Assembly: GCA_964385425.1 (NCBI GenBank) | Contig: CAYLOQ010000001.1 | Span: 1,411-65,410, forward strand | DNA: 64,000 nt | DNA from: Candidatus Woesearchaeota archaeon | GTDB lineage: Archaea; Nanobdellota; Nanobdellia; Pacearchaeales; GW2011-AR1 | Reading direction: 5' to 3' | Shown here: piece by piece, positions 1 through 64,000 of the stretch | Layout of the letters: each line of letters starts with the position of its first letter | How positions within the stretch are numbered: the first letter of the stretch is position 1 | The notes under the pieces: generated by a model | The model's database searches: none | What the model was told of the DNA's origin: nothing | What the model saw: only the letters and a program-made list of their open reading frames with translations | Made by a program: the position numbers and the translations under genes

Positions 1-382
1 ATTAAAATCAAGAAAAATCTTATTTATCTTTTTCATAGAGTCTTCAAATTCATCCATTTCTAGATTGTATAAATTTTCTAAAAAATTTTCAACTGATTTA
101 ACATAATCTTTTCTACTATTATTTACAATTCCCTTAATCTCCTCTTTTTCTTTTTTTGCTTCAATATTAACAGATTCTAAAATAACTATCTTTTCTCTAA
201 TCTCCTTACCGAATTTTCTAATTTTTTCCCTAATTATAACAAGTATTTCTTTTTCTTTAACCTCATTTTCTTTTATTCTATTTTCAATCCAACCTTTAAT
301 TTCGGAAAAAGCGAGCTTTTCAATAACGATTTCTTCAGCCTTGTCTTGCCTAAATAATTTTTTGAATAATTCAAAGATTCCC
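1..382 (-). CDS. Partial hypothetical protein; the 5' part lies in the window and the gene runs off the window start
   Basis: Reverse-strand reading frame is open from the ATG at 380-382 to the window edge (MGIFELFKKLFRQDKAEE...). It is not in the ORF track because no stop lies inside the window. A TATA-like box plus a conserved motif sits immediately upstream at 392-431. Confidence 0.4.
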
Positions 383-417
383 ATACTAGATTCCTAGAAA
401 TCTTATTATATAAAGAT

Positions 418-431
418 ACGCCCACGCCGAG
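418..431. repeat. Copy 1 of the GC-rich motif ACGCCCACGCCGAG (matches the tRNA-Asp 3' end)
   Basis: It is immediately flanked by a TATA-like box. The region 392-431 is nearly identical to 3191-3228, including TAGAAATCTTATTATATAAAGAT. It lies 36 nt upstream of the ATG of the partial ORF at 1-382. Confidence 0.7.
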
Positions 432-556
432 CGGTTAAGATTTGTTTAACGCCCTTATTTTTATCTTAAAATATACACGTATAATCCCTTTTTAAAATGG
501 GGTTGTTACCCAATGGGGTGCGGAAGATGAAATCATCTCAAAATTTTTTGTATTTT

Positions 557-1360
557 CTATATCCCACTCTGCCAATCTTTCAAAATATCCCTTGCTGCCC
601 TATCAGAATTAACTTCACCACCTTTTTTCAAAAAACCTTTTTTCTTTCCAATCTTTTCAATTAAATCCTCTGCATTATCAAATTTCATTTTATAAAATTC
701 CTCTAACTCTTTCTTATCGCTCTTTACAATTTCATTAAGTGCAAGTTCTGGATTCTTAACTTGATTATGCGACCTCCCACCAACCTTAACATGCCTTGCT
801 ATTTTTTCCTCATTTGTCGTAGAATATTCGTCAGAAGAAATAACCCCTGGAGAATCTAACAAGACTATACTTTCTGTAAGTCTTAATTTCTGAATCCCTT
901 TTGTAAACCCCGCCTCAGAACTTGTTTTCGCCGAATTCTTTCCAATTAAAAGATTAATCAAAGAACTCTTCCCAGTATTAGGATACCCAATAACCCCCAC
1001 CCGAACACGACGATAATCTCCTTCCAATTTCACCCTTGCTGCTTCTGCTTTAATTTTATTTCTTAACTCTGTAATTCCTGTTCTCTTTTTACATGAAACA
1101 AAAACTCGCGGATTCAAACTCTTGTCTTTTTTTCGCGTGAGGTCAGATTTATTCAAAACATAAATCATTTTCTTTCCTTTATCAAAAACCGCCTTTTCAA
1201 TTTCTTTATTTTGCATCTCTTTCACAAACCGCGCATCAAGAATCTCTAAAACAATATCAGAAGTCTCAATTATCTCCCCCAATAACTCAGGATATTTCCC
1301 TCTCTGCTTTCTGATATTCTTTAATCTTTTCCCAGAACGAGCTTGTCTCCTTGTTGCCAT
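557..1360 (-). CDS. Circularly permuted GTPase, RbgA/YlqF/Nug1-like ribosome-biogenesis GTPase
   Basis: The G4 motif NKSD precedes G1 GYPNTGKSS and G3 DSPG, the circular-permutation order. A DARF(V) motif is present, and the N-terminus is basic. Confidence 0.7.
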   Translation of the reverse strand: MATRRQARSGKRLKNIRKQRGKYPELLGEIIETSDIVLEILDARFVKEMQNKEIEKAVFDKGKKMIYVLNKSDLTRKKDKSLNPRVFVSCKKRTGITELRNKIKAEAARVKLEGDYRRVRVGVIGYPNTGKSSLINLLIGKNSAKTSSEAGFTKGIQKLRLTESIVLLDSPGVISSDEYSTTNEEKIARHVKVGGRSHNQVKNPELALNEIVKSDKKELEEFYKMKFDNAEDLIEKIGKKKGFLKKGGEVNSDRAARDILKDWQSGI

Positions 1361-1518
1361 AAAAAATTAAAGAGATAATAGTTTATTAAATAAACGCAAA
1401 CCAACAATCTTATAAACCTAGAATTTTGTTTAATATTATTATATATTGTTAAAGTCTTGGAGCTTAGCTACAAAGGCTTGGTTTCAAGAATAATTCTTGA
1501 AAATAATAATTAATTAAA

Positions 1519-2901
1519 ATGAAAACGTTTAAAGAACTCGGACTAAGTAGTGAGTTTGTATCTGTGCTTGAAAAAGACAAGATTACAACTCCTTCGGAAA
1601 TTCAGGAAAAAACAATTCCCATAGTCTTAGCAGGGCGAGATGTGATTGGAGGTTCTGCGACAGGTTCTGGAAAAACTCTTGCGTTTGCCTCAAGCATGAT
1701 AGAAAATCTTGAGAAAAGCGGAAGAATTCAAGCATTAATTTTAACACCAACAAGAGAACTTGCTGAACAAGTTTCAAATGCAATCTCAAAATTCTCCAGA
1801 CACAAAAAATTAAATGTTCTTCCTATTTATGGAGGAGTTAATATTAAATCTCAGATTAGAAAAATTCATAGCACAGATATCATTGTGGGAACTCCAGGAA
1901 GAATTTTAGACCACATGCGAAGGGGAACCTTAAATTTAGATTATGTTAAATCTCTTGTTTTAGACGAAGTTGATAGAATGTTTGATATGGGATTTCAAAG
2001 GGATGTTGAAAGAATTCTTGGTCAATGTCCCAAGAAAAGACAGACAATGCTTTTTTCAGCGACGATATCTGCTGAAATAAATTATCTTGCTAAAAAATAC
2101 ACTCAAAAACCAGCAGAGGTTTCTATTCAATCACACATCGACCCATCAAAACTTAAACAAACCTACTACAATGTTTTAGATGGTTTGAAGTTTTCATTAT
2201 TTGTTTATTTGTTAAAAAAAGAAAAAAATAATCTAGTAATGGTATTCTGCGGAACAAGACGTAATGTTGATTTTGTTGCAAATAATCTGATTAATCTTGG
2301 AATTAATGCGAAGGCGATTCACGGAGGGATGATCCAAAATAAAAGAACAAGAGTTATGGATGAGTTTAATTCAGAAAATGGTGTGAATGTTTTAGTGTGC
2401 ACAGACGTAGCTGCAAGAGGACTTGATATTTTTGGGGTGAGCCACGTATACAATTATGATTTACCAAAAACAAGTTCAGATTATATTCATCGAATCGGCA
2501 GAACAGCCAGAGCAGGACGAGATGGAATTGCAATTAGCATCTTATGCAGCAGAGATTATGAAAACTTTGGGAATATTTTAAGAGATAAAGAATTAAAAAT
2601 TAACGAGGTGAAAACTCCCTTTTTTGAAAGAGTTAGAATGATTACTAAAACTGGAAATAAAAAAAGATATTCTGATTCAAGGCAAAGATACCAAAGTCGT
2701 GGGAGAAGTAATGGACAAAGAAGAGATAGCAGAAGAAGTAAAAGTGGAGGGAGGAGTTTTAGTGGTGGAAGAAAATATAGTGATAATAAAGCAGATAGAG
2801 GAGAAAGAAAAAGTTTTGGAAGACATCCAACAAGAGGAAATGTTAAAAGAAAAAATTACAGAAAACATAATTTTAGAAGTGGTGGAAGTCAAGGAAGATG
2901 A
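1519..2901 (+). CDS. DEAD-box ATP-dependent RNA helicase with an RG/RS-rich C-terminal tail
   Basis: Q-motif TPSEIQ, motif I GSATGSGKT, Ia PTRELA, II DEVD, III SAT and VI HRIGRTARAG are all present. The C-terminus is a low-complexity R/G/S-rich tail. Confidence 0.85.
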   Translation: MKTFKELGLSSEFVSVLEKDKITTPSEIQEKTIPIVLAGRDVIGGSATGSGKTLAFASSMIENLEKSGRIQALILTPTRELAEQVSNAISKFSRHKKLNVLPIYGGVNIKSQIRKIHSTDIIVGTPGRILDHMRRGTLNLDYVKSLVLDEVDRMFDMGFQRDVERILGQCPKKRQTMLFSATISAEINYLAKKYTQKPAEVSIQSHIDPSKLKQTYYNVLDGLKFSLFVYLLKKEKNNLVMVFCGTRRNVDFVANNLINLGINAKAIHGGMIQNKRTRVMDEFNSENGVNVLVCTDVAARGLDIFGVSHVYNYDLPKTSSDYIHRIGRTARAGRDGIAISILCSRDYENFGNILRDKELKINEVKTPFFERVRMITKTGNKKRYSDSRQRYQSRGRSNGQRRDSRRSKSGGRSFSGGRKYSDNKADRGERKSFGRHPTRGNVKRKNYRKHNFRSGGSQGR

Positions 2902-2936
2902 TAAGATTAAAGAAAATTATTTTTTAATTCCTTTCC

Positions 2937-3182
2937 TCAATCAAACCAACCCAACTTCTCGTCCTTTGGCAATTTCTTTATTGCATACTCGCATTTACAC
3001 GCACCTGATTTGTCCCTGCACTGCTTAGCCCGAAGTAATTTCTTAAAACCTTTTTGAAAAACATATTTACTTCCCTTCCCCTCAGCATGCGTATTCATCC
3101 GCGCGTCAACATCTATCGTCACCCCTGTATAAAACGAACCATCCCCACATTCAAGAATATAAACATACCATTGTTTTTTCAT
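2937..3182 (-). CDS. GIY-YIG nuclease domain protein
   Basis: YVYIL...GSFYTGVT...R...H at the N-terminus fits the GIY-YIG pattern. It is a small 81-aa protein with a Cys-rich C-terminus. Confidence 0.65.
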   Translation of the reverse strand: MKKQWYVYILECGDGSFYTGVTIDVDARMNTHAEGKGSKYVFQKGFKKLLRAKQCRDKSGACKCEYAIKKLPKDEKLGWFD

Positions 3183-3214
3183 ATAATTATTTAGAAATCT
3201 TATTATATAAAGAT

Positions 3215-3228
3215 GCGCCCACGCCGAG
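3215..3228. repeat. Copy 2 of the motif (GCGCCCACGCCGAG) with extended conserved flanks on both sides
   Basis: The left flank (3191-3214) matches copy 1 and holds the TATA box of the GIY-YIG gene. The right flank (3229-3262) matches 9078-9104 and contains the hairpin GGACA-aaag-TGTCC. Confidence 0.7.
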
Positions 3229-3291
3229 GGTAGGACAAAAGTGTCCCCATTAGGGTAAAGAAAAAGGTGTCTACACCCCTAAAATTTGTGG

Positions 3292-4287
3292 TCACCTAGT
3301 TAATTTTTTTAAAGCTGAATATTCTTTGATCAATAAATCAATGGTTGGCCTTAGATTCCCTTTTGTTTGATACTCTTGTAAGGATTCATAATATTGTCTT
3401 TGATTTCTTAGATCAATATTTACTGGAGGAAAGTCATTTTTAAGTAAGATATTATTCAGCAACAACCTCCCAACCCTACCATTCCCATCAGCGAAGGGGT
3501 GTATATTTTCAAATTGGTTATGAACAACAGATGCTAATACGAGTGCAGGGTATCTTGATCTATTTTTATTATACCATCTGATAAGTTCATTAAGTAAAGA
3601 ATTTATTCTTGATTGAGGAGCTCCAAAATGAATTATATTCCCATAGCCATCTCTAACAACAACTTCTTGTCCTTTAATTCTGAATTTGCCTGCAAAATCT
3701 TTTGAATTTTTAAAAACAATTTTATGTAAATCTAAAATAAATTTTATTGATATATGTTCCCCTGTTTTTCTTATAAATTTAATAGCATCATTCACACCAT
3801 AAGTTTCTGCTATATCTTGCTTTGATTTTTTTGGCCATTTTCCCTTCTCCAAGATATCTTTTACTTCTTTTTTTGTTATTTCACTACCTTCTATTGCATT
3901 AGTATTATACGAAAAAAGCTCTGAAAAAGTTCTCCATTGTTCTTCCGATAAATGGATTATTCTTAATTTCTGACTCTTTTCTAGATTTTCAATCAGTTTT
4001 ATTTCTTTTTTTGATAACGGTGTTTTAAGAGGATCTTTAATTATTTTATATTGTTCAATTTCCTCGAGAATTATTTTTTCTGCTTTATCTAGCCTTCCTT
4101 TTAACTGTTCTTCATTTATATTTTTTCCTAGAAACTTCCTTATTTTATTTACTTTTCCATCTTCTCTAAAAGAATGTGCTAAATAATATTTTATTCTGTT
4201 TCCTTCCTTTCTCTTCTCGACATACATAACAACAAATAGGTGACTACATATATAAATCTTTCTATTGTATTGTCTACATACGCCCAC
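3292..4287 (-). CDS. Fic/Doc family protein (AMPylation-type Fic domain)
   Basis: Canonical Fic motif HPFADGNGRVGRLL. The real start is probably the internal Met near 4227 (MYVEKRK...), because the longest ORF overlaps the upstream repeat motif. Confidence 0.8.
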   Translation of the reverse strand: MGVCRQYNRKIYICSHLFVVMYVEKRKEGNRIKYYLAHSFREDGKVNKIRKFLGKNINEEQLKGRLDKAEKIILEEIEQYKIIKDPLKTPLSKKEIKLIENLEKSQKLRIIHLSEEQWRTFSELFSYNTNAIEGSEITKKEVKDILEKGKWPKKSKQDIAETYGVNDAIKFIRKTGEHISIKFILDLHKIVFKNSKDFAGKFRIKGQEVVVRDGYGNIIHFGAPQSRINSLLNELIRWYNKNRSRYPALVLASVVHNQFENIHPFADGNGRVGRLLLNNILLKNDFPPVNIDLRNQRQYYESLQEYQTKGNLRPTIDLLIKEYSALKKLTR

Positions 4288-4293
4288 GCCGAG
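4280..4293. repeat. Copy 3 of the motif ACGCCCACGCCGAG
   Basis: Upstream of the Fic gene. A TATA-like TTTATATAT box lies about 25 nt further toward the gene. Confidence 0.65.
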
Positions 4294-4333
4294 TGCTATG
4301 GGGTGTAGGACTTCGACTCCCTGTTAGGGAATC

Positions 4334-4347
4334 ACGCCCACGCCGAT
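4334..4347. repeat. Copy 4 of the motif (ACGCCCACGCCGAT variant)
   Basis: 40 nt from copy 3, between the Fic and pentapeptide genes. Confidence 0.6.
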
Positions 4348-4431
4348 AGTAGTTTGGGAGTAGTATAAGAGTGTTATAGTTGGAGAATTTTAATCCCTCC
4401 ATAGCTCAATGGTTCTGTATTAACCACTTAA

Positions 4432-5106
4432 CTATTCTTCACGAAAATCAAATTCTGGTGTAATGGCCTTTAATATAATCTTTTTTTCCCTATTCGTTAC
4501 AATAGTTTTTCTATACCCCCTATCTTCAAACTCACCCTCTCCAAATATTGCCGCTTGTATCCAGGGATTATCCCATAAACCTACCGATCCTCTAAGATCG
4601 GCCCCGCCAAACCTTACTCCATAGAGATTCGCATCTGTAAAATCTGCTTCTCTTAGATCAGCTCCATAGAGCTGAGCTTCACGGAGTTCTGTCTTTCTAA
4701 GACTTACTCCCCTTAGATCAGCCATGTGAAGAGTTACTCCTTCAAGATTTGCTAAACTAAGATCAGCCCCTTGAAGCCTTGCTCCTTTAAGATTAGCCTG
4801 ATAAAGCCTTGCTCCTTTAAGATCCGCTCCTTCAAGATTTGCATTTACCCCCCTTAAATAAGGCATATGAAGATCTCTTGCAATTAAACCTTGAAAATTA
4901 GAGTCTTCTATTGTTATTGGGTTCTCTCTGAAATAATCATTAATTAAATACTCTCTTAATACTCTAAAGCTCGGATGTCCACTTAAATTTAAATTCCTTC
5001 CCACTCTTCTAGAGAAATCTCTTCTTCCACTCAATATCCGCATAATTTCATCTGCAGTTATTGGTCTTAATTCAACACTGGTTTCTGTTTGTTCCATAAT
5101 TCCCAC
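4432..5106 (-). CDS. Pentapeptide repeat protein
   Basis: Tandem A(D/N)LxG pentapeptides, e.g. ADLKGARLYQANLKGARLQGADLSLANLEG... Confidence 0.8.
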   Translation of the reverse strand: MGIMEQTETSVELRPITADEIMRILSGRRDFSRRVGRNLNLSGHPSFRVLREYLINDYFRENPITIEDSNFQGLIARDLHMPYLRGVNANLEGADLKGARLYQANLKGARLQGADLSLANLEGVTLHMADLRGVSLRKTELREAQLYGADLREADFTDANLYGVRFGGADLRGSVGLWDNPWIQAAIFGEGEFEDRGYRKTIVTNREKKIILKAITPEFDFREE

Positions 5107-5141
5107 ACAAATTCTTCCTTTTTAAACTTTATGATATAAAT

Positions 5142-5155
5142 ACGCCCACGCCGAG
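5142..5155. repeat. Copy 5 of the motif ACGCCCACGCCGAG
   Basis: Immediately adjacent to the TATTTATATCA TATA-like box upstream of the pentapeptide-repeat gene. Confidence 0.65.
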
Positions 5156-5249
5156 AATAATACACTTTTGCATATCTAAGAGGTGTACTTTTGTGCCTCT
5201 TTAAATGACTAAATGAATAATGTTTAAATAATTTTGTATAAAAATAAAT

Positions 5250-8006
5250 TTATCTATATGTTACTTTTCTTATTTTATAATGTTTCTTAATCTTTTCCCT
5301 TTTAATTTCATTTTTTAGAATCATCCTGTTTAATTTTTGCTGCATTTTTGATGATTTCTTATCTTCATAAAATCTTTTATTAGAATAATCCTGCCCAAAC
5401 CTTATTTCTCCACGGATATTAAGAGATTTGAAAAGGACAATTATCATTAAAACAATAAACCCTATTAACAAAATTAATTTAGTGAAACTCCCAAATAATA
5501 TTGATGAATTTTCTTGAGTATTAATGTTATTTGATAGGATTTCTATAAGGAAAGAAGAGCCATAATATATTGAAATGATTAATGCAATTATTGAAACCAA
5601 AGAAATTATGATTATGAAAACTGTTTTTATGATTCCTCCAAAATTTGACTTATGATAATTGTATGGTTCTCTCTTCCTTTTCATCACTGAAATTATTATA
5701 AAAGTAGCTATTGCCAATAAAGATATGATTCCAATAAATAAAATAGGAATTTTTCCTTTAGGACCAAATGGAAAATATTCTCCTATATCAGGAATTCCTA
5801 TAATTCCTCCTGTTATTGATGGTGTATCTCCTTCATTATCTATTACTCTACCCCCACCAGAACTACTAGCACCACTTATGGTAAAGGTGTCAAAGAATTT
5901 ATCAGTTCTACTCCCTAAATTATAATATCCTGCTTCACATTGGAAAATATATGATTGAGTTGCTATAAATGTAGAAGGAACAAGAATTGCTTTATTTACC
6001 TTAAGAAGTGTCCTGTTAATCATCTGATTAAAATTAAATGAGTTATAATTATTAACTCCATCATTTAAATAACAAGTAAAATCAACTTCTTTTTCAACAA
6101 CCTGAGAGTCCTCTACTTGTGCAGATATTGAGCAAGTCATTTCGCTTCCTGAACTTGCTTGGGCAGGGCAATCAACCGAAAGATGGAAAGTCCCTGTTTT
6201 GGATTCTACTCCTTCAAGAGCAGAAGCTTGTCTTTGTTGGACTTGTAAATTTAAATCACTTGAATATCTACATGAATCTGAATTATTTACTATTATTGTG
6301 AAAGTATTATATGGTTCTACATCTGCAAATCCAATTAAAGTCATTCTATTGGTTTCTTCAAAGAAAGAAACATCTACTTCAGAAGTTCCTGCGTGTTTAA
6401 AATAAGGTATTGTAATTATATCATTTATTGTGCTTGAACTTCCTGCATCAGTTTCAATTCTTTTTTCTATACATCCTGCTATAACATCTCTATCTGTATT
6501 TTCAAAACAATATCTTGCTATAAATTTTGTTTCGTCTATTCCAAAATAATCATAAGTTATATTTACCTCCAATTCATTACAAGCACTAATTGATGAATCA
6601 AATGCACTTGTAGATATATTCACAACATCAATTATTTTAATATAGGGTGTTCCAACTTCATGCCCATAATAATTAAATTCATCTGATTCTAACTCTAAAT
6701 CTTGATCAAAATCTTCTAAATGTAAATGAAAATTAATATCAAAATCATTCCCTCCTACCACATGTGTAGGTAATAAAAACTCCTCTGAACATCTTTCAAC
6801 TACGCCCTCATCAATTTGTGGTTTTACAGAAGTCCTCATGATCACACTTTCTCCTTGTAATGTTTCCCCTGTGTCTAAACTTATTGGGAAAAAATGTTGT
6901 TCTAAGGTATCATCATCAAAACTTACTTCATTCACAAAAATAAACTTTTCTTCTGTGAAAGTATTATTTAATAATATACATAATGATGCAGGTTTTCCAC
7001 CAGTTAAAAATCCTTGACCATTTGTAGTTTTATTTCCTTCTACAGAATTATTGAAAGTACCCCAAGAAATATCTTCTTGGTTTATTCTTGTTGGTCCATC
7101 TGTTATTTGAATTTTTCCACCGAATTCATCTTTTAAATAAACAGCAGGGTACATCCCTTGACTTGCAGTAAAATCATCATGGAATCCTGTAGCGTTAGCC
7201 CATTTTTTATTTATCATAAAATCATTTAAATCATCAATTAAAAATCCCCTAGTTCCCTCCCCTGAAGAACCCTCTGCTGAGTTAGAACATTTATTGTCAT
7301 TCCCTGTTGGACAAAAACAATTAATATCTGTTAGATATTGAACCCCTGCTTTAAAATGGGCATCATCTATTTCAAAATCTACATCTAAATCTCCATTATG
7401 ATTTGATATTTCTTCTATTCCTGAAACAATAGTATTCCCACCAATTGTTTCTATATCGATTCTACAAGAAGCACCAGCAGTTCCAATTTCTGTTCCGTTT
7501 TTTACTTTTGCAGAAATTGCTAAAGTTGTTCCAATGAAGTTTTGAGTGCTTATTACAATCTCTTCTATTAATAAATCACTTCCTGTTGCAGCATTTATTG
7601 TTGCATTACTTTGTCCTGTTAAACCTCCTCCACCAGATAGTGTTGCATTAAGAACATTTCCATAAACAGATATATAAGAAGAATTAATTACGAAAGATTC
7701 AAAGAATTCATTATTTGGAGATGTAGTTGAACTTGGAGTTGTGCCTGTTGAAGTATCTACCACATGACCTGTCGCATTTGTCCAATTCACAGTATATGCT
7801 TGATTTTTCTCATTTCCTGTAGTTATTTCCATTTCTAAAGTCGCAGTTGAACCTTCAACATAGACTTCAGAATCTAAAACTGCCGTTGAAGCAGAAACAA
7901 AATTTATTAAGAATATAAATGAAAACAAAGATATTCCTAAAAGTAGGATCACAAATTTAGTTTTCATTTTTACCCCCCTCCCAATAATGTAATTTTGCTC
8001 TACCAA
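5250..8006 (-). CDS. Large secreted/surface protein of about 900 aa with an N-terminal signal peptide, three C-terminal TM helices and a basic cytoplasmic tail
   Basis: Probable start at the MKTKFVILLLGISLF... Met near 7967. The protein is Thr/Ser/Asn-rich with many N-x-S/T sequons. The C-terminus has hydrophobic segments followed by a K/R-rich tail, the same topology as the giant protein at 42624-53513. Confidence 0.6.
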   Translation of the reverse strand: MVEQNYIIGRGVKMKTKFVILLLGISLFSFIFLINFVSASTAVLDSEVYVEGSTATLEMEITTGNEKNQAYTVNWTNATGHVVDTSTGTTPSSTTSPNNEFFESFVINSSYISVYGNVLNATLSGGGGLTGQSNATINAATGSDLLIEEIVISTQNFIGTTLAISAKVKNGTEIGTAGASCRIDIETIGGNTIVSGIEEISNHNGDLDVDFEIDDAHFKAGVQYLTDINCFCPTGNDNKCSNSAEGSSGEGTRGFLIDDLNDFMINKKWANATGFHDDFTASQGMYPAVYLKDEFGGKIQITDGPTRINQEDISWGTFNNSVEGNKTTNGQGFLTGGKPASLCILLNNTFTEEKFIFVNEVSFDDDTLEQHFFPISLDTGETLQGESVIMRTSVKPQIDEGVVERCSEEFLLPTHVVGGNDFDINFHLHLEDFDQDLELESDEFNYYGHEVGTPYIKIIDVVNISTSAFDSSISACNELEVNITYDYFGIDETKFIARYCFENTDRDVIAGCIEKRIETDAGSSSTINDIITIPYFKHAGTSEVDVSFFEETNRMTLIGFADVEPYNTFTIIVNNSDSCRYSSDLNLQVQQRQASALEGVESKTGTFHLSVDCPAQASSGSEMTCSISAQVEDSQVVEKEVDFTCYLNDGVNNYNSFNFNQMINRTLLKVNKAILVPSTFIATQSYIFQCEAGYYNLGSRTDKFFDTFTISGASSSGGGRVIDNEGDTPSITGGIIGIPDIGEYFPFGPKGKIPILFIGIISLLAIATFIIISVMKRKREPYNYHKSNFGGIIKTVFIIIISLVSIIALIISIYYGSSFLIEILSNNINTQENSSILFGSFTKLILLIGFIVLMIIVLFKSLNIRGEIRFGQDYSNKRFYEDKKSSKMQQKLNRMILKNEIKREKIKKHYKIRKVTYR

Positions 8007-8163
8007 CAGGCCTAATTCTAATTAATTTTGCCCCCTTTAATTCTGCAAGAACGACGGCAACAGTGTTCCTAGAAATTTTTAAACCTCTTGCAATATCAAT
8101 TATTGTAAGTCCGTCTGTATTTTTTCTTAGAAGACTCTTAACTAATTCACCTTTTGTTTTCAT
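7957..8163 (-). CDS. Small winged-helix (MarR/ArsR-like) DNA-binding regulator
   Basis: 68 aa; LTIIDIARGLKISRNTVAVVLAELKGAKLIRIRPVG is HTH-like. It overlaps the start of the downstream surface-protein gene, so the two are probably co-transcribed. Confidence 0.5.
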   Translation of the reverse strand: MKTKGELVKSLLRKNTDGLTIIDIARGLKISRNTVAVVLAELKGAKLIRIRPVGRAKLHYWEGGKNEN

Positions 8164-8166
8164 TGT

Positions 8167-8266
8167 GCGTTAACGCTTAGTTTTATAAGTTATCTTTAAA
8201 ACTTTGTTTTATAAGTCATTTTTAAAGTTTAATGATATAAGTTATCTTTATTAATTATCTTTAATG
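8167..8266. promoter_or_regulatory. Palindrome GCGTTAACGC plus three to four tandem 25-26-bp iterons (TTTTATAAGTTATCTTTAAA) upstream of the wHTH regulator gene
   Basis: Direct repeats at 8181-8202, 8207-8227 and 8233-8253, with a partial fourth at 8254-8266. A 10-bp perfect palindrome lies at 8167-8176. Confidence 0.5.
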
Positions 8267-8390
8267 TTTATTATTGGTGCACAATAGTTTATAAATGTTT
8301 TTAATCGGTTTATGATATCAAAAAGATTTCAATAAAGCCCAGAAAGAGCGTTGGGATAATTTTAAAAAGACTTAACCCAGCTTATTTTTT

Positions 8391-8906
8391 ATGGATAATC
8401 GTAATGGAGAAGTTAGTCCTCTTGAAATAATTAGTGGGCAAGGAAGTATGGAAACCCCCGAATCATTTAGAGATAAGGCGAGGGGGTGGGTTGTAGATAC
8501 ATCCATAGCAGTTCTATGGAGTAATCTTGTTTTTGCACCAGGTGATTATGTTTTAGGTGGTTTGTGGGGGGATGAATTTGTTAAACAAAGAGTAGGAATG
8601 AGTTTGTTTAATTTGGCGTTTGGTGGGGTATTTGGAAAATTTAGAAATTATTGGACAAAAAATGTAATGAAGGCCACACCAAATAGTTCAAGATTTTACA
8701 AGGCAGTTAGTGATACCACAGCAGGTGCTATTTTTTATGGTCCTATTTATGTTGGACTTATTAAATCCCATGGGGCTTCATGGGAAGAAACATTTGCAGC
8801 ATTAGGGGGAGGACTTCTAACAGCCGCAATCACAGGTAGGCCCTATGGTTTGTGCCAAGATAAATGGAGAAAATTATTTGGAGTTAGGCCAGCTCTAGAA
8901 GAATAG
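8391..8906 (+). CDS. Hypothetical protein, paralog of 21771-22325
   Basis: Shares aligned blocks (K.R.GM..F, ASWEE/ASLEE...GGL, PYG...WRKLF/PF.EFWRTKVF) with the ORF at 21771-22325. Confidence 0.5.
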   Translation: MDNRNGEVSPLEIISGQGSMETPESFRDKARGWVVDTSIAVLWSNLVFAPGDYVLGGLWGDEFVKQRVGMSLFNLAFGGVFGKFRNYWTKNVMKATPNSSRFYKAVSDTTAGAIFYGPIYVGLIKSHGASWEETFAALGGGLLTAAITGRPYGLCQDKWRKLFGVRPALEE

Positions 8907-9063
8907 TTATAAATAAAACTCCCTCTACTCTCCCAGAAAGGGCGTTGAGAAGGTTTATTCTATGTGTTTATATGGATCTCGTTTCATATTGTGTACAATT
9001 TACAGATCTTTTTATAGAACCTGTATGTTTATTGTACACCCCACTAAAATGCAAAAATGTAGT

Positions 9064-9077
9064 ACGCCCACGCCGAG
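9064..9077. repeat. Copy 6 of the motif ACGCCCACGCCGAG with a hairpin-bearing extension
   Basis: 9064-9104 is near-identical to 3215-3262 (GAGGGTAGGA[CT]AAAAGTGTCCC). It lies between convergent genes, so it is not obviously a promoter. Confidence 0.65.
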
Positions 9078-9150
9078 GGTAGGATAAAAGTGTCCCAGTT
9101 GGGGGGTTAATATAAATCTAAACTCACCTTTAATAGAAGCTCAATAGTAA

Positions 9151-9459
9151 TTATTTCTGAACCGATAATAAATTCTTAACTGCTCCAACTAAAGAACCCT
9201 GTTGAAAATTTTTTGCTAAACTATCTATAACCGCAAGTAATCCAGGAGTATAAATCGCAATTTGTGCAACATTTGATAATTCAATTTCTTGACCTCTTAA
9301 TACCCCTGGTGCTAAAAAGCTACCTAAACAAATTGCTCCCTGAACAGCATAATTTCGGATTATTTCTCCATTACTTCTATTTTGAGAATCGTATAGCTCG
9401 TCATTGCTTCTAGCACTATACCATTCTTTTTGATCATGCAAAAAATTTTCTAATGCCAT
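9151..9459 (-). CDS. Hypothetical protein
   Basis: 102-aa ORF with a TATA-like box upstream. I recognise no motif. Confidence 0.4.
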   Translation of the reverse strand: MALENFLHDQKEWYSARSNDELYDSQNRSNGEIIRNYAVQGAICLGSFLAPGVLRGQEIELSNVAQIAIYTPGLLAVIDSLAKNFQQGSLVGAVKNLLSVQK

Positions 9460-9523
9460 GGAAATAAATGATAATAAGTGATTTATAAACTTTTCTATTT
9501 TGTCTTAATTCTTGAGTAACAAA

Positions 9524-9537
9524 GCGCCCACGCCGGG
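9524..9537. repeat. Copy 7 of the motif (GCGCCCACGCCGGG, the variant matching the tRNA in 13 of 13 core nt)
   Basis: Lies between two minus-strand genes, about 45 nt upstream of a TATA-like box for the ORF at 9151-9459. Confidence 0.6.
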
Positions 9538-9576
9538 GATAGAACTTTTTGTTAGATTTGGTGGGAGTTAAATTGT

Positions 9577-9996
9577 TTATTTACTTCTTTCAGAAACATT
9601 ACAATCAACATCAACATATCTTACTTCTACTTTAAATCCCAATTCTCTCAATTTATGTATTGTATTCTTTTGTTGATTATCCAGATGGGAAGAATTTGAT
9701 TTTACTTCCACAAAAGAAATTTCCTTTGTGTCTTGATCGATACAAACTAAATCAGGAAAACCAAGAATATTATCCTTTATTATTTTGATAACTTCTTTAA
9801 TTCTCTTTGTATCAATTTCCTCCCAAATCATCATATTTTGGATTCTTCCAATCATGGTTGTATTTATTGGGCTTATAACTTTATCATTAGTAAAATCAAC
9901 CCTCACAACATTTTGATTTTCTTCTTTCTTAAGTTTTGAAACAATATAATCTTCTGCAATTCTTCCTAAACTTGTTGTTGATATATCTTCATTCAT
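9577..9996 (-). CDS. Hjc-like PD-(D/E)xK nuclease (Holliday-junction-resolvase / restriction-endonuclease fold)
   Basis: N-terminal G..AE..V motif, then PDLVCIDQD...VEVKS, which matches the PD-x(n)-(D/E)xK catalytic core of the Hjc family. It has a longer insert than canonical Hjc. Confidence 0.5.
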   Translation of the reverse strand: MNEDISTTSLGRIAEDYIVSKLKKEENQNVVRVDFTNDKVISPINTTMIGRIQNMMIWEEIDTKRIKEVIKIIKDNILGFPDLVCIDQDTKEISFVEVKSNSSHLDNQQKNTIHKLRELGFKVEVRYVDVDCNVSERSK

Positions 9997-10044
9997 AGAA
10001 TATGGTGTTGAATTTGCCTATTTATACCTTGCTAAATGTTATGT

Positions 10045-10575
10045 TCAAGAAATAAATCTAAAACACTCATTTAAGCATTCTTTTTGAAAGCTATAGATTT
10101 TATTGTAATGTTTGATTAGAAAATAATCATTGGTGTATCTATTAAGAGGACTGTATTCTCCTTTTGGATATCTTGAAGAATTTACATGAGATGATAAAAT
10201 TTGTTGTAAGAGAAAATTTGGAGTAGTAATTTTCCCAACCCTTAAATTAGATTTACCAGAATCTATTTCAGATAATAGTGATTTGATTACTTCTATGATA
10301 GCTAAAAATATTTTTTCATTATCTATAGGAGTATTCTCTAAAATTTTAGTTTCTTCTTTCAAATCGTCATTCACCATATTTTTGTAAATATCTAGAGTTT
10401 TATGGCCATGCTTGAAGATTCCAGTAATACCTTTAGTTGTCTTTTCCACACTTTGTTGTAATAAGAAAATAGATTGAGGATATTTTCCATTTTCATAAAG
10501 TATCTTGGAAGACTCCAAATCTTCTAAGGCCATTTTTATAAAATTTTCATTTTCTTCTTTCATTTTTAACCACAT
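10045..10575 (-). CDS. HEPN domain protein
   Basis: The N-terminal helix pair ALEDLESSKILYENGKYPQSIFLLQQSVEKTTKGI matches the HEPN N-terminal pattern. It overlaps the start of the upstream secreted-nuclease gene by 10 nt. Confidence 0.55.
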   Translation of the reverse strand: MWLKMKEENENFIKMALEDLESSKILYENGKYPQSIFLLQQSVEKTTKGITGIFKHGHKTLDIYKNMVNDDLKEETKILENTPIDNEKIFLAIIEVIKSLLSEIDSGKSNLRVGKITTPNFLLQQILSSHVNSSRYPKGEYSPLNRYTNDYFLIKHYNKIYSFQKECLNECFRFIS

Positions 10576-11552
10576 AAACTCTCACAGGGAACTCCATCAT
10601 CATCACCATCTAATTCATTAACATCATAACTACAAGCATCAAATACATCCATTACTTCTGAACAAGAATTGAAATCTCCACAATTGTAAACATTTCCTCC
10701 ACAGCCAACCGTATTTACTATAACATCATCAGTCTTTGCAGATGAAGTATCCCATATCCCTATTTCTTTACCTTTTGCAATACTCTCTGCATCTTCTATT
10801 ATTGAACACTTAGAAGTATCTGGAGAATAAGGATAAGCTCTCCCATAACCTTGTAGAACAATTCTTAGATTAATAAAACAATTAGCTAAATCTGTGCAAT
10901 CTTTTTTAGTATAGATATATCTTAATAATCTTCCATACCTGTCTGTTTCTGAAATATCTTTTTCAAGATAAACTTCTTTATTAAAAATAAGATTTGTAAG
11001 ATAATCTTTTGCTTCTTGATAACCATCTTCATAAGTCTCGGGGGTATCAATGCAAATTAATCTTACTCTTTCACCTGAACTTAATTCTATAGTATCCCCA
11101 TCAATAACTCTTGTTACTTTATACCAATTTTTAGTTTCTTCAAACGTTGGAGTTTCAATAATTTCATCAGAAACAATTTCTTCTTCTGGCTCTTGGATAC
11201 ATTCTCCATTTTCACAGCCATAAAGACAATGATAATTATTAAACCACGAAGTGCCGCAATCTGAATATTGATATTTTTTTTGGATATAATTCCCATTACA
11301 TCCATATTTATCTAAATATTCTGCTTTACAATTTTCCTCTCCAATGTTAGAAATAATTTTCCCAGTTGGTATCGGGTTTTCTCTCTCTTCTTCAGTTTTC
11401 TCAGGTATAGTTTCTTCTTGAATATCCTCTTCAGACGCTTCTTCTTTAATAACATTAGAAGTGATTGTAGGTTCTTCATCTGGAAGAAAAATTCCTGCAA
11501 ATGCGAAAACAAGAACAATTCCAATAACCCATAATGCTGTTTTTGTTTTCAT
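10566..11552 (-). CDS. Secreted staphylococcal-nuclease-like (SNase/thermonuclease) protein with a C-terminal Excalibur Ca-binding domain
   Basis: Signal peptide and Cys-rich N-region. The SNase core is VIDGDTIEL...VRLICIDTPE..., and the Excalibur motif is CGDFNSCSEV...DGDDDGVPCESLC. Confidence 0.75.
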   Translation of the reverse strand: MKTKTALWVIGIVLVFAFAGIFLPDEEPTITSNVIKEEASEEDIQEETIPEKTEEERENPIPTGKIISNIGEENCKAEYLDKYGCNGNYIQKKYQYSDCGTSWFNNYHCLYGCENGECIQEPEEEIVSDEIIETPTFEETKNWYKVTRVIDGDTIELSSGERVRLICIDTPETYEDGYQEAKDYLTNLIFNKEVYLEKDISETDRYGRLLRYIYTKKDCTDLANCFINLRIVLQGYGRAYPYSPDTSKCSIIEDAESIAKGKEIGIWDTSSAKTDDVIVNTVGCGGNVYNCGDFNSCSEVMDVFDACSYDVNELDGDDDGVPCESLCG

Positions 11553-11556
11553 TTAA

Positions 11557-12312
11557 TCAGAGTCCACTACTACCTCTTATATCACATTTAGTTATATTTT
11601 TTTCAATTTTACAATAAATGTTTGGTTCGTAGTCAATTGGTTCTGGGAGGATTGTATCACAACCACCACTACAATAAACTAAAATCTGTAGATTATATTC
11701 TGTATTAAATCCAAGTCCAGAAATGATATAATCTTTTGATTCCCCAATTCCCACAGAATTATTTTCTTTGTAATATAAAAGAAACCATGCTTCAGCTTCC
11801 CTTATAATAATGGAATTGGTGCTGGATAAATCTAAAGTTAGCTGTTTGGTTTCCTTAAACAAAGAAGGAATCTCTCCTATCCATATTCCACCCCTCTCTA
11901 AACCAAGAATACGATAGTAAACTAATACATTATAGGCGAGGTTATCTCTCGAATTACTAACAGATATATTTAATGTTTTTTTAATGGGATCAGAGACTGG
12001 TTCAGATACAACAATCAAAGGATTCTCTTCATTGGTTAATTTAAAAACAACCCAACCACTTAAAAGCCCAGAAACTAGCATTCCAATTATTGTTAATACT
12101 GTCAACCTTAATTGAAATTTATGAGTTTTAAAATTAAGATATTGTCGCTGGAGTCTATCATCATAATTGGGAGCTAGACCATTAGGATAATTTCTCTCAT
12201 CTTTCCTTGCTCTTCTATGTCTCCACCTTTCCGCTTCATCAAGATATTTGTCAAAAGCTTTGTAATCTCTTTTTTCAAACCAGTTTTTTATTCTATTCCA
12301 TTCTTTTCCCAT
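11557..12312 (-). CDS. Membrane protein with a single TM and an extracytoplasmic domain
   Basis: Basic N-terminus, then the TM segment LTVLTIIGMLVSGLLSGWVVF. No recognisable motif. Confidence 0.45.
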   Translation of the reverse strand: MGKEWNRIKNWFEKRDYKAFDKYLDEAERWRHRRARKDERNYPNGLAPNYDDRLQRQYLNFKTHKFQLRLTVLTIIGMLVSGLLSGWVVFKLTNEENPLIVVSEPVSDPIKKTLNISVSNSRDNLAYNVLVYYRILGLERGGIWIGEIPSLFKETKQLTLDLSSTNSIIIREAEAWFLLYYKENNSVGIGESKDYIISGLGFNTEYNLQILVYCSGGCDTILPEPIDYEPNIYCKIEKNITKCDIRGSSGL

Positions 12313-12424
12313 AAACTTAACACAAATTGTGTAATTTTATATCTTTGCTTTGCTTTGAAATCTCCTTCAGAATTGCATAAAATACTTATAATATGCAATA
12401 TTTAAAAGAGACAATATCTTAAAT

Positions 12425-13276
12425 TTGTATATGATTGTCAAAGCAAATTATTCTAATAAAGATAGTCTCTATACACAATTTAAAGAGAGTATGAAAATAA
12501 CCTCTAAACTGGATTCTGCAGAGAAAGGTTCTGAAATAAGACTTGATTTATCTGGAATTGGAAAACTTTTACCTTGTTCAATTGTTCTTTTATCAAATAA
12601 AATAATTGAATGTAGAAAAAAAGGAAAAAAAGTTAGCATAATCTATCCTAAAAATCTTTTAATTTCAAGGTACCTTGTTGATTTGGGCTTTGGATCTGAG
12701 TGGAATGGAAAGCTAAGAAAAAATTGTTATCCTATTGCTTCTTTTACAAACAAAGAAGACTTATCTAAAATAACAAATGATATGATTAATGCTATGAATA
12801 GGGTTATACCGAAAGCTTTTGGGGGAGGGGTGATGTATTTATTATCAGAGGTAATTGATAATGTTGAAGAACATTCCAGATTTGAATACGCTTCCGTAAT
12901 GGCTCAATATTATAGAAAAGATCACATTCTTGACATATGTATTTTAGATGATGGGATTACAATTCCAACTCTTTTTAGAGAAAACAAGATTAATTTTATT
13001 AGTGATAGAGATGCTATCCATAAAGCACTTGGTGGAACTTCAACAAAAAAAGAAGGTGGAAGAGGATTTGGATTGAGAACCTCTAAAAAATTAATTCTAA
13101 GGGGTTTGAGAGGTGAATTACATATAATATCAAGAAATGGTTTTGTATCTCTTAATGCCAGGAGAATAGAAGGAGAGAGAACACCTCTGATAAAAAAATC
13201 CTTCAAAGGAACAATGTTATATTTTAGATTTAGGGTTCCTAAGAAAACTTTAAATATCCATGAATATACAGAGTAA
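12425..13276 (+). CDS. GHKL-superfamily (histidine-kinase-like) ATPase
   Basis: N-box EVIDNVEEHS, G1 DDGITIP and G2 GGRGFGL. No His-phosphotransfer domain is evident. Confidence 0.6.
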   Translation: MYMIVKANYSNKDSLYTQFKESMKITSKLDSAEKGSEIRLDLSGIGKLLPCSIVLLSNKIIECRKKGKKVSIIYPKNLLISRYLVDLGFGSEWNGKLRKNCYPIASFTNKEDLSKITNDMINAMNRVIPKAFGGGVMYLLSEVIDNVEEHSRFEYASVMAQYYRKDHILDICILDDGITIPTLFRENKINFISDRDAIHKALGGTSTKKEGGRGFGLRTSKKLILRGLRGELHIISRNGFVSLNARRIEGERTPLIKKSFKGTMLYFRFRVPKKTLNIHEYTE

Positions 13277-13592
13277 TATGAAAAAAAAAACATTTCTTTT
13301 ATTTGATTATTTCCAAAATAATGTGGTGATTCGTAATCGAATGAGAGAATTTTTTAAGAAAGTAGAAAAGGAAAAAGCAGAGGATATAGTAATAGATTTT
13401 AAAAATATAGACTTTATTTCTCGTTCTTGTAGCGATGAGTATTTAAAACTTAAAGCAAAATCCAAAAAATTCTTTAAAGAGACGAATGTCAAAGACAATG
13501 TAAGAAAGATGTTGGAACAAGTATACAAAAGTCTAATTCATGTTGTTTATGAATCTAATTCAAATAAGAAATTCATTCCCATAAAGCATTAA
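13260..13592 (+). CDS. Small STAS-like (DUF4325-like) partner protein
   Basis: 110 aa. IDFKNIDFISRSCSDEYL resembles a STAS/anti-sigma-antagonist core. It overlaps the 3' end of the GHKL ATPase gene. Confidence 0.4.
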   Translation: MNIQSNMKKKTFLLFDYFQNNVVIRNRMREFFKKVEKEKAEDIVIDFKNIDFISRSCSDEYLKLKAKSKKFFKETNVKDNVRKMLEQVYKSLIHVVYESNSNKKFIPIKH

Positions 13593-13704
13593 ACTTATTC
13601 TGTAAATCGGAAGGGCTTATATGAGTATAAATTGTTGTGTATCTATCCTTGAATGTCCCAAGAGCTGTTGAACTTCTCTAAGGAATTGTAACACAAAGTA
13701 TATA

Positions 13705-13776
13705 CGCCCACGCCGGGAGTCGAACCCGGGTTACATCCGCGACAGGGATGAGTCATAGCCGTTAGACCACGTAGGC
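13705..13776 (-). tRNA. tRNA-Asp (anticodon GUC)
   Basis: The reverse complement folds as GCCUACG / D-arm / CAUCC-CUGUCGC-GGAUG (anticodon GUC) / CCGGG-UUCGACU-CCCGG / CGUGGGC + discriminator G. CCA is not encoded. Confidence 0.85.
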
Positions 13777-14127
13777 ACAATCATCAATGTTAGAATTTGT
13801 TTTTAAAGTTTTTGTTAAGGTTATTGGTTATGGTTCAATGGTTGAAACAATATTTGCTATAATAGAAGAGAATAACCCAAAAGCAGCAATTAATAATCCA
13901 ACATTGTCTAAAGCATTTAATTGTAGTAAAAGAATTATGAAGTAGATGAATATAATAAAATTGATTATTTGTGAAAAGATAGATAACGCATCCCCAACCT
14001 TCATTTTATATTATCGCTCTTATTATCCCATAAACTAATAAACCCAAGGCGATAATTCCCAAAATCCATGCGATGATTTGAAATATTTCTAAAGTCCTCT
14101 TTTTCATATTAGATTGAATTTCTATTT

Positions 14128-15423
14128 TTATTTAAACTTTTTCCTTTCGATCTTCTTCTTGCCATTCATATATTTCTGCAAAACTTTAGGGATTTTTATG
14201 CTACCGTCTTTTTCCTGGTTGTTCTCTATTATGGCTACCATCGCTCTTGATGTAGCAATCATTGTATTATTTAAAACATGAATATACTTCTTCTCCCCTT
14301 TTTCATTATATTTGATGTTTAAAGCTCTTGCTTGGAAGTCTGTACAATTACCTGCAGACGTTATTTCTTTGTATGCTTTCTGTCTTGGGAACCACGCCTC
14401 AATGTCGTATTGTCTCGTAAATTTATCTCCTAAATCTCCAGAACAAAGTTCAACAACCCGATAATGAATTTTTAGGGTTTTAAAAAATTCTTCTGTTATT
14501 TTCTGTATTTCTTCTAACATCTTTGGGGAATTTTTAGGAGTTGTGAACACGACTTGCTCCACCTTATTGAATTGGTGCATCCTGAATAATCCTTTCGTAT
14601 CAACACCATGACTTCCTATCTCTTTCCTAAAACAAGGTGTTAAAGCACAAAATTTTATTGGAAGATTTTTTTTATTTATTGCCTTGTTTTTTAACATAGA
14701 AACCAGAGAATGCTCTGAGGTCCCTATCAAGTATAAATCTTTTTTATCTACCTTATAAACAACATCTTCAAAATCCTGTAATCCGTTAAGTGCCCCTAAA
14801 AGAGTTTCAAACTTTAAGAGCATTGGTGGAACAACAGGAACAAATCCTTTTTTTATAATAAAATCCATTCCATATCTCTGAAGAGCATGGTCTAACTGGG
14901 CAATATCTCCTAAAAGATAATTGAAACCCTGTCCAGAATTACTTCTTCCAGCATCAAAATCAGCATAACCCATGGCTTCTATAAGCTCTGCGTGATTCTT
15001 GGGCTCAAAACCAAGTTTTGTGGGTTTCCCCCATTTTCTAATCTCAACATTATCCTTGTCTGTCTTACCAATAGGGACTTTTGGATGCATTATGTTTGGA
15101 ATCTTTAGCATTATTTCCCTTATTTCTCCCCGAAGTTTCTTGGTTTTTTCTTCTATCTTCTCAATTTTTCCAGGAATTTCTTTTGCTTTTTTTATCAGCT
15201 CTTTAGCTTTCTTTTCGTTTTTTTGTTTTTTTGCTCTGTTAATATCCATAGAAATTTTGTTCCTCTGACTTCTCAGGCCATCTGCCTTATATTTCAATTT
15301 CCTCCATTCTCCATCCAATTCCCTGACTTTATCAACAAGAAATAGTTTTTCTTTCTGGAATTTCTTCTTTATATTGTCTTTTACTAACTTAGGATTTTCC
15401 CTAATTAGATTTATATCAATCAT
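14128..15423 (-). CDS. serS: Seryl-tRNA synthetase
   Basis: N-terminal coiled-coil tRNA-binding arm, class II core, GTSEHSL and other SerRS-typical blocks. Length is 431 aa. Confidence 0.9.
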   Translation of the reverse strand: MIDINLIRENPKLVKDNIKKKFQKEKLFLVDKVRELDGEWRKLKYKADGLRSQRNKISMDINRAKKQKNEKKAKELIKKAKEIPGKIEKIEEKTKKLRGEIREIMLKIPNIMHPKVPIGKTDKDNVEIRKWGKPTKLGFEPKNHAELIEAMGYADFDAGRSNSGQGFNYLLGDIAQLDHALQRYGMDFIIKKGFVPVVPPMLLKFETLLGALNGLQDFEDVVYKVDKKDLYLIGTSEHSLVSMLKNKAINKKNLPIKFCALTPCFRKEIGSHGVDTKGLFRMHQFNKVEQVVFTTPKNSPKMLEEIQKITEEFFKTLKIHYRVVELCSGDLGDKFTRQYDIEAWFPRQKAYKEITSAGNCTDFQARALNIKYNEKGEKKYIHVLNNTMIATSRAMVAIIENNQEKDGSIKIPKVLQKYMNGKKKIERKKFK

Positions 15424-15494
15424 AAAACAGAGAGAGAAATATTCTATTTAAATTTATTGAATAGATTTTTATAATCCGGATTTTTTCTTGTGTT

Positions 15495-15820
15495 ATGAAG
15501 AGATATAAATTGTATCATTCTCAAAGATTTGATAAAGATTTAGAAAAATTTAATAACAATTTTGGGATATAATAGATAGAATTGAGGATCAGCTCATTGA
15601 AAACCCTTATTCTGGTAAACCTCTTGGCACGAAATGGTTCAGAGAAAAAAGACACGAAAAATATAGAATATATTATTTAATTTACGAAGACCTTAAATCT
15701 ATTTTTATGGTTGCTTTAAGTGAAAAGAAAAATCAGCAAAGAGTAATAAATACCATTAAACTTTTATTTGATTTATTCAAAGAAGAAATAGAAAGTTTAA
15801 TCAATAAAAATTCTATTTGA
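15495..15820 (+). pseudogene. RelE/ParE-family toxin gene disrupted by a frameshift
   Basis: N-terminal 24 codons (MKRYKLYHSQRFDKDLEKFNNNFGI*) are in one frame. The remainder (...IEDQLIENPYSGKPLGTKWFREKRHEKYRIYYLIYEDLKSIFMVALSEKKNQQ...), including the RelE hallmark YRIxY...GHRK-like core, is in the +1 frame. The shift point is around 15555-15575. No antitoxin gene is upstream. Confidence 0.5.
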
Positions 15821-16042
15821 CTCTTCTCACTCTACCCTCTTTTATATCTTTAAAACCATCTATTAATTGTATTAAGAGTTCTGAATCTACATTTGCTAAC
15901 TTCGCTTCCATTTTTAATCTTTCATATTCTTTCCTTGGGACTTTTATCATTTCCATATATGATAATGTTAATGAAAGTTTATATAATTTACGATTAGTAA
16001 TTTATTGAATAGATTTAAAAATAACATTGTCTAAATTAATTA

Positions 16043-16720
16043 ATGGCAGGTGATCTTGGTTCTCAATTCTTAGAAGCATATAATTCATTTACTTCTACAT
16101 TGCCAATCGCGTTCCAAAGTTTTATCAATTTATTCTTGTTGGTCTTAGTCATATTCGTCTACTCCCTTTTTATCTGGAAATTCTACAAATTCATTGCTGA
16201 GAAAAACATCTTTGGCCTGGATTTGAACAAATATAACAAAGCAGAACATCCATTTCTTACAAAACTAACCGCGGGGGGACTTTATCTCGTTGAATACATA
16301 ATTATCTTGCCTTTCTTAATATTTTTCTGGTTTGCAATCTTTAATTTTTTCTTAATACTCTTAACTGACGAAGCCATAGGAGTAAGTACGATATTAGTCA
16401 TATCTGCTGTTGTAATAGCTGCAATAAGAATGGCCTCTTACTATCAAAAAGGCCTGGCAGAAGAAATTGCAAAGATACTCCCCTTCACCTTACTAGCAAT
16501 CTCCGTGCTTAATCCCAGCTTTTTTTCAAAAGAATTTATTATCAGGATTACCTCGCGCCTAGGGGAAATCTCTTCTTTCTTCCAAGAGATACTGATTTAC
16601 CTAGCGTTTATCATAATTCTAGAAATTATCTTAAGAGTATTTGAATTTCTTTTCTCTCTATTTGGAATAGAAGAAATAAAAGAAGAAGAAATTAAGGAAG
16701 AGACGGAAAGTGCAGGATAA
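16043..16720 (+). CDS. Polytopic membrane protein, unknown function
   Basis: Multiple hydrophobic helices and an acidic C-terminal tail (EEIKEEEIKEETE). Confidence 0.4.
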   Translation: MAGDLGSQFLEAYNSFTSTLPIAFQSFINLFLLVLVIFVYSLFIWKFYKFIAEKNIFGLDLNKYNKAEHPFLTKLTAGGLYLVEYIIILPFLIFFWFAIFNFFLILLTDEAIGVSTILVISAVVIAAIRMASYYQKGLAEEIAKILPFTLLAISVLNPSFFSKEFIIRITSRLGEISSFFQEILIYLAFIIILEIILRVFEFLFSLFGIEEIKEEEIKEETESAG

Positions 16721-16789
16721 AAAATAAATAAACAGCGACGCAATTAACAAAAACATAATTTTAAAAAGAATATAGTATTTAATTTTAAA

Positions 16790-17398
16790 ATGGGATTGGT
16801 AGAAACACTCATACTTTTAACAATTGGATTTGTGGCCTTCTTTGCGACAGGCATAGACGATACGGTGGCGTATGCTGGTTCGTATCTGAAGAGCGGGCGA
16901 AAAGACCACAAGAAATCAATATCTTTTGGTGTGATACTCGGAACTCTTATTGCACTCGGCATAGCTATTTTTGCAGGTTCTTTAATGGATGCCTTACCCT
17001 CCAAACATTTGATAGGTGGTACAGTATTGATCTCGCTTGGAATACTCATGTTCGCTCGTGGGAAGTGGTCGAGGCATCAGAAGAAAGCCCACCTCTCAAA
17101 AATAGAGAGACACTTAAAGCACCCGCGACCAGCAGACCAGAGCAATCTAAAATTCGTTGGATTAGGTATGGTACTCTTTTTTGCCACAGGAATTGACGAC
17201 ATAATTACATATTCAAATCTAATAATGGCTAAAGGAGCATGGTTAGCAATCTCCATAGGGGTGTTAATCGCTACATTTGTATCCTTAACAATAGCATACT
17301 TCCTGGCCGACAAACTAAAAAAGTTTCCACACCCGGAAAGAATCGGTGGATTAGTAATAATCCTCATCGGTATTCTCCTGGCACTAAGAATCTTATAG
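16790..17398 (+). CDS. Small membrane transporter-like protein with an internal duplication (CadD/UPF0016-like)
   Basis: Two homologous halves each carry the FATGIDD motif, separated by a basic loop. About 6 TM helices. Confidence 0.45.
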   Translation: MGLVETLILLTIGFVAFFATGIDDTVAYAGSYLKSGRKDHKKSISFGVILGTLIALGIAIFAGSLMDALPSKHLIGGTVLISLGILMFARGKWSRHQKKAHLSKIERHLKHPRPADQSNLKFVGLGMVLFFATGIDDIITYSNLIMAKGAWLAISIGVLIATFVSLTIAYFLADKLKKFPHPERIGGLVIILIGILLALRIL

Positions 17399-17458
17399 AA
17401 AAACAATTTTCCTTCTATAAAAAGTATTTTTAGTTGTATATCCGGAAAGATTTATAAA

Positions 17459-17788
17459 TTGATTCTTTATATGAATTACATGCCAAAGGTAAGAATAAAA
17501 CTAAACAGTACAGACATAGAAATGATCAATAATATCTGTGATTCTATCAGAGATGTGGCTAAAAGAGCAGGAATCGCTATAAGCGGCCCTGTTCCCCTCC
17601 CGACTAAAAGGCTAAAGGTAACAACAAGAAAGTCTCCTTGTGGAGATGGGACAGCTACGTTTGATAATTATGAGATGAGAATCCACAAAAGACTTATTGA
17701 CCTGCCTGCAAACGAAAAAGTCCTTCACCACATAATGAGGATGCAGATCCCCAAGAATGTTAATATTAAGATTGAGATGAAAGATTAA
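17459..17788 (+). CDS. rps10: Ribosomal protein S10 (uS10)
   Basis: KVRIKL...GPVPLPTKRLKVTTRKSP.GDG...FDNYEMRIHKRLIDL matches the uS10 core. The true start is probably the internal Met (MPKVRIKL) near 17480. Confidence 0.85.
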   Translation: MILYMNYMPKVRIKLNSTDIEMINNICDSIRDVAKRAGIAISGPVPLPTKRLKVTTRKSPCGDGTATFDNYEMRIHKRLIDLPANEKVLHHIMRMQIPKNVNIKIEMKD

Positions 17789-18419
17789 GAAATTTTTCTA
17801 GTTCATATATGTTTCTCAGTTGATAATCAGCTTCATCCGACGTAGCATTCACAATAGCTGTTTTTATTCCAAGAGATTTTGCAGGAATGATGTCCACTTT
17901 TTCTCTATCACCCACGAACATCATAGAATCAAAAGAAACGTTGTGGTTGGACGCAACATATTCGAAAGCAGACCCATCATTTCTGAGATACGGAGAATCT
18001 CTGTAAAGAAAGGGTGAAAACAAAGAAGATTCAATTCCCAAAGCAGATAATTTTTTACTTGCTGTATTTTTTGAACTTGAAGTTATTAAGAAAAGTTTGT
18101 ATCTTTGAGAAAGCCTATCAAACATTCCAACTAATTTTTCATCTCTCTCTAAAGATGGAGAAACATCTGCCTCTTCGAGAGAGGTTTGAACTATCTCCAC
18201 CCCTTTGGATGAACCAATCCCCATTAATGTGAGAGAACCACTGGCGCTTTGCGTTCTCTCATAGTGATCCCTAAAAATTTCTCTTATCTCTTCATAAGGT
18301 CTATCTAAAAAGGTACTGGCTTGTCCACAAATATGGTCTTGAATTGCTTCGTTTGTTTTTGCACCATCATAAAGGGTATTATCCAAATCAAATCCCAGAG
18401 AAACAATTTCTAAACTCAT
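17766..18419 (-). CDS. HAD-superfamily hydrolase (phosphatase)
   Basis: Motif I DLDNTLYDG near the N-terminus and later HAD motifs (FLITSS..., GD.E.D). It is the last gene of a four-gene minus-strand operon. Confidence 0.7.
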   Translation of the reverse strand: MSLEIVSLGFDLDNTLYDGAKTNEAIQDHICGQASTFLDRPYEEIREIFRDHYERTQSASGSLTLMGIGSSKGVEIVQTSLEEADVSPSLERDEKLVGMFDRLSQRYKLFLITSSSKNTASKKLSALGIESSLFSPFLYRDSPYLRNDGSAFEYVASNHNVSFDSMMFVGDREKVDIIPAKSLGIKTAIVNATSDEADYQLRNIYELEKFLNLSSQS

Positions 18420-19051
18420 AAAAAAGCCCCCCTTATTATATCACTACAATGTAAAAAAACTTCCTCCAAGGTAAGATCAGATGTATCAAGAGTCTCCATT
18501 TGTAAATTAGGAAAAAGACTTTGAAGAGAGCCGTAATATTTTGATAATAAATCAATCCTATCTGCCTCTTCATTTCTACTGGTTGTCTCCATTGTTACAT
18601 CACTTCTACGATGGACTCTTGATGAGCCAACATCACCTCTTACGGTTAAAACTAATGTCAAATCAGGAAAAGGTATTCTTGAATTAAGTAACCTAATGGT
18701 TTCGGGATTAACCCCCCCAAGTAAGCCCTGATAAACAAAAGTATCAAACAAACCCCTGTCTGATAAAAAATATAAATCTTGTTCATTAATTCTTGGAAAA
18801 ACACTTTCACAATAAGTCATCAACCGATCCAGACTAAAAATGTATGCTTCTGTAAGGGGGTCTTTATCTCCTCTTAACAGATATGATTTGCTCAGATCTC
18901 TTAAAGGTCCGGGCTCTATTATTCTTTTAACCTTAAATCCAGAATCAACTAACCAATTTGTCAACAGACCTTGCAATTGTGATTTTCCAGACCCTGAAGG
19001 ACCAACAATCTGAATTATTTTAGCCATTTGAAGTCCCCCTGGGAGCTCCAC
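18416..19051 (-). CDS. Thymidylate-kinase-like P-loop dNMP kinase
   Basis: P-loop GPSGSGKS, and a DR(Y/F) motif LSDRGLFDTFVYQG like Tmk DRY..S..AYQ. The start is probably MAKIIQIVG near 19027. Confidence 0.6.
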   Translation of the reverse strand: MELPGGLQMAKIIQIVGPSGSGKSQLQGLLTNWLVDSGFKVKRIIEPGPLRDLSKSYLLRGDKDPLTEAYIFSLDRLMTYCESVFPRINEQDLYFLSDRGLFDTFVYQGLLGGVNPETIRLLNSRIPFPDLTLVLTVRGDVGSSRVHRRSDVTMETTSRNEEADRIDLLSKYYGSLQSLFPNLQMETLDTSDLTLEEVFLHCSDIIRGAFL

Positions 19052-19676
19052 AACCTAATACTCCAAAATCTCTATATAATCTATAACAATTTTCTCTAGA
19101 ATAAAATTTTTTGTCTCTTTTATCAGACGGAACATCGTCAACAACAGAAACCTCGTCCCAAGAATTTGGATGTGCATAAAAAGGATATCTTTCATCAGCA
19201 CCACTAATAAATAAAGCATTAAATTCTAAACCCTCTTCTCTTGCCATAAAAACCCTGTGCGCTCCATCATTAATTACCGGAATTTGGATTTCTGTGGGGT
19301 CTTCATACCTTATTTCCCCTTCTTGAGGGATGTATTGAATAGTTCGGCGAGTAACTTCAATTATGGGGGGTGTTAAAGTCCATATCTCTCCAAGATCGTT
19401 TTTTATTTCTAAAGCACCCTCTAACATTAAAGAATCTAAACCAAATGATTTAATAAGAAGTCGTCTCAGCAGCCTCTGTCTTTCAAGACCTTCTTTTAAA
19501 ACATAGAATGTTGTCGGATTAACTTCTTGATAACCAGATCTTCTTAAACCAACCTCTGCATTTTGGTAAACAAAAATTTGCTCTCCGGATTCTCCTTTTT
19601 GTGATAAAGGAACTGAACGAACCATACTTGCCAATTCACTAAAAGGTATCTCTCTTAGCACCTCTATTTTTTCCAT
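19020..19676 (-). CDS. ParB/Srx-like (ParB N-terminal domain) protein
   Basis: INDGAHRVFMAREEG matches the ParB/sulfiredoxin (I/V)xDGxHRxxAA signature. Confidence 0.45.
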   Translation of the reverse strand: MEKIEVLREIPFSELASMVRSVPLSQKGESGEQIFVYQNAEVGLRRSGYQEVNPTTFYVLKEGLERQRLLRRLLIKSFGLDSLMLEGALEIKNDLGEIWTLTPPIIEVTRRTIQYIPQEGEIRYEDPTEIQIPVINDGAHRVFMAREEGLEFNALFISGADERYPFYAHPNSWDEVSVVDDVPSDKRDKKFYSRENCYRLYRDFGVLGCGAPRGTSNG

Positions 19677-19727
19677 CTAACATATTTGTTCTTAATTTTT
19701 TTAAAATATTGTATTCTCCAAGATATA

Positions 19728-21482
19728 TTATTCTTCACCACCTTCGGAATCAAACCAGCCATAGCCTCTTTTCCAAAGCTCTGCAGGATATTCAGATTCA
19801 TCGACCCTCAAAAATTCTCCTGTAATAGGCATTAAATCCCTGGCTTTTGCTACAAGTTCCCTAGCCATTCCAACATAAGAAAAGTTACCTTTAGAAATAT
19901 CCCCTCTTATTTTTCCCACATACCCTATTTGATTAGGTTGCCAAGAATAAAGAGACCTACAATTAGCTCCAAAAGGAACAAGTTTTTCCGCAACGTGAGG
20001 ACTTTGTTCTCTTGCACTTTCATAAAAAGTTGCTGCTTCTCCCATATCTGATCTATATTGTTCGTCAAATCCAAATACTTCAAAAATTTCAGGGGTTTCA
20101 AATCCAAGTCTCGTAGTTAAAAGTTGATTTGACCTAGGACCTCTTCTATGTCTAAAAATATCTCTATACCCATGATATGCCATAACTAACTCAACCATTA
20201 ATCCTCCATGAGATATGGAAGGGTGTAAAACATCAAACCCTCCCCTATCTTTATGTACTCGCTCAAGAACATCTCTTACATCTCTCTCGGAAATTTCTTC
20301 CATCAGATCTACAATAGATGCATCTAAATGAGGGAATAAAGAAAGCGCTGCATTAAACCTGTCAGTATACATTTCAATATCTCTCGGGGAAAGTAAATTA
20401 ACTACTCCTTCACTATGATTTCTAGGAACAACATGTCCAAATCTATCTTGAGCATATTCTCTAAACTCTCTATCGTTAGAAACTACCCAGTTATCCACCC
20501 TTACATGACTTTGATCTCCTAACAGTATGGGAGAAATCTTTTTTGCTTCCCCCCAAATTCTTTTCCCAACATCCTGATCCTCCAATCTTGGACTTGAAAT
20601 CAGCCCTGTAATAACTTCTTCCAATACTCTTGCGTCTATAGAGTATCCCATTGACGTCTTTGTTGAAGCTAACAAATAAACTCTTGATGAATCTAAAACA
20701 AACTTTCCTATATCTCTTCTTATAGATCTTTCTTCGAGACCTTTCAAAACTCTCAAACGTTCTTTTTCAAAATCTGTTGGAGTGGGAATAAACCCTTCTG
20801 TAAATTCCATCCGCTCTTCAAGTCTCGTTTTAACCTCGGTTTCAACATTTTCTGGTCTGCTCAAAAAACTTGTTACTAAACCGGTGTATCTATGATCAAA
20901 AACCCTATCTGCCAAAGCTTCTGTAACTTCGACATATCTTTGACTCATATAGGACATGTAATCCACAAAATCTTCTGCTCCTTCAAGACTCAAAACATCT
21001 GGATCTGCAAGAGATAATTCCAGAGTATTTCCAAAAGAGATATATCTCGTAGATTTAACTTGTGGTCTGTTGAGGGGATGACCTGTAATTTTCTTACCCG
21101 TTATATCTGAAATATTTTCGCAGTGACCAAATAAGGGTGTTTCTTCTTTAATTGAAGAATGACCATGTTTTAAGGGCCATTGTTTATTGAACATGGCTGT
21201 TTTAGTTGACATTTTCAAGGAACCATCAGGATTTCTAAAAATATCCATTAAACTAGGGATCATAGGTAGTATTGCCCTTGCTTGCTCTGTTTTATCTCTA
21301 TCAAGAAAAAGTAAAACTCTATCTTGGAAGGGCATATGCGTTTTAGAATAGGCTGACATCAAAGGGGAAAGTTCTTCTCCTGCAATTAGTGGTTGTGGAT
21401 AAATAAAACTTATATCCCCCCCCGGATTAGTAAATAAAAATTTCCTTAATGACTCCTCCTCTTCTGGAGAAAAATTTTCCAT
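19728..21482 (-). CDS. Large uncharacterised protein with ThyX-like sequence motifs (possible divergent or duplicated flavin-dependent thymidylate synthase-like enzyme)
   Basis: 584 aa. Contains FRHRRGPRS preceded by H-rich strands (LHPSISHGGLMVELVMAYHG), resembling the ThyX H...H...FRHR block. An SQRY motif lies earlier, but the spacing differs from the canonical RHRx7-8S. It heads an operon with ParB-like, Tmk-like and HAD genes. Confidence 0.35.
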   Translation of the reverse strand: MENFSPEEEESLRKFLFTNPGGDISFIYPQPLIAGEELSPLMSAYSKTHMPFQDRVLLFLDRDKTEQARAILPMIPSLMDIFRNPDGSLKMSTKTAMFNKQWPLKHGHSSIKEETPLFGHCENISDITGKKITGHPLNRPQVKSTRYISFGNTLELSLADPDVLSLEGAEDFVDYMSYMSQRYVEVTEALADRVFDHRYTGLVTSFLSRPENVETEVKTRLEERMEFTEGFIPTPTDFEKERLRVLKGLEERSIRRDIGKFVLDSSRVYLLASTKTSMGYSIDARVLEEVITGLISSPRLEDQDVGKRIWGEAKKISPILLGDQSHVRVDNWVVSNDREFREYAQDRFGHVVPRNHSEGVVNLLSPRDIEMYTDRFNAALSLFPHLDASIVDLMEEISERDVRDVLERVHKDRGGFDVLHPSISHGGLMVELVMAYHGYRDIFRHRRGPRSNQLLTTRLGFETPEIFEVFGFDEQYRSDMGEAATFYESAREQSPHVAEKLVPFGANCRSLYSWQPNQIGYVGKIRGDISKGNFSYVGMARELVAKARDLMPITGEFLRVDESEYPAELWKRGYGWFDSEGGEE

Positions 21483-21625
21483 TTGATTTAAAGAGAAAAT
21501 TTATATTTAAACAAATGTATTCCTTAGGGTACACTTCAAAAAAGCTCTGCATCCGGTTAAATTTAAATAATTCTCTTTTTCACCTAAAGGAAAGTTTGAT
21601 AAAGAAAACCTTGGTTGTCTTTATA

Positions 21626-21707
21626 GCCCGTATCGCATAGTGGTTATTGCACAAGACTGGAACTCTTGGCCCTTCGGGGCTCCCAGGTTCAATTCCTGGT
21701 GCGGGCG
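21626..21707 (+). tRNA. tRNA-Ser (anticodon GGA), type II with a long variable arm
   Basis: GCCCGUA acceptor, anticodon stem CAAGA/UCUUG with loop CUGGAAC, 14-nt variable arm, T-arm CCAGG-UUCAAUU-CCUGG, 3' UGCGGGC + G. Confidence 0.85.
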
Positions 21708-21770
21708 TGATGTTACTTCTAAGTTAAGACAAAAGGAAGGGTTTAAAAATCACTATCTAATTGAATTTGT

Positions 21771-22325
21771 ATGGATTATGAAGAGAGAAGACCAGACCAT
21801 AATAATGATCATGACACTACTTCAGTTAGTGACAGCTCTAGAGAAAAAGAATCTTCATTACTGAAAAAAGTAAAACATGTTGGTGCGACCGTAAAAGATA
21901 TTGCTGCAAGCACAACCGCAGGATGGGTTGCTTACACACCAATTATGGCTCCGATTGAATATTTCTGGGCCGGTATGGATGGGGGAGAAGTGCTAAAAAC
22001 TAGAGCCATGGCTGGCTTCGGACACTTAATTGGTTTGCCCCTATATCAAAAATCAAGAGAATATTTTGGAAGAAAGTTTAATGTAACAGAGGATAGTAGC
22101 AAATTGAAAAAAAGAGCGCTTAATGCTCTTGCATTTGTACCTGTTCATCCCCCAACTTATGCTTTGTTCTTAGCCCTTTCAGGAGCCTCGTTAGAAGAAA
22201 TGAAATACGCACTTCCGGCAGGCCTAGCAGTAGTAATGGTAACATCCCCCATATTCACACCCTTCATGGAATTTTGGAGAACAAAAGTATTTAAGGAAAA
22301 ACCGACCCTTAAGAAAAAGTGTTAA
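21771..22325 (+). CDS. Hypothetical protein, paralog of 8391-8906
   Basis: See 8391-8906. It lies immediately downstream of tRNA-Ser. Confidence 0.45.
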   Translation: MDYEERRPDHNNDHDTTSVSDSSREKESSLLKKVKHVGATVKDIAASTTAGWVAYTPIMAPIEYFWAGMDGGEVLKTRAMAGFGHLIGLPLYQKSREYFGRKFNVTEDSSKLKKRALNALAFVPVHPPTYALFLALSGASLEEMKYALPAGLAVVMVTSPIFTPFMEFWRTKVFKEKPTLKKKC

Positions 22326-22420
22326 CCCCCTAACTGAGACACTTTTATGCCTCTCTTGGCGCGGGCGTTTTTTATCTTTTACTACAACAATATTTAAAAA
22401 GGAGTTATCGTCTTAATTTT

Positions 22421-23110
22421 ATGGAAGGATCAATGCTTTCTACAATTGTAAGAGGATATTTAGAACAATTAGACGGCTTAGAACAGCCCCCAGAAGCATT
22501 TTATTCTAGATTAAATAATGGTGAGCCAGAAGCAGTCGGAAAAATTGTTGACAGTTTAAAGAGTTATATATCTGAACAGGTTGGAGAAGGAAATTATCTG
22601 GTTGCAGGTGTTGGAGGAATTTTTAGGCTTCCACATCCAGGAATGGCTCAGGATATTGACCTCGCTGTTGTTGGGTTAAATTATACTAGTAAACCAGCTT
22701 CACAAAGAACCCATGATTTTGATCACGTTACAGCATTCACACGTACTGTTCAAGAATATTTTGAAAGATTACATCAAAAATTAGTTTCTGAGTTTGGATT
22801 AAACAGCCAAGAGGCAGGTTTTGATAGGAGGGGAAGTGGATCTTTTGCGCACTGGGATAAGAAGTATTCTTTAGGTACAAAGGAAGAAGAACCCCTAATA
22901 ACAACTTTAGAATCTGATTTGGAAAGTTTTGGTTGGTGGAATTCAAAAGGACTAAGGGTTTGTTTTCCAGCCATCAGACCAATAGATGTGCAATTTGTTT
23001 TCAATCAAAATCCTGAAGAATGGATACAGAATCAAAGAACATTAAAAGAAGAACCAAGTAAAACAAGAAGAAAGATTTCTGAGTATTTTCCTTATGCGAT
23101 ACTGTCATAA
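22421..23110 (+). CDS. Putative minimal nucleotidyltransferase (Pol-beta superfamily)-like protein
   Basis: AGVGGIFRLPHPGMAQDIDLAV fits hG[GS]x9-13DhDh. Confidence 0.35.
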   Translation: MEGSMLSTIVRGYLEQLDGLEQPPEAFYSRLNNGEPEAVGKIVDSLKSYISEQVGEGNYLVAGVGGIFRLPHPGMAQDIDLAVVGLNYTSKPASQRTHDFDHVTAFTRTVQEYFERLHQKLVSEFGLNSQEAGFDRRGSGSFAHWDKKYSLGTKEEEPLITTLESDLESFGWWNSKGLRVCFPAIRPIDVQFVFNQNPEEWIQNQRTLKEEPSKTRRKISEYFPYAILS

Positions 23111-23179
23111 TCGGTCATTCTTGTCCGTAAGGTCTATGAGAGTCAAAAACTTTAAATAACACCCATTCATAACCAAAAC

Positions 23180-23509
23180 ATGGAAAAAGACATTGGAAAA
23201 ATAAAAAAAGGTGAATATCAGGGAGCAGTTACCGATGTTGTTATAGGAATCAGAGAATACAATGGAAGAGTTGGTGTTGATATAAGAGAATTCGTGACAA
23301 GTGAGAGATACACCGGACCCACAAAAAAGGGATTGAGAATTCCTGCAGAAAGTTTTCCAGAATTCAAAGAAATGATAAATTCTATAACAGATGAAGATTT
23401 AAAAGAAGGGGAGAAGCCAGAAGAACCTGAAAGTTCAGAAGAAACCCCTAAAGGACAAAAGACCCTTGGAACAGAAAAAGAAGAATCAAGTGAAATGCCT
23501 GATTATTAG
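23180..23509 (+). CDS. Small acidic hypothetical protein
   Basis: 109 aa with an E/K-rich C-terminus. Confidence 0.35.
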   Translation: MEKDIGKIKKGEYQGAVTDVVIGIREYNGRVGVDIREFVTSERYTGPTKKGLRIPAESFPEFKEMINSITDEDLKEGEKPEEPESSEETPKGQKTLGTEKEESSEMPDY

Positions 23510-23548
23510 AACAATAATCTTTAAAAACTATCTTTCTACATTTGTTCT

Positions 23549-23971
23549 ATGTTAAGAGATACTTTAATGAAATATAGGGGACCGTTATTGGTAGCAGGTA
23601 TCGGTGCCTTAGGAGTTGGGGGAAGCTTTACAAACATGATACAAAATTTAGGATATAGTCCACCTCCAGTAGTAGAAGAGATAGATCAAACTAGGAAAGA
23701 AGTTTCTGACATAAACGCCTACCTAGATTCACACCCAAAACCAGGCTCAGAAACATATCTTGATGCTCAAACAACGAGAGATTCTCTTGAAGGAAGGAGG
23801 GACAAACTGGAAAACACCGTCGAAGCGGTAAATGCTATAAGTGAAAGAGAAAGAAGGGAAGAGACGAGAAATAATTCTTCTATCCTTTACATAGTGTCTG
23901 CTATTCCTTTTGCACTTGGTATTGCATGGGGATTTCTGAAAAAAAAGAACCTGGGATTTCCCCGACTCTAA
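23549..23971 (+). CDS. Membrane protein with two TM segments, unknown function
   Basis: N-terminal and C-terminal hydrophobic segments flank a charged coiled region. Confidence 0.4.
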   Translation: MLRDTLMKYRGPLLVAGIGALGVGGSFTNMIQNLGYSPPPVVEEIDQTRKEVSDINAYLDSHPKPGSETYLDAQTTRDSLEGRRDKLENTVEAVNAISERERREETRNNSSILYIVSAIPFALGIAWGFLKKKNLGFPRL

Positions 23972-24575
23972 ATTCCCCGTAGCTATTTAAGTAAAGCCTG
24001 ATTATTAAGCTTTCTTCATAATTTTATGGTAGTACAAAAGCCTTAAAAACTCTAAAAACAGGATAATATCCTAGTTAAGAGGGGGGCGGAACAATTGGTT
24101 AAAGTTGATCTTCGGGTTTGCTTTGCCAGCTTCGGTCGCTCTTTCCCTTGACTTTTTCTCTATATTTTAAAATTTAAAAAAGAGCCTACTTATTAGATCC
24201 ATTTGACTCTGTAATGATTCTGGTACTCTTAAACTTAAATCCATTCCAGTCTCCTCTTCAAACTGATCTGCAATCTCTCTATTTCTATCTGAGGAACGAG
24301 AAGTAACACTCAATATAACGTTATATCCTAAAGGTGATAGTCTTCTCTCTTTTTGTTGTGAAACCATTAGCAAATAAGAATCTGGATTTTCCCCTAAAAA
24401 AGCATACTTAACCGTATTCCCTAGGCCAAAAGTCACCTCTAAGAGATCTTCACTAGATTTCTCGACGGCATCAGCCAGGGGATTTTCATATACCCCCCAC
24501 CTTTACCAAAGTTTCAGGAACCCTCTGAATCACCATGTTTTCCAATAAACTCCCTATCTCAAACTTTAAAAATGA

Positions 24576-26336
24576 ATGTATTCTCAAAAATATACTATGA
24601 AACCAAGAATAAGACAGCCAATAGTGACTGTTGTAGGGCATGTGGATCATGGGAAAACAAGTATCCTTGATCGTCTTAGAGATAGCTGTATTCAGGACGG
24701 CGAGGCTGGAGGAATAACTCAAAAAATATCTTTCACGCTTTATCCAATGGACCAACTGAAATCAGCCTGTCATCTGATAGATAAGTCTGGAATAAAACTC
24801 AGTATTCCCGGATTTTTGCTTATCGATACACCAGGACACGCAGCATTTTCTAATCTCAGAAAAAGGGGAGGAAGCTTGGCGGATCTTGCTGTTCTTGTAA
24901 TAGACATAAACGAAGGAATAAAACCACAGACAGCAGAAGTCATCCAGATCCTAAAGATGAACAAAACACCATTCATAATCGCCCTGAACAAAATAGACAA
25001 TATTTCTGGGTGGAGGAAATTAGACGAAGATCTAAAAAAAAGCATTGAATCCCAGGCACAGAACATAAAACAGATTTTTGATGAAAAATATCTAACACTA
25101 ATCGGATCCTTACATAGTTATGAATTTGATGCAGACCTTTATTACAACATAAAAGATTTTACAAAAAAGATAGCTCTCGTGCCTTGCTCTGCAAGAACAG
25201 GAGAAGGGATCCCGGAGTTAATCATGATGTTGTGTGGAATGAGTAAGAAATATTTAGAAAACAAACTCACGTTGGGACAAGAGGCCAGAGGAGTTGTCCT
25301 AGAAATAAAAAAGGAGAGAGATTGTTATTACATCGAGGCAATTTTATACGATGGTGAACTAGGAAAAAAAGACGAAATAGCTATTGCAAATTTGGAAAAA
25401 GGGCCAACAGTAACTAAAATAAGAGTCTTGGAAGAAGTGCAAGCTTTGTGTGATCGATTTGCCCCTGTAGAAAAAGTTCAGGCATCTACAGGAATAAGGA
25501 TGCAGATTGTTGAAAAAGCCGAAATTCTTCCAGGGATGCCTTTTGTAGCTTATAAAGGAGACAAGGAAAAGATAGAAAATAATTTCAAGAAAGACCTATC
25601 TAAAACTATCGAAACAGAAAAACAAGGAATCATTGTTAAGGCAGATTCTCTAGGAAGCCTTGAAGCTCTTTTAGTAATACTAAAAGAAAACAAAATTCCT
25701 GTAGTAAAAGCAGGTATAGGAAAGATAAACAAATCTGATATAACTTATGCGAAAGCAAACCTAAAAATAAACGAGTTGGACGCTTTAGTTGTTGGATTTA
25801 ACACTGATCTAGATGAAGAAGCAAAAGAGATTAAAGGAAACGTTGGTGTTTTTATGGACGATGTTATTTACAAACTAGTTGAAGAGCTGGTAGAATTTAG
25901 AAAAAACAAAGAGAGAGAGATTGAGAAAAATAGGATGATGGGGCTAACAACTCTGGGAAAAATAAAGGTTCTTCATAAGTATGTTTTCAGAAACACGAGT
26001 CCTGCAATCTTCGGAGTCAGGGTAGAGGCAGGAAAAATAATTCCAGGACTTAATCTCATAGATGAAAAAGGGGAGAAAGTCGGAAGAATAAAAAACATGC
26101 AAGCAGAGAATAAATCTGTAGAAGAAGCTGGGGAAGGAAAAGAACTTGCAATTTCTGTTCCAGGAATTAATTTTGATAGGAGGATGAAAAATGTGGAATT
26201 TATGTACCCTAATATTACAGAGGCCCAGTTTCGTAATTTCAAGAAAAACAAAGATCTGCTTTCTCAGAGAGAAATTTCTCTTCTCCAGGAAATCGCAGGA
26301 ATCAAGCGGCAGGGAAAAGCAGAATGGGGAAGTTAA
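24576..26336 (+). CDS. infB: Translation initiation factor aIF5B (IF2 homolog)
   Basis: IVTVVGHVDHGKTSILD G1, DTPGH G3, NKID G4 and the aIF5B domain order. About 586 aa. Confidence 0.9.
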   Translation: MYSQKYTMKPRIRQPIVTVVGHVDHGKTSILDRLRDSCIQDGEAGGITQKISFTLYPMDQLKSACHLIDKSGIKLSIPGFLLIDTPGHAAFSNLRKRGGSLADLAVLVIDINEGIKPQTAEVIQILKMNKTPFIIALNKIDNISGWRKLDEDLKKSIESQAQNIKQIFDEKYLTLIGSLHSYEFDADLYYNIKDFTKKIALVPCSARTGEGIPELIMMLCGMSKKYLENKLTLGQEARGVVLEIKKERDCYYIEAILYDGELGKKDEIAIANLEKGPTVTKIRVLEEVQALCDRFAPVEKVQASTGIRMQIVEKAEILPGMPFVAYKGDKEKIENNFKKDLSKTIETEKQGIIVKADSLGSLEALLVILKENKIPVVKAGIGKINKSDITYAKANLKINELDALVVGFNTDLDEEAKEIKGNVGVFMDDVIYKLVEELVEFRKNKEREIEKNRMMGLTTLGKIKVLHKYVFRNTSPAIFGVRVEAGKIIPGLNLIDEKGEKVGRIKNMQAENKSVEEAGEGKELAISVPGINFDRRMKNVEFMYPNITEAQFRNFKKNKDLLSQREISLLQEIAGIKRQGKAEWGS

Positions 26337-26445
26337 TCTATTTCTATGCCTTCTAAACATCTAGACTATATAAACTTTTCTTCTCCGTTACTACCCCAAA
26401 GTAACATTTATAAATAAAAGGCCGGTAGTTAAATTAAAGTAAACA

Positions 26446-28236
26446 ATGAAGGGAACAAAAAATTTAGATAAAAGAGATAAACCAAAATACTCTAATTGGA
26501 AATTTGCTAAAGACCTTTGGCATTTTTATAGTAAGCACAAAAAGAAATTCATTCTATTCACCTTTCTGCTTGCTCTGGCCTCAACAACAGCAATAATTAC
26601 CCCATTAATCTTGGCAAAAATGATTGATCTCTTTATTACAGAGGGCACAGATCCCTCTGTCTTTTATTATTATATTCTAGCTCTTCTAGGGTTGCAAATC
26701 TTTTCATCAGTTACCAGATTACGGGCAAAGTATAATCTCACGGGAATTAGGGATAAAATACAACGTGATGCAAAAGTAGAATCATTCAATAAAATAATGC
26801 AAGCCAACATGCTCTGGCACGAAGAGTCTATGATTGGATCAAAAATCCAAAAACTCCATGAAGGGGAAAGGGCATTTGACAAATTCAACAATTTCTATAA
26901 CAATCAAGGAGTATCAATGGTTATTGGTTTTGTGGGTATTCTAGGAGTGTTTACCTTTTTTAGCATCAAATATCTCTTACTTGCACTACTATTTATTATA
27001 ACATATTTATTAGTTGAATACCAATTTAACAAACGAATCGCCCTTAAGACATACAATACAAATATTATAAGGGAAAAATCAACAGGAAAACAATTTGATA
27101 TTTCATCAAATATCTCTACAATCAAAGCTTTAGGAATAGAATCATTCTCGAGTAAAGAGATTTCCAAAATAGAAGAAAAATTACTTAGAAGCAAGAAAGA
27201 GAAAAGACAAATAAACAACACAAAATGGATTTCAATCCAATCAATCGCCGCTATCTTTTTTGCCCTGTTTTTATTTTTTGTTGGAAAAGATATTATCCAG
27301 GGGGCACTTACGGCAGGCTCTATTATAATATATGTTAGTTATCTTAACCAATTAAGGAGTATGCTTAATACAATCTCAAGCCAATCTGACAGCCTCATAG
27401 AAGCAAAATATGGTATCTACAGGATGATGGAAATATATAACCTTCACCCATCAAATGATGACCCTGGAGCCAAACCACTAAAATCTTGGAAAAAGATCAT
27501 AATAAAAAATTTGGGATTTAAATATAAAGATGAGCCAGTTTTAGAAAATCTTAATCTAACAATACATAGTGGAGAAAAAATAGGTATTGTTGGAAAATCG
27601 GGATGCGGAAAATCCACTTTTTTCAAATTACTATTAAAACTATATGTTCCAAAAAAAGGAAATATTTTCTTTGATTCAAAACCAATTAATAAAGTTAAGA
27701 GGGATTCAATTGTAGATAAAATCTCAATTGTCTTACAAGACACTGAAGTTTTCAACCTTTCACTAAAAGAAAATATAACAATCTCAAGAAACAGTAAATT
27801 TGATAAAAAACTCTATAAAAGAGCACTCGAAGTTTCTCAACTAGACAACTTCATAAAAAATCTAAAAGACCAAGATAAAACAATTATTGGAGAAAAAGGG
27901 TTCAGACTTTCAGGAGGACAAAGACAGAGACTCGGAATTGCAAGAGCCATATATAAAAACTCAGACATAATAATTTTTGACGAAGCAACCTCAAACCTTG
28001 ATTATGAGACTGAAAGGAGAATTCAAGGTTCATTAGACAAAATAAAAGGGAAGACCATTGTGGTGTCGGCTCATAGATTAACAACGCTTAAAAATATGGA
28101 CAAAATTCTCATCATGAAAAAAGGCAGAGTAATTGAACAAGGAACCTATGATGAACTCCTTAAAAAACAAGGGCACTTTTACAAACTCTTGAAACAACAA
28201 GGGGGTTGGAAAAAGAAAGCTGATTGGGGGGGTTAA
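26446..28236 (+). CDS. ABC exporter, fused permease/ATPase
   Basis: Six N-terminal TM helices, Walker A GKSGCGKST, signature LSGGQRQRLGIARA and Walker B IIIFDEATS. Confidence 0.9.
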   Translation: MKGTKNLDKRDKPKYSNWKFAKDLWHFYSKHKKKFILFTFLLALASTTAIITPLILAKMIDLFITEGTDPSVFYYYILALLGLQIFSSVTRLRAKYNLTGIRDKIQRDAKVESFNKIMQANMLWHEESMIGSKIQKLHEGERAFDKFNNFYNNQGVSMVIGFVGILGVFTFFSIKYLLLALLFIITYLLVEYQFNKRIALKTYNTNIIREKSTGKQFDISSNISTIKALGIESFSSKEISKIEEKLLRSKKEKRQINNTKWISIQSIAAIFFALFLFFVGKDIIQGALTAGSIIIYVSYLNQLRSMLNTISSQSDSLIEAKYGIYRMMEIYNLHPSNDDPGAKPLKSWKKIIIKNLGFKYKDEPVLENLNLTIHSGEKIGIVGKSGCGKSTFFKLLLKLYVPKKGNIFFDSKPINKVKRDSIVDKISIVLQDTEVFNLSLKENITISRNSKFDKKLYKRALEVSQLDNFIKNLKDQDKTIIGEKGFRLSGGQRQRLGIARAIYKNSDIIIFDEATSNLDYETERRIQGSLDKIKGKTIVVSAHRLTTLKNMDKILIMKKGRVIEQGTYDELLKKQGHFYKLLKQQGGWKKKADWGG

Positions 28237-28312
28237 TTATCTTCTATTAATTTCTAGCATGGGCGATTTCTATCACAGAAATGTTTAAAAACACAGAATT
28301 TGTGAGGTTTTT

Positions 28313-29383
28313 ATGGTGGTAATATTTAAAGGTCAAGAATCAACAAAGAATGTTGATGGAAAAGAAAAGAAAGTAATCCCTTTTGCTGGAACAGATAGGG
28401 ATGGAGAATTCTCACAAATGGGAGTTGGATTGATCTACCCTAATGAGAAAAGTGGTTCTGTTTGGGGTCTTGTATGTCCTCGTGATATTGTTGCCTCATA
28501 TAGGGGTATGAAAATTGCTGAAGAAGTTCCGCAATTTGGTCATGGAACTTTGGCAGCTTGTTGGTATGCGGGTAAGAGAGATGTTCACAATTCAGATCAA
28601 AAATATATTGATGATATTAACGAAATGATTGGAGCAGATAAAAGACAAGAAATTATTCGGGCTCCACTGCCTTCTTTTGATGATGCTATAAGACTTATGC
28701 AAGAAAAAGATATTGATTTTGATGCAGGTTACTTCTTAAAAGAAATTGAACAAGGAAGTCTATCAATCACACCTGTACTGGAACAAGTAATAAATGATTA
28801 TTCTGATCGGGTTTTACTTTTTAGAGATTTAGCAGGAAACTTTAAAAGAGCATACGAGGTATTAACAGAAAAACCAACAGGTTTGTTAGCAAAATTTAGA
28901 GGCAGAAAAATAAATGCTGAACATTTAGATTCTGCAAGAGCATACGTTACAATGGTCGAACAAATGTTACCTTCTTTTATACCCGAGGTTGAAAGACAAT
29001 ATGGTCTTCTTGTACAGAATATTGAAGGTACTAATATGGATTCGGCTCAATTTAGTGAACATTCAAGAGAATCTATTGAACCAGCAAGAACAAGAATTTA
29101 TGATAGCAAAATGAAATTCGATGAAGCAGCAGCTAAATTAAGACAAACTACTGCAAGTCAAATGTCTCCTGAAGAAAAATTTGTTGAATACCACACTGCA
29201 TTAGAAAATATGATGAAGGCAGCTTCAGAAATTTCAAGTGGATTTTCAACATTTGAAATCTATGCAAGAGGAGAACCTACTGAAGATGCATTCGGAGCAA
29301 CAAAGTCTCTAGCTGAAGGAACTGTAAGAGTGATTAATAGAGCTGCAAGAGAAAAAATGCAGGGTGCTTATGCATTAAGTTAA
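28313..29383 (+). CDS. Hypothetical protein
   Basis: 356-aa ORF with coding-like composition. I recognise no motif. Confidence 0.45.
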   Translation: MVVIFKGQESTKNVDGKEKKVIPFAGTDRDGEFSQMGVGLIYPNEKSGSVWGLVCPRDIVASYRGMKIAEEVPQFGHGTLAACWYAGKRDVHNSDQKYIDDINEMIGADKRQEIIRAPLPSFDDAIRLMQEKDIDFDAGYFLKEIEQGSLSITPVLEQVINDYSDRVLLFRDLAGNFKRAYEVLTEKPTGLLAKFRGRKINAEHLDSARAYVTMVEQMLPSFIPEVERQYGLLVQNIEGTNMDSAQFSEHSRESIEPARTRIYDSKMKFDEAAAKLRQTTASQMSPEEKFVEYHTALENMMKAASEISSGFSTFEIYARGEPTEDAFGATKSLAEGTVRVINRAAREKMQGAYALS

Positions 29384-29511
29384 TTAACCCCCCCTAATAT
29401 AGCACATCCATACAAAAAATTCTTTTCCTTTTATAGACACTAGAGACTTTATAGACTATGCTTAATATAACAACAAATTTATAAATCCCAACCTCTTAAT
29501 AAAAGCATAAA

Positions 29512-29706
29512 ATGGGTGCATTAAGTACTGTCCTGATAATTATTGGAATCCTAGCATTGTTAGAGAGCCTCATTGTTCTTTTATTTCCTAACTGGTCGAT
29601 AAGAATAGGAAGAAGATGGATAAAAAATAAGAAAAATGTAAAGAAAGCAGGATTAGTTGAACTTATCGTTGCAATTATCTTAATTTTAATCGGAATGAAT
29701 GTTTAG
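29512..29706 (+). CDS. Small membrane protein
   Basis: 64 aa with two hydrophobic helices around a basic loop. Confidence 0.3.
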   Translation: MGALSTVLIIIGILALLESLIVLLFPNWSIRIGRRWIKNKKNVKKAGLVELIVAIILILIGMNV

Positions 29707-29745
29707 AACAGCAAATTTTAAATAATGGTTATCTTATAATATTTT

Positions 29746-29943
29746 ATGGACATTAAAATTGTTTTAGAAGATCAAGAAGAAGGTGGGTTTACAGTGTATG
29801 CTCCTTCATTACCCGGGTGTATTTCACAAGGGGAGACTATAGAAGAATCTTTAAAAAATATTAAAGAGGCTATTGAATTATATTTGGATATCAACGCGGA
29901 AGAGATAAAAGGCAAGGGAAAAATTATGAATATAGAAATATGA
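29746..29943 (+). CDS. hicB: HicB-family antitoxin (UPF0150)
   Basis: EEGGFTVYAPSLPGCISQGETIEESLKNIKEAIELYL is the HicB N-domain. It overlaps the hicA start by 4 nt. Confidence 0.7.
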   Translation: MDIKIVLEDQEEGGFTVYAPSLPGCISQGETIEESLKNIKEAIELYLDINAEEIKGKGKIMNIEI

Positions 29944-30164
29944 AACTTCCCCAGATTTCTGGATTTAAACTTATAAAAATTCTTAATAAAGCTGGTTTCG
30001 GGGTGATGAGAAAAAAAGGAAGCCATGTTAGATTAGAAAAGATAACTGGTGGAAAAATAATAAAGTTAACAGTTCCTATGCATGATAGACTAAAGAAAGG
30101 AACCTTGTCAAGAATAATAAAAGATTCTAAATTAAGTGAAGAAGAATTTGAAAGATTATCGTAA
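29940..30164 (+). CDS. hicA: HicA-family mRNA interferase toxin
   Basis: KLIKILNKAGFGVMRKKGSHVRLEK...KLTVPMHDRLKKGTLSRIIK matches HicA/YcfA. Confidence 0.75.
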   Translation: MKLPQISGFKLIKILNKAGFGVMRKKGSHVRLEKITGGKIIKLTVPMHDRLKKGTLSRIIKDSKLSEEEFERLS

Positions 30165-30225
30165 TATAAGAAGTATTAAAAAACCTTCCAACAAACTTTA
30201 AAAACTCCCTGAAATAATAATTACC

Positions 30226-30804
30226 ATGTTTAAGATAAATATTGCGGATAAGAATGGAAAAACATTCAAGTTAGAACTCGAAACAGAGGAGCTCATGGGA
30301 AAAGCTCTCCATGACAAGATTGAGGGAAAAGAACTTCTTCCAGATCTTCAAGGTTATGAATTCGAAATTTCAGGAGCCAGTGATAAATCTGGATTTACTG
30401 TAATGAAAAACGTTCCAGGTATTGGGCTAAAAAGAGTTCTATTGACTTACGGGAAGGGGATGAAGAAGAGACCTAAAAGAGAAGGGAAAAAAAAGAGATC
30501 AAACCCAACTCCAAAAGGTTTAAGGCTAAGAAAAACAGTTCGTGGCCAAGTTATTTCTCCTGAAATCACTCAGATTAACCTAAAGATACTTAAGGCTGGA
30601 GCAAAAAGCCTCGCAGAAGTTTTCCCTGATCAAAACCAAGAAAGAGAACCCAAAGAAAATAGGGCATTGAAAAGAAAGAAAACACAGGAAGCACCAAAAG
30701 AAACCGAAGAAGAAAAACCAGAAGAAACCACAGGGAAAGAACCTAAACAAGAAGCTCCTATAGAACAAAAAACAGAAGAACAAAAATCTGTTGCAGAGAA
30801 TTAG
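30226..30804 (+). CDS. rps6e: Ribosomal protein S6e
   Basis: FKLELETEELMGK...GASDKSGFTVMKNVPG...KRPKREGKKKRSNPTPKGLRLRKTVRG matches the eS6 core. Confidence 0.85.
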   Translation: MFKINIADKNGKTFKLELETEELMGKALHDKIEGKELLPDLQGYEFEISGASDKSGFTVMKNVPGIGLKRVLLTYGKGMKKRPKREGKKKRSNPTPKGLRLRKTVRGQVISPEITQINLKILKAGAKSLAEVFPDQNQEREPKENRALKRKKTQEAPKETEEEKPEETTGKEPKQEAPIEQKTEEQKSVAEN

Positions 30805-30854
30805 CAAAAAAATCAAACCCAAACCTTAAAAAACTGCTTCTATTATCATATTTC

Positions 30855-32057
30855 ATGACAAAACTACCAGAAATTAACGTTGGTGTTGTAGGTCACATTG
30901 ACCATGGAAAAACCACGCTACTCAGAAGTCTGACAGGCAAATTCACGGATACTCATTCAGAAGAGCTGAAGAGGGGGATTACAATCAAACTAGGTTATAC
31001 AGAAATGTTAATCTATGAATGCGGGGAAAAATTCACAAACAAAGAAGAAATAGATGGAAAAGCCTGTGTTCCAGTAAGATACATCAGTTTCATAGACGCG
31101 CCAGGACACGAGATGCTCATGGCAACCATGCTTTCCGGAGCTGCAATCATCGACGCTGCAATACTCGTAATTGCTGCAAATGAAGGAATAAAACCACAAA
31201 CTAGAGAGCATTTCATAGCGCTTCAAGCAAAGAAGATAAAAAATATAATTGTTGTTCAAAATAAGATAGACCTCACGAGCAAAGAACAGGCCCTTAAAAA
31301 TTACGAAGAAATTAAAGAATTTCTAAAAAATACAATAGCGGAAAATTCCCCCATAATCCCAATATCTGCACAGCAAGGAATAAATATTGATGCATTAATA
31401 GAAGAGCTTGCAAAATTAAAAATTCCAGAAAGAGAAATAACTGAAAAGCCAATTTTCTTAGTAGCTCGAAGTTTTGATATAAATAGACCTGGAACAACTA
31501 TTGATAAATTAAAAGGCGGTGTGCTCGGAGGAATCTTAAAAAAGGGTAAACTGAAATTAGGGGACGAGATAGAGATAAAACCAGGATTAAATGTCAAAAA
31601 ACCACATGGAGAAATGAGTTACCAAACACTAAATACAAAAATTATTTCTCTGCATAGAGGAAAAGAATCTGTAAAAGAAGTTTCTCCAGGAGTTAGCATC
31701 TCTATTGAAACCTCTCTGGATCCTTTTTTAGCAAAAACAGATTCTTTAACAGGCTGCCTAGTCTCTCTTAAAGGAAATCTTCCTGAAATAAGCTATAAGA
31801 TAAAGATAAAATCAAGGCTTTTTGAAGAGGTATTGGGAATTGGGGAACACAGAAAAGTTGATCCCATAAAGATAAGAGAAATCCTGATGTTGAGCATCAA
31901 TACAACAATAACAGTGGGAACTGTGGAGAAAATATCAAAAGACGAGATTGAACTTTCTTTAAATATTCCTGTTCTTGCATTAAAAGGTGATAACCTAGGA
32001 ATTGCCAGAAATATTGAAGGACATTGGAGATTAATTGGGTGGGGGGAAGTTTTATAA
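30855..32057 (+). CDS. eif2g: Translation initiation factor aIF2 gamma subunit
   Basis: INVGVVGHIDHGKTTL, DAPGH, NKIDL and the zinc-knuckle region. 400 aa. Confidence 0.9.
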   Translation: MTKLPEINVGVVGHIDHGKTTLLRSLTGKFTDTHSEELKRGITIKLGYTEMLIYECGEKFTNKEEIDGKACVPVRYISFIDAPGHEMLMATMLSGAAIIDAAILVIAANEGIKPQTREHFIALQAKKIKNIIVVQNKIDLTSKEQALKNYEEIKEFLKNTIAENSPIIPISAQQGINIDALIEELAKLKIPEREITEKPIFLVARSFDINRPGTTIDKLKGGVLGGILKKGKLKLGDEIEIKPGLNVKKPHGEMSYQTLNTKIISLHRGKESVKEVSPGVSISIETSLDPFLAKTDSLTGCLVSLKGNLPEISYKIKIKSRLFEEVLGIGEHRKVDPIKIREILMLSINTTITVGTVEKISKDEIELSLNIPVLALKGDNLGIARNIEGHWRLIGWGEVL

Positions 32058-32079
32058 ATAAACCTTCATAATATAAAAA

Positions 32080-33666
32080 ATGCAAAAAGGCATATTAATT
32101 ATTTTTTTAGCTCTTTTAATATTTGGAATTGCATTTAATTCTCCGATTCTTATAGCAGATGATGAGGATAATTCAAAAAACAAAAAGGTGATTGAGCTTT
32201 CAAGCCATGACAATTCTGGTTCAGGAAGTTCAGATGGTGATTCTGATAGTTCTGGCCCTAGCGATTCCGATGATGATTCTGATGACAAAAATGAGGATGA
32301 TGAAGAAAAAACCAGGGAAAGAACAAGAGAGAGAATAAGAGAAAGAGATGGTGAGGTTGAAATAGAATCCAGAAAAGAAATAAGAACTGCAGATGGAAGA
32401 TTGATAAAAGTCGAAAGAAAAATAAGAATAAGAGATGGTGAGGTTGAAATTAGAACCAAATTAAAAGTTGAGGGAAAAGGTTCAAACCTGTCTGTTGTGG
32501 ATTCTGATGGAGAAAGGCATAGAATAAGGGTAACTCCTGAAAGGCTAAGAATATTAATGAGGGAAAGATTAGGGGCAGATAACGTAACTGGTTTTTCTCT
32601 GGATGAAGTAGAACACAAAAACATCCCAAGGATTGTTTACAAGGTTAACTCAGAGCACCCTGGAAGATTTTTAGGAATATTTAAACTTTCGATGAAAGCC
32701 GAAACCCTTGTTGACCCAGAAACAGGAGAAATTATAAGTGTAAATGTGCCCTGGTGGGCTTTCCTGATAACAGGAGAAGGAATTGCTGATTCAGATGAAA
32801 TAATAGGGAATGAGACTCTGGAAGAAGAAGTAGTTGCAAATGATGAGGAGCTTGAGGATGAATTCGGGGATATTGAGATAGATGAAGAATTAGAAATAAA
32901 AGCTGAAACATTTAACGGAGTTTCCGAAATTAAAATAGAACTTGAATTTGATACCGAAACAAAAAACACAGACAGTATTGTCATGGAAGTTTTAAGCAAA
33001 CTATCATTAAGTTCAGAAGAAATAGATGGTTTTCTTGAAATGAAAGTAAGTGATGAGCCCATAGAGAACAAAGAAAAATTGGAATTTGAAATAGAATTTG
33101 AAGACGGGACAACGGAGGTTGAATTTGAATGGAAATTCTTTTTTGATAATGATAACAGAGAAGAAATAGTCAATGTAATATCAGAAAAACTTTCTTCTCT
33201 TACAGAAGAAACGATTAACAACGTTCTGGTTATAAAAGAAGAAATAGAAAGCGCGGAGGAGGATTTGTGTGAAGTTTTCTCTGATGTGAAATTTAAATCA
33301 ACTGAACAATATGAAGGGGGTCTTGGTTCAGATGGAATAGTACTTGGGTATTGGTTTGTAAGTTTTTCAAATGATGAAGTGCAATGGTCTTATTCGGATG
33401 TTGCAGAGGTTGGCTCTTTTACTTGTGACAGAGGGGAAATAGAGGCGGATCTCAATGGTTTCAATGGTTTGATGGTTGAGGGGGAATACGATGCAAACCG
33501 AAAGGTTTTGTTCTGGGATGGAATTGAATACAAAATTGTAGATGATAATTCTGAAGAAGATAACGAGACAATAGAATGTCCTGATGCTCCAACATGTTCT
33601 ACAGGAACAACATTAATAACTGGAGATCCTCAGAGTGGAAATTGTCCTGTATATTCCTGTATATAG
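32080..33666 (+). CDS. Secreted highly acidic protein with a Cys-rich C-terminus
   Basis: Signal/anchor MQKGILIIFLALLIFGIAF, then long D/E/S-rich low-complexity stretches. The C-terminal motif is CPDAPTCSTG...GNCPVYSC. Confidence 0.5.
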   Translation: MQKGILIIFLALLIFGIAFNSPILIADDEDNSKNKKVIELSSHDNSGSGSSDGDSDSSGPSDSDDDSDDKNEDDEEKTRERTRERIRERDGEVEIESRKEIRTADGRLIKVERKIRIRDGEVEIRTKLKVEGKGSNLSVVDSDGERHRIRVTPERLRILMRERLGADNVTGFSLDEVEHKNIPRIVYKVNSEHPGRFLGIFKLSMKAETLVDPETGEIISVNVPWWAFLITGEGIADSDEIIGNETLEEEVVANDEELEDEFGDIEIDEELEIKAETFNGVSEIKIELEFDTETKNTDSIVMEVLSKLSLSSEEIDGFLEMKVSDEPIENKEKLEFEIEFEDGTTEVEFEWKFFFDNDNREEIVNVISEKLSSLTEETINNVLVIKEEIESAEEDLCEVFSDVKFKSTEQYEGGLGSDGIVLGYWFVSFSNDEVQWSYSDVAEVGSFTCDRGEIEADLNGFNGLMVEGEYDANRKVLFWDGIEYKIVDDNSEEDNETIECPDAPTCSTGTTLITGDPQSGNCPVYSCI

Positions 33667-33747
33667 AGGTATATCAGTAGCCGAGACTAACGCAACTGCT
33701 TGAGAATTCTTATCAAATTTTATAAAGGGTTTTTCTTTTTCAATTGA

Positions 33748-34548
33748 ATGAAAATATATTCTCATTCAAAGTTAAGTATGTTTGAGCAATGCAAGCTTAA
33801 ATATAAATTCAAATACATAGATAAAATAATTCCCGAGATTGAAAGAAGCATTGAGGTCCACCTCGGAGATTCTGTTCACAAAGCTCTCGAATGGCTCTAC
33901 AGCCAAGTAAAGCAAAAAAAGATACCTCCTATCGATGAGTTTATTTCTCGTTATGGAAGAATCTGGGAAGAAAATTATAGGCCAGAAATGGTGATTGTTA
34001 AGAAAAATATAACTCCTGGAGATTATTTTAACCAAGGAATTAAATTTCTCGTTGAATACTACTTATCAAACAAACCTTTTGAGGACAATACAATAGAAAT
34101 TGAAAAAAGGATAATCATAAATCTAGACGGCTCTGAAAAATACAGGATCCAAGGATTTATAGACAGAATTGTCCACAATCTTGATAATGGCGAATATGAA
34201 ATCCATGACTATAAAACAAGTAATTCTCTTCCCTTTAAAGAAAAAATAGACAACGACAGACAACTCGCTTTATATGCAATTGCAATAAAAGAGCTATTTG
34301 GAAAAGACAAGGAAGTTTCTCTGATTTGGCACTATCTGGCACACAATAAAAGGCTTATTTCCAAAAGAACAAATGAACAGCTAGAAAACCTGAAAGAAGA
34401 AACGATAGAACTCATAAAAGAAATTGAAAGAACAACAGAATTCCCCCCAAACAAGGGTCCTTTGTGTAATTGGTGTCAATACAAAGATATTTGTCCTGCC
34501 TGGGTTGGGAGACCGCCAGTACAAAAGAATTTAAAAGAATTTGATTAA
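33748..34548 (+). CDS. Cas4/RecB-like PD-(D/E)xK nuclease with a 4Cys cluster (standalone)
   Basis: N-terminal Cys (EQCKLKY), GFIDRIV...EIHDYKTS in the D-x(n)-(D/E)xK arrangement, a conserved QxxxY, and C-terminal [10 protein letters not shown]. No CRISPR or cas genes are nearby. Confidence 0.6.
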
Positions 34549-36977
34549 TTCTCTTCTCCGTTAGCTTCTTGAACCTTGATTAAATCAGTAACAGTGTCGC
34601 CTTCCTGTAACTTAACAATTCTGACTCCTTGGGTAGCTCTTCCCATGACCCTTATATTCTTAAGAGAAGTTCTTATTACCATTCCTTTAGCAGTCGTGAT
34701 TATTATACCATCTTCAGGATTAACAGAAACTGTTGTTATAACATCTCCAGTCTTTTGAGTAACTTTTAGATTAATAACACCCTTACCAGCTCTCGCTGTC
34801 TTTCTATAATCCTTGACAGCAGTTCTCTTCCCATATCCGTTTTTTGTTATCGTAAGTATCGCCTGAGTTCTCAAAACTTCAAGACCCACAACAACATCTT
34901 CTTTTCTCATTTTTATTCCTGTAACCCCATAACTAGCCCTTCCCATTTCTCTGACATCCTTGCTATTGAATCTTATTGCCTGCCCCTTCTTTGTGGCTAG
35001 AAGAACTTCTTCTCCTTTTTTCACAACATGCACACCAATCAAAATATCTGAATTGTCTGCAGGAAGATTGATTGCTCTTACCCCAGAAGCCCTTGGTTTT
35101 GAAAAATTGTTCAGAGATATTTTCTTAACTATTCCTTTCTTCGTGGCCATAAAAAGAGCATCTTCAAAATTATTTACAGAAATAACACTCGTAACTCTCT
35201 CGTCTTTTAGATTCAGTAGATTAATCATCGCCTTTCCTTTACTGTATCTCTCTGCCTCTGGAATATCATAAGCCTTCAACCATAAAACCCTCCCTCTGGT
35301 TGTAAAGAACATTAAATAATCATGAGTCGAACAAGTTATCAGTTGCTTTACAAAATCCCCTGTTGCTAGATTGCTTCCTATGACCCCTCTTCCACCCCTT
35401 CTCTGTTCTCTGTAAGTCTTCACATCCATTCGCTTGCAATAACCCTTTTCTGTTATCGTAACAATCACTTCTTTCTTCTGTACTATATCTTTCTCCGAGA
35501 TCTCTGCAAGCCTCTGTAAAACATATGTTCTCCTGTTATCTCCATATTTATTCTTTAACTCGTTAACTTCCTTCACAATGATTTTTAGAATTTCTTTTAT
35601 GTCTCCTAAAATCTTCTCAAATTCAGAAATCTTTTCTTTCAAATCCTTATATTCTTTCTTGAGTTTATCCTGTTCCAGAGAAGTGAGCTGTTGGAGTTTT
35701 GTTTCCAAAACAGCCTGAGCCTGTTTCCTTGTGAGTCTGAATTTTTTAACTAAATTCTCCAAGGCTTCTGTTGTTGCCTTTGATTTCTTAATCGTTGTGA
35801 TAACAGCATCGATATTTTTCAGAGCAATCAAAAGACCCTCAACAATTTCTAATCTTTCTTTTGCTTTCTTTAACTCAAATCCAACTCTATTGGCTATTAT
35901 TTTTTTCCTATAATCTACATAATTTTCAACAACATCTTTAAGATTCAAAATTTTTGGTTGTCCCTTAACCAATGCCAGGAAATTAACATTGAAGTAATCC
36001 TGGAGTCTGGTGTATTTGAAAAGAGCATTAGTCACAAATTTAGAATTGGTTCCTTTTCTCATCTCGATAACTATCCTTATCTTTCCTTTAGAAGATTCAT
36101 CCCTCAAATCAGAAATATCTCTGAGCTTCTTTTTCTGGATTAAATCAGCAATCTGTGTCATCAAGGAAGATTTGTTCAGCATATAAGGAATCTCTGTAAT
36201 AACAATCGCTTCTTTCTTTCTACTCATCTCTGTAGTTGTTCTTCCTCTGAGAGTCATTCTTCCTCTCCCTGTTTTATAGAGTTCAAGCATATCTCCAAAG
36301 ACCATTCCTCCCGTAGGAAAATCAGGACCAGTCACAATCTTAGCGAGCTCTTCTATGGTCATTTTTGGTTTCTTAATATAAGCAATAATTGCGTTACAAA
36401 CTTCTGTCAGATTGTGTGGTGGAATATTTGTCGCCATTCCAACAGCGATACCAGAAGCTCCGTTCAACATCAATGTAGGAAGTTTCCCTGGAAGAAGTTC
36501 TGGCTCTTTCACACTTCCATCATAATTAGGAACAAACTTAACTGTTTCTTTGTCTATGTCTTGAAGAAGTTCCATTGAAATACTTTTCAGTTTTGCCTCA
36601 GTATACCTCATGGCTGCTGCACTGTCCCCATCAACACTCCCGAAATTACCCTGACCAAAGACGAGAGGATACCTTAACGAAAAATCTTGAGTCATTCTAA
36701 CCATAGCCTCATAAATAGAATTATCTCCGTGAGGATGATACTTACCCATAACATCTCCAACCACTCGTGCAGATTTTTTAGTTTGGGTATTTGGTTTCAA
36801 CCCCATTTGATGCATTGCATAAAGAATTCTTCTTTGAACAGGTTTTAATCCATCTTCTATAGAGGGTAATGCTCTCGATACAATGACAGACATGGCATAG
36901 TCCAGATATGCCTTCTTCATTTCCCCTGATATTTCTGTGTTCAAAACATTCTTGTTGTTATTATTTTCTTCTGTCAT
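34545..36977 (-). CDS. gyrA: DNA gyrase subunit A
   Basis: [13 protein letters not shown], the active-site region, and C-terminal beta-pinwheel repeats. 810 aa. Confidence 0.92.
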
Positions 36978-37384
36978 TTTATTAAGCTTAAATCTCCATT
37001 TATTATTGTGGGATTAAATCCCTCAATTTCATCTCTTAAAATATTATCTGGAATTTGATTATACAAAAAAATCTTTTTTCCAAATTTATATGCTTCATAC
37101 ATCTCTAAAAAAGTTGCTCCACCAACATAGTTTAGATTTTTCTTTTTTTCAAAGTTTAAAACTAAAATTCCTTCATTATCTCTCACTTTTTGAGCAGCTT
37201 CCACAAAAGCTTTTTGTTTCCAATCAGCATGTTTTTCTTTTCCCTGTTGCTTAAATTTAAACTCGGCAAAAGGTTCGTCAAAACTAACAGGTAAGGTAAT
37301 CTTGTGTCCTACTTTTTCAAGTTTAGATTTTATTTCTTCAATTTTTTCATAAAAGTGTTTGCTTCCAACAATAAAAATTTTCAT
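36974..37384 (-). CDS. Nucleoside 2-deoxyribosyltransferase-like (flavodoxin-like fold) protein
   Basis: MKIFIVGS... N-terminus and overall pattern resemble the NDT-like family. This call is weak. It overlaps the gyrA start. Confidence 0.35.
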
Positions 37385-37614
37385 TCTTCTACCTCCTTTT
37401 CTTCTTCCCCTTCTTCATCGTCATAATTTATCAATAATTCATTGTCGTCATCGACTTCAAAATCAAAACTTGTTTTTGTGTGTTTCAATTCAACGAGTTT
37501 AGCAATGAGTTCGTTAATCTCATCTTCATATAACGAGAATTCAAAAACTTCTACTTCTTTTTCTTCTTCAGACTCTGAAGTTTCTTTATTTAAATTTTGA
37601 TTTTCTTCTGTCAT
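37381..37614 (-). CDS. Small acidic protein
   Basis: 77 aa, E/D-rich, translationally coupled to neighbours. Confidence 0.3.
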   Translation of the reverse strand: MTEENQNLNKETSESEEEKEVEVFEFSLYEDEINELIAKLVELKHTKTSFDFEVDDDNELLINYDDEEGEEEKEVEE

Positions 37615-37934
37615 TTTTTTATTTTCCTTAACTCGGCATCGCTAGGACGAGTTTCTTTCATCTTATCGAGATGCTCCATGAATTCGTTTTCTGAAAGTTC
37701 TTTTTCTTCTGGATTTTCTCCCTTCCATTTACAACTCTTACATCCCCATCCCTTGCTTCCCTTTCCTTCCTCTCCACTAAGAATAACTTCTACTTCTGTG
37801 CTTCCGCATTCAGGACATTTTTTCACCCTAAAGGTCTTGCCTTTCTTCTTTTCTTTATGAATACCCTTGGCCTTCTCATAATCTGCTTTAGAGTCGTATC
37901 CTTCATTTATCCAGTTTGGTGTTTTCATTGCCAT
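37611..37934 (-). CDS. Zn-ribbon protein
   Basis: CPECGSTEV...CKSCKWKG four-Cys ribbon. Confidence 0.45.
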   Translation of the reverse strand: MAMKTPNWINEGYDSKADYEKAKGIHKEKKKGKTFRVKKCPECGSTEVEVILSGEEGKGSKGWGCKSCKWKGENPEEKELSENEFMEHLDKMKETRPSDAELRKIKK

Positions 37935-37935
37935 T

Positions 37936-38586
37936 TTAATTTAAGTTTTTTATTAAATCTAAGTTTAATTCATTAAGAGAATTTATAACTAAATCTGCCT
38001 CTTTAAGTTCTTCTTTTGTATGAAAATCCGTTAATAATGCTATTACTTTCATTCCAGCATTTTTTCCAGATTGAATTCCATTTACAGCATCTTCTATAGC
38101 AACACAATTTTTAGGATCTACTTCCAACTTTTCTGCTGTTTTTAGATATATTTCAGGGTCTGGTTTGTGTTTTTCTGTATCTTCTGCAGTAATAATTATA
38201 TCAAATTTGTTTTTTATACTCAATAATTCCAAAATCTTATCTGACCTCCACCTATGGCTTGAAGTAGCCAGTGCAAATTTTATTCCTTCACTTTTCAAAG
38301 CTTCTAAAAAGTTTATTATAACACTATTCTTCTTAATGTTTCTCTCATAAATCTCAAATTGTATTCTTCCCAATTTTTTAGAAAATTCATTTACATCGTG
38401 CTCTTTTATTCCATAATCTTCTTTTAACATTTTTAATTGATCTTTTAAGGATCTTCCCAAATATTTTTTAATCTCCCCATCACTAACATTAACTCCTTCT
38501 TCTCCAAGTAATTTATTCATAGCCTTCCAATTATATTTTGGAGAATCCACTAAAACACCATCCATATCAAAAATTACTGCTTCCAT
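37936..38586 (-). CDS. HAD hydrolase, beta-phosphoglucomutase-like subfamily
   Basis: Motif I IFDMDGVLVDS, later motifs ATSS and EDAVNGI..GKNAG. Confidence 0.8.
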   Translation of the reverse strand: MEAVIFDMDGVLVDSPKYNWKAMNKLLGEEGVNVSDGEIKKYLGRSLKDQLKMLKEDYGIKEHDVNEFSKKLGRIQFEIYERNIKKNSVIINFLEALKSEGIKFALATSSHRWRSDKILELLSIKNKFDIIITAEDTEKHKPDPEIYLKTAEKLEVDPKNCVAIEDAVNGIQSGKNAGMKVIALLTDFHTKEELKEADLVINSLNELNLDLIKNLN

Positions 38587-38587
38587 C

Positions 38588-38977
38588 TTAATTTAAATCC
38601 CCTAACTGTTTAATTAAATCATCAGTATTTTCAAATTCAATTACTTTCTCAGCCATATCTCTTAGATAAGTATTTTTAACACCTTTCTTAATTGCTAATA
38701 TTAATTTTTTCTTTTTGGATAAAACATATCCAATTTCGATTAACATACCCTCGCTTCTTCTTTCAGATCTAACAATTGCCAAAAAAGCATCTGCTTTATC
38801 TATCTCTTCAAATGCATGATTCAACATTTCTTTTTTATTTTTTTTCTGGAATTCTTTTTCATCTTCTTGAAGAGTACAATAATACTCATGATCTTCTAAA
38901 GAAGTATAAATTTTTTCCATTTCCTCATAAAGTTTATTCATGTCTTCTCCGCTAACAGCCTGACCAATAAAAATTTT
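38588..38977 (-). CDS. Nucleoside 2-deoxyribosyltransferase-like protein (paralog-like of 36974-37384)
   Basis: MKIFIGQAVSGEDM...ADAFLAIV...EIGYVLSKKKKLILAI fits the NDT-like pattern. The start is taken at the internal Met just downstream of the gyrB stop. Confidence 0.45.
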   Translation of the reverse strand, partial: KIFIGQAVSGEDMNKLYEEMEKIYTSLEDHEYYCTLQEDEKEFQKKNKKEMLNHAFEEIDKADAFLAIVRSERRSEGMLIEIGYVLSKKKKLILAIKKGVKNTYLRDMAEKVIEFENTDDLIKQLGDLN

Positions 38978-38981
38978 CATT

Positions 38982-41900
38982 CTAAATATCCAACTGGGCC
39001 TCCATTGCATTTTCCTGAATAAATTGTTTCCTTGCCTGGACATCATCACCCATGAGCATGCTGAAAGTCATGTCTGCTTCTACAGCGTCTTCGATAAATA
39101 TCTTCTTGATTTTCCTAGTCTTTGGATTCATGGTAGTATCCCAGAGTTGTACAGAACTCATCTCCCCCAAACCCTTGAACCTCGTCACATTGGTCGCTCC
39201 CAGCCTCTCGACAGTTCTTTTTAATTCTTCGTCTGTATATACGTAATGGTCTTTCTTCTTTCTTATTCTATAAAGTGGCGGCATAGCAGCATAAATATTT
39301 CCATTCTCAATTAATTTAGGCATGAACCTGAAGAAAAACGTCAAAAGCAGAGTCTTAATATGTTCTCCATCTACATCTGCATCTGTCATGATAATTATTT
39401 TATTGTATCTCAGTTTTTCTATGTTAAAACCTTCCCCAACACCTGTTCCAATAGCTGTTATCATATTTGTAATCTCTTCACTGGAAAGAGCCCTCACGGG
39501 GTTTGATTTCTCAACATTCAGAATTTTTCCTTTCAAAGGAAGTATAGCCTGAATTTCTTTGTTTCTCGCCATTTTTGCACTATTATGAACAAATATCCCG
39601 GATTCAAGAGCAAAATTATTGGTGTCTTTAACCTCTAAATCATAAACATCCATTCTTTCATTTACTCTTTCAATTTTCGTTATCTTATGATTGTAATTTT
39701 TAACTGCTTCTAACATAGTTTCATTATTCTTATCAAAAAATCTTGAACAAAAAGTTTCCATACTCAAGATAGAGCGGTCTTTATTTCCTATTCTTATTTT
39801 ATCAAAATTATCCAAATTTCCATAATTTTCAAGGACTTTTTTTGCTAATTCAATTGTTTTTCTATAATAGGTTTGATTATAGGTCTCCATTCTCCTCTTT
39901 CTAAACTCGGGGGTCCATTGCTCTTTGGTTTTTTGTCTTCTCCAAATTAACAAAATTTCATCTTTCCATTGTTCTTTAGCTAAACTTGAAAGATATTCCT
40001 TCGCATCAGGATTTTCTTCAAAGAATTTTTTAACTTTTTTAGAAGCTTTTTCTCTATTTTCAGAATCAGACCAATATTCTTTCTGTTGCTGATAAAGCCT
40101 TTTCTTTAAATTTTCTCTGTATTCTTCATTGGAATTATAAAATTCCATATATTTTTTCATAATATTCTGTTTATATTCTGGATTCTTCCATAATTGTTTT
40201 GACCTTTCTGAAAGCATCTTTCTTACATCTGGTTGTTTTGCCCACATCCTTACTTTTTCTCTATATTCTGGTTTTCTATGAGCTTGCCTAGCTTTTTCTT
40301 TAACATCTTCCCTATGCAAGGTCTTTTCTAAATGTTCTGTATGAAGAATTAAATGATCTTCTTTAGACATCCGTATAATATTCGTCGGGTTATTATTAAG
40401 TTTATTAAAATCTATATGGTGCCTAGAATCTCCTTGAATTTTAGAATAAACATTATTTTCCAAATTGTATTCATCTGAGATCATATGTGTAAAAATCCAT
40501 TTACCATCTGTATTTAAAACCATTTCATATCCATCAATTGTGATTCTCCCCCCCATCTTAGAAATTTTTTTATATAATGGCATTAGTGAATCTTCCTTTG
40601 TTAAATTTTTGGCTTCTTTATACTCCTTATTTCTTAACATAAATTTGTGGTCTGGAGTACAAACAATTTCTTCATTATTATCTAAAACAACTTTGATAAC
40701 AGAAGTGTTTCTTTTTGTTATCCGAGGATTTTCTATTCTGGCTATTCCAATACTTGCATCTTTTCTTATTGTATAACAAAAATTTTCTTTCCCGTTCTTA
40801 TATTCTTCAACTAGTTGTTTAAAAGAAAGGTTTCTCCCGTCAGCCAATGCGATTTTTGTATCTCCAGAAAAACACCCACCGGCGCTTTCTCCTTCAACTA
40901 AATAAAGTTCTGTATTTTCTGATTTTTTACTGGAACAATCCGCAAGCTTTCCGGGCAATCCTCCAAGAGAGAAAGCGTTCTTTCTCCTTACAAGATCTTT
41001 GGCTTTCTTAGCAGCCAGTCTGGCCTTGGAAGAATCTATAGCCTTAGATGTTATTTTTCTGGCGACAGAAGGATTTTCCTCAAAAAACTCTGAAAGTGCG
41101 GTTGTAACCATAGAATCTACAAAACCCTTGATTTCAGAGTTTCCTAATTTTGTCTTTGTCTGTCCTTCAAATTGGGGCTCCCCCATTTTCAGACTAAGAA
41201 CAACAGTTAACCCTTCCCTAACATCTTCTCCAGACAGAGAGCCATTTTTAAGAAGGCCTTTCTTTCTTGCATAATCATTGATAACTCTCGTGAGTGCTGT
41301 TTTAAAACCAGAAACATGAGTCCCCCCTTCAACAGTATTAATGGTATTTACAAAACCAAAAATATTTTCCTGATAACCTGTGTTGTACTGAACAGAGGCC
41401 TCTACAATCGTATGATTTACTTCTTTCTTGAAGTATATTGGTTTGTGCAGAACTTCCTTAGATTTATTCAGCCATTTTACAAACTCGATAAGACCCCCTG
41501 CAGAAAAGAATTCTTCTTTCTTTTTCTGGTTCTCATCCACCAGAATTATCCTCAAACCAGCGTTCAAAAACACAATTTCCCTAAACCTTGTCTCTAAGAC
41601 CTTATAATCAAAATCTAATTTAGAAAAAATTTCAGGGTCTGGCCAAAAAGTTATTTTTGTTCCTGTTGATCCGTTCTTTCCAACAACCTTTAGCCTGGTT
41701 TTAGCGTCTCCTCTCGAATATTCTTGTTGATAGATCTTTCTGTCTCTGCTAATATCAATAATTAATTTCTTAGAAAGGGCATTGACTACAGAAATTCCAA
41801 CTCCGTGCAACCCACCAGAGATAGCATAAGATTTTTTATCGAACTTTCCACCTGCGTGTAGCTTAGTCAAGGCGACCTGGACAGCAGGAATCTTAAAAAC

Positions 41901-42149
41901 AGGGTGTGGGTCCACAGGAATTCCCCTCCCGTCATCTTCAATTGTCGCAGAACCGTCCTTATTTAATGTTACTTTTATTTCCTTACAATATCCTGCAAGT
42001 GCTTCATCCACAGAGTTGTCCACAACTTCATATACCAGATGATGTAGCCCATCTTTTCCAGTTCCGCCTATGTACATGGCAGGTCTTTTCCTGACCCCTT
42101 CAAGCCCTTCAAGCACCTTTATTTCAGATGCTCCATATTTTTCTTCCAT
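38982..42149 (-). CDS. gyrB: DNA gyrase subunit B, interrupted by an in-frame intein
   Basis: GHKL ATPase N-domain and a TOPRIM domain. The conserved LYLVEGESAGG | SAK...AILPLKGKILNVEK block is split by a 431-aa insertion. The exteins total about 624 aa. Confidence 0.92.
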   Translation of the reverse strand: MEEKYGASEIKVLEGLEGVRKRPAMYIGGTGKDGLHHLVYEVVDNSVDEALAGYCKEIKVTLNKDGSATIEDDGRGIPVDPHPVFKIPAVQVALTKLHAGGKFDKKSYAISGGLHGVGISVVNALSKKLIIDISRDRKIYQQEYSRGDAKTRLKVVGKNGSTGTKITFWPDPEIFSKLDFDYKVLETRFREIVFLNAGLRIILVDENQKKKEEFFSAGGLIEFVKWLNKSKEVLHKPIYFKKEVNHTIVEASVQYNTGYQENIFGFVNTINTVEGGTHVSGFKTALTRVINDYARKKGLLKNGSLSGEDVREGLTVVLSLKMGEPQFEGQTKTKLGNSEIKGFVDSMVTTALSEFFEENPSVARKITSKAIDSSKARLAAKKAKDLVRRKNAFSLGGLPGKLADCSSKKSENTELYLVEGESAGGCFSGDTKIALADGRNLSFKQLVEEYKNGKENFCYTIRKDASIGIARIENPRITKRNTSVIKVVLDNNEEIVCTPDHKFMLRNKEYKEAKNLTKEDSLMPLYKKISKMGGRITIDGYEMVLNTDGKWIFTHMISDEYNLENNVYSKIQGDSRHHIDFNKLNNNPTNIIRMSKEDHLILHTEHLEKTLHREDVKEKARQAHRKPEYREKVRMWAKQPDVRKMLSERSKQLWKNPEYKQNIMKKYMEFYNSNEEYRENLKKRLYQQQKEYWSDSENREKASKKVKKFFEENPDAKEYLSSLAKEQWKDEILLIWRRQKTKEQWTPEFRKRRMETYNQTYYRKTIELAKKVLENYGNLDNFDKIRIGNKDRSILSMETFCSRFFDKNNETMLEAVKNYNHKITKIERVNERMDVYDLEVKDTNNFALESGIFVHNSAKMARNKEIQAILPLKGKILNVEKSNPVRALSSEEITNMITAIGTGVGEGFNIEKLRYNKIIIMTDADVDGEHIKTLLLTFFFRFMPKLIENGNIYAAMPPLYRIRKKKDHYVYTDEELKRTVERLGATNVTRFKGLGEMSSVQLWDTTMNPKTRKIKKIFIEDAVEADMTFSMLMGDDVQARKQFIQENAMEAQLDI
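39582..40874 (-). mobile_element. GyrB intein (Hint domain plus HNH endonuclease domain)
   Basis: Starts with Cys immediately after SAGG (CFSGDTKIALADG, block A) and ends ...GIFVHN followed by Ser+1. The internal HNH motif is GDSRHHIDFNKLNNNPTNIIRMSKEDHLILH, and the K/E/R-rich NPEY-containing repeats are NUMOD-like. Confidence 0.85.
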
Positions 42150-42164
42150 TTTTCTATTATATAG

Positions 42165-42197
42165 CTTTTGCTAAAACCTCATATTTTTTAGCAAAAG
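42165..42197. promoter_or_regulatory. 12-bp perfect inverted repeat (CTTTTGCTAAAA n9 TTTTAGCAAAAG) in the gyrB promoter region
   Basis: Seen directly at 42165-42176 and 42186-42197, 16-48 nt upstream of the gyrB ATG at 42149 on the minus strand. Confidence 0.45.
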
Positions 42198-42366
42198 TTG
42201 ATAGAAAATTTATCCGAATTTCTACCGATTCTATACTTAAAAAAGAGGTTTTACTTTATAAAGTTTTCTACCTAAAAAACAGTTTTCCCGACGATAAAAT
42301 CTGAAAGAAGGCCAATTTCTTACGAAACAACAATAGATTTAAAAACCCTAAATAAATGCTAACTTC

Positions 42367-42627
42367 ATGAAAAAAACAGTAATTTTACTGTCAATTTTAA
42401 TGCTAACCTTAGCAAGTATTATATTTTTAACGGCAGAGCAGGACCCACCTTACACACATTCATGGACAAAAGCCATTTGTGATGAAAATAACCACTGTCA
42501 GGACCACATAATTTTCTGTAAAGGAGAAAAATTAGTCAGCACAACTCCAATAACAGGGGCTACAGTTCAACTCTCCAAGAATTGGGAAGATCCAAGAGAT
42601 GAAGAAATAAGAGAGAAATTTTGTTAA
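42367..42627 (+). CDS. Small secreted Cys-containing protein
   Basis: Signal peptide MKKTVILLSILMLTLASIIFL. 86 aa. Confidence 0.4.
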   Translation: MKKTVILLSILMLTLASIIFLTAEQDPPYTHSWTKAICDENNHCQDHIIFCKGEKLVSTTPITGATVQLSKNWEDPRDEEIREKFC

Positions 42628-45600
42628 GAAATATCAAATCCATAACCTTCTTTTTTATCAGACTCTTCATCAGGCTTTTCTTCTGATTCCCCTGGCTTTT
42701 CTATCTTTTCCCCTTCTTCACCAATTAATTCTTCCATAGCCTCTTCATCAGATTCTAATTCTGGGAGTTGAGGCTTATATGTTTCTTGTTTTTCTTTAGT
42801 TTCTCCAGAATCTGTTTTTCTAAAGGCTTTTCTATATAATCTTTTTATTGTTGCAGGAGCCTTCATGTATTGGTCCACCTCTTCTTTTATTCTTTTCTTC
42901 TCTTCTGTATTGGATTCTTCTAAATAATCTATCAAATCCCTGATTAAAACTTTAGCTTCCTTTTCTATCTCATTAATATTGTAATAAAGGTTGGATTTGG
43001 TTGTCTTAAACTCTATATGTGCATTTATTATGTCTCTCAGAGTTTTCAGGTGTCTCTTAGTAAACTTCCCTGGTTCAACGAATGCTTTTTCAAAATCACG
43101 TAAAAGAAATTCTTGAGATTTTTTTCCGAAAATCTTTTTTAATAAATAAAAGGTGTTCCTATGTATTCTTTCTATAGCTGCTCCTGCCCTCCTAGAAATT
43201 ATTCTCTCTTCTTTTGCTAATTCTTTTTCACCCTTTGATATAAATAACCTTAATGGTCTAGTAAGCTTTCTAATAAGGGATGTGAAAGAAAATCCTTTTT
43301 CAACTCCCTTCCTAATTTTCTTAATCGGCTTCTTAATTTCTTTAACAGGTTTCCTCCCAACCTCCCAAAATGCTTTGATTTTTTGATCAGCACCCAATCC
43401 TAAGATATCCTGTCTCTCTGATACTCTTCTGATGGCCTTTAGTAAAAATCTATCTAACTCTTTTGCCTGTCTTTTAAATCTTTTATAGAATCTATTAATG
43501 GAAATGTAGATAGCATTTAAGATTCTCTTCACCTTAAATCCTATCCTCAACCTTCCAAGCTCTATTCTTAATTTTTGTTTCGGTTTTTTAACCGGTTTAA
43601 ACTTTTTCTTCTTTTCAATATGTGTTCTCTCCCCCCTTAATTTAAATTTAAATAGACCAGATAGGTCAAATTTAACAGGGGTTATTTCTAGATGTTTGAG
43701 TCCCCTAAAGAGAATGATTGTTCTCTTTCTTATTGCTCTTGAAAATATTTTAATTGCCCTAAACACCTTTCCACTGAATCTAGAAAGTGCTATAACCACA
43801 TTCTCAATAAATCCAGAGATAGAACTAATAATCCTGATAAATATCTTCTTAAATTGTCCCCTTTGTCTAGGCCTTTCAACTAATGACTTTATTTTTGGTT
43901 TTACCTTAATCACTCTCCTTGCTTTAAGTCTTTTTCTCTCTCTCTTCAACCGTTCAGTTTCTCTTCTTCTTGCTCTCCTCAATCTATTAATCGCTCCTCT
44001 TTCTGCCATCCAGGATTTGAATCTCTGGAAAAAATTGGTTTTATTTATTATAAATACTATGATGAAAAATACAAACAAAACAAAAAGTGTTTTTAGGAAA
44101 TAATTAAAAGCGGTGCTCTTGACTATCGATGATAAAAAGGAAAATATATTCAAGAAATAAGTCAGAACTCCAAGTACAACAAATAAAGAAAATGCTAAAA
44201 CAGAAATCTTATGTTTTTTAATCCACCTTGTCTCTCGTACGAGTCCTACCTTTATCTTCTTCCTTTCCAAATAGAATATGAGGAAGGTTATGATGACAGC
44301 TAAGATAATCAAAGTAATAATCGCATAGACCCTAATACCTTCAACGTCTTTCGATGTTATTATCGCAATACCCCCCTCAACCCTTACCTCAATAGTTCTT
44401 TCTGATCTTGCAGAATAACTCTCATGATCGACTTCAACAACAAAAGTATAAATTCCAGATTCTATACTAGATGGTAAGAAGATCCTTGTTGTTTCTGTTT
44501 TTTCTTCAAAACTACCGAGATAAATAGTATCCAAACCAGAGGTTACTATTTCTCCATCTTTCTCAATCCAAAAATTAACCACAACGTCTGCATTAATTTC
44601 AGCTACACCTTTTATAAAATAGACAAACTCAAAGAATTCTCCAAGTCTTACAGGAGATTCAAAATCAATTATCTTAACATCAAATAGTTTTATACATTGA
44701 TAATTAAAACAAGCTTCATCAGCACTACAGGAACTATCATTGAGACACTCGACACTGCTTGAGCTTCCACCTCCACCACCCGCATCATCAACATCATCAC
44801 CCGCATCATCGTCTACAGGTGTTTCTTCTGCAGAATAAACAGTGAACCCAGTTACATTAAAGCTTAAAGTGCCTCCAGAATAACTGTTCTGCGTACAAAT
44901 TGATGAGGAACAAAGAGATCCATCCCTCAAAATCCTCGGGGTTGTAAATGTTAAATTATATAGGGAGAGTGTTGCACTTTTGTTGAAGTTGGGAAGGGCT
45001 GTAGAATTTAATTCAATTCTGTTTGATGAAATATTTACATGAATATCTAAATCAACCTTGTTGTTTGTTAGGTTAAGGTCGTCTGTTACATTAATAGCTT
45101 CATTAAAATTTATTTTCCCTGCATTTATCCTTTCTAAAATAATGCCACTCAAATTCTGTAAATCTTCATGAGATGTTTGATTAAAGGCTGTTGATAGTCC
45201 CTTTAAAAGACCACCAAATTCGTCAAAAATTACAGAGAATTTAGTTATATTAACTGTAAAGGTGACATTTTTTACAGTTTCTCCGTTACTATTATTTGCA
45301 TATAATTTAAGAGTATGCTGCCCTTCTGTAGTATTAAAAGTTGTATTTCCAGTTATCGTTGTATTCGGTGGTATATTATCAATATTATAAAACACAAAAT
45401 CCTCTAAACTAGCAACATACTCTAATAAAAGAGACTCGTTTGTAATATAAGTTTCATTTTCTGGCTTAATAATTGTTAAATTTGGGGCAACGAGAGAAAC
45501 ATTTCTTGTTTCTGTTTGGTTGGTGTTTCCGGCAATATCAATTACATAAGCTTTGTAATCATATGTTCCAGCATTTAAGTTAGTGAAATTATTATATAAA

Positions 45601-48600
45601 CTGTATAAACCGGCATTATATGAGGCATTAATTTCTGCTTGTGATAAGGCTCTATTGTGAATACGGACTTCGTCTATTGAACCATTGAAATATCTTGAAA
45701 AACTAGGTAAGTTTCCAATTAATAAATCACTTGTCGATGTAATTGTAGTTGGAATATCTCCAGTAAAAGCTAATGGTTCATTAACCCCATTTACATATAT
45801 TTTTAATTGGTCTGCATCTGCAACTTGGGTACCATCATATACTGAAATTATATGATACCAGTTTCCTACAGCAATAACATTATTATCTGTTGTTCCAAAA
45901 TCACTACCAGCACCTATCTGGGTTAATATTTTTCCAGTAACACCAGTTATTTCTACAAAAAATCCATTACTGCCATCCCACCAACCTAAAAAGTCTTTTT
46001 GATGTATTAAGGCATCTGGTTTGACCCAAAACTCCGTAGTTATTTGGTCTTCGTTTGAAAGAGTTAAACCTGTAATATTTATAGAATCATCAACCCCATC
46101 AAACTCTATTCCTTTACCATATTTTCCATCAATAGTTGTGTTTGAAGAAAAACTAATCATAGTTCCATCATTCCCATAACTTGAATTATCATATACTGTT
46201 CCATTGCTTAAAACAGTTTCAAAATTCCACCATCCCACTAAACTATAATTCCAGTCAATAAATGCGGAATGGTCATTAGTATCAGAAGTTGAAACATTAA
46301 CATAAACCGAATTTTCTTTTATAGATAATCCATTTTCAAGTGTCGGGGTTACAAAGTCTATCAATGGGTTAATTGAATCAACAAAGAAAGTTACAGAAGA
46401 TGAATTCTCATTTCCACTCGTGTCATTTGCATAAATCCTCCATGTCTGACTTCCCTGGCCAGAATCAAGACCTGTAACATTAACACCACAAGAAATTGTG
46501 GTATTTGTGGCTCCGCCGTCTATCGAATACCAACAAACATCTAGGGCTTGATTATCAACAGCAGTATAATTCAGCTGTGTTTGGACAGAGGTGTAAGAAA
46601 TGTTTTGTGGCTCAACTAAAGAAACGTTTGGGGGAGTTAAATCCACCTCGAGAACATTAACCCACCATATTTCTATTGCAGATGTATAGTTTGTATTTCC
46701 TCCATAAATGGTTGTTATGTTAAATAATCCAAAGTCTGTGAAGTTGGTTAAGTTACTCAAGGGAGAAGTTCCTTGATTGATTAAGGTTCCGTTATTATAC
46801 AATTCAATAGTCCCTGTTCCTGTATCTAAAGTTGAATTCAAATAAATTTCTTCATTTTGATTAATTGTTATATTTGCCCTTGAATTATTTAAGTATGTAA
46901 ATACAACTCCTGTTGCTTGGTTGACAGTTAAAATCTCTGACACAGAAGCAGAAGTGTAATTTATATTTCCTGTGGTGTTAAAAGTATAATTATATGTTCC
47001 CACTCCAAGAGTTGCTGTTTCTGAATTGCCAACAGAAATGCTGTCTCTATATAGGGTGCAGGTTAACTGGGAAGGGCAACCTGTTCCATTCGCTGTTGTC
47101 TCTGTCAGATATGTTACAGTATTGCTCGGAGTTATTGACAGGCTTATTGAAGGTGTTCCCTGATCTATCGTATAACTTCCATTTTCAGTACTATTTATAT
47201 TTCCACTAGTGTCATTTGCATACCATCTGTAATTGTAAGTTCCAACTGAAAGACCTGTTAGTGTAAGATTATAAATATTTCCTGTTAAATTAACAGCAGT
47301 GTAATTTGTTCCATTAAAATCTATAATCACTGTATCAACAACCCTATTATCTGTTATTGTTGCATTGAATTCATAAATTGTTCCCTCTGAATAAACAGCC
47401 GGGTCGCTCGGGTTTTCTGTGAGGGAAGAAACACCTGGATTTGTTTCATCAGGGGCTTCTGTCACATTTACATACCAGGTTTCAAAACTGCCTGTAAAGT
47501 TCTGACTTTCCTCGTAAATTCCAGTTATATTAAAAATCCCTACAGAACTAAATTGTGTAAAGTTACTCAAAGGACTTGCGCCTTGATTTATCAGAGTTCC
47601 AGCATTGTATAACTTCAAAGTTGCTCCAGAATCTCCTGTTGCAGTTGTGGCATTAAGATAAATAAAAGAATCCTGAACAATTGTAACATTCCCGTCTGTT
47701 ACATTTAAGGTCAGGTTTACCTCACTACTTATTTTTGTAATAGTTACAAATCTTGTTATCGAGGCAGAGCTATGGTTCTGATCTCCGCTTGAAACAGCTG
47801 TATAATTATAATACTCGACCCCTAAAGTTACAAACACATTATTATCTCCTGTGACATCGGTGGCATTTCTGTACAAGGTAACCACTCCAAATTGTGTTGC
47901 TGCGCTTGCATTTGTTTGAGTATTATATGGTGCTATTTGATTTGCTGCAGAGCCATTGATTAATAGAGTTATGTCTCCTGTTGCATTACTTATGGTATAT
48001 GTCTGAATAGAAGTTGAATTAACATTATTCACAGTGTCATTTGCATACCACCTGTAATTGTAAGTTCCTGCTGCTAAATCTGAAATAGTAAAATTATAGA
48101 CATTCCCAAACAAATTAGTAGGAGTATAATTTGTTCCATCAAATTCAATTAAAACAACATCTAGGTTGTCGTCAGTTATTGTTGCATTAAATTCATAAGT
48201 TGTTCCTTGAACATACATCGTAGGGTCACTCGGGCTTTCCGTTAAACTATCCAGTGAGGGATTTGTCGTATCTAAAGTTACACTTACAGTTGCTAAATCT
48301 GCTTCATTGCTGAATGTATCATTAGCTGTGGCGTTGTAGAAATAAAGTCCGTCACTCAATCCAGTGAAGTTGATAAAATTCGGAGAAGTTGAAGTTAGAG
48401 AAGAATTTATCTGTTCATCTGAAGAATTGTAGAGCCTGATTAAAATTTTATCTAACTTAGGGTCTGATGCTGTTACATTTATTTCTATAAAGTTCTGTGA
48501 ATAATTTCCTGTTGCAGTTATTGGAGAAACATAATTCATTGCCGGTGGCCCTGTGTCTGTTGTGACTGTTCTAGTTACAGTTGAATTTTCATTGCCAAGA

Positions 48601-51600
48601 GTATCATTGACAGTAGAATTAAAGAAATATACTTCATCTGGAAGTTCTGTGAAATTAGAAAAGAAGGGTGAAGTTGATGATGTATTTTGTGTAACTAAAC
48701 CTGTAGAATTATACAAGAAGATTGTAATTATATCTACACTATCTGTTGCAGTTACATTAACTTGTATATAATCTCTGGTTAATGAAGAATCGTTTGCTTC
48801 TGTAGGAGCTACAAAGTCTATGTTTGGGGGTATTGTATCAATATTTATTTCCCTAGTTTCAGTCTGATTTGTGTTTCCTGCTATATCATTGGCTGTTGAA
48901 AAATAAGTATAAGTTCCAGCATCTAAACCATCTGTTGAATTCTTTGATTGATTCGTGTATAAAATCCATTTATCTGTGTCATATTTTCTTAAATTTGAGA
49001 AGTATTGTTGTTGGATTTCTGTTGCAGAAAGTGAACGATTCCAGATACGGACTTCATCTATTGAACCATTGAGTTTCTGTGAGCCATCCCCAATATCTCC
49101 AATAAAAACATTATTATCACTTTGTACAATAGCTGCAGCAGACCCACTGTTTTCCTCAATCCCATCAATATAAATTCTCAATGTTGAACCATTGTGTGTC
49201 CCAACAACATGATACCATCTCACTGTTGTTGCTAAGGTAGAAGATAATAAGACATTAGTCCCCTCCCATACTGCAAAGGCATTGTTTGCACCGCTTCTTT
49301 TTAATAATGCAAAACCACCACCCCCACCACTTTTTCCAACTATTGTATCTTGTGCTAATTCTTCCAGAGAATCAAAGTTTACCCAAGCTTCCAGGGTAAA
49401 TTCAGTAAGGTCTATATCACTAACATTTATAAAATCATTAACACCATCAAAATCAAAAGCCCCGTTGTATCTTCCACTTGAATTAAAAGTTGCACCGCTT
49501 ACAGTTCCGTCATTTCCATATTTACTTAAATCAACAACAAAAGTATCATTTTCACCCAAGGCACTAATATTATCAAAATTCATCATTAAAACCAGAGAAT
49601 CGTTATAAATTGTATAATTGGTTGAATTCCAGTTGAATTTGACTTCGTTTAAGTTCAATTCAGTAATTGTTACATTAATTTCTACACTTGTATTGGCAGT
49701 TGTTGTGGCATTTGGCGGTGTTGGAGATACGAATTGTATTTGAGGGTTGATCGTATCTATCGTGATGGTCCTCGTTTCTGTCTGATTTTCATTTCCAACT
49801 GTGTCATTTGCTGTTGAATTCAAATAATAATTTTCATCTGGCAAACTTGTGAAATTAACAAAAAACGGTGTGGTCGAAGATATGTTTTGTTGTACCAAGC
49901 CTGTTGAGTTATACAAAAAAATAGTTATTATGTCTAGGTTCGTGTCTGAAGCAGTTACATTGGCCTGAATATAATCTCTGGTAAGTTGGGAGTTGTTAGA
50001 TTCTGTTGGGGATACAAAATCTATATTTGGATTCGTTGTATCTACTGTAAAAAATATGGTGCTAAAGTTATCATTTCCAACAGTGTCATTCGCATAAAAA
50101 GTAATATTATGTAAACCATCTGTAAGTATTGGATGGTCACCACTTAAATTAAAGAAATTAGTAGTTGAATCGTTAGTCAGGGTCATGTTTGCTAAACCAT
50201 CAACAGATGCCAGTGCGTTGGTTAAACTTTCATCTACAGTTATGTTATAATCAATACTACCAGTTGCAAAAGTCGAATTTGTTGGAGAAATTATTGTTAT
50301 TACTGGGGGAGTTGTGTCTGCTGTTATAAGAGTAATTTTTCTCGTCTCTGTTTTATTTGTATTATTTACAGTGTCATAAATAGTTACGTTATAGAAATAA
50401 TCAACACCACTATTATTCAAACTTGTCCAGTTTATTGTTGTAATTAATGTCGTATAGGTCGTTTCATTTACTACTCCTGATCCATTGTGTAAAGCATAAG
50501 TAATATTTTTGAAATTAACTTCTGTTACAGATACATTCACAAAAACATAATCTTGATTGACAGAGGTTCCATTAGCTTCTGTTGGAGCCACAAATTCTAT
50601 CTGAGGGGGGGTTGCGTCAACACCAATTGTTCTTTCTTCAGTTTCATTTATATTTCCTACAGCATCGATAACATGGGCTTTAAAAGTATAGTCTCCATCA
50701 GCCAGGTTTGTGAAGTTGTTGGAGAGCCCGTAAGTTCCTGCCTGGTATGAGGCGTTAACCTCTTCTGGTGATAAAGTACGATTAAAAATCATGACTTCAT
50801 CTATAAAACCGCCCGCCCAATCTAAAACCTCTGGAGAACCCCCCACAGTTATATTTATTTCGGGAGCATAAAGGGTTCCAAACCCATAAGATGAATTACT
50901 ACTTTCCAAAACACCGTTTACATAAAGGCGTGTCTCTGTTGTGTTATAGGTTCCAACCAAATGATACCAGTTGTTGTTACTAAGTCCACTACTAAAAAGA
51001 CAACTTCCAATAGCAGGATTACCGGAGTATAAGCACCACCAGACAGGCCAAGGATTTTCTCCATCAACAAATAAGCTATATGACCTGTACCCAGTAGTGT
51101 GATTCTGATACCTATTTACTAAATCATGATTAGATCCCCCAACAAGACCTGTTGGCTTGAACCATATAGAAACAGTAAAAGATACATTTCCCATCCCAAC
51201 TGTTGAATCGTTCCCGAAATTAACATAATTATCTAAATCTGCCCTATTAAACTCTAATGCCTTACCTCTTTTACCCTCTGTTATATTATTAGTCCCGAGA
51301 TTTCCATTAAACGTTCCAAATTTATCATAAGTAGAATTATCAAATACTCCTGTCGTATTAAAGAAATCAAAACTCGCCCATAATTCTAAACTCTTGTTCC
51401 AATCTATAAATGCTGAATGTTCTGAAGCGTCGCTTGTTGAAACATTCACATAAACATAATCTTCGGTTTGGTTTGTGTTGTTGTCTGGGGTTGGAGCCAC
51501 AAAATTTATGTTTGGGTTTGTAGTATCAATTGTAAATGTTCTGTTTGTGTCTGTGAAATCCTCATTTCCTAAGGTATCATTACCCCATGCTGCCCAGACA

Positions 51601-53513
51601 TAGTATCCATCAGGAATTCCTGTAACAGTTATATTCCAATAGCTGTCATTTATAGCAGTCATGTTTGTTTGGTTTGCAACCCAACTTCCGCTCCAGTTCC
51701 CATACAACCTCAAGGCATCAACATTAAGATTATCTGAAACCTTTAAATCAAAAGTAATAATGCCAGAGCTTGAATTAAAATTATCAACAGGATTTGTTCC
51801 AAATGAGGCATTAGGAGCTATATTATTAACAGTATATGTCTGCAAGTCTGTAACATTCCATTGCCCTGCAGAATCATTTGCCCATTGTTTCCAGCCAATT
51901 GCTTTGCCTTCACACGCATTAGGAACCAACCATGTTAAATTTGCCCATGAAGAACCTCCTGAAATAGTTGTTTCAGAAACATTTGCTGCAGTGTTACAGC
52001 TTGCCTCTGTTCCATTAACCTCAAGTGTGGCATAGCTTAGTGCTGTGTCATCTGTCCAGTTTATGTTGTGTCTAACAGCCCTGTTTGGAAGTGGTGTCGA
52101 GTCATTTACAGAGGGGAATTGCCATGCTGGAGGATTGTCTGAGGTTGTAGTGTAAGCAAAAATATCAGTAACATTAAACTGATTTGTAGAATCATTAGCA
52201 TAAACTCTCCATCTTATTGTTGAGCCTTCTGTAGAATTAACTACCTTAGTTACATTGCTCCAGTTGTTTGTTCCAGTCATTGAAACAAAGCTATCATTAA
52301 CAAAAGTCCCTGCACCGTTATCAAAACTAAAAATATATCCTGCAAGATTGGTTTCATCTGTCCATCTTACTCTATGCTCTACAGCTTCTCCTGCTGCAGT
52401 GGAATTTGTTGAATTATCAAACCATTTTGGGGGATTGTCTACCCCACTATAATTCACATCTAGATACACATAATCAATAGTTATGTCTTGAGGACCGCCT
52501 GCATCATTATTATTCATTCTTAACCACACACCGTTAGCCAATTGTGTTGGTGTAATTGAATTACAAACAAGAGAATTTCTTGTTTCAGAAGCATCCTCTG
52601 GTGCAGGATCAACACTACAAATTGTTGTTCCATCTCTTGTATCTGTAACAAAAACAGCCCAATCACCAGACAAAATTCCAGAAGAATCATAAAATAACGT
52701 GGCTGAATTTACTGTACTTACATCTCCTTGTGTTTGGAAAGGAGCATCAATATGTTTTCCTTTTGCTATAACAAAACTTGTTCCTCCATCAGCAGATATA
52801 GCATCAAAACAAGGCGTACTTGCAACATCATCAGCATCACATGATGTAACAGTTAAATTTACAAATGGATCAAAAATATAATCAAACTCCAAGCTTCCAT
52901 CCAGAACTTTTAAATCAAAAGTGTCTTGGATTCCTTGTAGGCTTGTAAGAAAAACTTTGTTATATTCGTTACTATTAATATTAGAAAACTCTGCAATTAA
53001 GTTATTCTCATTTTCTTCATAAACTTCAATTCTTGGATTCCCATCAACAACACGAGGATAAATTGTTATATCGTTTTTGGAAGTTAATTGTTGCTCAAAT
53101 ATAACTCTTGCATATTCTTCATCTGAAACAGGTTCAGACCAGATATCATCAAGTTTTTTTGTTTCTTCATAAATATCACTTATGAATTCTTTGTTTGAAT
53201 CCAAGTGCTCTGCCCCAGATAATTCAATTACAAATCTTATAGATACAGTATTTTCACTCTCAACCGTTTCAATATCTTTTATATCTTCAGAAACTATTAA
53301 ACCAAACGGATTTATTATTTTAGTAGGACCAAAAGTTGATATAAAAATCAAAAGGAAAAGAAGAGATAATCCGATAATTAAGGAAGCTATTGCCCAATCT
53401 TTATGATGTTTTCCCCTATATTCAGAAATTACACTACCATCTTGTTTTCTGCTATGATAGACATAAGGACCGTAAAGTTTCCCACCCCTTTTAATATACC
53501 TTTTATAAGCCAT
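42624..53513 (-). CDS. Giant (3629 aa) surface protein with LamG/ConA-like and Ig-like repeat modules, C-terminal TM anchors and a long basic cytoplasmic tail
   Basis: N-terminal signal-anchor (WAIASLIIGLSLLFLLIFISTF). At least three LamG-like signatures (IDEVMIFNRTLSPEEV, IDEVRIWNRSLSATEI, IDEVRIHNRALSQAEI). Six or more repeats begin DTTNPNIDFV(A/S)PT. A Cys-rich stalk precedes TM helices near residues 3045-3110. The last roughly 550 aa are K/R-rich, ending in an acidic stretch. Confidence 0.8.
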   Translation of the reverse strand: MAYKRYIKRGGKLYGPYVYHSRKQDGSVISEYRGKHHKDWAIASLIIGLSLLFLLIFISTFGPTKIINPFGLIVSEDIKDIETVESENTVSIRFVIELSGAEHLDSNKEFISDIYEETKKLDDIWSEPVSDEEYARVIFEQQLTSKNDITIYPRVVDGNPRIEVYEENENNLIAEFSNINSNEYNKVFLTSLQGIQDTFDLKVLDGSLEFDYIFDPFVNLTVTSCDADDVASTPCFDAISADGGTSFVIAKGKHIDAPFQTQGDVSTVNSATLFYDSSGILSGDWAVFVTDTRDGTTICSVDPAPEDASETRNSLVCNSITPTQLANGVWLRMNNNDAGGPQDITIDYVYLDVNYSGVDNPPKWFDNSTNSTAAGEAVEHRVRWTDETNLAGYIFSFDNGAGTFVNDSFVSMTGTNNWSNVTKVVNSTEGSTIRWRVYANDSTNQFNVTDIFAYTTTSDNPPAWQFPSVNDSTPLPNRAVRHNINWTDDTALSYATLEVNGTEASCNTAANVSETTISGGSSWANLTWLVPNACEGKAIGWKQWANDSAGQWNVTDLQTYTVNNIAPNASFGTNPVDNFNSSSGIITFDLKVSDNLNVDALRLYGNWSGSWVANQTNMTAINDSYWNITVTGIPDGYYVWAAWGNDTLGNEDFTDTNRTFTIDTTNPNINFVAPTPDNNTNQTEDYVYVNVSTSDASEHSAFIDWNKSLELWASFDFFNTTGVFDNSTYDKFGTFNGNLGTNNITEGKRGKALEFNRADLDNYVNFGNDSTVGMGNVSFTVSIWFKPTGLVGGSNHDLVNRYQNHTTGYRSYSLFVDGENPWPVWWCLYSGNPAIGSCLFSSGLSNNNWYHLVGTYNTTETRLYVNGVLESSNSSYGFGTLYAPEINITVGGSPEVLDWAGGFIDEVMIFNRTLSPEEVNASYQAGTYGLSNNFTNLADGDYTFKAHVIDAVGNINETEERTIGVDATPPQIEFVAPTEANGTSVNQDYVFVNVSVTEVNFKNITYALHNGSGVVNETTYTTLITTINWTSLNNSGVDYFYNVTIYDTVNNTNKTETRKITLITADTTPPVITIISPTNSTFATGSIDYNITVDESLTNALASVDGLANMTLTNDSTTNFFNLSGDHPILTDGLHNITFYANDTVGNDNFSTIFFTVDTTNPNIDFVSPTESNNSQLTRDYIQANVTASDTNLDIITIFLYNSTGLVQQNISSTTPFFVNFTSLPDENYYLNSTANDTVGNENQTETRTITIDTINPQIQFVSPTPPNATTTANTSVEINVTITELNLNEVKFNWNSTNYTIYNDSLVLMMNFDNISALGENDTFVVDLSKYGNDGTVSGATFNSSGRYNGAFDFDGVNDFINVSDIDLTEFTLEAWVNFDSLEELAQDTIVGKSGGGGGFALLKRSGANNAFAVWEGTNVLLSSTLATTVRWYHVVGTHNGSTLRIYIDGIEENSGSAAAIVQSDNNVFIGDIGDGSQKLNGSIDEVRIWNRSLSATEIQQQYFSNLRKYDTDKWILYTNQSKNSTDGLDAGTYTYFSTANDIAGNTNQTETREINIDTIPPNIDFVAPTEANDSSLTRDYIQVNVTATDSVDIITIFLYNSTGLVTQNTSSTSPFFSNFTELPDEVYFFNSTVNDTLGNENSTVTRTVTTDTGPPAMNYVSPITATGNYSQNFIEINVTASDPKLDKILIRLYNSSDEQINSSLTSTSPNFINFTGLSDGLYFYNATANDTFSNEADLATVSVTLDTTNPSLDSLTESPSDPTMYVQGTTYEFNATITDDNLDVVLIEFDGTNYTPTNLFGNVYNFTISDLAAGTYNYRWYANDTVNNVNSTSIQTYTISNATGDITLLINGSAANQIAPYNTQTNASAATQFGVVTLYRNATDVTGDNNVFVTLGVEYYNYTAVSSGDQNHSSASITRFVTITKISSEVNLTLNVTDGNVTIVQDSFIYLNATTATGDSGATLKLYNAGTLINQGASPLSNFTQFSSVGIFNITGIYEESQNFTGSFETWYVNVTEAPDETNPGVSSLTENPSDPAVYSEGTIYEFNATITDNRVVDTVIIDFNGTNYTAVNLTGNIYNLTLTGLSVGTYNYRWYANDTSGNINSTENGSYTIDQGTPSISLSITPSNTVTYLTETTANGTGCPSQLTCTLYRDSISVGNSETATLGVGTYNYTFNTTGNINYTSASVSEILTVNQATGVVFTYLNNSRANITINQNEEIYLNSTLDTGTGTIELYNNGTLINQGTSPLSNLTNFTDFGLFNITTIYGGNTNYTSAIEIWWVNVLEVDLTPPNVSLVEPQNISYTSVQTQLNYTAVDNQALDVCWYSIDGGATNTTISCGVNVTGLDSGQGSQTWRIYANDTSGNENSSSVTFFVDSINPLIDFVTPTLENGLSIKENSVYVNVSTSDTNDHSAFIDWNYSLVGWWNFETVLSNGTVYDNSSYGNDGTMISFSSNTTIDGKYGKGIEFDGVDDSINITGLTLSNEDQITTEFWVKPDALIHQKDFLGWWDGSNGFFVEITGVTGKILTQIGAGSDFGTTDNNVIAVGNWYHIISVYDGTQVADADQLKIYVNGVNEPLAFTGDIPTTITSTSDLLIGNLPSFSRYFNGSIDEVRIHNRALSQAEINASYNAGLYSLYNNFTNLNAGTYDYKAYVIDIAGNTNQTETRNVSLVAPNLTIIKPENETYITNESLLLEYVASLEDFVFYNIDNIPPNTTITGNTTFNTTEGQHTLKLYANNSNGETVKNVTFTVNITKFSVIFDEFGGLLKGLSTAFNQTSHEDLQNLSGIILERINAGKINFNEAINVTDDLNLTNNKVDLDIHVNISSNRIELNSTALPNFNKSATLSLYNLTFTTPRILRDGSLCSSSICTQNSYSGGTLSFNVTGFTVYSAEETPVDDDAGDDVDDAGGGGGSSSSVECLNDSSCSADEACFNYQCIKLFDVKIIDFESPVRLGEFFEFVYFIKGVAEINADVVVNFWIEKDGEIVTSGLDTIYLGSFEEKTETTRIFLPSSIESGIYTFVVEVDHESYSARSERTIEVRVEGGIAIITSKDVEGIRVYAIITLIILAVIITFLIFYLERKKIKVGLVRETRWIKKHKISVLAFSLFVVLGVLTYFLNIFSFLSSIVKSTAFNYFLKTLFVLFVFFIIVFIINKTNFFQRFKSWMAERGAINRLRRARRRETERLKRERKRLKARRVIKVKPKIKSLVERPRQRGQFKKIFIRIISSISGFIENVVIALSRFSGKVFRAIKIFSRAIRKRTIILFRGLKHLEITPVKFDLSGLFKFKLRGERTHIEKKKKFKPVKKPKQKLRIELGRLRIGFKVKRILNAIYISINRFYKRFKRQAKELDRFLLKAIRRVSERQDILGLGADQKIKAFWEVGRKPVKEIKKPIKKIRKGVEKGFSFTSLIRKLTRPLRLFISKGEKELAKEERIISRRAGAAIERIHRNTFYLLKKIFGKKSQEFLLRDFEKAFVEPGKFTKRHLKTLRDIINAHIEFKTTKSNLYYNINEIEKEAKVLIRDLIDYLEESNTEEKKRIKEEVDQYMKAPATIKRLYRKAFRKTDSGETKEKQETYKPQLPELESDEEAMEELIGEEGEKIEKPGESEEKPDEESDKKEGYGFDIS

Positions 53514-53690
53514 TAGACGTTTTTACTTATTAAAACGGCTTTGACGAAATTTCTATTTCAATCTCAACCCTCTTTTTAATAGAGAAATGTGGTAGTGTAA
53601 CTATTTAAATCTTATCAACTATGTATAGAAATATATATAATACAATATATATTTAAAAAAATCTTACTAATTATTTTTATCAATCCTAAT

Positions 53691-53891
53691 TCAATTTTGA
53701 GACTCTTTCTTCTCTTCAGCCCCAGTTTTTATTTTCTTTTTCTTAGAAATCCACCTAACCTTCCTTCTCTTCATCTTCATATTTTTTCTACATTTGCCGG
53801 AACAGAGGTAATTGACAGTCCCATCATTCATTACAAGGGTCAAACCACGAGGAAACTCATATTCTTTCCCGCAATATACACATTTAGGCAT
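53691..53891 (-). CDS. rpl24e: Ribosomal protein L24e
   Basis: MPKCVYCGKEYEFPRGLTLVMNDGTVNYLCSGKCRKN matches the eL24 zinc ribbon. Confidence 0.85.
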   Translation of the reverse strand: MPKCVYCGKEYEFPRGLTLVMNDGTVNYLCSGKCRKNMKMKRRKVRWISKKKKIKTGAEEKKESQN

Positions 53892-54123
53892 GTTTTTTTC
53901 CCACGTATTTTAAATATAAGTTATAAGTTACCTGGTTAGGACTACTAGCATCTATAGCTACTTCCCTTTCAATCTCATAATCTCTATTCCCTGCAAAACA
54001 ACCATGAACTAAGATCATCAAATCTTCTGGTAAATCGAAAACCTTAATAATATCTCCTTTTCCAATATCTCCTTCTTCAACAAGACTTTCTATTTTACTT
54101 TTTATTTGATCAACCCTATTCAT
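53884..54123 (-). CDS. Hypothetical small protein in the ribosomal cluster
   Basis: 79-aa ORF translationally coupled between rps28e and rpl24e. I recognise no motif. Confidence 0.4.
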   Translation of the reverse strand: MNRVDQIKSKIESLVEEGDIGKGDIIKVFDLPEDLMILVHGCFAGNRDYEIEREVAIDASSPNQVTYNLYLKYVGKKHA

Positions 54124-54168
54124 CTCAAGTATACGCCCCTTCGTGTTTTTTATTTATAAAAAATGCTT

Positions 54169-54459
54169 TCATGTGTATGCTCCCTTTGTTACCTTAGATT
54201 TAATTCTTCTTGCCTCTATTTCCGTTTCCCTTAACATTAAATAATCTCCCACCCTAATAGGACCCTTAACGTTTCTTCTCATTACACGCCCTTCGTCTCT
54301 TCCTGCTGTAATCAAGCAGCGGACCTGTGTAATCTCTCCCCTAAAACCAGTTCTTCCTATTAATTCCTGAACTAATGCGGGAACAACCTTCCCTAGAATT
54401 CTATCACTTCCCTTACTCCCTGTCTGTTTCCCTTCCTTTTGTTGCTGTTGTTTTGCCAT
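54169..54459 (-). CDS. rps28e: Ribosomal protein S28e
   Basis: [16 protein letters not shown]...[15 protein letters not shown] matches eS28. Confidence 0.85.
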
Positions 54460-54460
54460 T

Positions 54461-54760
54461 TTATTTCAACCCAGAAATATCTTTTTCAGCTTCTCCAGCC
54501 TCTATCACTGCAACAGAAGATGCCGAAACAGGAATCCCAACAGCAATTCCTAATTTTTGTTTGCTGTCAACTTCCTTACAAAGAATTCCTTTCTCCTTAC
54601 ATAGAACAGGAATATGCTGAACAATTTCTTTTGGCTCTACATCGGTGGCATAAACAACGAGTTTTGCTGTTCCCCTCTCTATAGCCTTAGTAACTTCATT
54701 TGTTCCCTTCTCTACCTTCCCCGTCTTTCTCGCTTTTTCAATTATAGTATATGCATCCAT
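54461..54760 (-). CDS. rpl7ae: Ribosomal protein L7Ae (K-turn binding)
   Basis: [26 protein letters not shown]...LCKEKGI matches the L7Ae/L30e family. Confidence 0.9.
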
Positions 54761-54958
54761 TTTATATTCCAGAACAAAACCCTCACGAAATTCAAAGGTT
54801 CGTTCATCGGATGAATATTAAGACAAAAATCAATTTAAAAATGTTTCCCTATCGTAAATCTTATTGCTTTTAATTTAAAAAAAGGATACAAAAACATAAA
54901 CAATCTGAGAGAAGGAACAACATTTTTCTTGAATAATATATCTCGTAATCGTAGAAAC

Positions 54959-55378
54959 TCAAATCTTCAATGGCAAATAAGGTTTAATTGCTTTTCTTAG
55001 TTGAGGATGAGTCCATTTTTTATTAAATATTGACTGTTTCATTTTCTTAAACTCTGGATGAATTTCACTTATCTTTTTTCGTGAATCTGTTACTTCTAGA
55101 ATAATTAATTTTTTTCCTTTGATATTATAACATTCTTTTAGAATTGATTCATGTTTTTTTCTTACTGCTATTATGACATCTGCCCATTCAATATCTTTTG
55201 GACATACTGGATTCGCTGGCTGAGAGTCAATTTTACAAGGCCCGATTCCCCCATATTTGGTCTTATAACCTTTTCTTTTCAAATATGTGGAGAGATATTT
55301 GCTCCTGTTAAGGCCCATTGTGCAAACGCAAAGAACTTTTGGTTTTTTTATTTTAAATTTGTAATTTTTTATTTTCAT
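54959..55378 (-). CDS. Low-molecular-weight phosphotyrosine phosphatase / ArsC-like protein
   Basis: CX5R P-loop VLCVCTMGLNRSK near the N-terminus. 139 aa. Confidence 0.5.
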   Translation of the reverse strand: MKIKNYKFKIKKPKVLCVCTMGLNRSKYLSTYLKRKGYKTKYGGIGPCKIDSQPANPVCPKDIEWADVIIAVRKKHESILKECYNIKGKKLIILEVTDSRKKISEIHPEFKKMKQSIFNKKWTHPQLRKAIKPYLPLKI

Positions 55379-56390
55379 CTTTCAATCTTTTTGAATATAG
55401 TCTTTTATAAATTGGTATTGCAATTTTTTTCAAATACTCTTGAACAGCAACTGGAAATTTATCAATAGTAATTGAAGTTTCTATATGAGATTTTACAAAA
55501 CTACTATCATTAATTGATGAATACCACACTTCCCCAACATGTTTATACGCCCCTTTCTTCCAAGTTAACATATCTTTTTTATATTTTATTCCCCACAATT
55601 TGCAAATCTGTTTTGCATATTTTTTGGGATTGGTTCTAAAATCTGTACTGTCTATAATAAGCAACGTCATCTTTTTATTTTCAAGATATTTCTCAATTAT
55701 ACTTATTTCTTCCCATCCAAAACCCATCATAAATCTTTCTTTATCTGAGAATAAAAAATCTTCGAATTCCCTATAATCTCTCATCTCAATAAAATTATTA
55801 ACATAATCTTCCCAGCAGACATAATTCATAATTTTTGCATATGCATCTAATAATTTTCGATTAAATTCTGTTGAATCATTCTTAAGATATTTATTATAAA
55901 TCTCATTAAATTCATATTTTTCCATTCTTTTTTTTAATTTATTTAGAATGAATTTTTTCGTGGGATCTTTTAGGGCAATAGGCGAAGCTCTTAACATTGC
56001 TTTAATCCTTGATTCAGCACATAAAAATGGATCCCGAATATTAAGTATTATTATTTTATTAGTTAAACAAAGAAGCTTTTTGAAAACATTTTTGCGAATA
56101 ATATCTTGAGACATTTCTTTTATCAATATATTTTTTGACTTATTTGGTGATTTATTTAATAAATTGCATATTTTTTGATACGCTTCATTAATATTCCCCT
56201 CTCTACGTCCAAATTCCATGAAGGGCTCATGGATATCCTCAGATATATTTTTTGATCCAGATAATACTTTTTCAAGTAAAGTAGATCCGCTTCTTGGGGG
56301 GGCTATGATTAGATAAAGCTTATTAAGTTTATTATTAAATAAATCTTGCAATTTAGAATAATAATTTTCTTGAATAATTATTTTACCCAT
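55353..56390 (-). CDS. Sulfotransferase family protein
   Basis: 5'-PSB-like APPRSGSTLLEK and 3'-PB-like LNIRDPFLCAESR. Confidence 0.55.
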   Translation of the reverse strand: MGKIIIQENYYSKLQDLFNNKLNKLYLIIAPPRSGSTLLEKVLSGSKNISEDIHEPFMEFGRREGNINEAYQKICNLLNKSPNKSKNILIKEMSQDIIRKNVFKKLLCLTNKIIILNIRDPFLCAESRIKAMLRASPIALKDPTKKFILNKLKKRMEKYEFNEIYNKYLKNDSTEFNRKLLDAYAKIMNYVCWEDYVNNFIEMRDYREFEDFLFSDKERFMMGFGWEEISIIEKYLENKKMTLLIIDSTDFRTNPKKYAKQICKLWGIKYKKDMLTWKKGAYKHVGEVWYSSINDSSFVKSHIETSITIDKFPVAVQEYLKKIAIPIYKRLYSKRLKDENKKLQI

Positions 56391-56393
56391 TTT

Positions 56394-56840
56394 CTATTTA
56401 TTTTTTCTGAGTTTTTGATATTCATCAAGAAATTTTATCGTACTTGGCAAACAATCAAGTTTATCAATTTCATCTAATTCAAACCATTTGACTTCACTAA
56501 CTCCATGATCTTCAAGAGATATTTCTCCATCAACAGGAATACATTTGTAACAAATGATAATTTGTTGTGTTTCCCTATCTGGATATACCCAACCACCAAC
56601 ATGTATTTTTGGTAATAGATAATCAATTTTTACATCCATTCCACTTTCCTCTTTAGCTTCTCTAATGCAGGTTTCCTCTGGTGTTTCTCCAAAATCAATT
56701 TTTCCTCCAGGAAATTCCCACTTCCCATGAGATTCTTTATGCCATTTTCGGTCTCTTTTTACCAGCAATATTTGCCCTTTTTCATTGATAATTAAAGATT
56801 TAACAATAAAAAATTGTTTTTGGGTTTTTTTTGTTTCCAT
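56394..56840 (-). CDS. Nudix hydrolase
   Basis: Nudix box GKWEFPGGKIDFGETPEETCIREAKEESGMDV. Confidence 0.8.
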   Translation of the reverse strand: METKKTQKQFFIVKSLIINEKGQILLVKRDRKWHKESHGKWEFPGGKIDFGETPEETCIREAKEESGMDVKIDYLLPKIHVGGWVYPDRETQQIIICYKCIPVDGEISLEDHGVSEVKWFELDEIDKLDCLPSTIKFLDEYQKLRKNK

Positions 56841-57511
56841 TATGCAAGAACCCCTCTTATGCTTTTGAAAGATTGTTCTAAATCATCATTAATAAAAACA
56901 TTTCCTTCAATACCTAAACAACTGCAAAATTCACCAAAATATTGACGATTTCTTTCCAATTCTTGTTGAATATGTTCAGGTTCTAATTTTCTTTTTCTGC
57001 TTGAATCTCCCATTCTTCTTCTTAAGACTGTATAAGGATCTGAATCTATAAGCACAAATCTCAAATCTTTTATTTGGTTTAATCTATACAATGAATCGTA
57101 TATGCCATTTCTTTTAAACCCTTCGCCATTATACACAGCATAATGTGTATCTAAGATTACTCTTTCAGGTGTTAAGATTAATCTATCTAATTCTTGTCCA
57201 AAATCAATGTCGCGCTCTATAGAATATCTTTTAACTTTCCCAGTATTAACTACTTTAACTACTTCTTCGCTCCCTAATCTCTCTAATAATGCGGTTTTGC
57301 CTACTCCTTTCGCCCCCCCAATAAAAATTAATTTCCCCTTATCCATTTTACTTCTTGCCCCCATTCTTTCTACCAACATAAACCCAACCAGAAGCTTCAC
57401 CTCTTCCTTCTTGTTTATCTTTACTAATTGAATAATGTTCAAGATCTCCCTTATGCCTATAATAATGTGGACTTCGTATTGGATAAAAATCAATTGTTTT
57501 GAATCCGCCAC
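56840..57511 (-). CDS. P-loop kinase/NTPase, unknown specificity
   Basis: Walker A GGAKGVGKTAL. The start is probably the internal Met (MDKGKLIFIGG) near 57346. It shares a stop/start overlap with the Nudix gene. Confidence 0.5.
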   Translation of the reverse strand: MADSKQLIFIQYEVHIIIGIREILNIIQLVKINKKEEVKLLVGFMLVERMGARSKMDKGKLIFIGGAKGVGKTALLERLGSEEVVKVVNTGKVKRYSIERDIDFGQELDRLILTPERVILDTHYAVYNGEGFKRNGIYDSLYRLNQIKDLRFVLIDSDPYTVLRRRMGDSSRKRKLEPEHIQQELERNRQYFGEFCSCLGIEGNVFINDDLEQSFKSIRGVLA

Positions 57512-57971
57512 CCTCCAATAAAGTTTTTAATTCATTTCCATATCTCCTGATGTGTCCATATCTTCTATCTTGTTCAGATTTGTCTACTCTAATATTATTA
57601 TTTATTGTAGTTAAAAATAATAATCCCCCCTTTCTCAATTGATTATTCATAACTTCAATTGCACACAGATCATCTTCAATATGTTCAATAACTTCACTAC
57701 AAACTACTAAATCCGCATTTCCTTGTTCCTTTCCCAACCATAAAATGTCCCCTTCAATATAATAAATATCTTCGAATACTTTTTTTGGAGTTAAATCATA
57801 CCCTATCTTTTCTCTTGCATCTACATTATGAATTAACCAACCTTCTCTACATCCTAACTCAACAGCTTTTTGAAAAGGTGCGTGTCTTCTCATAGTTTCT
57901 TGTAGATGTTTTAGTCTAACATTTTTTCCATAACTTCTTTCGCATTGTCTTATTAGATTCTCTCCTGTCAT
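57348..57971 (-). CDS. Class I SAM-dependent methyltransferase
   Basis: Motif I-like VELGCREGWL, motif II-like DLVVCSEVIEHI. Confidence 0.65.
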   Translation of the reverse strand: MTGENLIRQCERSYGKNVRLKHLQETMRRHAPFQKAVELGCREGWLIHNVDAREKIGYDLTPKKVFEDIYYIEGDILWLGKEQGNADLVVCSEVIEHIEDDLCAIEVMNNQLRKGGLLFLTTINNNIRVDKSEQDRRYGHIRRYGNELKTLLEGGGFKTIDFYPIRSPHYYRHKGDLEHYSISKDKQEGRGEASGWVYVGRKNGGKK

Positions 57972-59131
57972 TTCTTTCCTCTGTTACTATTATCTCTATA
58001 AACTTGGTCAAAGTGATGTTGCTTGTTTTCATAATCTACATGTCTACTTAAATTATGTCTAAAAAAAGTCAAATCTTCCTTTGTCATGGGTTCATTAAAT
58101 ATAACTCTACCTTCATCAGTTATTCTAAATTTTCTGTCTTCATATCCAATTTTGCTTTGTAATCCCTTAACCTGTTCTTCTGTGGGACTATTACCTGAAG
58201 TATTAAAATCAGAACATCTTTGTTTCTGTGATGGCCTGCAAGGAAGAGGACAACTGTCTTCACAGCCGTCTTCTCCAATAACTCTTAAAAAATCTAAATG
58301 TGCATTGTAATCTGGTATGCCAAAAATTGATGAAACTGCACAACTAGTATATCTATAAATTGGCTTTGTATCGCCATAGGCTTCGACTATTTGTTCTTGT
58401 AATTCGACCGGAAAATATTTATTTGTATGATTCGGAACTTCTGGGATAGGCAAACCCCTACTTTGTATCTTACTAATTATTTCAGGAGTAAGTCTCAAAC
58501 CACTCATAACAACCCCATCAACAATTCCGTCCACTTCTTGACTTGTTCTTTCAAATTGTCCTTCTTTAACCCATTCTTTTACAACTGGACGTAAATATTG
58601 TATTGTTGGGATTCCCCTCTCATGTATCTTCCTCATTAAATCTAATCGTTTACTATTTGGTGCTAATTCAATTTTCCTGTCTTCATATCCCGCATAACTT
58701 ACATAGATTATTGGTCTTAAATGTTTCAAATTAGCAATACTATCTAAAACGGTATTTGGTGCATTGGTTCTAGTGATTAATCCGACTACGTGTTTAAATT
58801 CTCTTTCATCCATACCTTTCAATATTTTAACTAAATCTGAAGTATTTTGAGGTAAAAAAGGATCTGAGAAATTATAAAAAGTGAGGGGCGACTTATTTGT
58901 GACACGGGGATCTGTCATAATCTCGGCAACTACCTCTTCTGGTGTAAATCCAACCCCATCTCTTTTAACTCTATGAACCTTTCTATAATCTGAAGTATCA
59001 AAAAATCTGTCTTTATGTTGAATACAATATACACAATCCCAAATACATCCAAAACTGGGATTTATAGCCATCCAGCTTTTCAATTGTGTTATTAATTGAA
59101 GATCATTAGAATATTGATATTCTTTTTCCAT
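57968..59131 (-). CDS. Radical SAM protein, SplB/COG1533-like (DNA-repair-photolyase-like family)
   Basis: INPSFGCIWDCVYC carries the CX3CX2C cluster in the NP.xGC...C.YC context typical of COG1533. Confidence 0.6.
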   Translation of the reverse strand: MEKEYQYSNDLQLITQLKSWMAINPSFGCIWDCVYCIQHKDRFFDTSDYRKVHRVKRDGVGFTPEEVVAEIMTDPRVTNKSPLTFYNFSDPFLPQNTSDLVKILKGMDEREFKHVVGLITRTNAPNTVLDSIANLKHLRPIIYVSYAGYEDRKIELAPNSKRLDLMRKIHERGIPTIQYLRPVVKEWVKEGQFERTSQEVDGIVDGVVMSGLRLTPEIISKIQSRGLPIPEVPNHTNKYFPVELQEQIVEAYGDTKPIYRYTSCAVSSIFGIPDYNAHLDFLRVIGEDGCEDSCPLPCRPSQKQRCSDFNTSGNSPTEEQVKGLQSKIGYEDRKFRITDEGRVIFNEPMTKEDLTFFRHNLSRHVDYENKQHHFDQVYRDNSNRGKK

Positions 59132-59498
59132 TTTGATTTACGGGGTCAAGAACATATCTGTTTTTTAAATTTTTGATACTTTCTTCCACAATCAAGTAAA
59201 ATCGATTTTTGCTCATCTATTTTATCTATTTTTTTCATTTATAACCTTTACTATTATTAATTTTTAAGTAGTAACGAAAGATTAAGAATTATGAAATTTT
59301 TTATACCCATTAAATTCTTCCTCGGTTGCCAACCCCAAATATTTCGCTAATTCCTTTGCTTTGAATACATGCGTCTTTAGAATGGGAACTTTTTCTTTCG
59401 ACACAAACTGATGCTTTTCTGAGGTTTCAATAAATGTATCTGCTGGAACTTCATACACATAAATAAATCAGTTTAAAAAAATTGTTGTAATCTAAAAT

Positions 59499-60485
59499 TT
59501 ACTTCCAGCTAACAACCACATCATCAGTCCTCTGCCTTGGTTTTATATCCAGACCTTCTGCTTCTTTTCCATCAAAGCTTATTCCGGATTTAAACATAAT
59601 TTCTCCGAGATAAGCAATCATTGCTGCATTATCCACGAGCAAAGACTTATCTGGAACAAAAAACTTCGCATCGCGTTCCCTACACATTATTTTACACATT
59701 TCCTGCAACCGAGAATTACAAGCAACACCCCCTCCCAAAAGCAATTCTTTTTTTCCTGTGTGGGCCAAAGATCTTTCTGAAACTTCTACGAGCATTGCAA
59801 AAACAGTCTCTTGCAGTGAATAGGCAAGATTTTTCAACCCATATTTTCCACTTTCAAGTTTTTGTTTTAAGTTTGTAAGGATTCCGCTCAAAGAAACATC
59901 CATCCCCTTAACGCTGTAAGGAAGTTCTATATACTCTCTTCCTTGCTCTGCAAGTTCCTGGATTTTCGGTCCTCCTGGAAAACCAATTCCTGCATATCTA
60001 GCAAAAGTATCTATGAAGTTCCCTGTTCCTATATCAAGGGTTTCTCCAAACACCCTGTACTTCCCAGAGGCATAGGCAATTATTTGTGTGTTTGCTCCAG
60101 ATGCATATAACATTACAGGATCTTTTGCCCCTGTAAGCATTCCAATTTCAAGGTGGGCAACACAATGGTTAACAGGCACTAATGGTTTTTTCAATTTTTT
60201 AGCAAGATCCTTAGCAAACCGGACTCCTTCCAAAAGACAAGGAGCTAAACCAGGTCCTTGGGAAAAGGCGACAGCATCTATCTCCCTCTCCGCTATTCCT
60301 GCCTCCTGCAATGACTTAAGATATATCTCCTCTTTATTTTCCTTGTGGTGTTTTGCAGCTTCTATTGGAATTATCCCGCCTTTTTCAGTAGTATAACTTC
60401 TCCGAACATTTGAGAGAACCTTTCCATTCTTAACTATACCAATCCCAAAAGTATGCGCTGTTGATTCAATGCCTAAGACAATCAT
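59499..60485 (-). CDS. kae1: Kae1/TsaD tRNA N6-threonylcarbamoyladenosine synthase
   Basis: MIVLGIESTAHTFGIGIV, metal-binding HCVAHL, and an ASKH fold pattern. 328 aa. Confidence 0.9.
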   Translation of the reverse strand: MIVLGIESTAHTFGIGIVKNGKVLSNVRRSYTTEKGGIIPIEAAKHHKENKEEIYLKSLQEAGIAEREIDAVAFSQGPGLAPCLLEGVRFAKDLAKKLKKPLVPVNHCVAHLEIGMLTGAKDPVMLYASGANTQIIAYASGKYRVFGETLDIGTGNFIDTFARYAGIGFPGGPKIQELAEQGREYIELPYSVKGMDVSLSGILTNLKQKLESGKYGLKNLAYSLQETVFAMLVEVSERSLAHTGKKELLLGGGVACNSRLQEMCKIMCRERDAKFFVPDKSLLVDNAAMIAYLGEIMFKSGISFDGKEAEGLDIKPRQRTDDVVVSWK

Positions 60486-60535
60486 GTATACTGTAGAAAA
60501 AGCATATTTATAAAATTGGTTAATTACAAATTAAC

Positions 60536-60841
60536 ATGGACGAAAGAGAGAGTTCTTTAGATATTTATGATATAAGAGTGGCTCTAAGAAAAAGCTTTGA
60601 TGGTGAAAAAACAGCAAGAGTTTACATTCGATATTCTAAAAAAGGTAAAACAGTAAAAAAGGATTTCCCTTGGCCAGAAAAAGTCGACGAAAGTGGTTTG
60701 CTTTTAAGAAATATGGGAAAAGAAATGGTTGCATCCTATCAGAGAAGGGGGAATTTAGAGTACTACGATTCAAAATGGGAAGTAATACCAACAGATCTAG
60801 CCCAAAGACTGGAACCCCTCGTCCACAAAGCGCTAAAATAA
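60536..60841 (+). CDS. Hypothetical protein
   Basis: 101-aa ORF with no recognisable motif. Confidence 0.35.
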   Translation: MDERESSLDIYDIRVALRKSFDGEKTARVYIRYSKKGKTVKKDFPWPEKVDESGLLLRNMGKEMVASYQRRGNLEYYDSKWEVIPTDLAQRLEPLVHKALK

Positions 60842-60874
60842 TAATTAATTAAAAAAATAATGAAAAGGAAAATT

Positions 60875-61039
60875 TTATCTCTTCCTTTTTGCAGGCTTTC
60901 TCTTAACAGCTTTCTTTTTGGATTTCTTTTTCTTTCCCCCACGAGCCATCTTTGCCTCGCACACATTACCTGCACCATCAATATAGTAAAGATGTCCTGG
61001 TTTTCTTGTGATAACTTTTTTAACAATAATTCTTCCCAT
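60875..61039 (-). CDS. Small basic protein of 54 aa that is not in the ORF track
   Basis: Manual translation of the minus strand gives MGRIIVKKVITRKPGHLYYIDGAGNVCEAKMARGGKKKKSKKKAVKRKPAKRKR*. A purine-rich stretch (ggaggtg) precedes the ATG. Confidence 0.35.
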   Translation of the reverse strand: MGRIIVKKVITRKPGHLYYIDGAGNVCEAKMARGGKKKKSKKKAVKRKPAKRKR

Positions 61040-61498
61040 TTTACACCTCCCTTTTGAACATTATATCTTATTGTAACTAATTCCATATTTAAATGTTTCT
61101 AGTCACCGACGAGCAATTTCACGAAGGACAAATTGTTTTATAAATAACTAAGAGATTACGAAAAGAGAAGCTTAACAATATCCCTGTATCTTCCATTAAT
61201 CGGGATTTCTAAAACTCTAAAATAAGGTTTCGGCGTCGGAACATGCCATGTAAATGGACTAACTTTCTTCATTTTAATAGTATTATTTTTTTCATCTAAA
61301 AAAAGAATTAAGAAAGGAAAGAATACAAAAAAACCAGAGAAAGAAAAATCCTTCGGTTTTTTAAAATCAAATAAAAGAGCATTAGCTTTTTTTCGAGAAA
61401 GAAACATCAGACCAGTTGTAAAATTTCTAAGTCCTTCGAAATGTTTAACATTCAAATTAAACTTCCTTTTCTTGAAGGTAAAGGAAAATTTTTTCATT

Positions 61499-61975
61499 TT
61501 AAAACCAATTCTTTTTTTCATCTTTCCTCTGCTTCTCAATTTCTTTTAAATTATCTTCATTTTTCCATTTCAGCTCTCGGAGCCCCAGGAAATCTTCTTT
61601 CAACAAATCTTTTTTCTTTATCTTGTAAGATCTATAACACCCTTCAATATTTTTATCGCACACGTGGTCATGGTGTCTGAACCCGCCGCCAAAAGTATTA
61701 GGAATATGCATCAATTCATGAATTACAACTTTTATTTTTTCTTCGTCATCAAGTTTGTCAAATCTCTCAGATAAAAATTCCAAGGCATAAAATGCGTCAA
61801 CCCTCATTGCTTTTTGCATCAGTTTCCCAATAGTATGGCATCTAGCTATTGTCCCCCTAGAACTTGTTCCCCAGCTCCTAAAACACCTAAGCTGATTCAG
61901 CCTTACATGAGGGAACAAAAGTCTCGAGATCTCTTCCGCAACTTTCTGTATGTCTGATGCAAATTCGTATTTCAT
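61499..61975 (-). CDS. HExxH metal-dependent hydrolase (DUF45/SprT/WLM-like)
   Basis: HELMHI zinc-binding motif with a downstream HHDH. Confidence 0.5.
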   Translation of the reverse strand: MKYEFASDIQKVAEEISRLLFPHVRLNQLRCFRSWGTSSRGTIARCHTIGKLMQKAMRVDAFYALEFLSERFDKLDDEEKIKVVIHELMHIPNTFGGGFRHHDHVCDKNIEGCYRSYKIKKKDLLKEDFLGLRELKWKNEDNLKEIEKQRKDEKKNWF

Positions 61976-61976
61976 T

Positions 61977-63170
61977 TTACCTAGTCACAATCTCCAAAGC
62001 ATCCCTGTTTTTTAAAACATGATTTTTTCCTAAGGCTCTTTTTGTTCTTGCATCTATCGCTTTTATAAAATTATTTCCAAAATCTGTATGCAGGAAGAAA
62101 GCAAAATCAAGAGCCGTGCTTTCTCCCGGAAGCAAGAAACAGTCGGGAAGAATATTCCCTTTGCTGTCTGCCAACTTGTGAGCTCCTGCAGGAAAAACAG
62201 CTATGTATTTTAATAAATCAAAAACAGCATGGTTTAGAATTGCCTGAACTCCTGTTCCCTCTTCAAATTTTTCCAGAACATCTTTTTTAATTTTATCCAA
62301 GGCTTGTTTTTGTTTCTCTGTTAAGTTTCCGGTAATTTTAAAATTTTTTTCTCCCGGAATATATTCTATTAATTCATCCTTAGCAGCCTCTCTAAGAGCA
62401 AGCTCTGAATCTGCAGAGCAAGGCATGATAGTCAAATCAGGGAATTTTTTCTTTAATCTTTCATAATTCTCTCTTCCTTTTTCAAGATCAACCTTGTTCG
62501 CAGCAATAATTGTTGGCTTACTCAATCTTCTCAAGGAAGATGCAAACTTCATTAACTGTTCTTCTTTCCAAGTACTTGGTTTTTCTGGAAGATTTAATTT
62601 GAGCAGGGTTTTCTTTACCTGTTCTTCTGTGACTTTTAGGCCAGAGAACTGCTTTGAAACAGATTCTGAAAAACTAGTATTTTCTACTTCTGCCTTTCTA
62701 GCAAAGCTCTTCCAAGCTTTTACAAGGATATTATAATACCACTTATTTAATTCTTCCTCCAAAAATTCTACATCATCACAGGGATCATAATTTTCTTGTG
62801 CTGGTAAAATCTTGCCTTCTACATCTGTTGTCCCAGACGCATCAACAATATGAATAAATGCGTCTGCCTGCCTTAATTCATCCAAAAACTGATTTCCTAG
62901 TCCTTTTCCTTCACTTGCTCCGGGGACTAGGCCAGCCACGTCCATGAGCTCTACAGGAACAAATCTCTTATTTTTAATGCAGAATCCATGAGAAGGATTA
63001 CATTGGACTCCAAATTCCTTATCTATACAATCTATTTTTACATATCCTACTCCATGATTAGCCTTTATTGTTGTGAAAGGATAGGATGCTATTTCAACTT
63101 CTGCTAGAGTCGCTGCTTTGAAAAAAGTTGACTTGCCACATGAAGGCTTACCTACCAAACCCAAAATCAT
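61977..63170 (-). CDS. ychF: Obg-family GTPase YchF/OLA1-like
   Basis: GLVGKPSCGKSTFF, YPFTTIKANHGV, DVAGLVPGASEGKGLGNQFL, NKVD. About 397 aa. Confidence 0.8.
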   Translation of the reverse strand: MILGLVGKPSCGKSTFFKAATLAEVEIASYPFTTIKANHGVGYVKIDCIDKEFGVQCNPSHGFCIKNKRFVPVELMDVAGLVPGASEGKGLGNQFLDELRQADAFIHIVDASGTTDVEGKILPAQENYDPCDDVEFLEEELNKWYYNILVKAWKSFARKAEVENTSFSESVSKQFSGLKVTEEQVKKTLLKLNLPEKPSTWKEEQLMKFASSLRRLSKPTIIAANKVDLEKGRENYERLKKKFPDLTIMPCSADSELALREAAKDELIEYIPGEKNFKITGNLTEKQKQALDKIKKDVLEKFEEGTGVQAILNHAVFDLLKYIAVFPAGAHKLADSKGNILPDCFLLPGESTALDFAFFLHTDFGNNFIKAIDARTKRALGKNHVLKNRDALEIVTR

Positions 63171-63246
63171 TTCTTAAACTCCATAAATCCAATTTGGATC
63201 ATTTTTATTTATTACCTTAATTTTTTATTTCTCATTTTTATAAATA

Positions 63247-63603
63247 TTAATTCAAAGCCAAACTTATTTCTAACGCTTTTTCCACCTTATGCATGATATA
63301 AGAATCCAAAGAGCCGACTTTTTTGAGTAATCTTGATTTGTCTAGTGTTCTAATTTGATTTAATAAAATTGTAGAATCTTTATCTAAACCAGAATCTTCT
63401 CTTGAAACAAAAACATTTGTTGGGAATTCTTTTGAGAATATCCTTGAAGTAATCGCTGCAACTATTGTTACAGAGGAATACATATTAGATTTATCATTTT
63501 GAATTATTAAAACAGGCCTTATTCCTCCCTGTTCACTACCTTTTACAGGCTCTAAATTTGATAGAAAAATTTCTCCTTTTTTTATGATAATCACCATTCC
63601 CAC
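63247..63603 (-). CDS. MazF/PemK-family endoribonuclease toxin
   Basis: GEIFLSNLEPVKGSEQGGIRPVLIIQND...VTIVAAITS matches PemK/MazF. Confidence 0.75.
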   Translation of the reverse strand: MGMVIIIKKGEIFLSNLEPVKGSEQGGIRPVLIIQNDKSNMYSSVTIVAAITSRIFSKEFPTNVFVSREDSGLDKDSTILLNQIRTLDKSRLLKKVGSLDSYIMHKVEKALEISLALN

Positions 63604-63821
63604 CTACTTAAATCTTCAATTGCTTCAAATTCTTTAGTTATCTTTAAATTCTCTTCCGCCATTTCTTTGCAACCTTCTATAAGCAATTGCTCTTGTTCTC
63701 TTTTAGATTTTTCAGCAATTTCCATGAGTTTTAAAATTACATCTTCATAAGTTTGTTTACCGATTTTTAGTCTATCTAAAATCTTTTTCACATCTTCATT
63801 AAGTTGAATGGTTGTTACCAT
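63591..63821 (-). CDS. Putative antitoxin (RHH/AbrB-like) paired with MazF
   Basis: 76-aa ORF overlapping the mazF start by 13 nt. Its N-terminus TIQLNEDVKKILDRL is typical of small DNA-binding antitoxins. Confidence 0.5.
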   Translation of the reverse strand: MVTTIQLNEDVKKILDRLKIGKQTYEDVILKLMEIAEKSKREQEQLLIEGCKEMAEENLKITKEFEAIEDLSRWEW

Positions 63822-64000
63822 ATAACTATAGAATAACTATAGTTTATAATCCCTCCTATTGGGTTTGCATTATCCCTCCCTGATATTGTGCTTCTTCCTC
63901 CTTCTTTTTCTTCCTACGTCTCCAGATTAAGATTATCAAAATCAATATTGCCAATAATAAGATCAAAGAGATTAAAAAGAGGGTTATTTTTCCAAAAATT

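Follow-up and report, generated by a model that had tools for sequence, protein, structure and literature searches.

Within the 64,000-nt stretch of archaeal DNA analysed here (hereafter the window), a minus-strand tRNA-Asp(GTC) gene is followed on its 3′ side by seven further copies of its own 3′ end, with units of very different size and gene content between them. The last 13 nt of the tRNA form the repeated core. In the following list, which runs outward from the tRNA, cores were located by motif search, genes by gene calls and Pfam, and the conserved P-arm modules by alignment.

13705–13776, minus strand: tRNA-Asp(GTC), intact, the putative integration target (attB/attL); ARAGORN (13704–13777) and Rfam RF00005 (56 bits, E 5.7e-10)
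13705–13717, minus strand: core copy 0, within the tRNA, CCCGGCGTGGGCG in tRNA sense
13576–13685, minus strand: relic of an Xer-like tyrosine recombinase gene, last ~36 codons (translation, tblastn)
9538–13704, minus strand: unit 1, tRNA-proximal, 4.2 kb, including the preceding relic, with a 110-aa ORF (13260–13592, plus strand), a HATPase_c protein (12425–13276, plus strand), a 251-aa ORF (11557–12312), SNase (10566–11552), HEPN (10045–10575) and VRR-NUC (9577–9996)
9525–9537, minus strand: core copy 1, CCCGGCGTGGGCG
9078–9524, minus strand: unit 2, 460 bp start-to-start, with a lone 102-aa ORF (9151–9459), closed by a conserved P-arm module (9078–9111)
9065–9077, minus strand: core copy 2, CTCGGCGTGGGCG
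8958–9064, minus strand: integrase leader and first 10 codons (MKRDPYKHIE, 8987–8958; DNA homology, peptide match)
5156–9064, minus strand: unit 3, 3.9 kb, including the preceding relic, with AlaE (8391–8906, plus strand), a 68-aa ORF (7957–8163) and a 918-aa ORF without a Pfam match (5250–8006; called gene 905 aa)
5143–5155, minus strand: core copy 3
4348–5142, minus strand: unit 4, 808 bp, with a lone pentapeptide-repeat gene (4432–5106)
4335–4347, minus strand: core copy 4, ATCGGCGTGGGCG
4294–4334, minus strand: unit 5, an empty 41-nt remnant
4281–4293, minus strand: core copy 5
3229–4280, minus strand: unit 6, 1065 bp, with a lone Fic gene (3292–4227/4287; SoFic / PDC-S04-like), closed by a conserved P-arm module (3229–3262)
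3192–3228, minus strand: core copy 6 with 23 nt that recur unchanged in the 391-aa gene promoter
432–3191, minus strand: unit 7, 2.8 kb, resident genes: GIY-YIG (2937–3182), DEAD helicase (1519–2901, plus strand, inverted compared with relatives) and MMR_HSR1 GTPase (557–1360)
395–431, minus strand: core copy 7, the last, with the native promoter of the conserved 391-aa gene

The repeated 13-mer is GC-rich. Its plus-strand form, CGCCCACGCCGRG, matches the window at 419, 3216, 4281, 4335, 5143, 9065, 9525 and 13705 with at most one mismatch (8 matches in 64 kb, 0 expected); the copy at 4335 has the one mismatch, its last base being T. No match at this threshold occurred in any of 100 dinucleotide-preserving shuffles. 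All eight copies contain the 11-mer CGCCCACGCCG without a mismatch, and no further copy of it with up to two mismatches was found in the copies' own orientation in the 64 kb. Neither the remaining 50 kb of the window nor the 9.4 kb past its left edge contains the core. Since the motif is the reverse complement of the T-stem 3′ strand, the acceptor 3′ strand and the discriminator of tRNA-Asp, all copies have the orientation of the tRNA and lie on its 3′ side, inside 13.3 kb. A sequence-only reading of this DNA had described seven such additional copies, and the search confirmed every site; its coordinates were off by 1, the preceding base having been included. Window positions 1217–12399 are identical in an independent Logan assembly of the same run, and therefore the array is not an assembly artefact. 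The start-to-start spacings of the cores are 2797, 1065, 54, 808, 3922, 460 and 4180 nt; this irregularity (54 to 4180 nt) and the genes between the repeats rule out a CRISPR or other regularly spaced array.

Pfam bore out the accessory families named in the sequence-only reading (GIY-YIG, Fic, pentapeptide repeat, HEPN and SNase, with its Hjc-like nuclease appearing as VRR-NUC) and added AlaE, a DEAD-box helicase and an MMR_HSR1 GTPase. The statement that one to three genes separate the copies does not hold for the empty unit 5 or for the tRNA-proximal unit, which has ~7 ORFs. Unit 5 joins an arm fragment, tgattccctaacagggagt, which resembles a tRNA flank in a relative (L148), to part of a P-arm. 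A unit of only 41 nt could not have integrated in this form, so it arose by deletion.

GIY-YIG had been listed as cargo, but together with the bracketed DEAD helicase and GTPase it is, judging from comparative gene order, a conserved resident of the locus, because these genes are found downstream of tRNA-Asp in many relatives, where DEAD, GTPase, GIY-YIG and the 391-aa gene follow in that order. The 391-aa gene starts at 384 and continues off the window; core copy 7 with its promoter is the outer boundary of the array. Core copies 6 and 7 with their adjoining 23 nt form a 37-bp direct repeat (36/37 identical). Residents in rearranged order bracketed by this repeat are not explained by simple serial insertion at the tRNA. 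Two further observations at this end also count against such a history: the GTPase and 391-aa genes are adjacent with no core between them in L089 and L090, and decayed cores lie also on the 3′ side of the conserved 391-aa gene in several relatives.

The sequences flanking the cores are mosaic. The downstream 23 nt of the copy at 3216 equal those of the copy at 419 (23/23), while its upstream ~27 nt are those of the copy at 9065 (90%). Serial integration of elements would be expected to leave junctions of this mosaic kind. In relatives, the counterparts of the junction arms are tRNA flanks and integrase leaders; the downstream arm of core copy 1, which is conserved and bears a promoter, is homologous to the tRNA-Asp flanks of L088, L089 and L126 and also to the tRNA-Ser flank. 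The base at position −1 is T in 28 of 45 non-tRNA copies, in place of the T-stem C of the tRNA, which fits an upstream arm that came from the element, with the crossover located 3′ of this position. Each junction consists of a linear 12-nt core with variable arms, and no shared structure, tRNA-like or otherwise conserved, emerged around the copies when the 75 nt preceding each of 13 cores were folded. TATA-like boxes, as had been noted before, can be read after most cores, at ~3 to ~50 nt.

It had also been stated that no integrase survives in the interval. No intact one is present there or elsewhere within the 64-kb window, but two short relics are. The relic at 13576–13685 begins ~20–26 nt past tRNA-Asp, reads ..LREVQQLLGHSRIDT/TIYTHISPSDLQNKFNALWE* with two 1-nt deletions, and matches XerA-like C-termini of relatives by tblastn; the protein nearest to it, P0121, is a 51-aa fragment with PF00589 and a tyrosine recombinase annotation. 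The DNA at 8958–9064 is homologous to the tRNA-Asp 3′ flanks of L092, L104, L134, L107, L111 and L189 (E down to 5e-15), and its peptide matches the integrase N-termini of L182, L154 and L209. This family, of ~390 aa, follows tRNA-Asp in relatives, and the remainder of the gene is deleted here. A partitioning integrase of the SSV type was considered and rejected: the homology of the first relic to its closest relative (L211) starts ~20 nt past the core, the nucleotides between core and relic do not align to the integrase, and no N-terminal part reads into any core.

We compared 120 metagenomic loci with the same tRNA-Asp 3′ half, searching 346 kb downstream and 357 kb upstream of the tRNA. Cores with at most one mismatch were downstream and co-oriented in 40 cases, downstream and inverted in 3, upstream and co-oriented in 1, and upstream and inverted in 0; the motif clusters on the 3′ side of tRNA-Asp and in its orientation, as anticipated. 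An intact, co-oriented ~390-aa PF00589 integrase starts 48–170 nt past the tRNA in 26 of the 120 loci. One locus (L172) holds a complete 9.66-kb element consisting of tRNA, integrase, cargo and core, and the closest genome (L001, SerRS 83% identical) has an integrase after its tRNA-Asp. Every relative has its own set of genes in the interval from SerRS/tRNA-Asp to the 391-aa gene, and the junctions there bear cores, intact or decayed; inter-repeat content differs, for example, among L082, L084, L086, L088 and L089. The expectation of variable segments is also borne out by L120 and L157, near-identical strains that are relatives of the window genome rather than close strains of it. The two share a 1.9-kb block at 97% identity, but in L157 two additional units separate this block from the tRNA. 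At the junction there is a degenerate core and, after it, the same arm that lies directly beside the tRNA in L120; the difference begins exactly at the core. No free circular form of the elements was found in IMG/VR.

A one-unit example lies outside the array, at a second tRNA.

21626–22367, plus strand: the whole one-unit example
21626–21707, plus strand: tRNA-Ser(GGA)
21771–22325: AlaE-like gene
22321–22356: P-arm module, the same as in the array (alignment)
22357–22367: copy of the tRNA-Ser 3′ end (10/11)

Serial integrations at tRNA-Asp, since decayed and leaving direct-repeat att remnants, very probably produced this array. The interpretation had been proposed from the sequence and gains support from the mosaic arms, the integrase relics, the downstream bias across the 120 loci, the 26 integrase loci and the strain differences at the core. 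The host is a DPANN archaeon (Woesearchaeota/Pacearchaeota, GTDB Nanoarchaeota), in whose lineage the tRNA-Asp 3′ end would serve as the attachment site for integrative elements with tyrosine recombinases. The attP of each incoming circle would comprise an upstream arm, the core (C/T)TCGGCGTGGGCGT and a promoter-holding downstream arm. Strand exchange, which we infer to have occurred inside the 11–12 bp of identity, would leave the tRNA intact with the element after it and a core copy at the element's far end. A later integration at the tRNA would move older elements outward, and integrases like those of relatives presumably catalysed these events. Seven such junctions remain over 13.3 kb, the elements between them having decayed through deletion until the integrases were reduced to two relics, one unit to an empty 41-nt stub, and the others to one or several cargo genes (Fic/SoFic-like, HEPN, nucleases, pentapeptide repeat, large surface-like protein). 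The TATA boxes by the cores would belong to promoters in the element arms, and the box at the outermost copy to the native promoter that drives the flanking 391-aa gene. A point against this history is that every core is perfect while the units look old and decayed, which calls for either recent events or repeated recombination at the cores.

The small integrase-less units might instead be mobile cassettes, and the locus an integron-like platform for active shuffling and capture rather than a graveyard; a resident or visiting integrase could possibly excise units as small circles and reinsert them at any core copy. We consider this unlikely. Three window units are compact and single-gene, with 37–85 nt from gene to core on each side, but high coding density is usual for DPANN genomes, and the 41-nt empty unit proves that deletion alone yields tiny units. 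In this genome three unrelated genes, located at two different tRNAs, are all followed by the same ~33-nt end module and then the core, as is a fourth gene in L122, and one promoter arm recurs after cores ahead of unrelated genes; conserved arms at each junction are, however, also expected from tandem ordinary elements. A 220–230 bp unit with a gene for a 44-aa protein occurs in both L126 and L157, and the two versions are homologous over the whole length between cores (86% identity); the unit adjoins the tRNA in L126 and takes a later array position in L157. The DEAD gene beside it is only 70% identical, though the 44-aa gene could merely be better conserved. A DEAD helicase lies between cores in L126, L157 and L120, and a single-Fic unit does so in L189 as well as here. 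Neither a circular cassette nor an identical cassette in two genomic contexts was found, and the cassette proteins of the window are without close copies elsewhere. Integrons, which were reportedly described from archaea in 2022, have mostly co-oriented, often single-gene units with a recombination site between them and a fixed anchor adjoining, and the array resembles them in these respects. An integron proper was nevertheless rejected. There is no IntI-type integrase or attI, the integrases of relatives, whose genes begin immediately past the tRNA, belonging to a separate ~390-aa family; the attC hairpin architecture is absent, with no conserved fold at the junctions; the units have their own predicted promoters (TATA-like boxes), unlike promoterless cassettes; and the anchor is a tRNA gene.

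It is highly improbable that the motif is a conserved promoter-proximal or regulatory element, such as a transcription-factor site upstream of BRE/TATA, whose likeness to the tRNA arose by chance. TATA-like boxes of co-oriented genes do follow five or six copies, those at 419 and 3216 have core and promoter in common over 37 bp, and a core or decayed core stands ahead of the 391-aa promoter in several relatives. However, the distance from core to TATA varies from ~3 to ~50 nt, the copy at 4335 is followed only by another core, that at 9065 by the start of an otherwise deleted integrase gene and then a gene in convergent orientation, and ~60 kb of the same genome contains no other promoter with a copy ahead of it. 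The 391-aa promoter lacks a core in L089 and L090, and L084 and L086 have a decayed one there; across relatives the motif goes with tRNA-Asp rather than with promoters. As a general element, this alternative of the sequence-only reading is thus not supported, the motif being confined to variable segments next to tRNA-Asp and the boxes belonging to element arms. It is barely credible that the copies are relics of tandem tRNA-Asp duplicates, or tRNA-like processing or terminator signals at mRNA 3′ ends. Immediately upstream of each copy is a co-oriented gene, and the sequence is that of the tRNA acceptor/T-stem strand, but no T-arm, 5′ acceptor strand or conserved fold occurs upstream of the copies. 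The −1 base is T rather than the T-stem C in most, some copies in relatives stand 2–4 nt past a stop codon with coding sequence upstream, and Rfam finds only one real tRNA at E up to 0.1, tRNA-Asp being the sole RNA family match in 1–16000.

Serial integration with decay at a tRNA gene has counterparts elsewhere. CIMEs, IMEs and the accretion at streptococcal tRNA-Lys gather att-flanked, integrase-less remnants by a tRNA 3′ end, and an incoming element may mobilise such remnants in cis or in trans. The streptococcal cases are bacterial and ICE-derived, with mobilisation shown experimentally, while the present array is known from sequence. In tRNA-targeted islands (the Islander principle, PMC4383910; PYG1 of Pyrococcus yayanosii, PMC9897764), integration into the tRNA 3′ part restores the tRNA, a co-oriented displaced direct repeat marks the far end on the 3′ side, the integrase gene adjoins the tRNA as it does in relatives here, and tandem arrays are possible. 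The array shows the same hallmarks: co-oriented 3′-side repeats of the intact tRNA's 3′ part, recombinant junction arms (the copy at 3216 combining those of 9065 and 419), and, among relatives, variable segments with breakpoints at cores. It differs in having seven junctions in 13 kb, integrases that are all lost or relics, and a DPANN host. The identity block of PYG1 is 44 bp compared with 11–13 bp here (PMC9897764), and Islander, which requires an integrase per member, found arrays with three or more members only 4 times in 3919 islands (PMC4383910). The tycheposon islands of Prochlorococcus (bioRxiv 10.1101/2020.12.28.424599) are likewise hypervariable, tRNA-anchored islands of a streamlined genome, with scattered partial tRNAs, fragmented integrases and adaptive or defence-like cargo, and new elements push old ones further in, as proposed here; they belong to another domain of life, have unrelated integrases and contain much larger units. 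No replication or packaging modules were recognised in the array. The locus very probably represents a tRNA-anchored island built by tandem integration, a known principle that here appears in an unusually dense and decayed form.

The 13-mer CGCCCACGCCGRG occurs in eight plus-strand copies, starting at 419, 3216, 4281, 4335, 5143, 9065, 9525, and 13705, and was matched in 0 of 100 dinucleotide-preserving shuffles. We refer to the repeated 11–13-nt sequence (CGGCGTGGGCGT) as the core and name its copies by their start positions. Copy 4335 has a single mismatch at the last base, and all eight copies carry the inner 11-mer without a mismatch; no further same-orientation copy with up to two mismatches was found in the whole window. 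Copy 13705 corresponds, in reverse complement, to the 3' end of the minus-strand tRNA-Asp(GTC) gene, which is placed at 13704–13777 by ARAGORN and at 13705–13776 by Rfam (56 bits). Therefore, all copies are co-oriented with the tRNA and located 3' of it, which confirms the sequence-only reading on this point. The G+C content of the window is 30–37%, and the core is therefore conspicuous.

The window comes from a 505-kb scaffold, and the Logan assembly of the same sequencing run is identical to the window over 1217–12399, which excludes an assembly artefact. The seryl-tRNA synthetase (SerRS) beside tRNA-Asp matches only DPANN MAGs (Woesearchaeota, Pacearchaeota, and 'Nanoarchaeota'), with a top match of 83% identity. 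No further core copies were found in the 9.4 kb past the left edge of the window; therefore, the array spans from tRNA-Asp to copy 419. It is bounded by a gene for a 391-aa protein that is strongly conserved within the clade. In the locus extended past the left edge (L081), a decayed core (TGGTGTGGGCT) is located 3 nt past the stop codon of the 391-aa gene, and the cores of relatives at this position are better preserved. The region from the 391-aa gene to the purine-biosynthesis genes contains a HicB/HicA toxin-antitoxin pair (L081 13290–13761) along with several small ORFs.

In the tRNA orientation, each copy directly follows the stop codon of a co-oriented gene, and most copies are followed by a TATA-like box and then the next gene. 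The segments between the cores (units) are numbered from the tRNA.

Units of the tRNA-Asp array, with lengths from core start to core start.
Unit 1 (copies 13705 to 9525, tRNA-proximal), 4.2 kb: integrase relic, 110-aa ORF, HATPase_c protein, 251-aa ORF, SNase, HEPN, VRR-NUC
Unit 2 (copies 9525 to 9065), 460 bp: single 102-aa ORF
Unit 3 (copies 9065 to 5143), 3.9 kb: AlaE, 68-aa ORF, 918-aa ORF
Unit 4 (copies 5143 to 4335), 808 bp: pentapeptide-repeat gene
Unit 5 (copies 4335 to 4281), 54 bp: empty
Unit 6 (copies 4281 to 3216), 1065 bp: Fic
Unit 7 (copies 3216 to 419), 2.8 kb: GIY-YIG, DEAD helicase (opposite strand), GTPase

The Fic protein of unit 6 fits the SoFic/PDC-S04 defence models, and HEPN and SNase of unit 1 gave weaker matches to defence models. 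The empty unit 5 (41 nt) shows that units lose sequence by deletion but retain the cores on either side. A 26-nt direct repeat in three tandem copies (8170–8263) occupies the divergent intergenic region between the AlaE gene and the 68-aa/918-aa genes of unit 3.

The sequences flanking the cores (arms) are mosaic. Downstream of the core, copies 419 and 3216 agree at 23 of 23 nt, forming a 37-bp repeat (36/37 identical); upstream, copies 3216 and 9065 have approximately 27 nt in common at 90% identity. About 0 matches are expected by chance for either pattern. Junction 3216 thus has its upstream arm in common with one junction and its downstream arm with a second, as expected where two integrated elements abut.

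The sequence-only reading held that no integrase survives in the interval; two relics are in fact present. The first (13576–13685), approximately 20 nt after tRNA-Asp, encodes the C-terminal end (~36 residues) of a Xer-like tyrosine recombinase (LREVQQLLGHSRIDT.TIYTHISPSDL...), interrupted by two 1-nt deletions. Its nearest database relative, and the only close one, is a 51-aa fragment annotated as a tyrosine recombinase in a Pacearchaeota MAG (L211 691–846); an intact integrase of this type was not found. Ahead of the L211 fragment lies an inverted tRNA-3'-like sequence (CCGAGCGGGGGCG, other strand). Because the frame stays open from the core into the Xer-like relic, we considered an SSV-type partition, with attP inside the integrase gene. 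This was rejected because the DNA alignment to L211 begins ~20 nt past the core. In six related loci, the stretch that separates tRNA-Asp from the start of the integrase is homologous in DNA sequence to the second relic (8958–9064), which lies behind copy 9065 (E as low as 5e-15). This relic keeps the first ten codons (MKRDPYKHIE) of the integrase family that follows tRNA-Asp in relatives.

Relatives were sought by scanning metagenome contigs with the tRNA-Asp 3' half (GGGTTCRAYTCCCGGCGTGGGCG), which yielded 120 loci. Cores were counted at these loci, without de-replication, as 11-nt matches with up to one mismatch positioned relative to the tRNA.

Core copies at 120 tRNA-Asp loci.
Downstream, co-oriented: 40 (346 kb searched)
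Downstream, inverted: 3 (346 kb searched)
Upstream, co-oriented: 1 (357 kb searched)
Upstream, inverted: 0 (357 kb searched)

When the AT-rich metagenome loci were combined with L081, L082, L084, L088, and L089, 45 of the 52 downstream co-oriented contexts were unique. ORF clustering identified a protein of ~390 aa in 26 loci, starting 48–170 nt past tRNA-Asp and co-oriented with it without exception, and three representatives match Pfam Phage_integrase. One locus (L172) contains a complete element, in which the tRNA is followed by the integrase, a RuvB-like ATPase, other genes, and a core 9,663 nt downstream. In the closest genome (L001), tRNA-Asp is followed by an integrase of the ~390-aa type at the contig end. 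No relatives of the integrase were found in the PDB by sequence, and no free or viral forms of the element were found in IMG/VR with a tRNA-or-arm-plus-core pattern, the L172 integrase, or a 10-sequence integrase alignment. Judged by sequence, these proteins would represent an integrase family serving tRNA-Asp that has no sequence relatives in the PDB or IMG/VR.

The gene content between SerRS/tRNA-Asp and the 391-aa gene differs in each of five relatives (L082, L084, L086, L088, and L089), with cores at the junctions and increasingly decayed cores at orthologous positions. When nine array proteins were looked up in exact and 90% clusters, only the same sample was recovered, with the identical Logan contig; therefore, the strain-level comparison rests on L120 versus L157. 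These two loci share a 1.9-kb block with the DEAD helicase at 97% identity. The block adjoins the tRNA in L120, and two additional units intervene in L157, where a degenerate core (CCAGGCGTGGGGGACGT) forms the junction and precedes the same arm as does the tRNA in L120. The inter-repeat content thus varies between these two near-identical strains, a kind of comparison that the sequence-only reading had proposed.

The tRNA genes of relatives show further variation. In many of them (L084 4742–4893; L089, L092, L099, L106, L118, and others), tRNA-Asp has an intron of ~30–85 nt after the anticodon region, and such genes are missed by ARAGORN. The tRNA-Asp end of L084 is CGGTCGGGGCG, but its downstream copy at 5538 is CGGCGTGGGCG; thus, the remnant keeps a different tRNA-Asp allele. 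In the first 60 nt past the tRNA-Asp of L150, the variant 3' ends CGGCGTGGGCG, CGGTGGGGGCG, and CGGTCGGGGCG stand in tandem within ~50 nt, which suggests elements from hosts with different acceptor stems.

Not all genes between the cores are cargo. The GIY-YIG, DEAD helicase, and GTPase genes are residents: in many relatives tRNA-Asp is followed by DEAD, GTPase, GIY-YIG, and the 391-aa gene in that order, and L116 has the tRNA, GTPase, GIY-YIG, and 391-aa gene without cores between them. The cargo list of the earlier reading therefore loses GIY-YIG. In the window, the residents form the outermost unit, bracketed by the 37-bp repeat, with their order rearranged and the DEAD gene (1519–2901) inverted relative to relatives. 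The DEAD gene, though housekeeping-like, is itself located between cores in L126, L157, and L120. Therefore, the cores are also involved in rearranging resident DNA. No inverted or degenerate cores with up to three mismatches, which might have accounted for the inversion, were found near the inverted DEAD gene. The possibility that GIY-YIG is a homing endonuclease causing the repeats was rejected; it is a stand-alone protein of 81 aa kept at the locus across relatives.

In the 45 unique copies outside the tRNA, T follows the core in 91%; T also precedes it in 62%, at the position where the tRNA has the T-stem C. The segment in common can thus be written as (C/T)T-CGGCGTGGGCG-T. At the distal copy, the upstream arm would come from the element, and the crossover would have to occur 3' of position −1, so that the tRNA is preserved. 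The downstream arms belong to a few families. One is the integrase leader, often with a second GGGCGTA motif ~25 nt from the core. Another is a conserved promoter arm (GTTnCT...TAACAAATAG...TTTATAAA...ATGG), located after the tRNA or internal cores and ahead of unrelated genes. When 13 copies were folded, the sequence around the cores showed neither a tRNA-like nor a hairpin structure common to them, and Rfam (E ≤0.1) detected only the real tRNA.

The promoter arms explain the TATA boxes from which the sequence-only reading drew its alternative, a role for the core as a conserved promoter-proximal element. The boxes belong to the arms, at distances from ~3 to ~50 nt from the core, and the box at copy 419 is the 391-aa gene's native promoter, conserved in all relatives. 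The alternative is not supported, and the core is not a general promoter element: it is absent from every other promoter in ~60 kb of the genome, and the putative 391-aa gene promoter works without it in L089 and L090.

Another account treats the tRNA-Asp locus, and a tRNA-Ser locus on a smaller scale, as an integron-like gene-capture platform of this DPANN lineage. Mini-units without an integrase, each made of a 12-bp core, an arm with a promoter, one gene, and a conserved ~33-nt end module, would be excised, reordered, and exchanged between genomes by a visiting integrase acting in trans; the units would be as small as ~220 bp and may enclose residents such as the DEAD helicase. Three compact single-gene units in the window are cassette-like, and the same end module stands before the core after three unrelated genes of this genome (one at tRNA-Ser) and after a fourth gene in L122. 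A 220–230-bp unit encoding a 44-aa protein is 86% identical from core to core between L126 and L157, compared with 70% for the adjacent DEAD gene, and its array position varies between genomes. These features also fit ordinary tandem elements plus decay, and neither a circular form nor an identical cassette in two contexts was found. We consider this account improbable.

The main interpretation, decayed serial integration at tRNA-Asp with att remnants, is supported by the mosaic arms, the integrase relics, the downstream bias in the 120 loci, and the L120/L157 comparison.

The unit of the 44-aa protein (METSQIELEKLSKQKLIEMIH...) was observed at L126 −8..+222, L157 +2763..+2993, L089 1208–1456, L166, and L130/L180 +3816. 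It is core-bounded on both sides in L126, L157, L089, and L166; in L130/L180 the preceding core is ~780 nt upstream and a following core was not found. At tRNA-Ser(GGA), the 3' end TGGTGCGGGCG repeats (10/11) 650 nt downstream in the same orientation (window 21626–22367), bracketing a single AlaE-like gene. The end module and promoter arm of this unit are homologous to arms of the tRNA-Asp array; therefore, one element family seems to use two tRNAs with similar 3' ends.

When an island targets a tRNA gene, the gene is split by the integrase and made whole again by the island, whose end is marked by the displaced fragment (PMC4383910). Archaeal islands leave partial tRNA genes (PMC9897764), and in the tycheposon islands of Prochlorococcus, successive integrations push older elements inward, leaving integrase fragments and partial tRNAs behind (10.1101/2020.12.28.424599). 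Islander, whose criteria demand an integrase per member, records only 4 arrays with at least three members among its 3919 islands (PMC4383910). The tRNA-Asp array follows the same logic as these islands but differs in its short identity block (11–13 bp), its seven junctions in 13 kb, the loss of nearly all integrases, and its DPANN host. It lacks at least one tested defining feature of each of integrons, SSV-type partition, and CRISPR. Because the mechanism is the familiar one of tRNA islands, the finding broadens an established principle without altering it.

The mobile elements of DPANN archaea, whose genomes are tiny, have been little charted. Here, foreign genes (Fic/SoFic-like, HEPN, nucleases, and surface proteins) enter through one tRNA end across the lineage, and within 13 kb the array preserves a legible record of no fewer than seven events. 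The tRNA-Asp gene, often intron-containing and missed by ARAGORN, is a likely cause of contig breaks, and the 12-nt core can be used as a marker that delimits accessory DNA in these MAGs.

Follow-up and report, generated by a model that had tools for sequence, protein, structure and literature searches.

In streptococci, cis-mobilizable elements are flanked by att sites, carry no integrase, are mobilized in trans and accumulate by accretion. At tRNA genes, integrations are marked by displaced tRNA fragments (PMC9897764), and tRNA-targeted elements bounded by the attL and attR sites of a tyrosine recombinase are described by Reiter 1989 and Williams 2002 (both cited in PMC9897764). In Archaea, att sites may measure as little as 8 bp (8-26 bp in Thaumarchaeota), and re-use of a site builds arrays of elements (PMC6563490). 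In the Tycheposon islands of Prochlorococcus, newer arrivals push older ones inward (bioRxiv 10.1101/2020.12.28.424599). Integrons and arrays of attC sites, including CALINs, have also been reported in Archaea, and arrays without an integrase are common (PMC9668308).

The DNA that we analysed, referred to below as the window, is a stretch of 64 kb and forms part of a 505-kb metagenomic scaffold (ena:ERZ23499938, scaffold_2). The window encodes aIF2-gamma and aIF5B-type factors and thus belongs to an archaeal organism, and the proteins nearest to its seryl-tRNA synthetase (SerRS) are named Woesearchaeota, Pacearchaeota or Nanoarchaeota, all DPANN archaea. These archaea, whose genomes are very small, live in dependence on hosts; to our knowledge, little is known about how they gain or swap accessory and defence genes. 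We propose that positions 3186-3265 of the window are probably an attR-like junction between neighbouring segments of a DPANN genomic island anchored at a tRNA-Asp gene. The second of two readings offered in the first-pass annotation of this DNA, "conserved termini of related integrated elements", was essentially right, as indicated by the repeat of the tRNA tail, the break in similarity at the repeated core and a cassette shared by two metagenome contigs (L043 and L069).

The locus resembles known tRNA-targeted elements in having an intact tRNA and, downstream of it at the segment boundaries, copies of its 3' part on the same strand, in tandem stacking by re-use of the site, in its short att core and in its accessory or defence-type cargo. 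Unlike those elements, it has no integrase in or near the array, its segments measure 43 nt to 4.2 kb rather than 9-23 kb, and its families of arms (30-50 nt) are common to sites with different tRNA tails. With Tycheposons it shares the seeding of an island at a tRNA, neighbours separated only by a partial tRNA copy, and scattered remnants and extra partial tRNAs. However, Tycheposons carry their own recombinase and replication genes and have att sites of about 40 nt, whereas here neither kind of gene was seen, the repeated block is 11 nt long and the organism is an archaeon. That block of identity is short, yet it is within the published range. The likeness to cis-mobilizable elements lies in att-bounded segments without an integrase that stand in tandem at a tRNA-type site; those elements, in contrast, are bacterial and larger, and their integrase-encoding partner is known.

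Integrons offer a further comparison. Like them, the array consists of mostly single-gene cassettes in one orientation, with conserved end modules that fall into families, and integron arrays often have no adjacent integrase. Unlike an integron, the array starts at a tRNA gene rather than at attI, its boundaries are the tRNA tail, and its cassettes carry their own TATA-like promoters (11 junctions) instead of relying on one common promoter. Identification as an integron was rejected: no IntI was found in the window or in contig L001, and no attC pairs of R'' and R' (RYYYAAC/GTTRRRY) were seen by eye at the boundaries. A GTTRRRY match occurs in one arm family only (419 and L013 9143) and, also by eye, has no complementary partner upstream. 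The resemblance is to a possible way of working and is not membership.

The core and the array that it bounds

The GC motif of the first-pass annotation, CGCCCACGCCG, is a genuine repeat, but its identity as the 3' end of the tRNA-Asp gene at 13704-13777 had been missed. Its reverse complement forms the last 11 nt of tRNA-Asp(GTC), the 3' tail at positions 13705-13715. On the tRNA strand this core reads CGGCGTGGGCG: the T-stem contributes its final 3 nt, and the 7-nt acceptor strand and the discriminator base follow. We found eight exact plus-strand copies of CGCCCACGCCG, at 419, 3216, 4281, 4335, 5143, 9065, 9525 and 13705, where 0 are expected by chance. All seven displaced copies of the core lie on the tRNA-Asp strand, downstream of the tRNA within 13.3 kb, and all stand in intergenic gaps. 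Neither the other 50 kb of the window nor the 7.5 kb past its left end contains a further copy of CGCCCACGCCG (about 71 kb searched). The features of the array, read in the direction of the tRNA, are as follows, with the tRNA-Ser locus given last.

13704..13777, minus strand: tRNA-Asp(GTC) gene, anchor of the array (ARAGORN; Rfam RF00005, 56 bits; sequence)
13703-9536: segment 1, 4.2 kb, with a STAS-like gene, an ATPase, a 251-aa gene, SNase, HEPN and VRR-NUC genes
9525..9535, minus strand: core, with an N-type arm upstream that matches the T-loop and T-stem of the tRNA (18/23)
9524-9076: segment 2, with a 102-aa gene (9151-9459)
9076..9104, minus strand: second H-type arm, at the distal end of the segment of the 102-aa gene
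9065..9075, minus strand: core of the second junction named in the first-pass annotation
9064-5154: segment 3, with an AlaE-like gene (opposite strand), a small HTH protein and a 905-aa membrane protein
5143..5153, minus strand: core
5142-4346: segment 4, with a pentapeptide-repeat gene
4281..4345, minus strand: pair of cores (4281-4291 and 4335-4345) with a geneless 43-nt arm between them (segment 4334-4292)
4280-3227: segment with the Fic gene alone, between the cores at 4281 and 3216
3292..4227, minus strand: Fic-domain gene (Pfam PF02661; PADLOC SoFic and PDC-S04, E = 1e-33 to 1e-34)
3257..3265, minus strand: T-run TTTTTCTTT, 27-35 nt past the Fic stop codon (sequence)
3227..3262, minus strand: H-type arm, at the distal end of the Fic segment, with the palindrome GGACA/TGTCC (3233-3246)
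3216..3226, minus strand: core of the focal junction
3215-430: segment with a GIY-YIG gene, a DEAD-box helicase gene (opposite strand) and a GTPase gene
3192..3214 and 395..417, minus strand: TATA module TAGAAATCTTATTATATAAAGAT, two copies, 23 nt, identical
2937..3182, minus strand: GIY-YIG nuclease gene, the first in the segment past the focal junction (Pfam PF01541, E = 1e-13)
419..429, minus strand: last core of the array, with a TATA module next to it
From about 384: 391-aa gene after the array, running off the window
21626-21707: tRNA-Ser(GGA) gene (ARAGORN)
22326..22367, plus strand: third H-type arm (22326-22356) and core TGGCGCGGGCG (22357-22367)

Seven displaced copies within 13 kb thus delimit segments that often hold only one gene. 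The cargo of the array includes Fic (SoFic-like), HEPN, VRR-NUC, SNase and pentapeptide genes (Pfam, PADLOC) and, judged by these domain assignments, is typical of a genomic island. The segment at 3215-430 also contains genes of housekeeping appearance, the GTPase and the DEAD-box helicase. The proteins of the window segments themselves are singletons at 90% identity. The G+C content of the window is 0.30-0.37 overall; that of the array is 0.30-0.33, against 0.33-0.37 across most of the remaining window.

Only two intact tRNAs were called in the window by ARAGORN and Rfam, and a search of the whole window with Rfam at gathering thresholds returned nothing except these two. The tail of the other one, tRNA-Ser(GGA), reappears with one mismatch at 22357, past a single AlaE-like gene; this copy, TGGCGCGGGCG, and the tRNA together bracket a one-gene, AlaE-like segment (21771-22325). 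We rejected split-tRNA halves and tRNA pseudogenes as candidates for the orphan copies, at which the tRNA finders were blank both in the window and in the metagenome loci described below. The 5' acceptor strand of tRNA-Asp (GCCTACG) was not found upstream of the core copies; a shorter, C-rich complement of the core is weakly enriched there (p about 0.03, with copies that are not independent of one another), and the arm at 3227-3262 contains CCTAC, which corresponds to positions 2-6 of the 5' acceptor strand. A primer-binding site, that is, a complement of the tRNA 3' end, was also considered and was dropped because no TGG precedes the complement.

Relatives, arms and shared cassettes

In relatives of the organism, the repeat follows the tRNA. 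L013, which is related to the window by a GIY-YIG protein of the same 90%-identity cluster, has the same tRNA-Asp tail and two more copies of it downstream, one ahead of a purine-synthesis gene and the other ahead of a GTPase gene. The tRNA-Asp tail of L007 (SerRS 72% identical) is different, CGGTCGGGGCG, and it is that version which the two repeats downstream carry. A copy of the tRNA-Ser tail lies 579 nt downstream in L009 and L010, with one small gene enclosed between the two, and the tRNA-Ser tail of L043 is likewise repeated. L003 (SerRS 83% identical), the closest relative with a sufficiently long contig, carries a gene for a 391-aa tyrosine integrase about 290 nt past tRNA-Asp, and therefore tRNA-Asp is used as an integration site in this lineage.

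A scan of metagenomes with a degenerate pattern of arm plus core returned 49 loci, of which nine, all low in G+C, carry orphan copies. The other 40, with a G+C content of 0.49 or more and many of them in what is seemingly one conserved coding sequence, were treated as chance matches, and we used the nine loci with a G+C content of 0.34 or less. The scan pattern fixed the pyrimidines immediately before the core, and no independent evidence can be drawn from these sites. Several of the low-G+C loci are short arrays of single genes; for example, L069 has three exact cores that are 1181 and 429 nt apart. A scan of genome contigs with a 19-mer of the arm plus the core gave one chance match, in a GC-rich bacterium.

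We compared 40 nt on either side of 26 core copies with a threshold of 60% identity on one side, and similarity was found to break at the core. Among the 27 pairs with at least 60% identity on one side, 25 are alike on the upstream side only and 2 on the downstream side only, while none is alike on both; the background identity is 0.32-0.37. The focal junction gives an example of each kind. The junctions at 3216 and 9065 have only the upstream arm in common (0.70 upstream, 0.23 downstream), and those at 3216 and 419 have only the downstream promoter side in common (0.28 upstream, 0.68 downstream). A whole unit also recurs: positions 8476-8778 of L043 and 1181-1486 of L069 are 80% identical exactly from core to core and encode a 68-aa membrane protein, and the outer neighbours on both sides are unrelated (30-32% identity). 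A core-bounded unit thus stands in two contexts, as recombination at the core predicts.

The stretches just upstream of the cores fall into sequence families of 30-50 nt. N-type arms, present at 9525 and in L026, L043, L056 and L069, match the T-loop and the 3' strand of the T-stem of the tRNA at 18/23 positions. The 43-nt arm at 4281 holds a T-arm-like AGGGA-GTCGAAG-TCCT as well as CCCTAAC. The H-type arm, to which the hairpin of the focal junction belongs, is represented by four copies (3227-3262, 9076-9104, 22326-22356 and one in L043) and not by the two that had been counted before, the additional ones being the plus-strand copy at 22326-22356 and that in the metagenome contig L043. These arms are joined to three cores, namely the Asp tail twice, the Ser-GGA tail and the Ser-TGA tail, each Ser core with one mismatch. 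The arm therefore belongs to the inserted segment and not to a particular tRNA.

Other arms point beyond the window. L057 matches the 48-nt arm and core of 5143 at 100% identity over 63 nt, a length that includes 4 further nt past the core, and the flanks are unrelated. The flank downstream of the core at 9525, CTTTGTT, matches the flank that follows the tRNA-Asp gene in L013. The arm at 419 is homologous to an L013 arm that stands beside a different gene, and simple conservation of cassettes therefore fails as an explanation. It is most likely that the arms, which partly resemble a decayed tRNA T-arm, serve as the putative recombinase-binding side of the site and not as an RNA structure.

A model of insertion at tRNA-Asp

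The sequences show that the core is the tail of the tRNA, that its copies lie on one strand and are anchored at the tRNA, that the repeat changes with the tRNA in a relative, that similarity breaks at the core and that a core-bounded cassette recurs. In the model that we favour, each incoming segment would carry an attachment site with a core identical to the 11-nt tail of the tRNA. Recombination within the core would rebuild the tRNA and displace the previous copy of the tail downstream. With a tail copy displaced at each insertion, every boundary should therefore consist of the arm of the newer segment, the 11-nt core and the start of the older segment. The island would have grown by repeated insertion, at the 3' end of tRNA-Asp, of segments without an integrase. 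At the focal junction, 3227-3262 would be the arm of the Fic segment, CGGCGTGGGCG at 3226-3216 the crossover core and 3214-3192 the promoter of the GIY-YIG gene. We infer that a site-specific recombinase acting in trans would move the segments.

We searched for such an enzyme and for free forms of the element. Pfam scans of about 48 ORFs, including L001, revealed no recombinase gene, whether in the array, elsewhere in the 64-kb window or in the adjoining 7.5 kb, and neither a Phage_integrase nor any other recombinase domain was detected in the scanned window ORFs or in L001. A tblastn search with the L003 integrase gave nothing, and none of the best 120 matches to that integrase lies on the 505-kb scaffold. 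The arrays of L007, L009 and L013 have no recombinase gene within 10 kb, and two contigs that carry homologues of the integrase have no tRNA nearby. Scans of viral collections for a viral or extrachromosomal copy of the site gave nothing, or chance matches without the core.

Counted against the junction model are the lack of a recombinase and of a free copy, the very small size of the segments, the presence of housekeeping-looking genes, the shortness of the 11-nt block and the arm at 419. For the segments of the window itself, neither an empty site nor a circular junction was seen. In addition, no single simple event derives the order of genes in the window, GIY-YIG, DEAD (inverted) and GTPase, from that in L013.

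One alternative builds on the same observations. We consider it possible, and put it forward tentatively, that in DPANN archaea of this lineage the tRNA tails (Asp, Ser-GGA and Ser-TGA) form an integron-like platform on which a recombinase encoded elsewhere captures, stacks and reshuffles genes, with the arm as the signal, possibly in the form of a folded strand. The unit of such a platform would comprise its own promoter, usually one gene, an arm of 30-50 nt and the 11-nt core of the tRNA tail. The array shares with integrons the features listed above and departs from them in its start at a tRNA gene and in its boundaries. If the units are mobile, mini-cassettes that end in a tRNA tail would offer a compact way to capture genes at tRNA genes, with no need for an integrase in each unit. 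Two observations bear on the arm as a signal: pairing in the hairpin is better on the opposite strand than on that of the genes, and a C-rich tract, complementary to the core, lies about 30 nt upstream in several arms.

The junctions of our preferred model could also be dead, that is, old scars or decayed tRNA pseudogenes in which the shared arm and TATA stretches arose by local duplication, and this we regard as unlikely. A recombinase was not found nearby, the N-type arms resemble decayed T-arms (18/23) and genes of housekeeping type lie within the array, all of which counts in favour of relics. However, the eight cores are exact, while their flanks have diverged to background identity; an arm plus core is 100% identical over 63 nt across unrelated contexts; one arm family is found on Asp, Ser-GGA and Ser-TGA tail cores; and a cassette is common to two contigs from core to core. 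Taken together, these sequence patterns point to exchange that is recent or still going on, or to selection on the site. Insertion at tRNA-Asp by a system that is still active, as opposed to one that has left only scars, is suggested because the cores are exact, because an arm is 100% identical in unrelated contexts and because one arm family occurs on three tails.

Hairpin and proposed promoter of the focal junction

The stretch that the first-pass annotation had found to be shared by the two junctions is real: positions 3216-3255 and 9065-9104 match at 36/40, and the opening 20 nt are the same in both, against a chance expectation of 0 matches. It had been described as extending about 40 nt beyond the core, a figure that counts the core itself; the stretch continues for 29 nt past the 11-nt core (25/29 identical). 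The palindromes reported within it are also present, as GGACA-AAAG-TGTCC at 3233-3246 and as GGATA-AAAG-TGTCC at 9082-9095. On the other side of the core, a shared stretch that includes the TATA box does exist, but it is 23 nt long (3192-3214 identical to 395-417) and not 27.

The first reading in that annotation was of a module that works at the RNA level, in which a promoter cassette is joined to a terminator or processing hairpin, the GC motif belongs to the signal and selection acts on RNA structure. We find this very unlikely. At 3216, the order of stop codon, T-run, hairpin, core, TATA and ATG is indeed that expected of such a module, the spacing between TATA and ATG suits a promoter, and a short inverted repeat lies upstream of the core in many arms. 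The order of stop, hairpin, core, TATA and ATG that had been described does not hold at 9065, however, where the next gene (8391-8906) lies on the opposite strand. The module also leaves unexplained why the motif is the tail of a tRNA, why it changes in L007, why its copies are located only downstream and why similarity breaks at the core.

The structure itself fares no better on the gene strand. The stem is perfect at 3216 only; at 9065 one pair is a C-A mismatch, and 2/5 pairs are kept in each of the remaining two copies. Over the four copies, 65% of the cells pair and no pair has changed on both sides, and controls in which the columns were slid give 50-60% pairing at -1, -2, -3 and +2 and 30-35% at +1 and +3, so that pairing is at the level of the slid controls. 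On the gene strand, the hairpin is missing from the minimum-energy fold of either copy (3216 or 9065), and folds of 60 nt are no more stable than shuffled sequences (z about +0.4). The C-to-T change that had been taken to preserve a G-U wobble does so solely if the plus strand is the one transcribed; read from the minus strand, that of the genes and of the model itself, it leaves a C-A mismatch. The change thus favours the strand that the model did not use, and it has no weight because every transition in a Watson-Crick pair produces a wobble on one strand or the other. Covariation, which had been proposed as a check, gave 0 compensatory changes across the four copies. With the mismatch, no support from folding and pairing at control level, the claim of a hairpin under selection on RNA structure is not sustained, and on the gene strand the hairpin does not qualify as a conserved RNA structure.

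On the opposite strand, 90% of the cells pair across the four copies, against 70% or less for the slid controls, and this counts in favour of an RNA-level module. The variation there consists of one-sided changes from GC to GU at two pairs and of one pair that is broken in two copies. A structural role of the opposite strand may exist; four copies with about four independent changes are too little to tell.

Termination in archaea normally relies on runs of oligo-T. The T-run at 3257-3265, past the Fic stop codon, would be a more typical archaeal termination signal than the hairpin, and this also speaks against a terminator hairpin. A process of a known kind accounts for the GC motif and its flanks, and the hairpin should not be annotated as a conserved RNA element. 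Repeats of this type present a hazard for annotation in general, since they may be taken for regulatory motifs or for structured RNA, which is what occurred in the first reading.

The promoter half of that reading has fared better and is plausible, given the spacing of TATA-like boxes at 11 junctions. At 3211-3203 on the minus strand, TTTATATAA places the start of the TATA about 28-29 nt ahead of the ATG of the GIY-YIG gene at 3182. In the window and the relatives, a TATA-like box begins 28-30 nt upstream of the next ATG at 11 junctions (3216, 419 and nine others), and a spacing of this kind fits leaderless archaeal promoters, the TATA box of an archaeal promoter standing about 25-30 nt upstream of the start of the transcript. 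We propose that the TATA module acts as a leaderless promoter for the GIY-YIG segment, with use of the box predicted from its position. In eight related contigs, the GIY-YIG gene directly follows the GTPase gene, with stop and start overlapping and no module between them. Therefore, the arm, core and TATA in front of the GIY-YIG gene were acquired and are not an ancestral upstream region.

That the core is instead a regulatory DNA motif, bound by a protein, which marks co-regulated genes and is like the tRNA tail by chance is hardly credible: the core does stand directly upstream of a TATA box at 419, 3216, 5143 and L013 9143, and it is intergenic and in a single orientation throughout, but its distance to the TATA varies from 5 to about 80 nt, the copy at 9065 and the tRNA itself face a convergent gene, the core is confined to the stretch after the tRNA, it differs among genomes exactly as the tRNA tail does, and the conserved side is the upstream arm and not the promoter side. 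In L043, the copy of the H-type arm is followed by ATCTTTATATAAT, which resembles the TATA module at 3216.

Rearranged genes and a shared arm

The GTPase, GIY-YIG and DEAD-box genes of the window (557-3182) share 70-83% nucleotide identity with their counterparts in the compared locus L013 (9189-11983). However, the order of the three genes differs between the two, as does the orientation of the DEAD-box gene, and the same arm, the stretch just upstream of a core (the 11-nt copy of the tRNA-Asp 3' tail), lies before the GTPase gene in L013 but after it in the window. We also found a 63-nt block that is 100% identical between the window (arm at 5154-5201) and L057 (oriented coordinates 3599-3661). 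Two hairpins occur in its 48-nt arm, and the rest of the block is the core plus another 4 nucleotides. L057 is an unrelated metagenome contig, and the flanks of the block are not homologous to those in the window.

Sequence of the arm and core

At window positions 9525 and 9065 and in L026, L044, L057 and L069, the core is preceded at a distance of about 28-31 nt by a C-rich tract (CCCAC, CCCA or CCCAT). This tract is complementary to the GTGGG of the core and lies at a nearly constant distance from it, and its enrichment is weak (p about 0.03) among copies that are not independent. In arms of the hairpin family (H type), CCTAC is found immediately beside the core and corresponds to bases 2-6 of the acceptor strand on the 5' side of the tRNA. 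A pyrimidine follows the core in all 27 copies from the window and the compared loci (T in 22, C in 5), and thus the conserved block may be 12 nt long, consisting of the core and the next base.

One unit in the window carries no gene:

4281-4345, two cores separated by a gene-less 43-nt arm, with a start-to-start distance of only 54 nt

Its arm contains CCCTAAC, CCTAC and AGGGA-GTCGAAG-TCCT, a hairpin resembling a T-arm. Either gene loss from a former cassette or a bare site could account for this unit.

Arrays at tRNA-Ser genes

The window houses a second array of one cassette, located at a tRNA other than tRNA-Asp:

21626-22367, + strand, tRNA-Ser(GGA) and one-gene unit (tRNA, AlaE-like gene, H-type arm, tail copy)
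21771-22325, + strand, AlaE-like gene, the sole gene between tRNA and arm
22357-22367, + strand, tRNA-Ser tail copy with one mismatch, directly after the arm

The AlaE-like gene has a paralogue at 8391-8906, within the tRNA-Asp array.

One array can hold cores from different tRNAs. In the L043 array (oriented coordinates 8250-9180, the reverse of the original orientation), tRNA-Ser(TGA) comes first and its own tail recurs unchanged 154 nt later; next comes an Asp-type core, and after it an H-type arm whose Ser-type core has one mismatch. Similarly, in L005 an Asp-type core is found 646 nt downstream of a tRNA-Ser gene.

Other genes in and near the window

3292-4227, - strand, Fic gene of the cassette adjoining the 3186-3265 junction, whose protein has matches to two defence candidates, SoFic and PDC-S04 (E = 1e-33 to 1e-34)
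38982-42149, - strand, DNA gyrase B gene split by an intein, with GyrB and Toprim domains on either side of an Intein_splicing domain
42624-53513, - strand, 3629-aa ORF with several families of internal direct repeats of about 60-120 nt, presumably encoding a giant surface protein
L001 15112-15583, HicAB pair just outside the array

Follow-up and report, generated by a model that had tools for sequence, protein, structure and literature searches.

A stand-alone winged-helix protein and a 13-bp operator array that probably autoregulate a surface-protein operon in DPANN archaea

The window analysed here, a contiguous stretch of 64 kb, is DNA of a DPANN archaeon. It encodes eIF2-gamma and aIF5B and is thus archaeal, and the labels on homologous loci read Woesearchaeota, Pacearchaeota or Nanoarchaeota. 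Since the host is an archaeon, the region has to be read by archaeal promoter rules. On the minus strand, the gene for a stand-alone winged helix-turn-helix (wHTH) protein of 68 aa (7957–8163), present as a single copy in the window, is followed by a gene for a large surface or membrane protein (5250–7967) and preceded by an array of short repeats and a TATA box. A Pfam profile scan identified AlaE-like, VRR-NUC, pentapeptide-repeat and Fic proteins as neighbours of the array and the wHTH gene. An Rfam scan of the window returned two tRNAs only, with no match in the array and leader region.

The surface-protein gene most likely starts at the ATG at position 7967 (MKTKFVILLLG...), a start at the TTG at 8006 being unlikely. 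It would then encode 905 aa and overlap the wHTH gene by 11 nt, so that the overlap of the two co-oriented genes claimed in the original prediction stands, while the length of 918 aa given there for the surface protein is probably too great. A putative Shine-Dalgarno sequence for this gene, GGGAGGGGGG (7973–7982, minus strand), lies inside the C-terminal codons of the wHTH gene, which read W-E-G-G. Directly after the stop codon there is a T-run, TTTATTTTT (5240–5248, minus strand), a possible oligo-T terminator of the archaeal type, with which an operon of two genes would end; the gene beyond it, whose ATG is at 5097, is preceded by a separate TTTAAA at −29. Hydropathy analysis of the surface protein indicated an N-terminal hydrophobic signal, three to four C-terminal hydrophobic helices and a lysine-rich tail. 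The ectodomain is mostly β-structure in an AF2 model of low confidence (pLDDT 51, from an alignment of six sequences). Neither Pfam nor NCBIfam assigned a family at cutoff to this protein, only five homologues of it were found in the database, and its density of N-glycosylation sequons is 1.7 per 100 aa, as compared with 5–10 in the partner proteins at other loci. The start and stop codons of the gene pair overlap in 41 of 46 loci, an SD-like motif is found within the 3′ end of the wHTH gene in 38 of the same number, and a large, N-terminally hydrophobic protein comes next in nearly all. The pair is thus supported as a conserved operon, as originally proposed, in which translation of the two genes is probably coupled.

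The AF2 model of the wHTH protein (pLDDT 74.8) consists of three helices (H1–H2–H3; residues 4–14, 21–28 and 32–44) and a β-hairpin wing (strands 48–51 and 57–60). A Foldseek search with this model retrieved Csa3, MepR, MexR, PapI and SmtB with query-normalised TM-scores of 0.64–0.80, the E-values being only about 1e-2, and the model thus places the protein, at the level of fold, in the winged-helix DNA-binding superfamily. Assignment to a sequence family did not succeed: Pfam gave many weak HTH matches, none of them at cutoff, with the MarR profiles (PF12802 and PF01047) reaching 22.5 bits against 27 for MarR_2, the best match, and 14.1 against 24.6 bits for MarR, and the ArsR/SmtB model NF033788 of NCBIfam scored 19.4 bits against a cutoff of 55. 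A PDB sequence search yielded nothing at E < 0.1. MarR proteins are about 140 aa long, and their N- and C-terminal helices build a dimer interface around the wHTH domain; the present protein, with 68 aa and only H1–H3 and the wing in its model, does not share this architecture. No obvious dimerisation module can be recognised in the 66–68 aa of these wHTH proteins, although their presumed sites are dyad-symmetric. The homologue search returned 588 sequences, of which the best 120 are 71–100% identical to the query, and the recognition helix I-S-R-N-T (S31, R32, N33, T34) is invariant among the aligned homologues. Some homologues bear the name 'DNA invertase Pin-like'; an invertase-type switch was rejected because the wHTH protein has no catalytic domain.

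The repeat array upstream of the wHTH gene comprises nine units (8165–8282, minus strand). The proximal operator, unit 9 (8165–8178), reads AAGCGTTAACGCAC, ends 1 nt before the ATG and holds the perfect palindrome GCGTTAACGC (8167–8176), which had been noted from the outset and is the sole match in the window at up to one mismatch, 0.11 being expected by chance. The palindrome itself includes an ATG, by which gene callers are misled into false upstream starts. Seven interior units of 13 nt (units 2–8, 8179–8269) connect it to the distal operator, unit 1 (GTGCACCAATAAT, 8270–8282), a site with a conserved left arm, GTGCA, and a degenerate right one. The interior was delimited by register and by TRF, which reported one repeat at 8176–8250 (period 26, 2.9 copies, 77% matches, score 94) and, as a second reading, another at 8177–8263 (period 13, 6.7 copies); the window has no other strong tandem repeat outside coding sequence. 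Furthermore, the 21-mer TTTAAAGATAACTTATAAAAC occurs twice at up to three mismatches, against an expectation of 0.05. The tandem direct repeats of about 25 bp that had been described are therefore real, but the true unit is shorter: the 26-bp 'iteron' is an amplified two-unit block in which A-type units (aagtTTTAAAgat) alternate with B-type units (aacTTATAAAact), and the basic period is 13 nt. Because the array reaches 8282 and the TATA box lies at 8288–8295, the limit of 8266 set originally for the region cuts off unit 1 and the promoter. No further convincing operator site was found across the 64-kb window, the best candidate being GAATTAATGC at 2300.

The putative TATA box of the operon, TTTATAAA (8288–8295, minus strand), is conserved in related arrays and separated from unit 1 by 5 nt. 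The repeats, lying between this box and the start codon and not upstream of a bacterial promoter, are thus operator or leader sequence. In this genome TTTAWA starts at −29 or −30 from the ATG in 20 of the 52 ORFs of the window, a leaderless geometry. When the same geometry of a TATA box at −29 is applied to the wHTH operon, transcription is predicted to start at about 8265–8267, some 29 nt downstream of 8295, and unit 1 would accordingly occupy about −16 to −4. The operator would then follow the TATA box closely and cover the start, a position known from autoregulated archaeal repressors. The predicted leader is about 100 nt long and has no SD sequence before the wHTH start; since leaderless mRNAs are the norm in this genome, the true start may differ.

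For comparison, 70 related loci were collected, and 39 arrays were parsed in register; because related genomes are counted, the effective sample is smaller than the counts given below. The large majority of orthologous loci share one layout ahead of the wHTH gene, namely a TATA box, a spacer of 4–6 nt, a distal half-degenerate palindrome (GTGCA...), 0–9 degenerate interior units, the proximal palindrome AAGCATTAATGCAC and the ATG. A TATA-like hexamer precedes unit 1 by 6–8 nt (equal to 4–6 nt after the TTTATAAA octamer) in 35 of the 39 parsed arrays. These contain 2–11 units, seven of them consisting of the two palindromes alone. Across the 39, the first-unit profile has the consensus GTGCATTAATGaT and 15.6 bits, and the last-unit profile has the consensus AAGCATTAATGCAC and 19.8 bits, this unit ending 1 nt before the ATG in 22 arrays. 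The profile of the 90 interior units amounts to 6.4 bits in total, most conserved at T7 (83%), A8 (92%) and T13 (82%). At least one GCATTAATGC-like site is found within 200 nt upstream of the gene in 69 of 71 loci, and two or more in 45. The motif density in those 200 nt is 5.0 per kb, as compared with 0.063 per kb in the other 410 kb of the loci (about 79-fold). The palindrome of the original prediction is thereby supported as a conserved, operator-like site. The distances between sites are exact multiples of 13 in 57 of 72 cases, against about 5.5 expected (binomial p about 1e-49, related genomes being among those counted), and a further five deviate from 13n by exactly one base.

The number of units, which it had been proposed to compare among strains, indeed differs between close relatives: nine in the window against four, four and eight in those with wHTH proteins 88–93% identical to that of the window (L067 and L068, L069, and L070, respectively). 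Variation in repeat number between strains, a hallmark of phase-variable promoters, is thus found between these loci and the window. L070 contains a 26-nt duplication that, being perfect, must be recent. At the other extreme, highly diverged interiors such as those of L020 and L027 (eight units) are still exactly 13n+1 nt long, which implies that indels have long been purged from them. In metagenomes, the perfect double palindrome GCATTAATGCNNNGCATTAATGC was matched eight times, never together with a wHTH homologue. Two of the matches were inspected and have unrelated surroundings, one of them a YajC/SecD-like locus; the scan was uninformative as to a regulon. The same pattern had no match in viral contigs.

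The sites co-vary with the adjacent protein. Where the wing position in G-x-AKL is methionine, 11 of 13 sites have altered centres (AATAAT, ATTATT or AATATT), whereas the same centres occur in 7 of 110 sites of loci with K, R or I in the wing (Fisher p = 1.4e-9 versus Met). The nearest neighbours of Met-wing proteins are not other Met-wing proteins. Furthermore, loci with a different helix (TTRHT) bear different boxes.

Taken together, it appears probable that this DPANN-specific, highly conserved stand-alone wHTH protein autoregulates the operon of its own gene and the surface-protein gene through an expandable operator array. The wHTH gene would be co-transcribed and translationally coupled with the large surface-protein gene, and its product would bind, probably as dimers, the two terminal palindromes (consensus GTGCATTAATGCAC), which bracket a variable number of degenerate sites, all in 13-bp register. 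The distal site would take up the gap from the TATA box to the predicted start of transcription, and the others would cover that start and the whole of the short leader, leaving 1 nt free ahead of the ATG. Occupied sites would hinder recruitment or escape of RNA polymerase, and the regulator and the surface protein would for that reason be under negative autoregulation. The interior units may have arisen by amplification of 13- or 26-bp blocks, and they would extend the stretch of DNA that is bound and probably adjust cooperativity. They could also be passive, 6.4 bits representing weak conservation. Less easily reconciled with the scheme is the period of 13 bp, which does not complete an integral number of turns of the helix and in this differs from the helically phased multi-site operators of archaeal Lrp proteins (PMC2995911). 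The identity of the binder, the sign of the regulation, the position of the start and the stoichiometry of binding are what we infer in this scheme. As regards autoregulation by the wHTH protein, it is well supported by the comparative evidence, with binding as the step that we infer, while the phase- or condition-dependent control of the surface gene that had also been suggested is speculation. A bolder reading appears doubtful, namely that the protein is a dedicated, clade-wide master regulator of the main surface (S-layer or host-attachment) protein in DPANN of the Woesearchaeales and Pacearchaeales type, that it polymerises along the DNA, with one dimer per 13 bp, into a spiral filament not helically phased and nucleating at the terminal palindromes, and that gain and loss of 13- or 26-bp units would form an evolvable, contingency-like dial for the amount of surface protein that is made.

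An explanation by which only the terminal palindromes function, and the interior repeats reflect neutral replication slippage in an AT-rich spacer, is considered unlikely. The interior units do differ from lineage to lineage and carry only 6.4 bits, seven parsed arrays do without them, and both the duplication in L070 and the unequal numbers in close relatives are what slippage would produce; duplication of 13- or 26-bp blocks would moreover keep the register automatically. It is harder to reconcile with slippage that the diverged interiors of L020 and L027 have kept a length of exactly 13n+1 nt, that most interior units preserve the central T7 (83%) and A8 (92%), and that the site spacings are mostly exact (57 of 72, plus the five off by one base). 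Action at the level of RNA, with units 2 to n in the 5′ leader controlling translation of the regulator by hairpins or by a protein bound near the AUG, is improbable. It would fit a transcription start upstream of units 2–9, as promoter geometry suggests, the position of the last palindrome 1 nt from the ATG in 22 of 39 arrays, and the wHTH start without an SD sequence. The leader, however, folds no better than shuffled sequences (z = −1.0; 37 of 200 shuffles at least as stable), the region is without an Rfam match, unit 1 precedes the predicted start, conservation extends to specific bases beyond what pairing alone requires, and in fold the protein is similar to the wHTH domains with which MarR and ArsR proteins bind DNA.

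It is very improbable that the sites serve a different factor or the basal machinery, for instance that the interior units which look like TATA boxes in the lineage of the window (TTTAAAGA, CTTATAAAA) are extra TBP/TFB sites or multiple promoters, even though the divergent AlaE-like gene has a promoter (TTTTAAAAAGACTTA) similar to a unit. Interior units elsewhere are not TATA-like, as in L017 (aaataacataaat), the interior TTTAAA hexamers of the window are at −37 and not at the usual −29 of the genome, and a GC-armed palindrome is no TATA element; within the loci it is nearly confined to the region upstream of the wHTH gene, and its centre changes in step with a residue of the protein encoded next to it. 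The term iteron of the original prediction, if taken in its replication sense, found no support. Short contiguous repeats beside a small DNA-binding gene do recall TubR/tubC, ParR/parC and AspA, but iterons of a replication origin or partition centromere, recognised by a Rep, Orc or centromere-binding protein, were rejected as extremely improbable. No Rep, Orc1/Cdc6, ParA or TubZ family was detected among the seven flanking ORFs scanned (of those at 3.3–10 kb), the cumulative GC skew has no turning point near 8 kb, and the fixed succession of TATA box, array and ATG, together with the coupling to a surface gene, recurs in chromosomal contigs, which among the homologous loci reach up to 700 kb.

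A literature search found no prior description of this wHTH protein, its array or the module with a surface gene, which is no proof of absence. Gene regulation in DPANN archaea, most of which are uncultivated, is to our knowledge almost unexplored. Their large, fast-evolving surface proteins are thought to mediate attachment to hosts. The autoregulatory operon proposed here pairs one regulator with one operator, as predicted from sequence alone, with an explicit recognition sequence (GTGCATTAATGCAC), a strict spacing rule of 13 bp and a natural copy number of 2–11 units. Since surface proteins are predicted to be under its control, the module is relevant to the way in which these symbionts determine the make-up of their surface. 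Its contiguous 13-bp register, which differs from the helically phased archaeal operators, may reveal a different cooperative assembly of wHTH proteins on DNA.

Among known systems, the nearest structural matches are MarR and ArsR/SmtB proteins (MepR, MexR, SmtB) and the wHTH domain of Csa3, which share the fold of three helices plus a wing. The profile scores are weak (MarR_2 22.5 and ArsR 19.4 bits, below the family cutoffs), and the present protein has half the length of MarR and lacks its N- and C-terminal dimerisation helices. Centromere-type arrays, such as those of TubR with the 12-bp tubC iterons, of ParR with parC, and of AspA, which spreads from a palindrome, are likewise served by a small (w)HTH protein on contiguous short repeats with a non-helical period and variable copy number, an arrangement in which neighbouring dimers would line up along a spiral. 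Unlike these, the present arrays have no partition NTPase or tubulin gene nearby, keep a fixed promoter geometry, and lie at chromosomal loci conserved across a phylum-level clade. In contingency loci, promoter repeats vary in length at bacterial surface-protein genes through hypermutable tracts of 1–7 bp. The present arrays are similar in being tandem repeats in the control region of a surface gene with copy numbers that differ between close relatives; they are dissimilar in their units of 13 or 26 bp, in having two to three block copies, and in that the variation is known between relatives. As the register is preserved, a change in copy number would tune expression and not switch it on or off.

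The closest parallels in regulation are the autoregulated archaeal repressors LrpA from Pyrococcus furiosus, MDR1 from Archaeoglobus fulgidus and Lrs14 from Sulfolobus, which bind between the TATA box and the transcription start; LrpA and MDR1 block recruitment of RNA polymerase from just downstream of the TATA box (PMC2995911). As in these systems, the regulator gene has a putative operator of its own just below the TATA box and over the predicted start, and, as with MDR1, which heads the operon under its control, the wHTH gene comes first in its operon. Unlike LrpA, MDR1 and Lrs14, the regulator is a bare wHTH of 66–68 aa without a ligand-binding or oligomerisation domain, the array is contiguous, with 2–11 units of 13 bp reaching the ATG, and the presumed target is a surface-protein gene. 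Ss-LrpB and other archaeal regulators of the Lrp type show cooperative binding to several sites set at regular intervals within their own control regions, these sites being helically phased at whole numbers of turns (PMC2995911). The present control region likewise has multiple imperfect palindromes, with strong outer and weaker inner sites that suggest cooperative filling. It differs from that of Lrp in that its units abut with a period of 13 bp (about 1.24 turns), and in that the protein belongs to a different family, without a RAM domain.

The palindrome and the tandem repeats of about 25 bp that the original prediction placed ahead of an operon of a winged-helix regulator and a surface protein are both present upstream of the regulator gene, a 68-aa ORF called at 7957-8163(-). 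The palindrome GCGTTAACGC (8167-8176, minus strand) occurs only once in the window, and Tandem Repeats Finder reported a 26-nt unit with 2.9 copies at 8176-8250 and a 13-nt unit with 6.7 copies at 8177-8263; elsewhere in the 64-kb window, non-coding DNA had no tandem repeat with a comparable score. The period of about 25 bp corresponds to the 26-nt repeat; the basic unit, however, is 13 nt. Nine units in a 13-bp register run from 8282 to 8165(-), starting after a TATA box (8295-8288, minus strand) and a 5-nt spacer and ending one base before the ATG at 8163, and the 26-nt repeat is a block of two units, A-type aagTTTTAAAgat and then B-type aacTTATAAAact. By direct reading, in which 8/13 positions match, the A-type unit is a degraded copy of the terminal palindrome. 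Repeat copy number proved variable among relatives: those with 93%, 88% and 88%-identical regulators carry 4, 4 and 8 units, respectively, versus nine in the window, and within the 8-unit array one 26-nt stretch is perfectly duplicated, in a sequence unlike that of the window's blocks. Block copy number therefore shifts on short evolutionary time scales. A second convincing operator-like site was not found in the 64-kb window. The B-type core AACTTATA has two near-copies in GGTAACTTATAACTTATATTTAAAA at 53910-53932(-), ahead of a small zinc-ribbon ORF (MPKCVYCGKEYEFPRG...), which we take to resemble ribosomal protein L24e; this stretch is probably no more than a TATA region.

The comparison covered 66 loci encoding proteins related to the regulator, taken from contigs at one genome per species, and four loci from close relatives. 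Alignment of the upstream regions at the regulator ATG revealed one architecture. A TATA box TTTATAAA comes first and then, past a short spacer, a distal site (consensus GTGCATTAATGaT), which 0-9 degenerate interior units separate from a proximal site (consensus AAGCATTAATGCAC, 19.8 bits). The ATG follows the proximal site after 1 nt in 22 of the 39 parsed arrays and after 5 nt in six. The number of units per array ranges from 2 to 11, with 2, 3 and 4 being the commonest. In a model-free spacing test on 71 loci, sites differing from GCATTAATGC at no more than two positions were taken from the 200 upstream nucleotides; 57 of 72 pairwise distances were exact multiples of 13 (28 at 13, 16 at 26, 6 at 39, 3 at 52, 1 at 65 and 3 at 91), with about 5.5 expected by chance. 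Motif density in these 200-nt stretches exceeds that in the rest of the loci (410 kb) ~79-fold. The interior units carry a weak signal (6.4 bits) but preserve the dyad centre: of 90 units, 83% have T7 and 92% have A8. Short tandem repeats of GCATTAATGC with a 13-bp period were also seen on two unrelated metagenome contigs with no homolog of the winged-helix protein, L079 (3000-3030) and the bacterial L081 (3140-3190, between YajC-like and SecD-like genes); coincidence is the probable explanation, as 13-bp spacing was already built into the pattern searched for. The operator palindrome includes an ATG (GCATTA-ATG-CAC), which at window 8167-8176 is out of frame with the regulator; at several loci (L009, L019, L044 and L045) it gives a spurious in-frame start further upstream (MHQCTM... 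or MHRCTM...), which ORF finders pick.

Judged from sequence, the window organism is a DPANN archaeon, and bacterial promoter logic is therefore inapplicable to the array region. The AT-rich window (GC ~32%) encodes eIF2-gamma and aIF5B, and the source MAGs of the small-protein homologs are mostly labelled Woesearchaeota, Pacearchaeota or Nanoarchaeota. The motif TTTAWA starts 29-30 nt ahead of the ATG in 20 of 52 window ORFs, these genes being without a Shine-Dalgarno (SD) motif; operon-internal genes have GGAGG- or GGGGG-type SD motifs instead. Leaderless transcription, driven by a TATA box at -29, is thus the norm in the window, and the pattern points to a predominance of leaderless mRNAs in this DPANN genome.

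The regulator gene is followed on the same strand by the long surface-protein ORF, ending at 5250. A strong SD, GGGAGGGGGG (7982-7973, minus strand), precedes the ATG at 7967, and the gene is called from the equivalent start in close relatives; the surface protein is therefore 905 aa long, with an 11-nt overlap with the regulator gene. A T-run directly past its stop codon, together with the next gene's own TATA box at -29, suggests a two-gene operon. The SD at 7973-7982(-) coincides with the W-x-G-G codons (TGG GAG GGG GGT) of the regulator C-terminus, a tail that may be kept partly for this dual coding. The surface protein belongs to a small family with only five database homologs and gave no known domains in family scans; it carries a signal at the N-terminus and, at the other end, 3-4 hydrophobic helices and a Lys-rich tail, and its ectodomain may be beta-rich according to a model of low confidence (pLDDT 51). 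At locus L072 (1-3795), a 73%-identical homolog lies 18 nt past a >1100-aa protein with Laminin_G_3 and Big_13 matches, the regulator not being in that position; in some genomes the gene for this surface protein may thus come second among the surface genes of a longer operon. The operon neighbours in the window are Fic-domain, pentapeptide-repeat, divergently transcribed AlaE-like membrane protein and VRR-NUC nuclease genes, the family matches lying at 3292-5106(-), 8391-8906(+) and 9577-9996(-). Of the relatives with sequence upstream of the array, L067 and L068 are the closest; their flank there looks like it ends in a tRNA 3' end (GGTTCGAA...) and is unrelated to the AlaE-like gene, which is therefore not a conserved neighbour. 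The giant 3629-aa ORF at 42624-53513(-) is probably a further huge surface protein of a kind common in DPANN archaea.

Nearly all loci have a co-oriented gene after the regulator, its start overlapping the regulator stop in 41/46 loci (as ATGA in 32), and an SD-like motif lies inside the conserved W-x-G-G codons in 38/46. Three unrelated families (26, 8 and 8 loci) make up the partner proteins, which have in common an N-terminal hydrophobic segment, a large size (often >1600 aa), Ig-like Big_13 domains and C-terminal hydrophobic anchors; many contain 5-10 N-X-S/T sequons per 100 aa.

The small protein matched many helix-turn-helix families weakly, none in Pfam (top MarR_2, 22.5 bits, cutoff 27) or NCBIfam (top ArsR, 19.4 bits, cutoff 55) attaining its curated cutoff, and a PDB sequence search gave no match at E < 0.1. 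Its AlphaFold model (39 homologs, pLDDT 74.8) has three helices and a beta-hairpin wing, and matches generic winged-helix domains best in structure (Csa3, MepR/MexR, PapI, Rio2 and SmtB; E ~1e-2). Sequence conservation is unusually high, at 71-100% identity among the 120 best homologs listed.

Three indirect lines of evidence point to this protein as the binder of the adjacent sites. Gene and sites co-occur almost perfectly, the motif being scarce elsewhere in the loci. Recognition-helix residues S31, R32, N33 and T34 are invariant in the homolog alignment, the helix being constant where the palindrome is kept, and relatives with a T-T-R-H-T helix have other boxes, e.g. TTAGCATTATTGTTG. Furthermore, co-variation links the site centre to the wing residue of G-x-AKL: AATAAT, ATTATT or AATATT centres occur in 11 of 13 sites with Met and in 7 of 110 with Lys, Arg or Ile (Fisher p = 1.4e-9). 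The Met-wing proteins are not mutual closest relatives, although the phylogenetic signal in 58 residues is slight. The ~50%-identical T-T-R-H-T relatives (L062, L065 and L066), whose differing upstream boxes (TTAGCATTATTGTTGAGTATTGTTG) are followed by a GGGGAG-type SD, may be a sister family with altered specificity.

That the interior repeats are neutral slippage products is doubtful, as the register is exact even in highly diverged arrays. An action of the transcribed units at the RNA level is considerably less probable still, given that the leader shows no folding advantage over shuffled sequences and an Rfam search found nothing in the region. It is also unlikely that the array represents extra TATA boxes or another factor's sites, because other lineages have interior units that do not resemble TATA boxes. 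Replication or partition iterons were rejected, with no initiator or NTPase gene among the seven flanking ORFs scanned and no GC-skew turning point near 8 kb.

Winged-helix proteins that regulate their own genes through palindromic operators in the region of the TATA box and start site are already known. Undescribed in the literature searched, Pfam, NCBIfam and PDB are a stand-alone, highly conserved family of 66-68 aa, the almost obligatory pairing of its genes with those of large surface proteins throughout a DPANN clade, and a contiguous 13-bp operator array of variable copy number; a DPANN regulatory circuit thereby becomes directly testable in vitro. By the genome's -29 rule, transcription would start at ~8265-8267, placing unit 1 at about -16 to -4 and the remaining units between +1 and the ATG; in two-unit arrays the predicted leader of ~11-13 nt would hold the proximal palindrome only. 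Strong terminal sites could nucleate binding, with weak interior sites filled cooperatively, and the 13-bp period (~1.24 helical turns) speaks against looping between same-face sites and for side-by-side spiral occupancy. Cooperative binding to several sites in its own control region is known for Ss-LrpB, Lrs14 occludes its own promoter, and LrpA and MDR1 block RNA polymerase recruitment by binding just downstream of the TATA box (PMC2995911). From the predicted unit positions and these precedents, negative autoregulation of the regulator and surface-protein operon is favoured, with its sign, start site and stoichiometry all inferred; unit 1 lies just past the TATA box, as do the operators of LrpA and MDR1.
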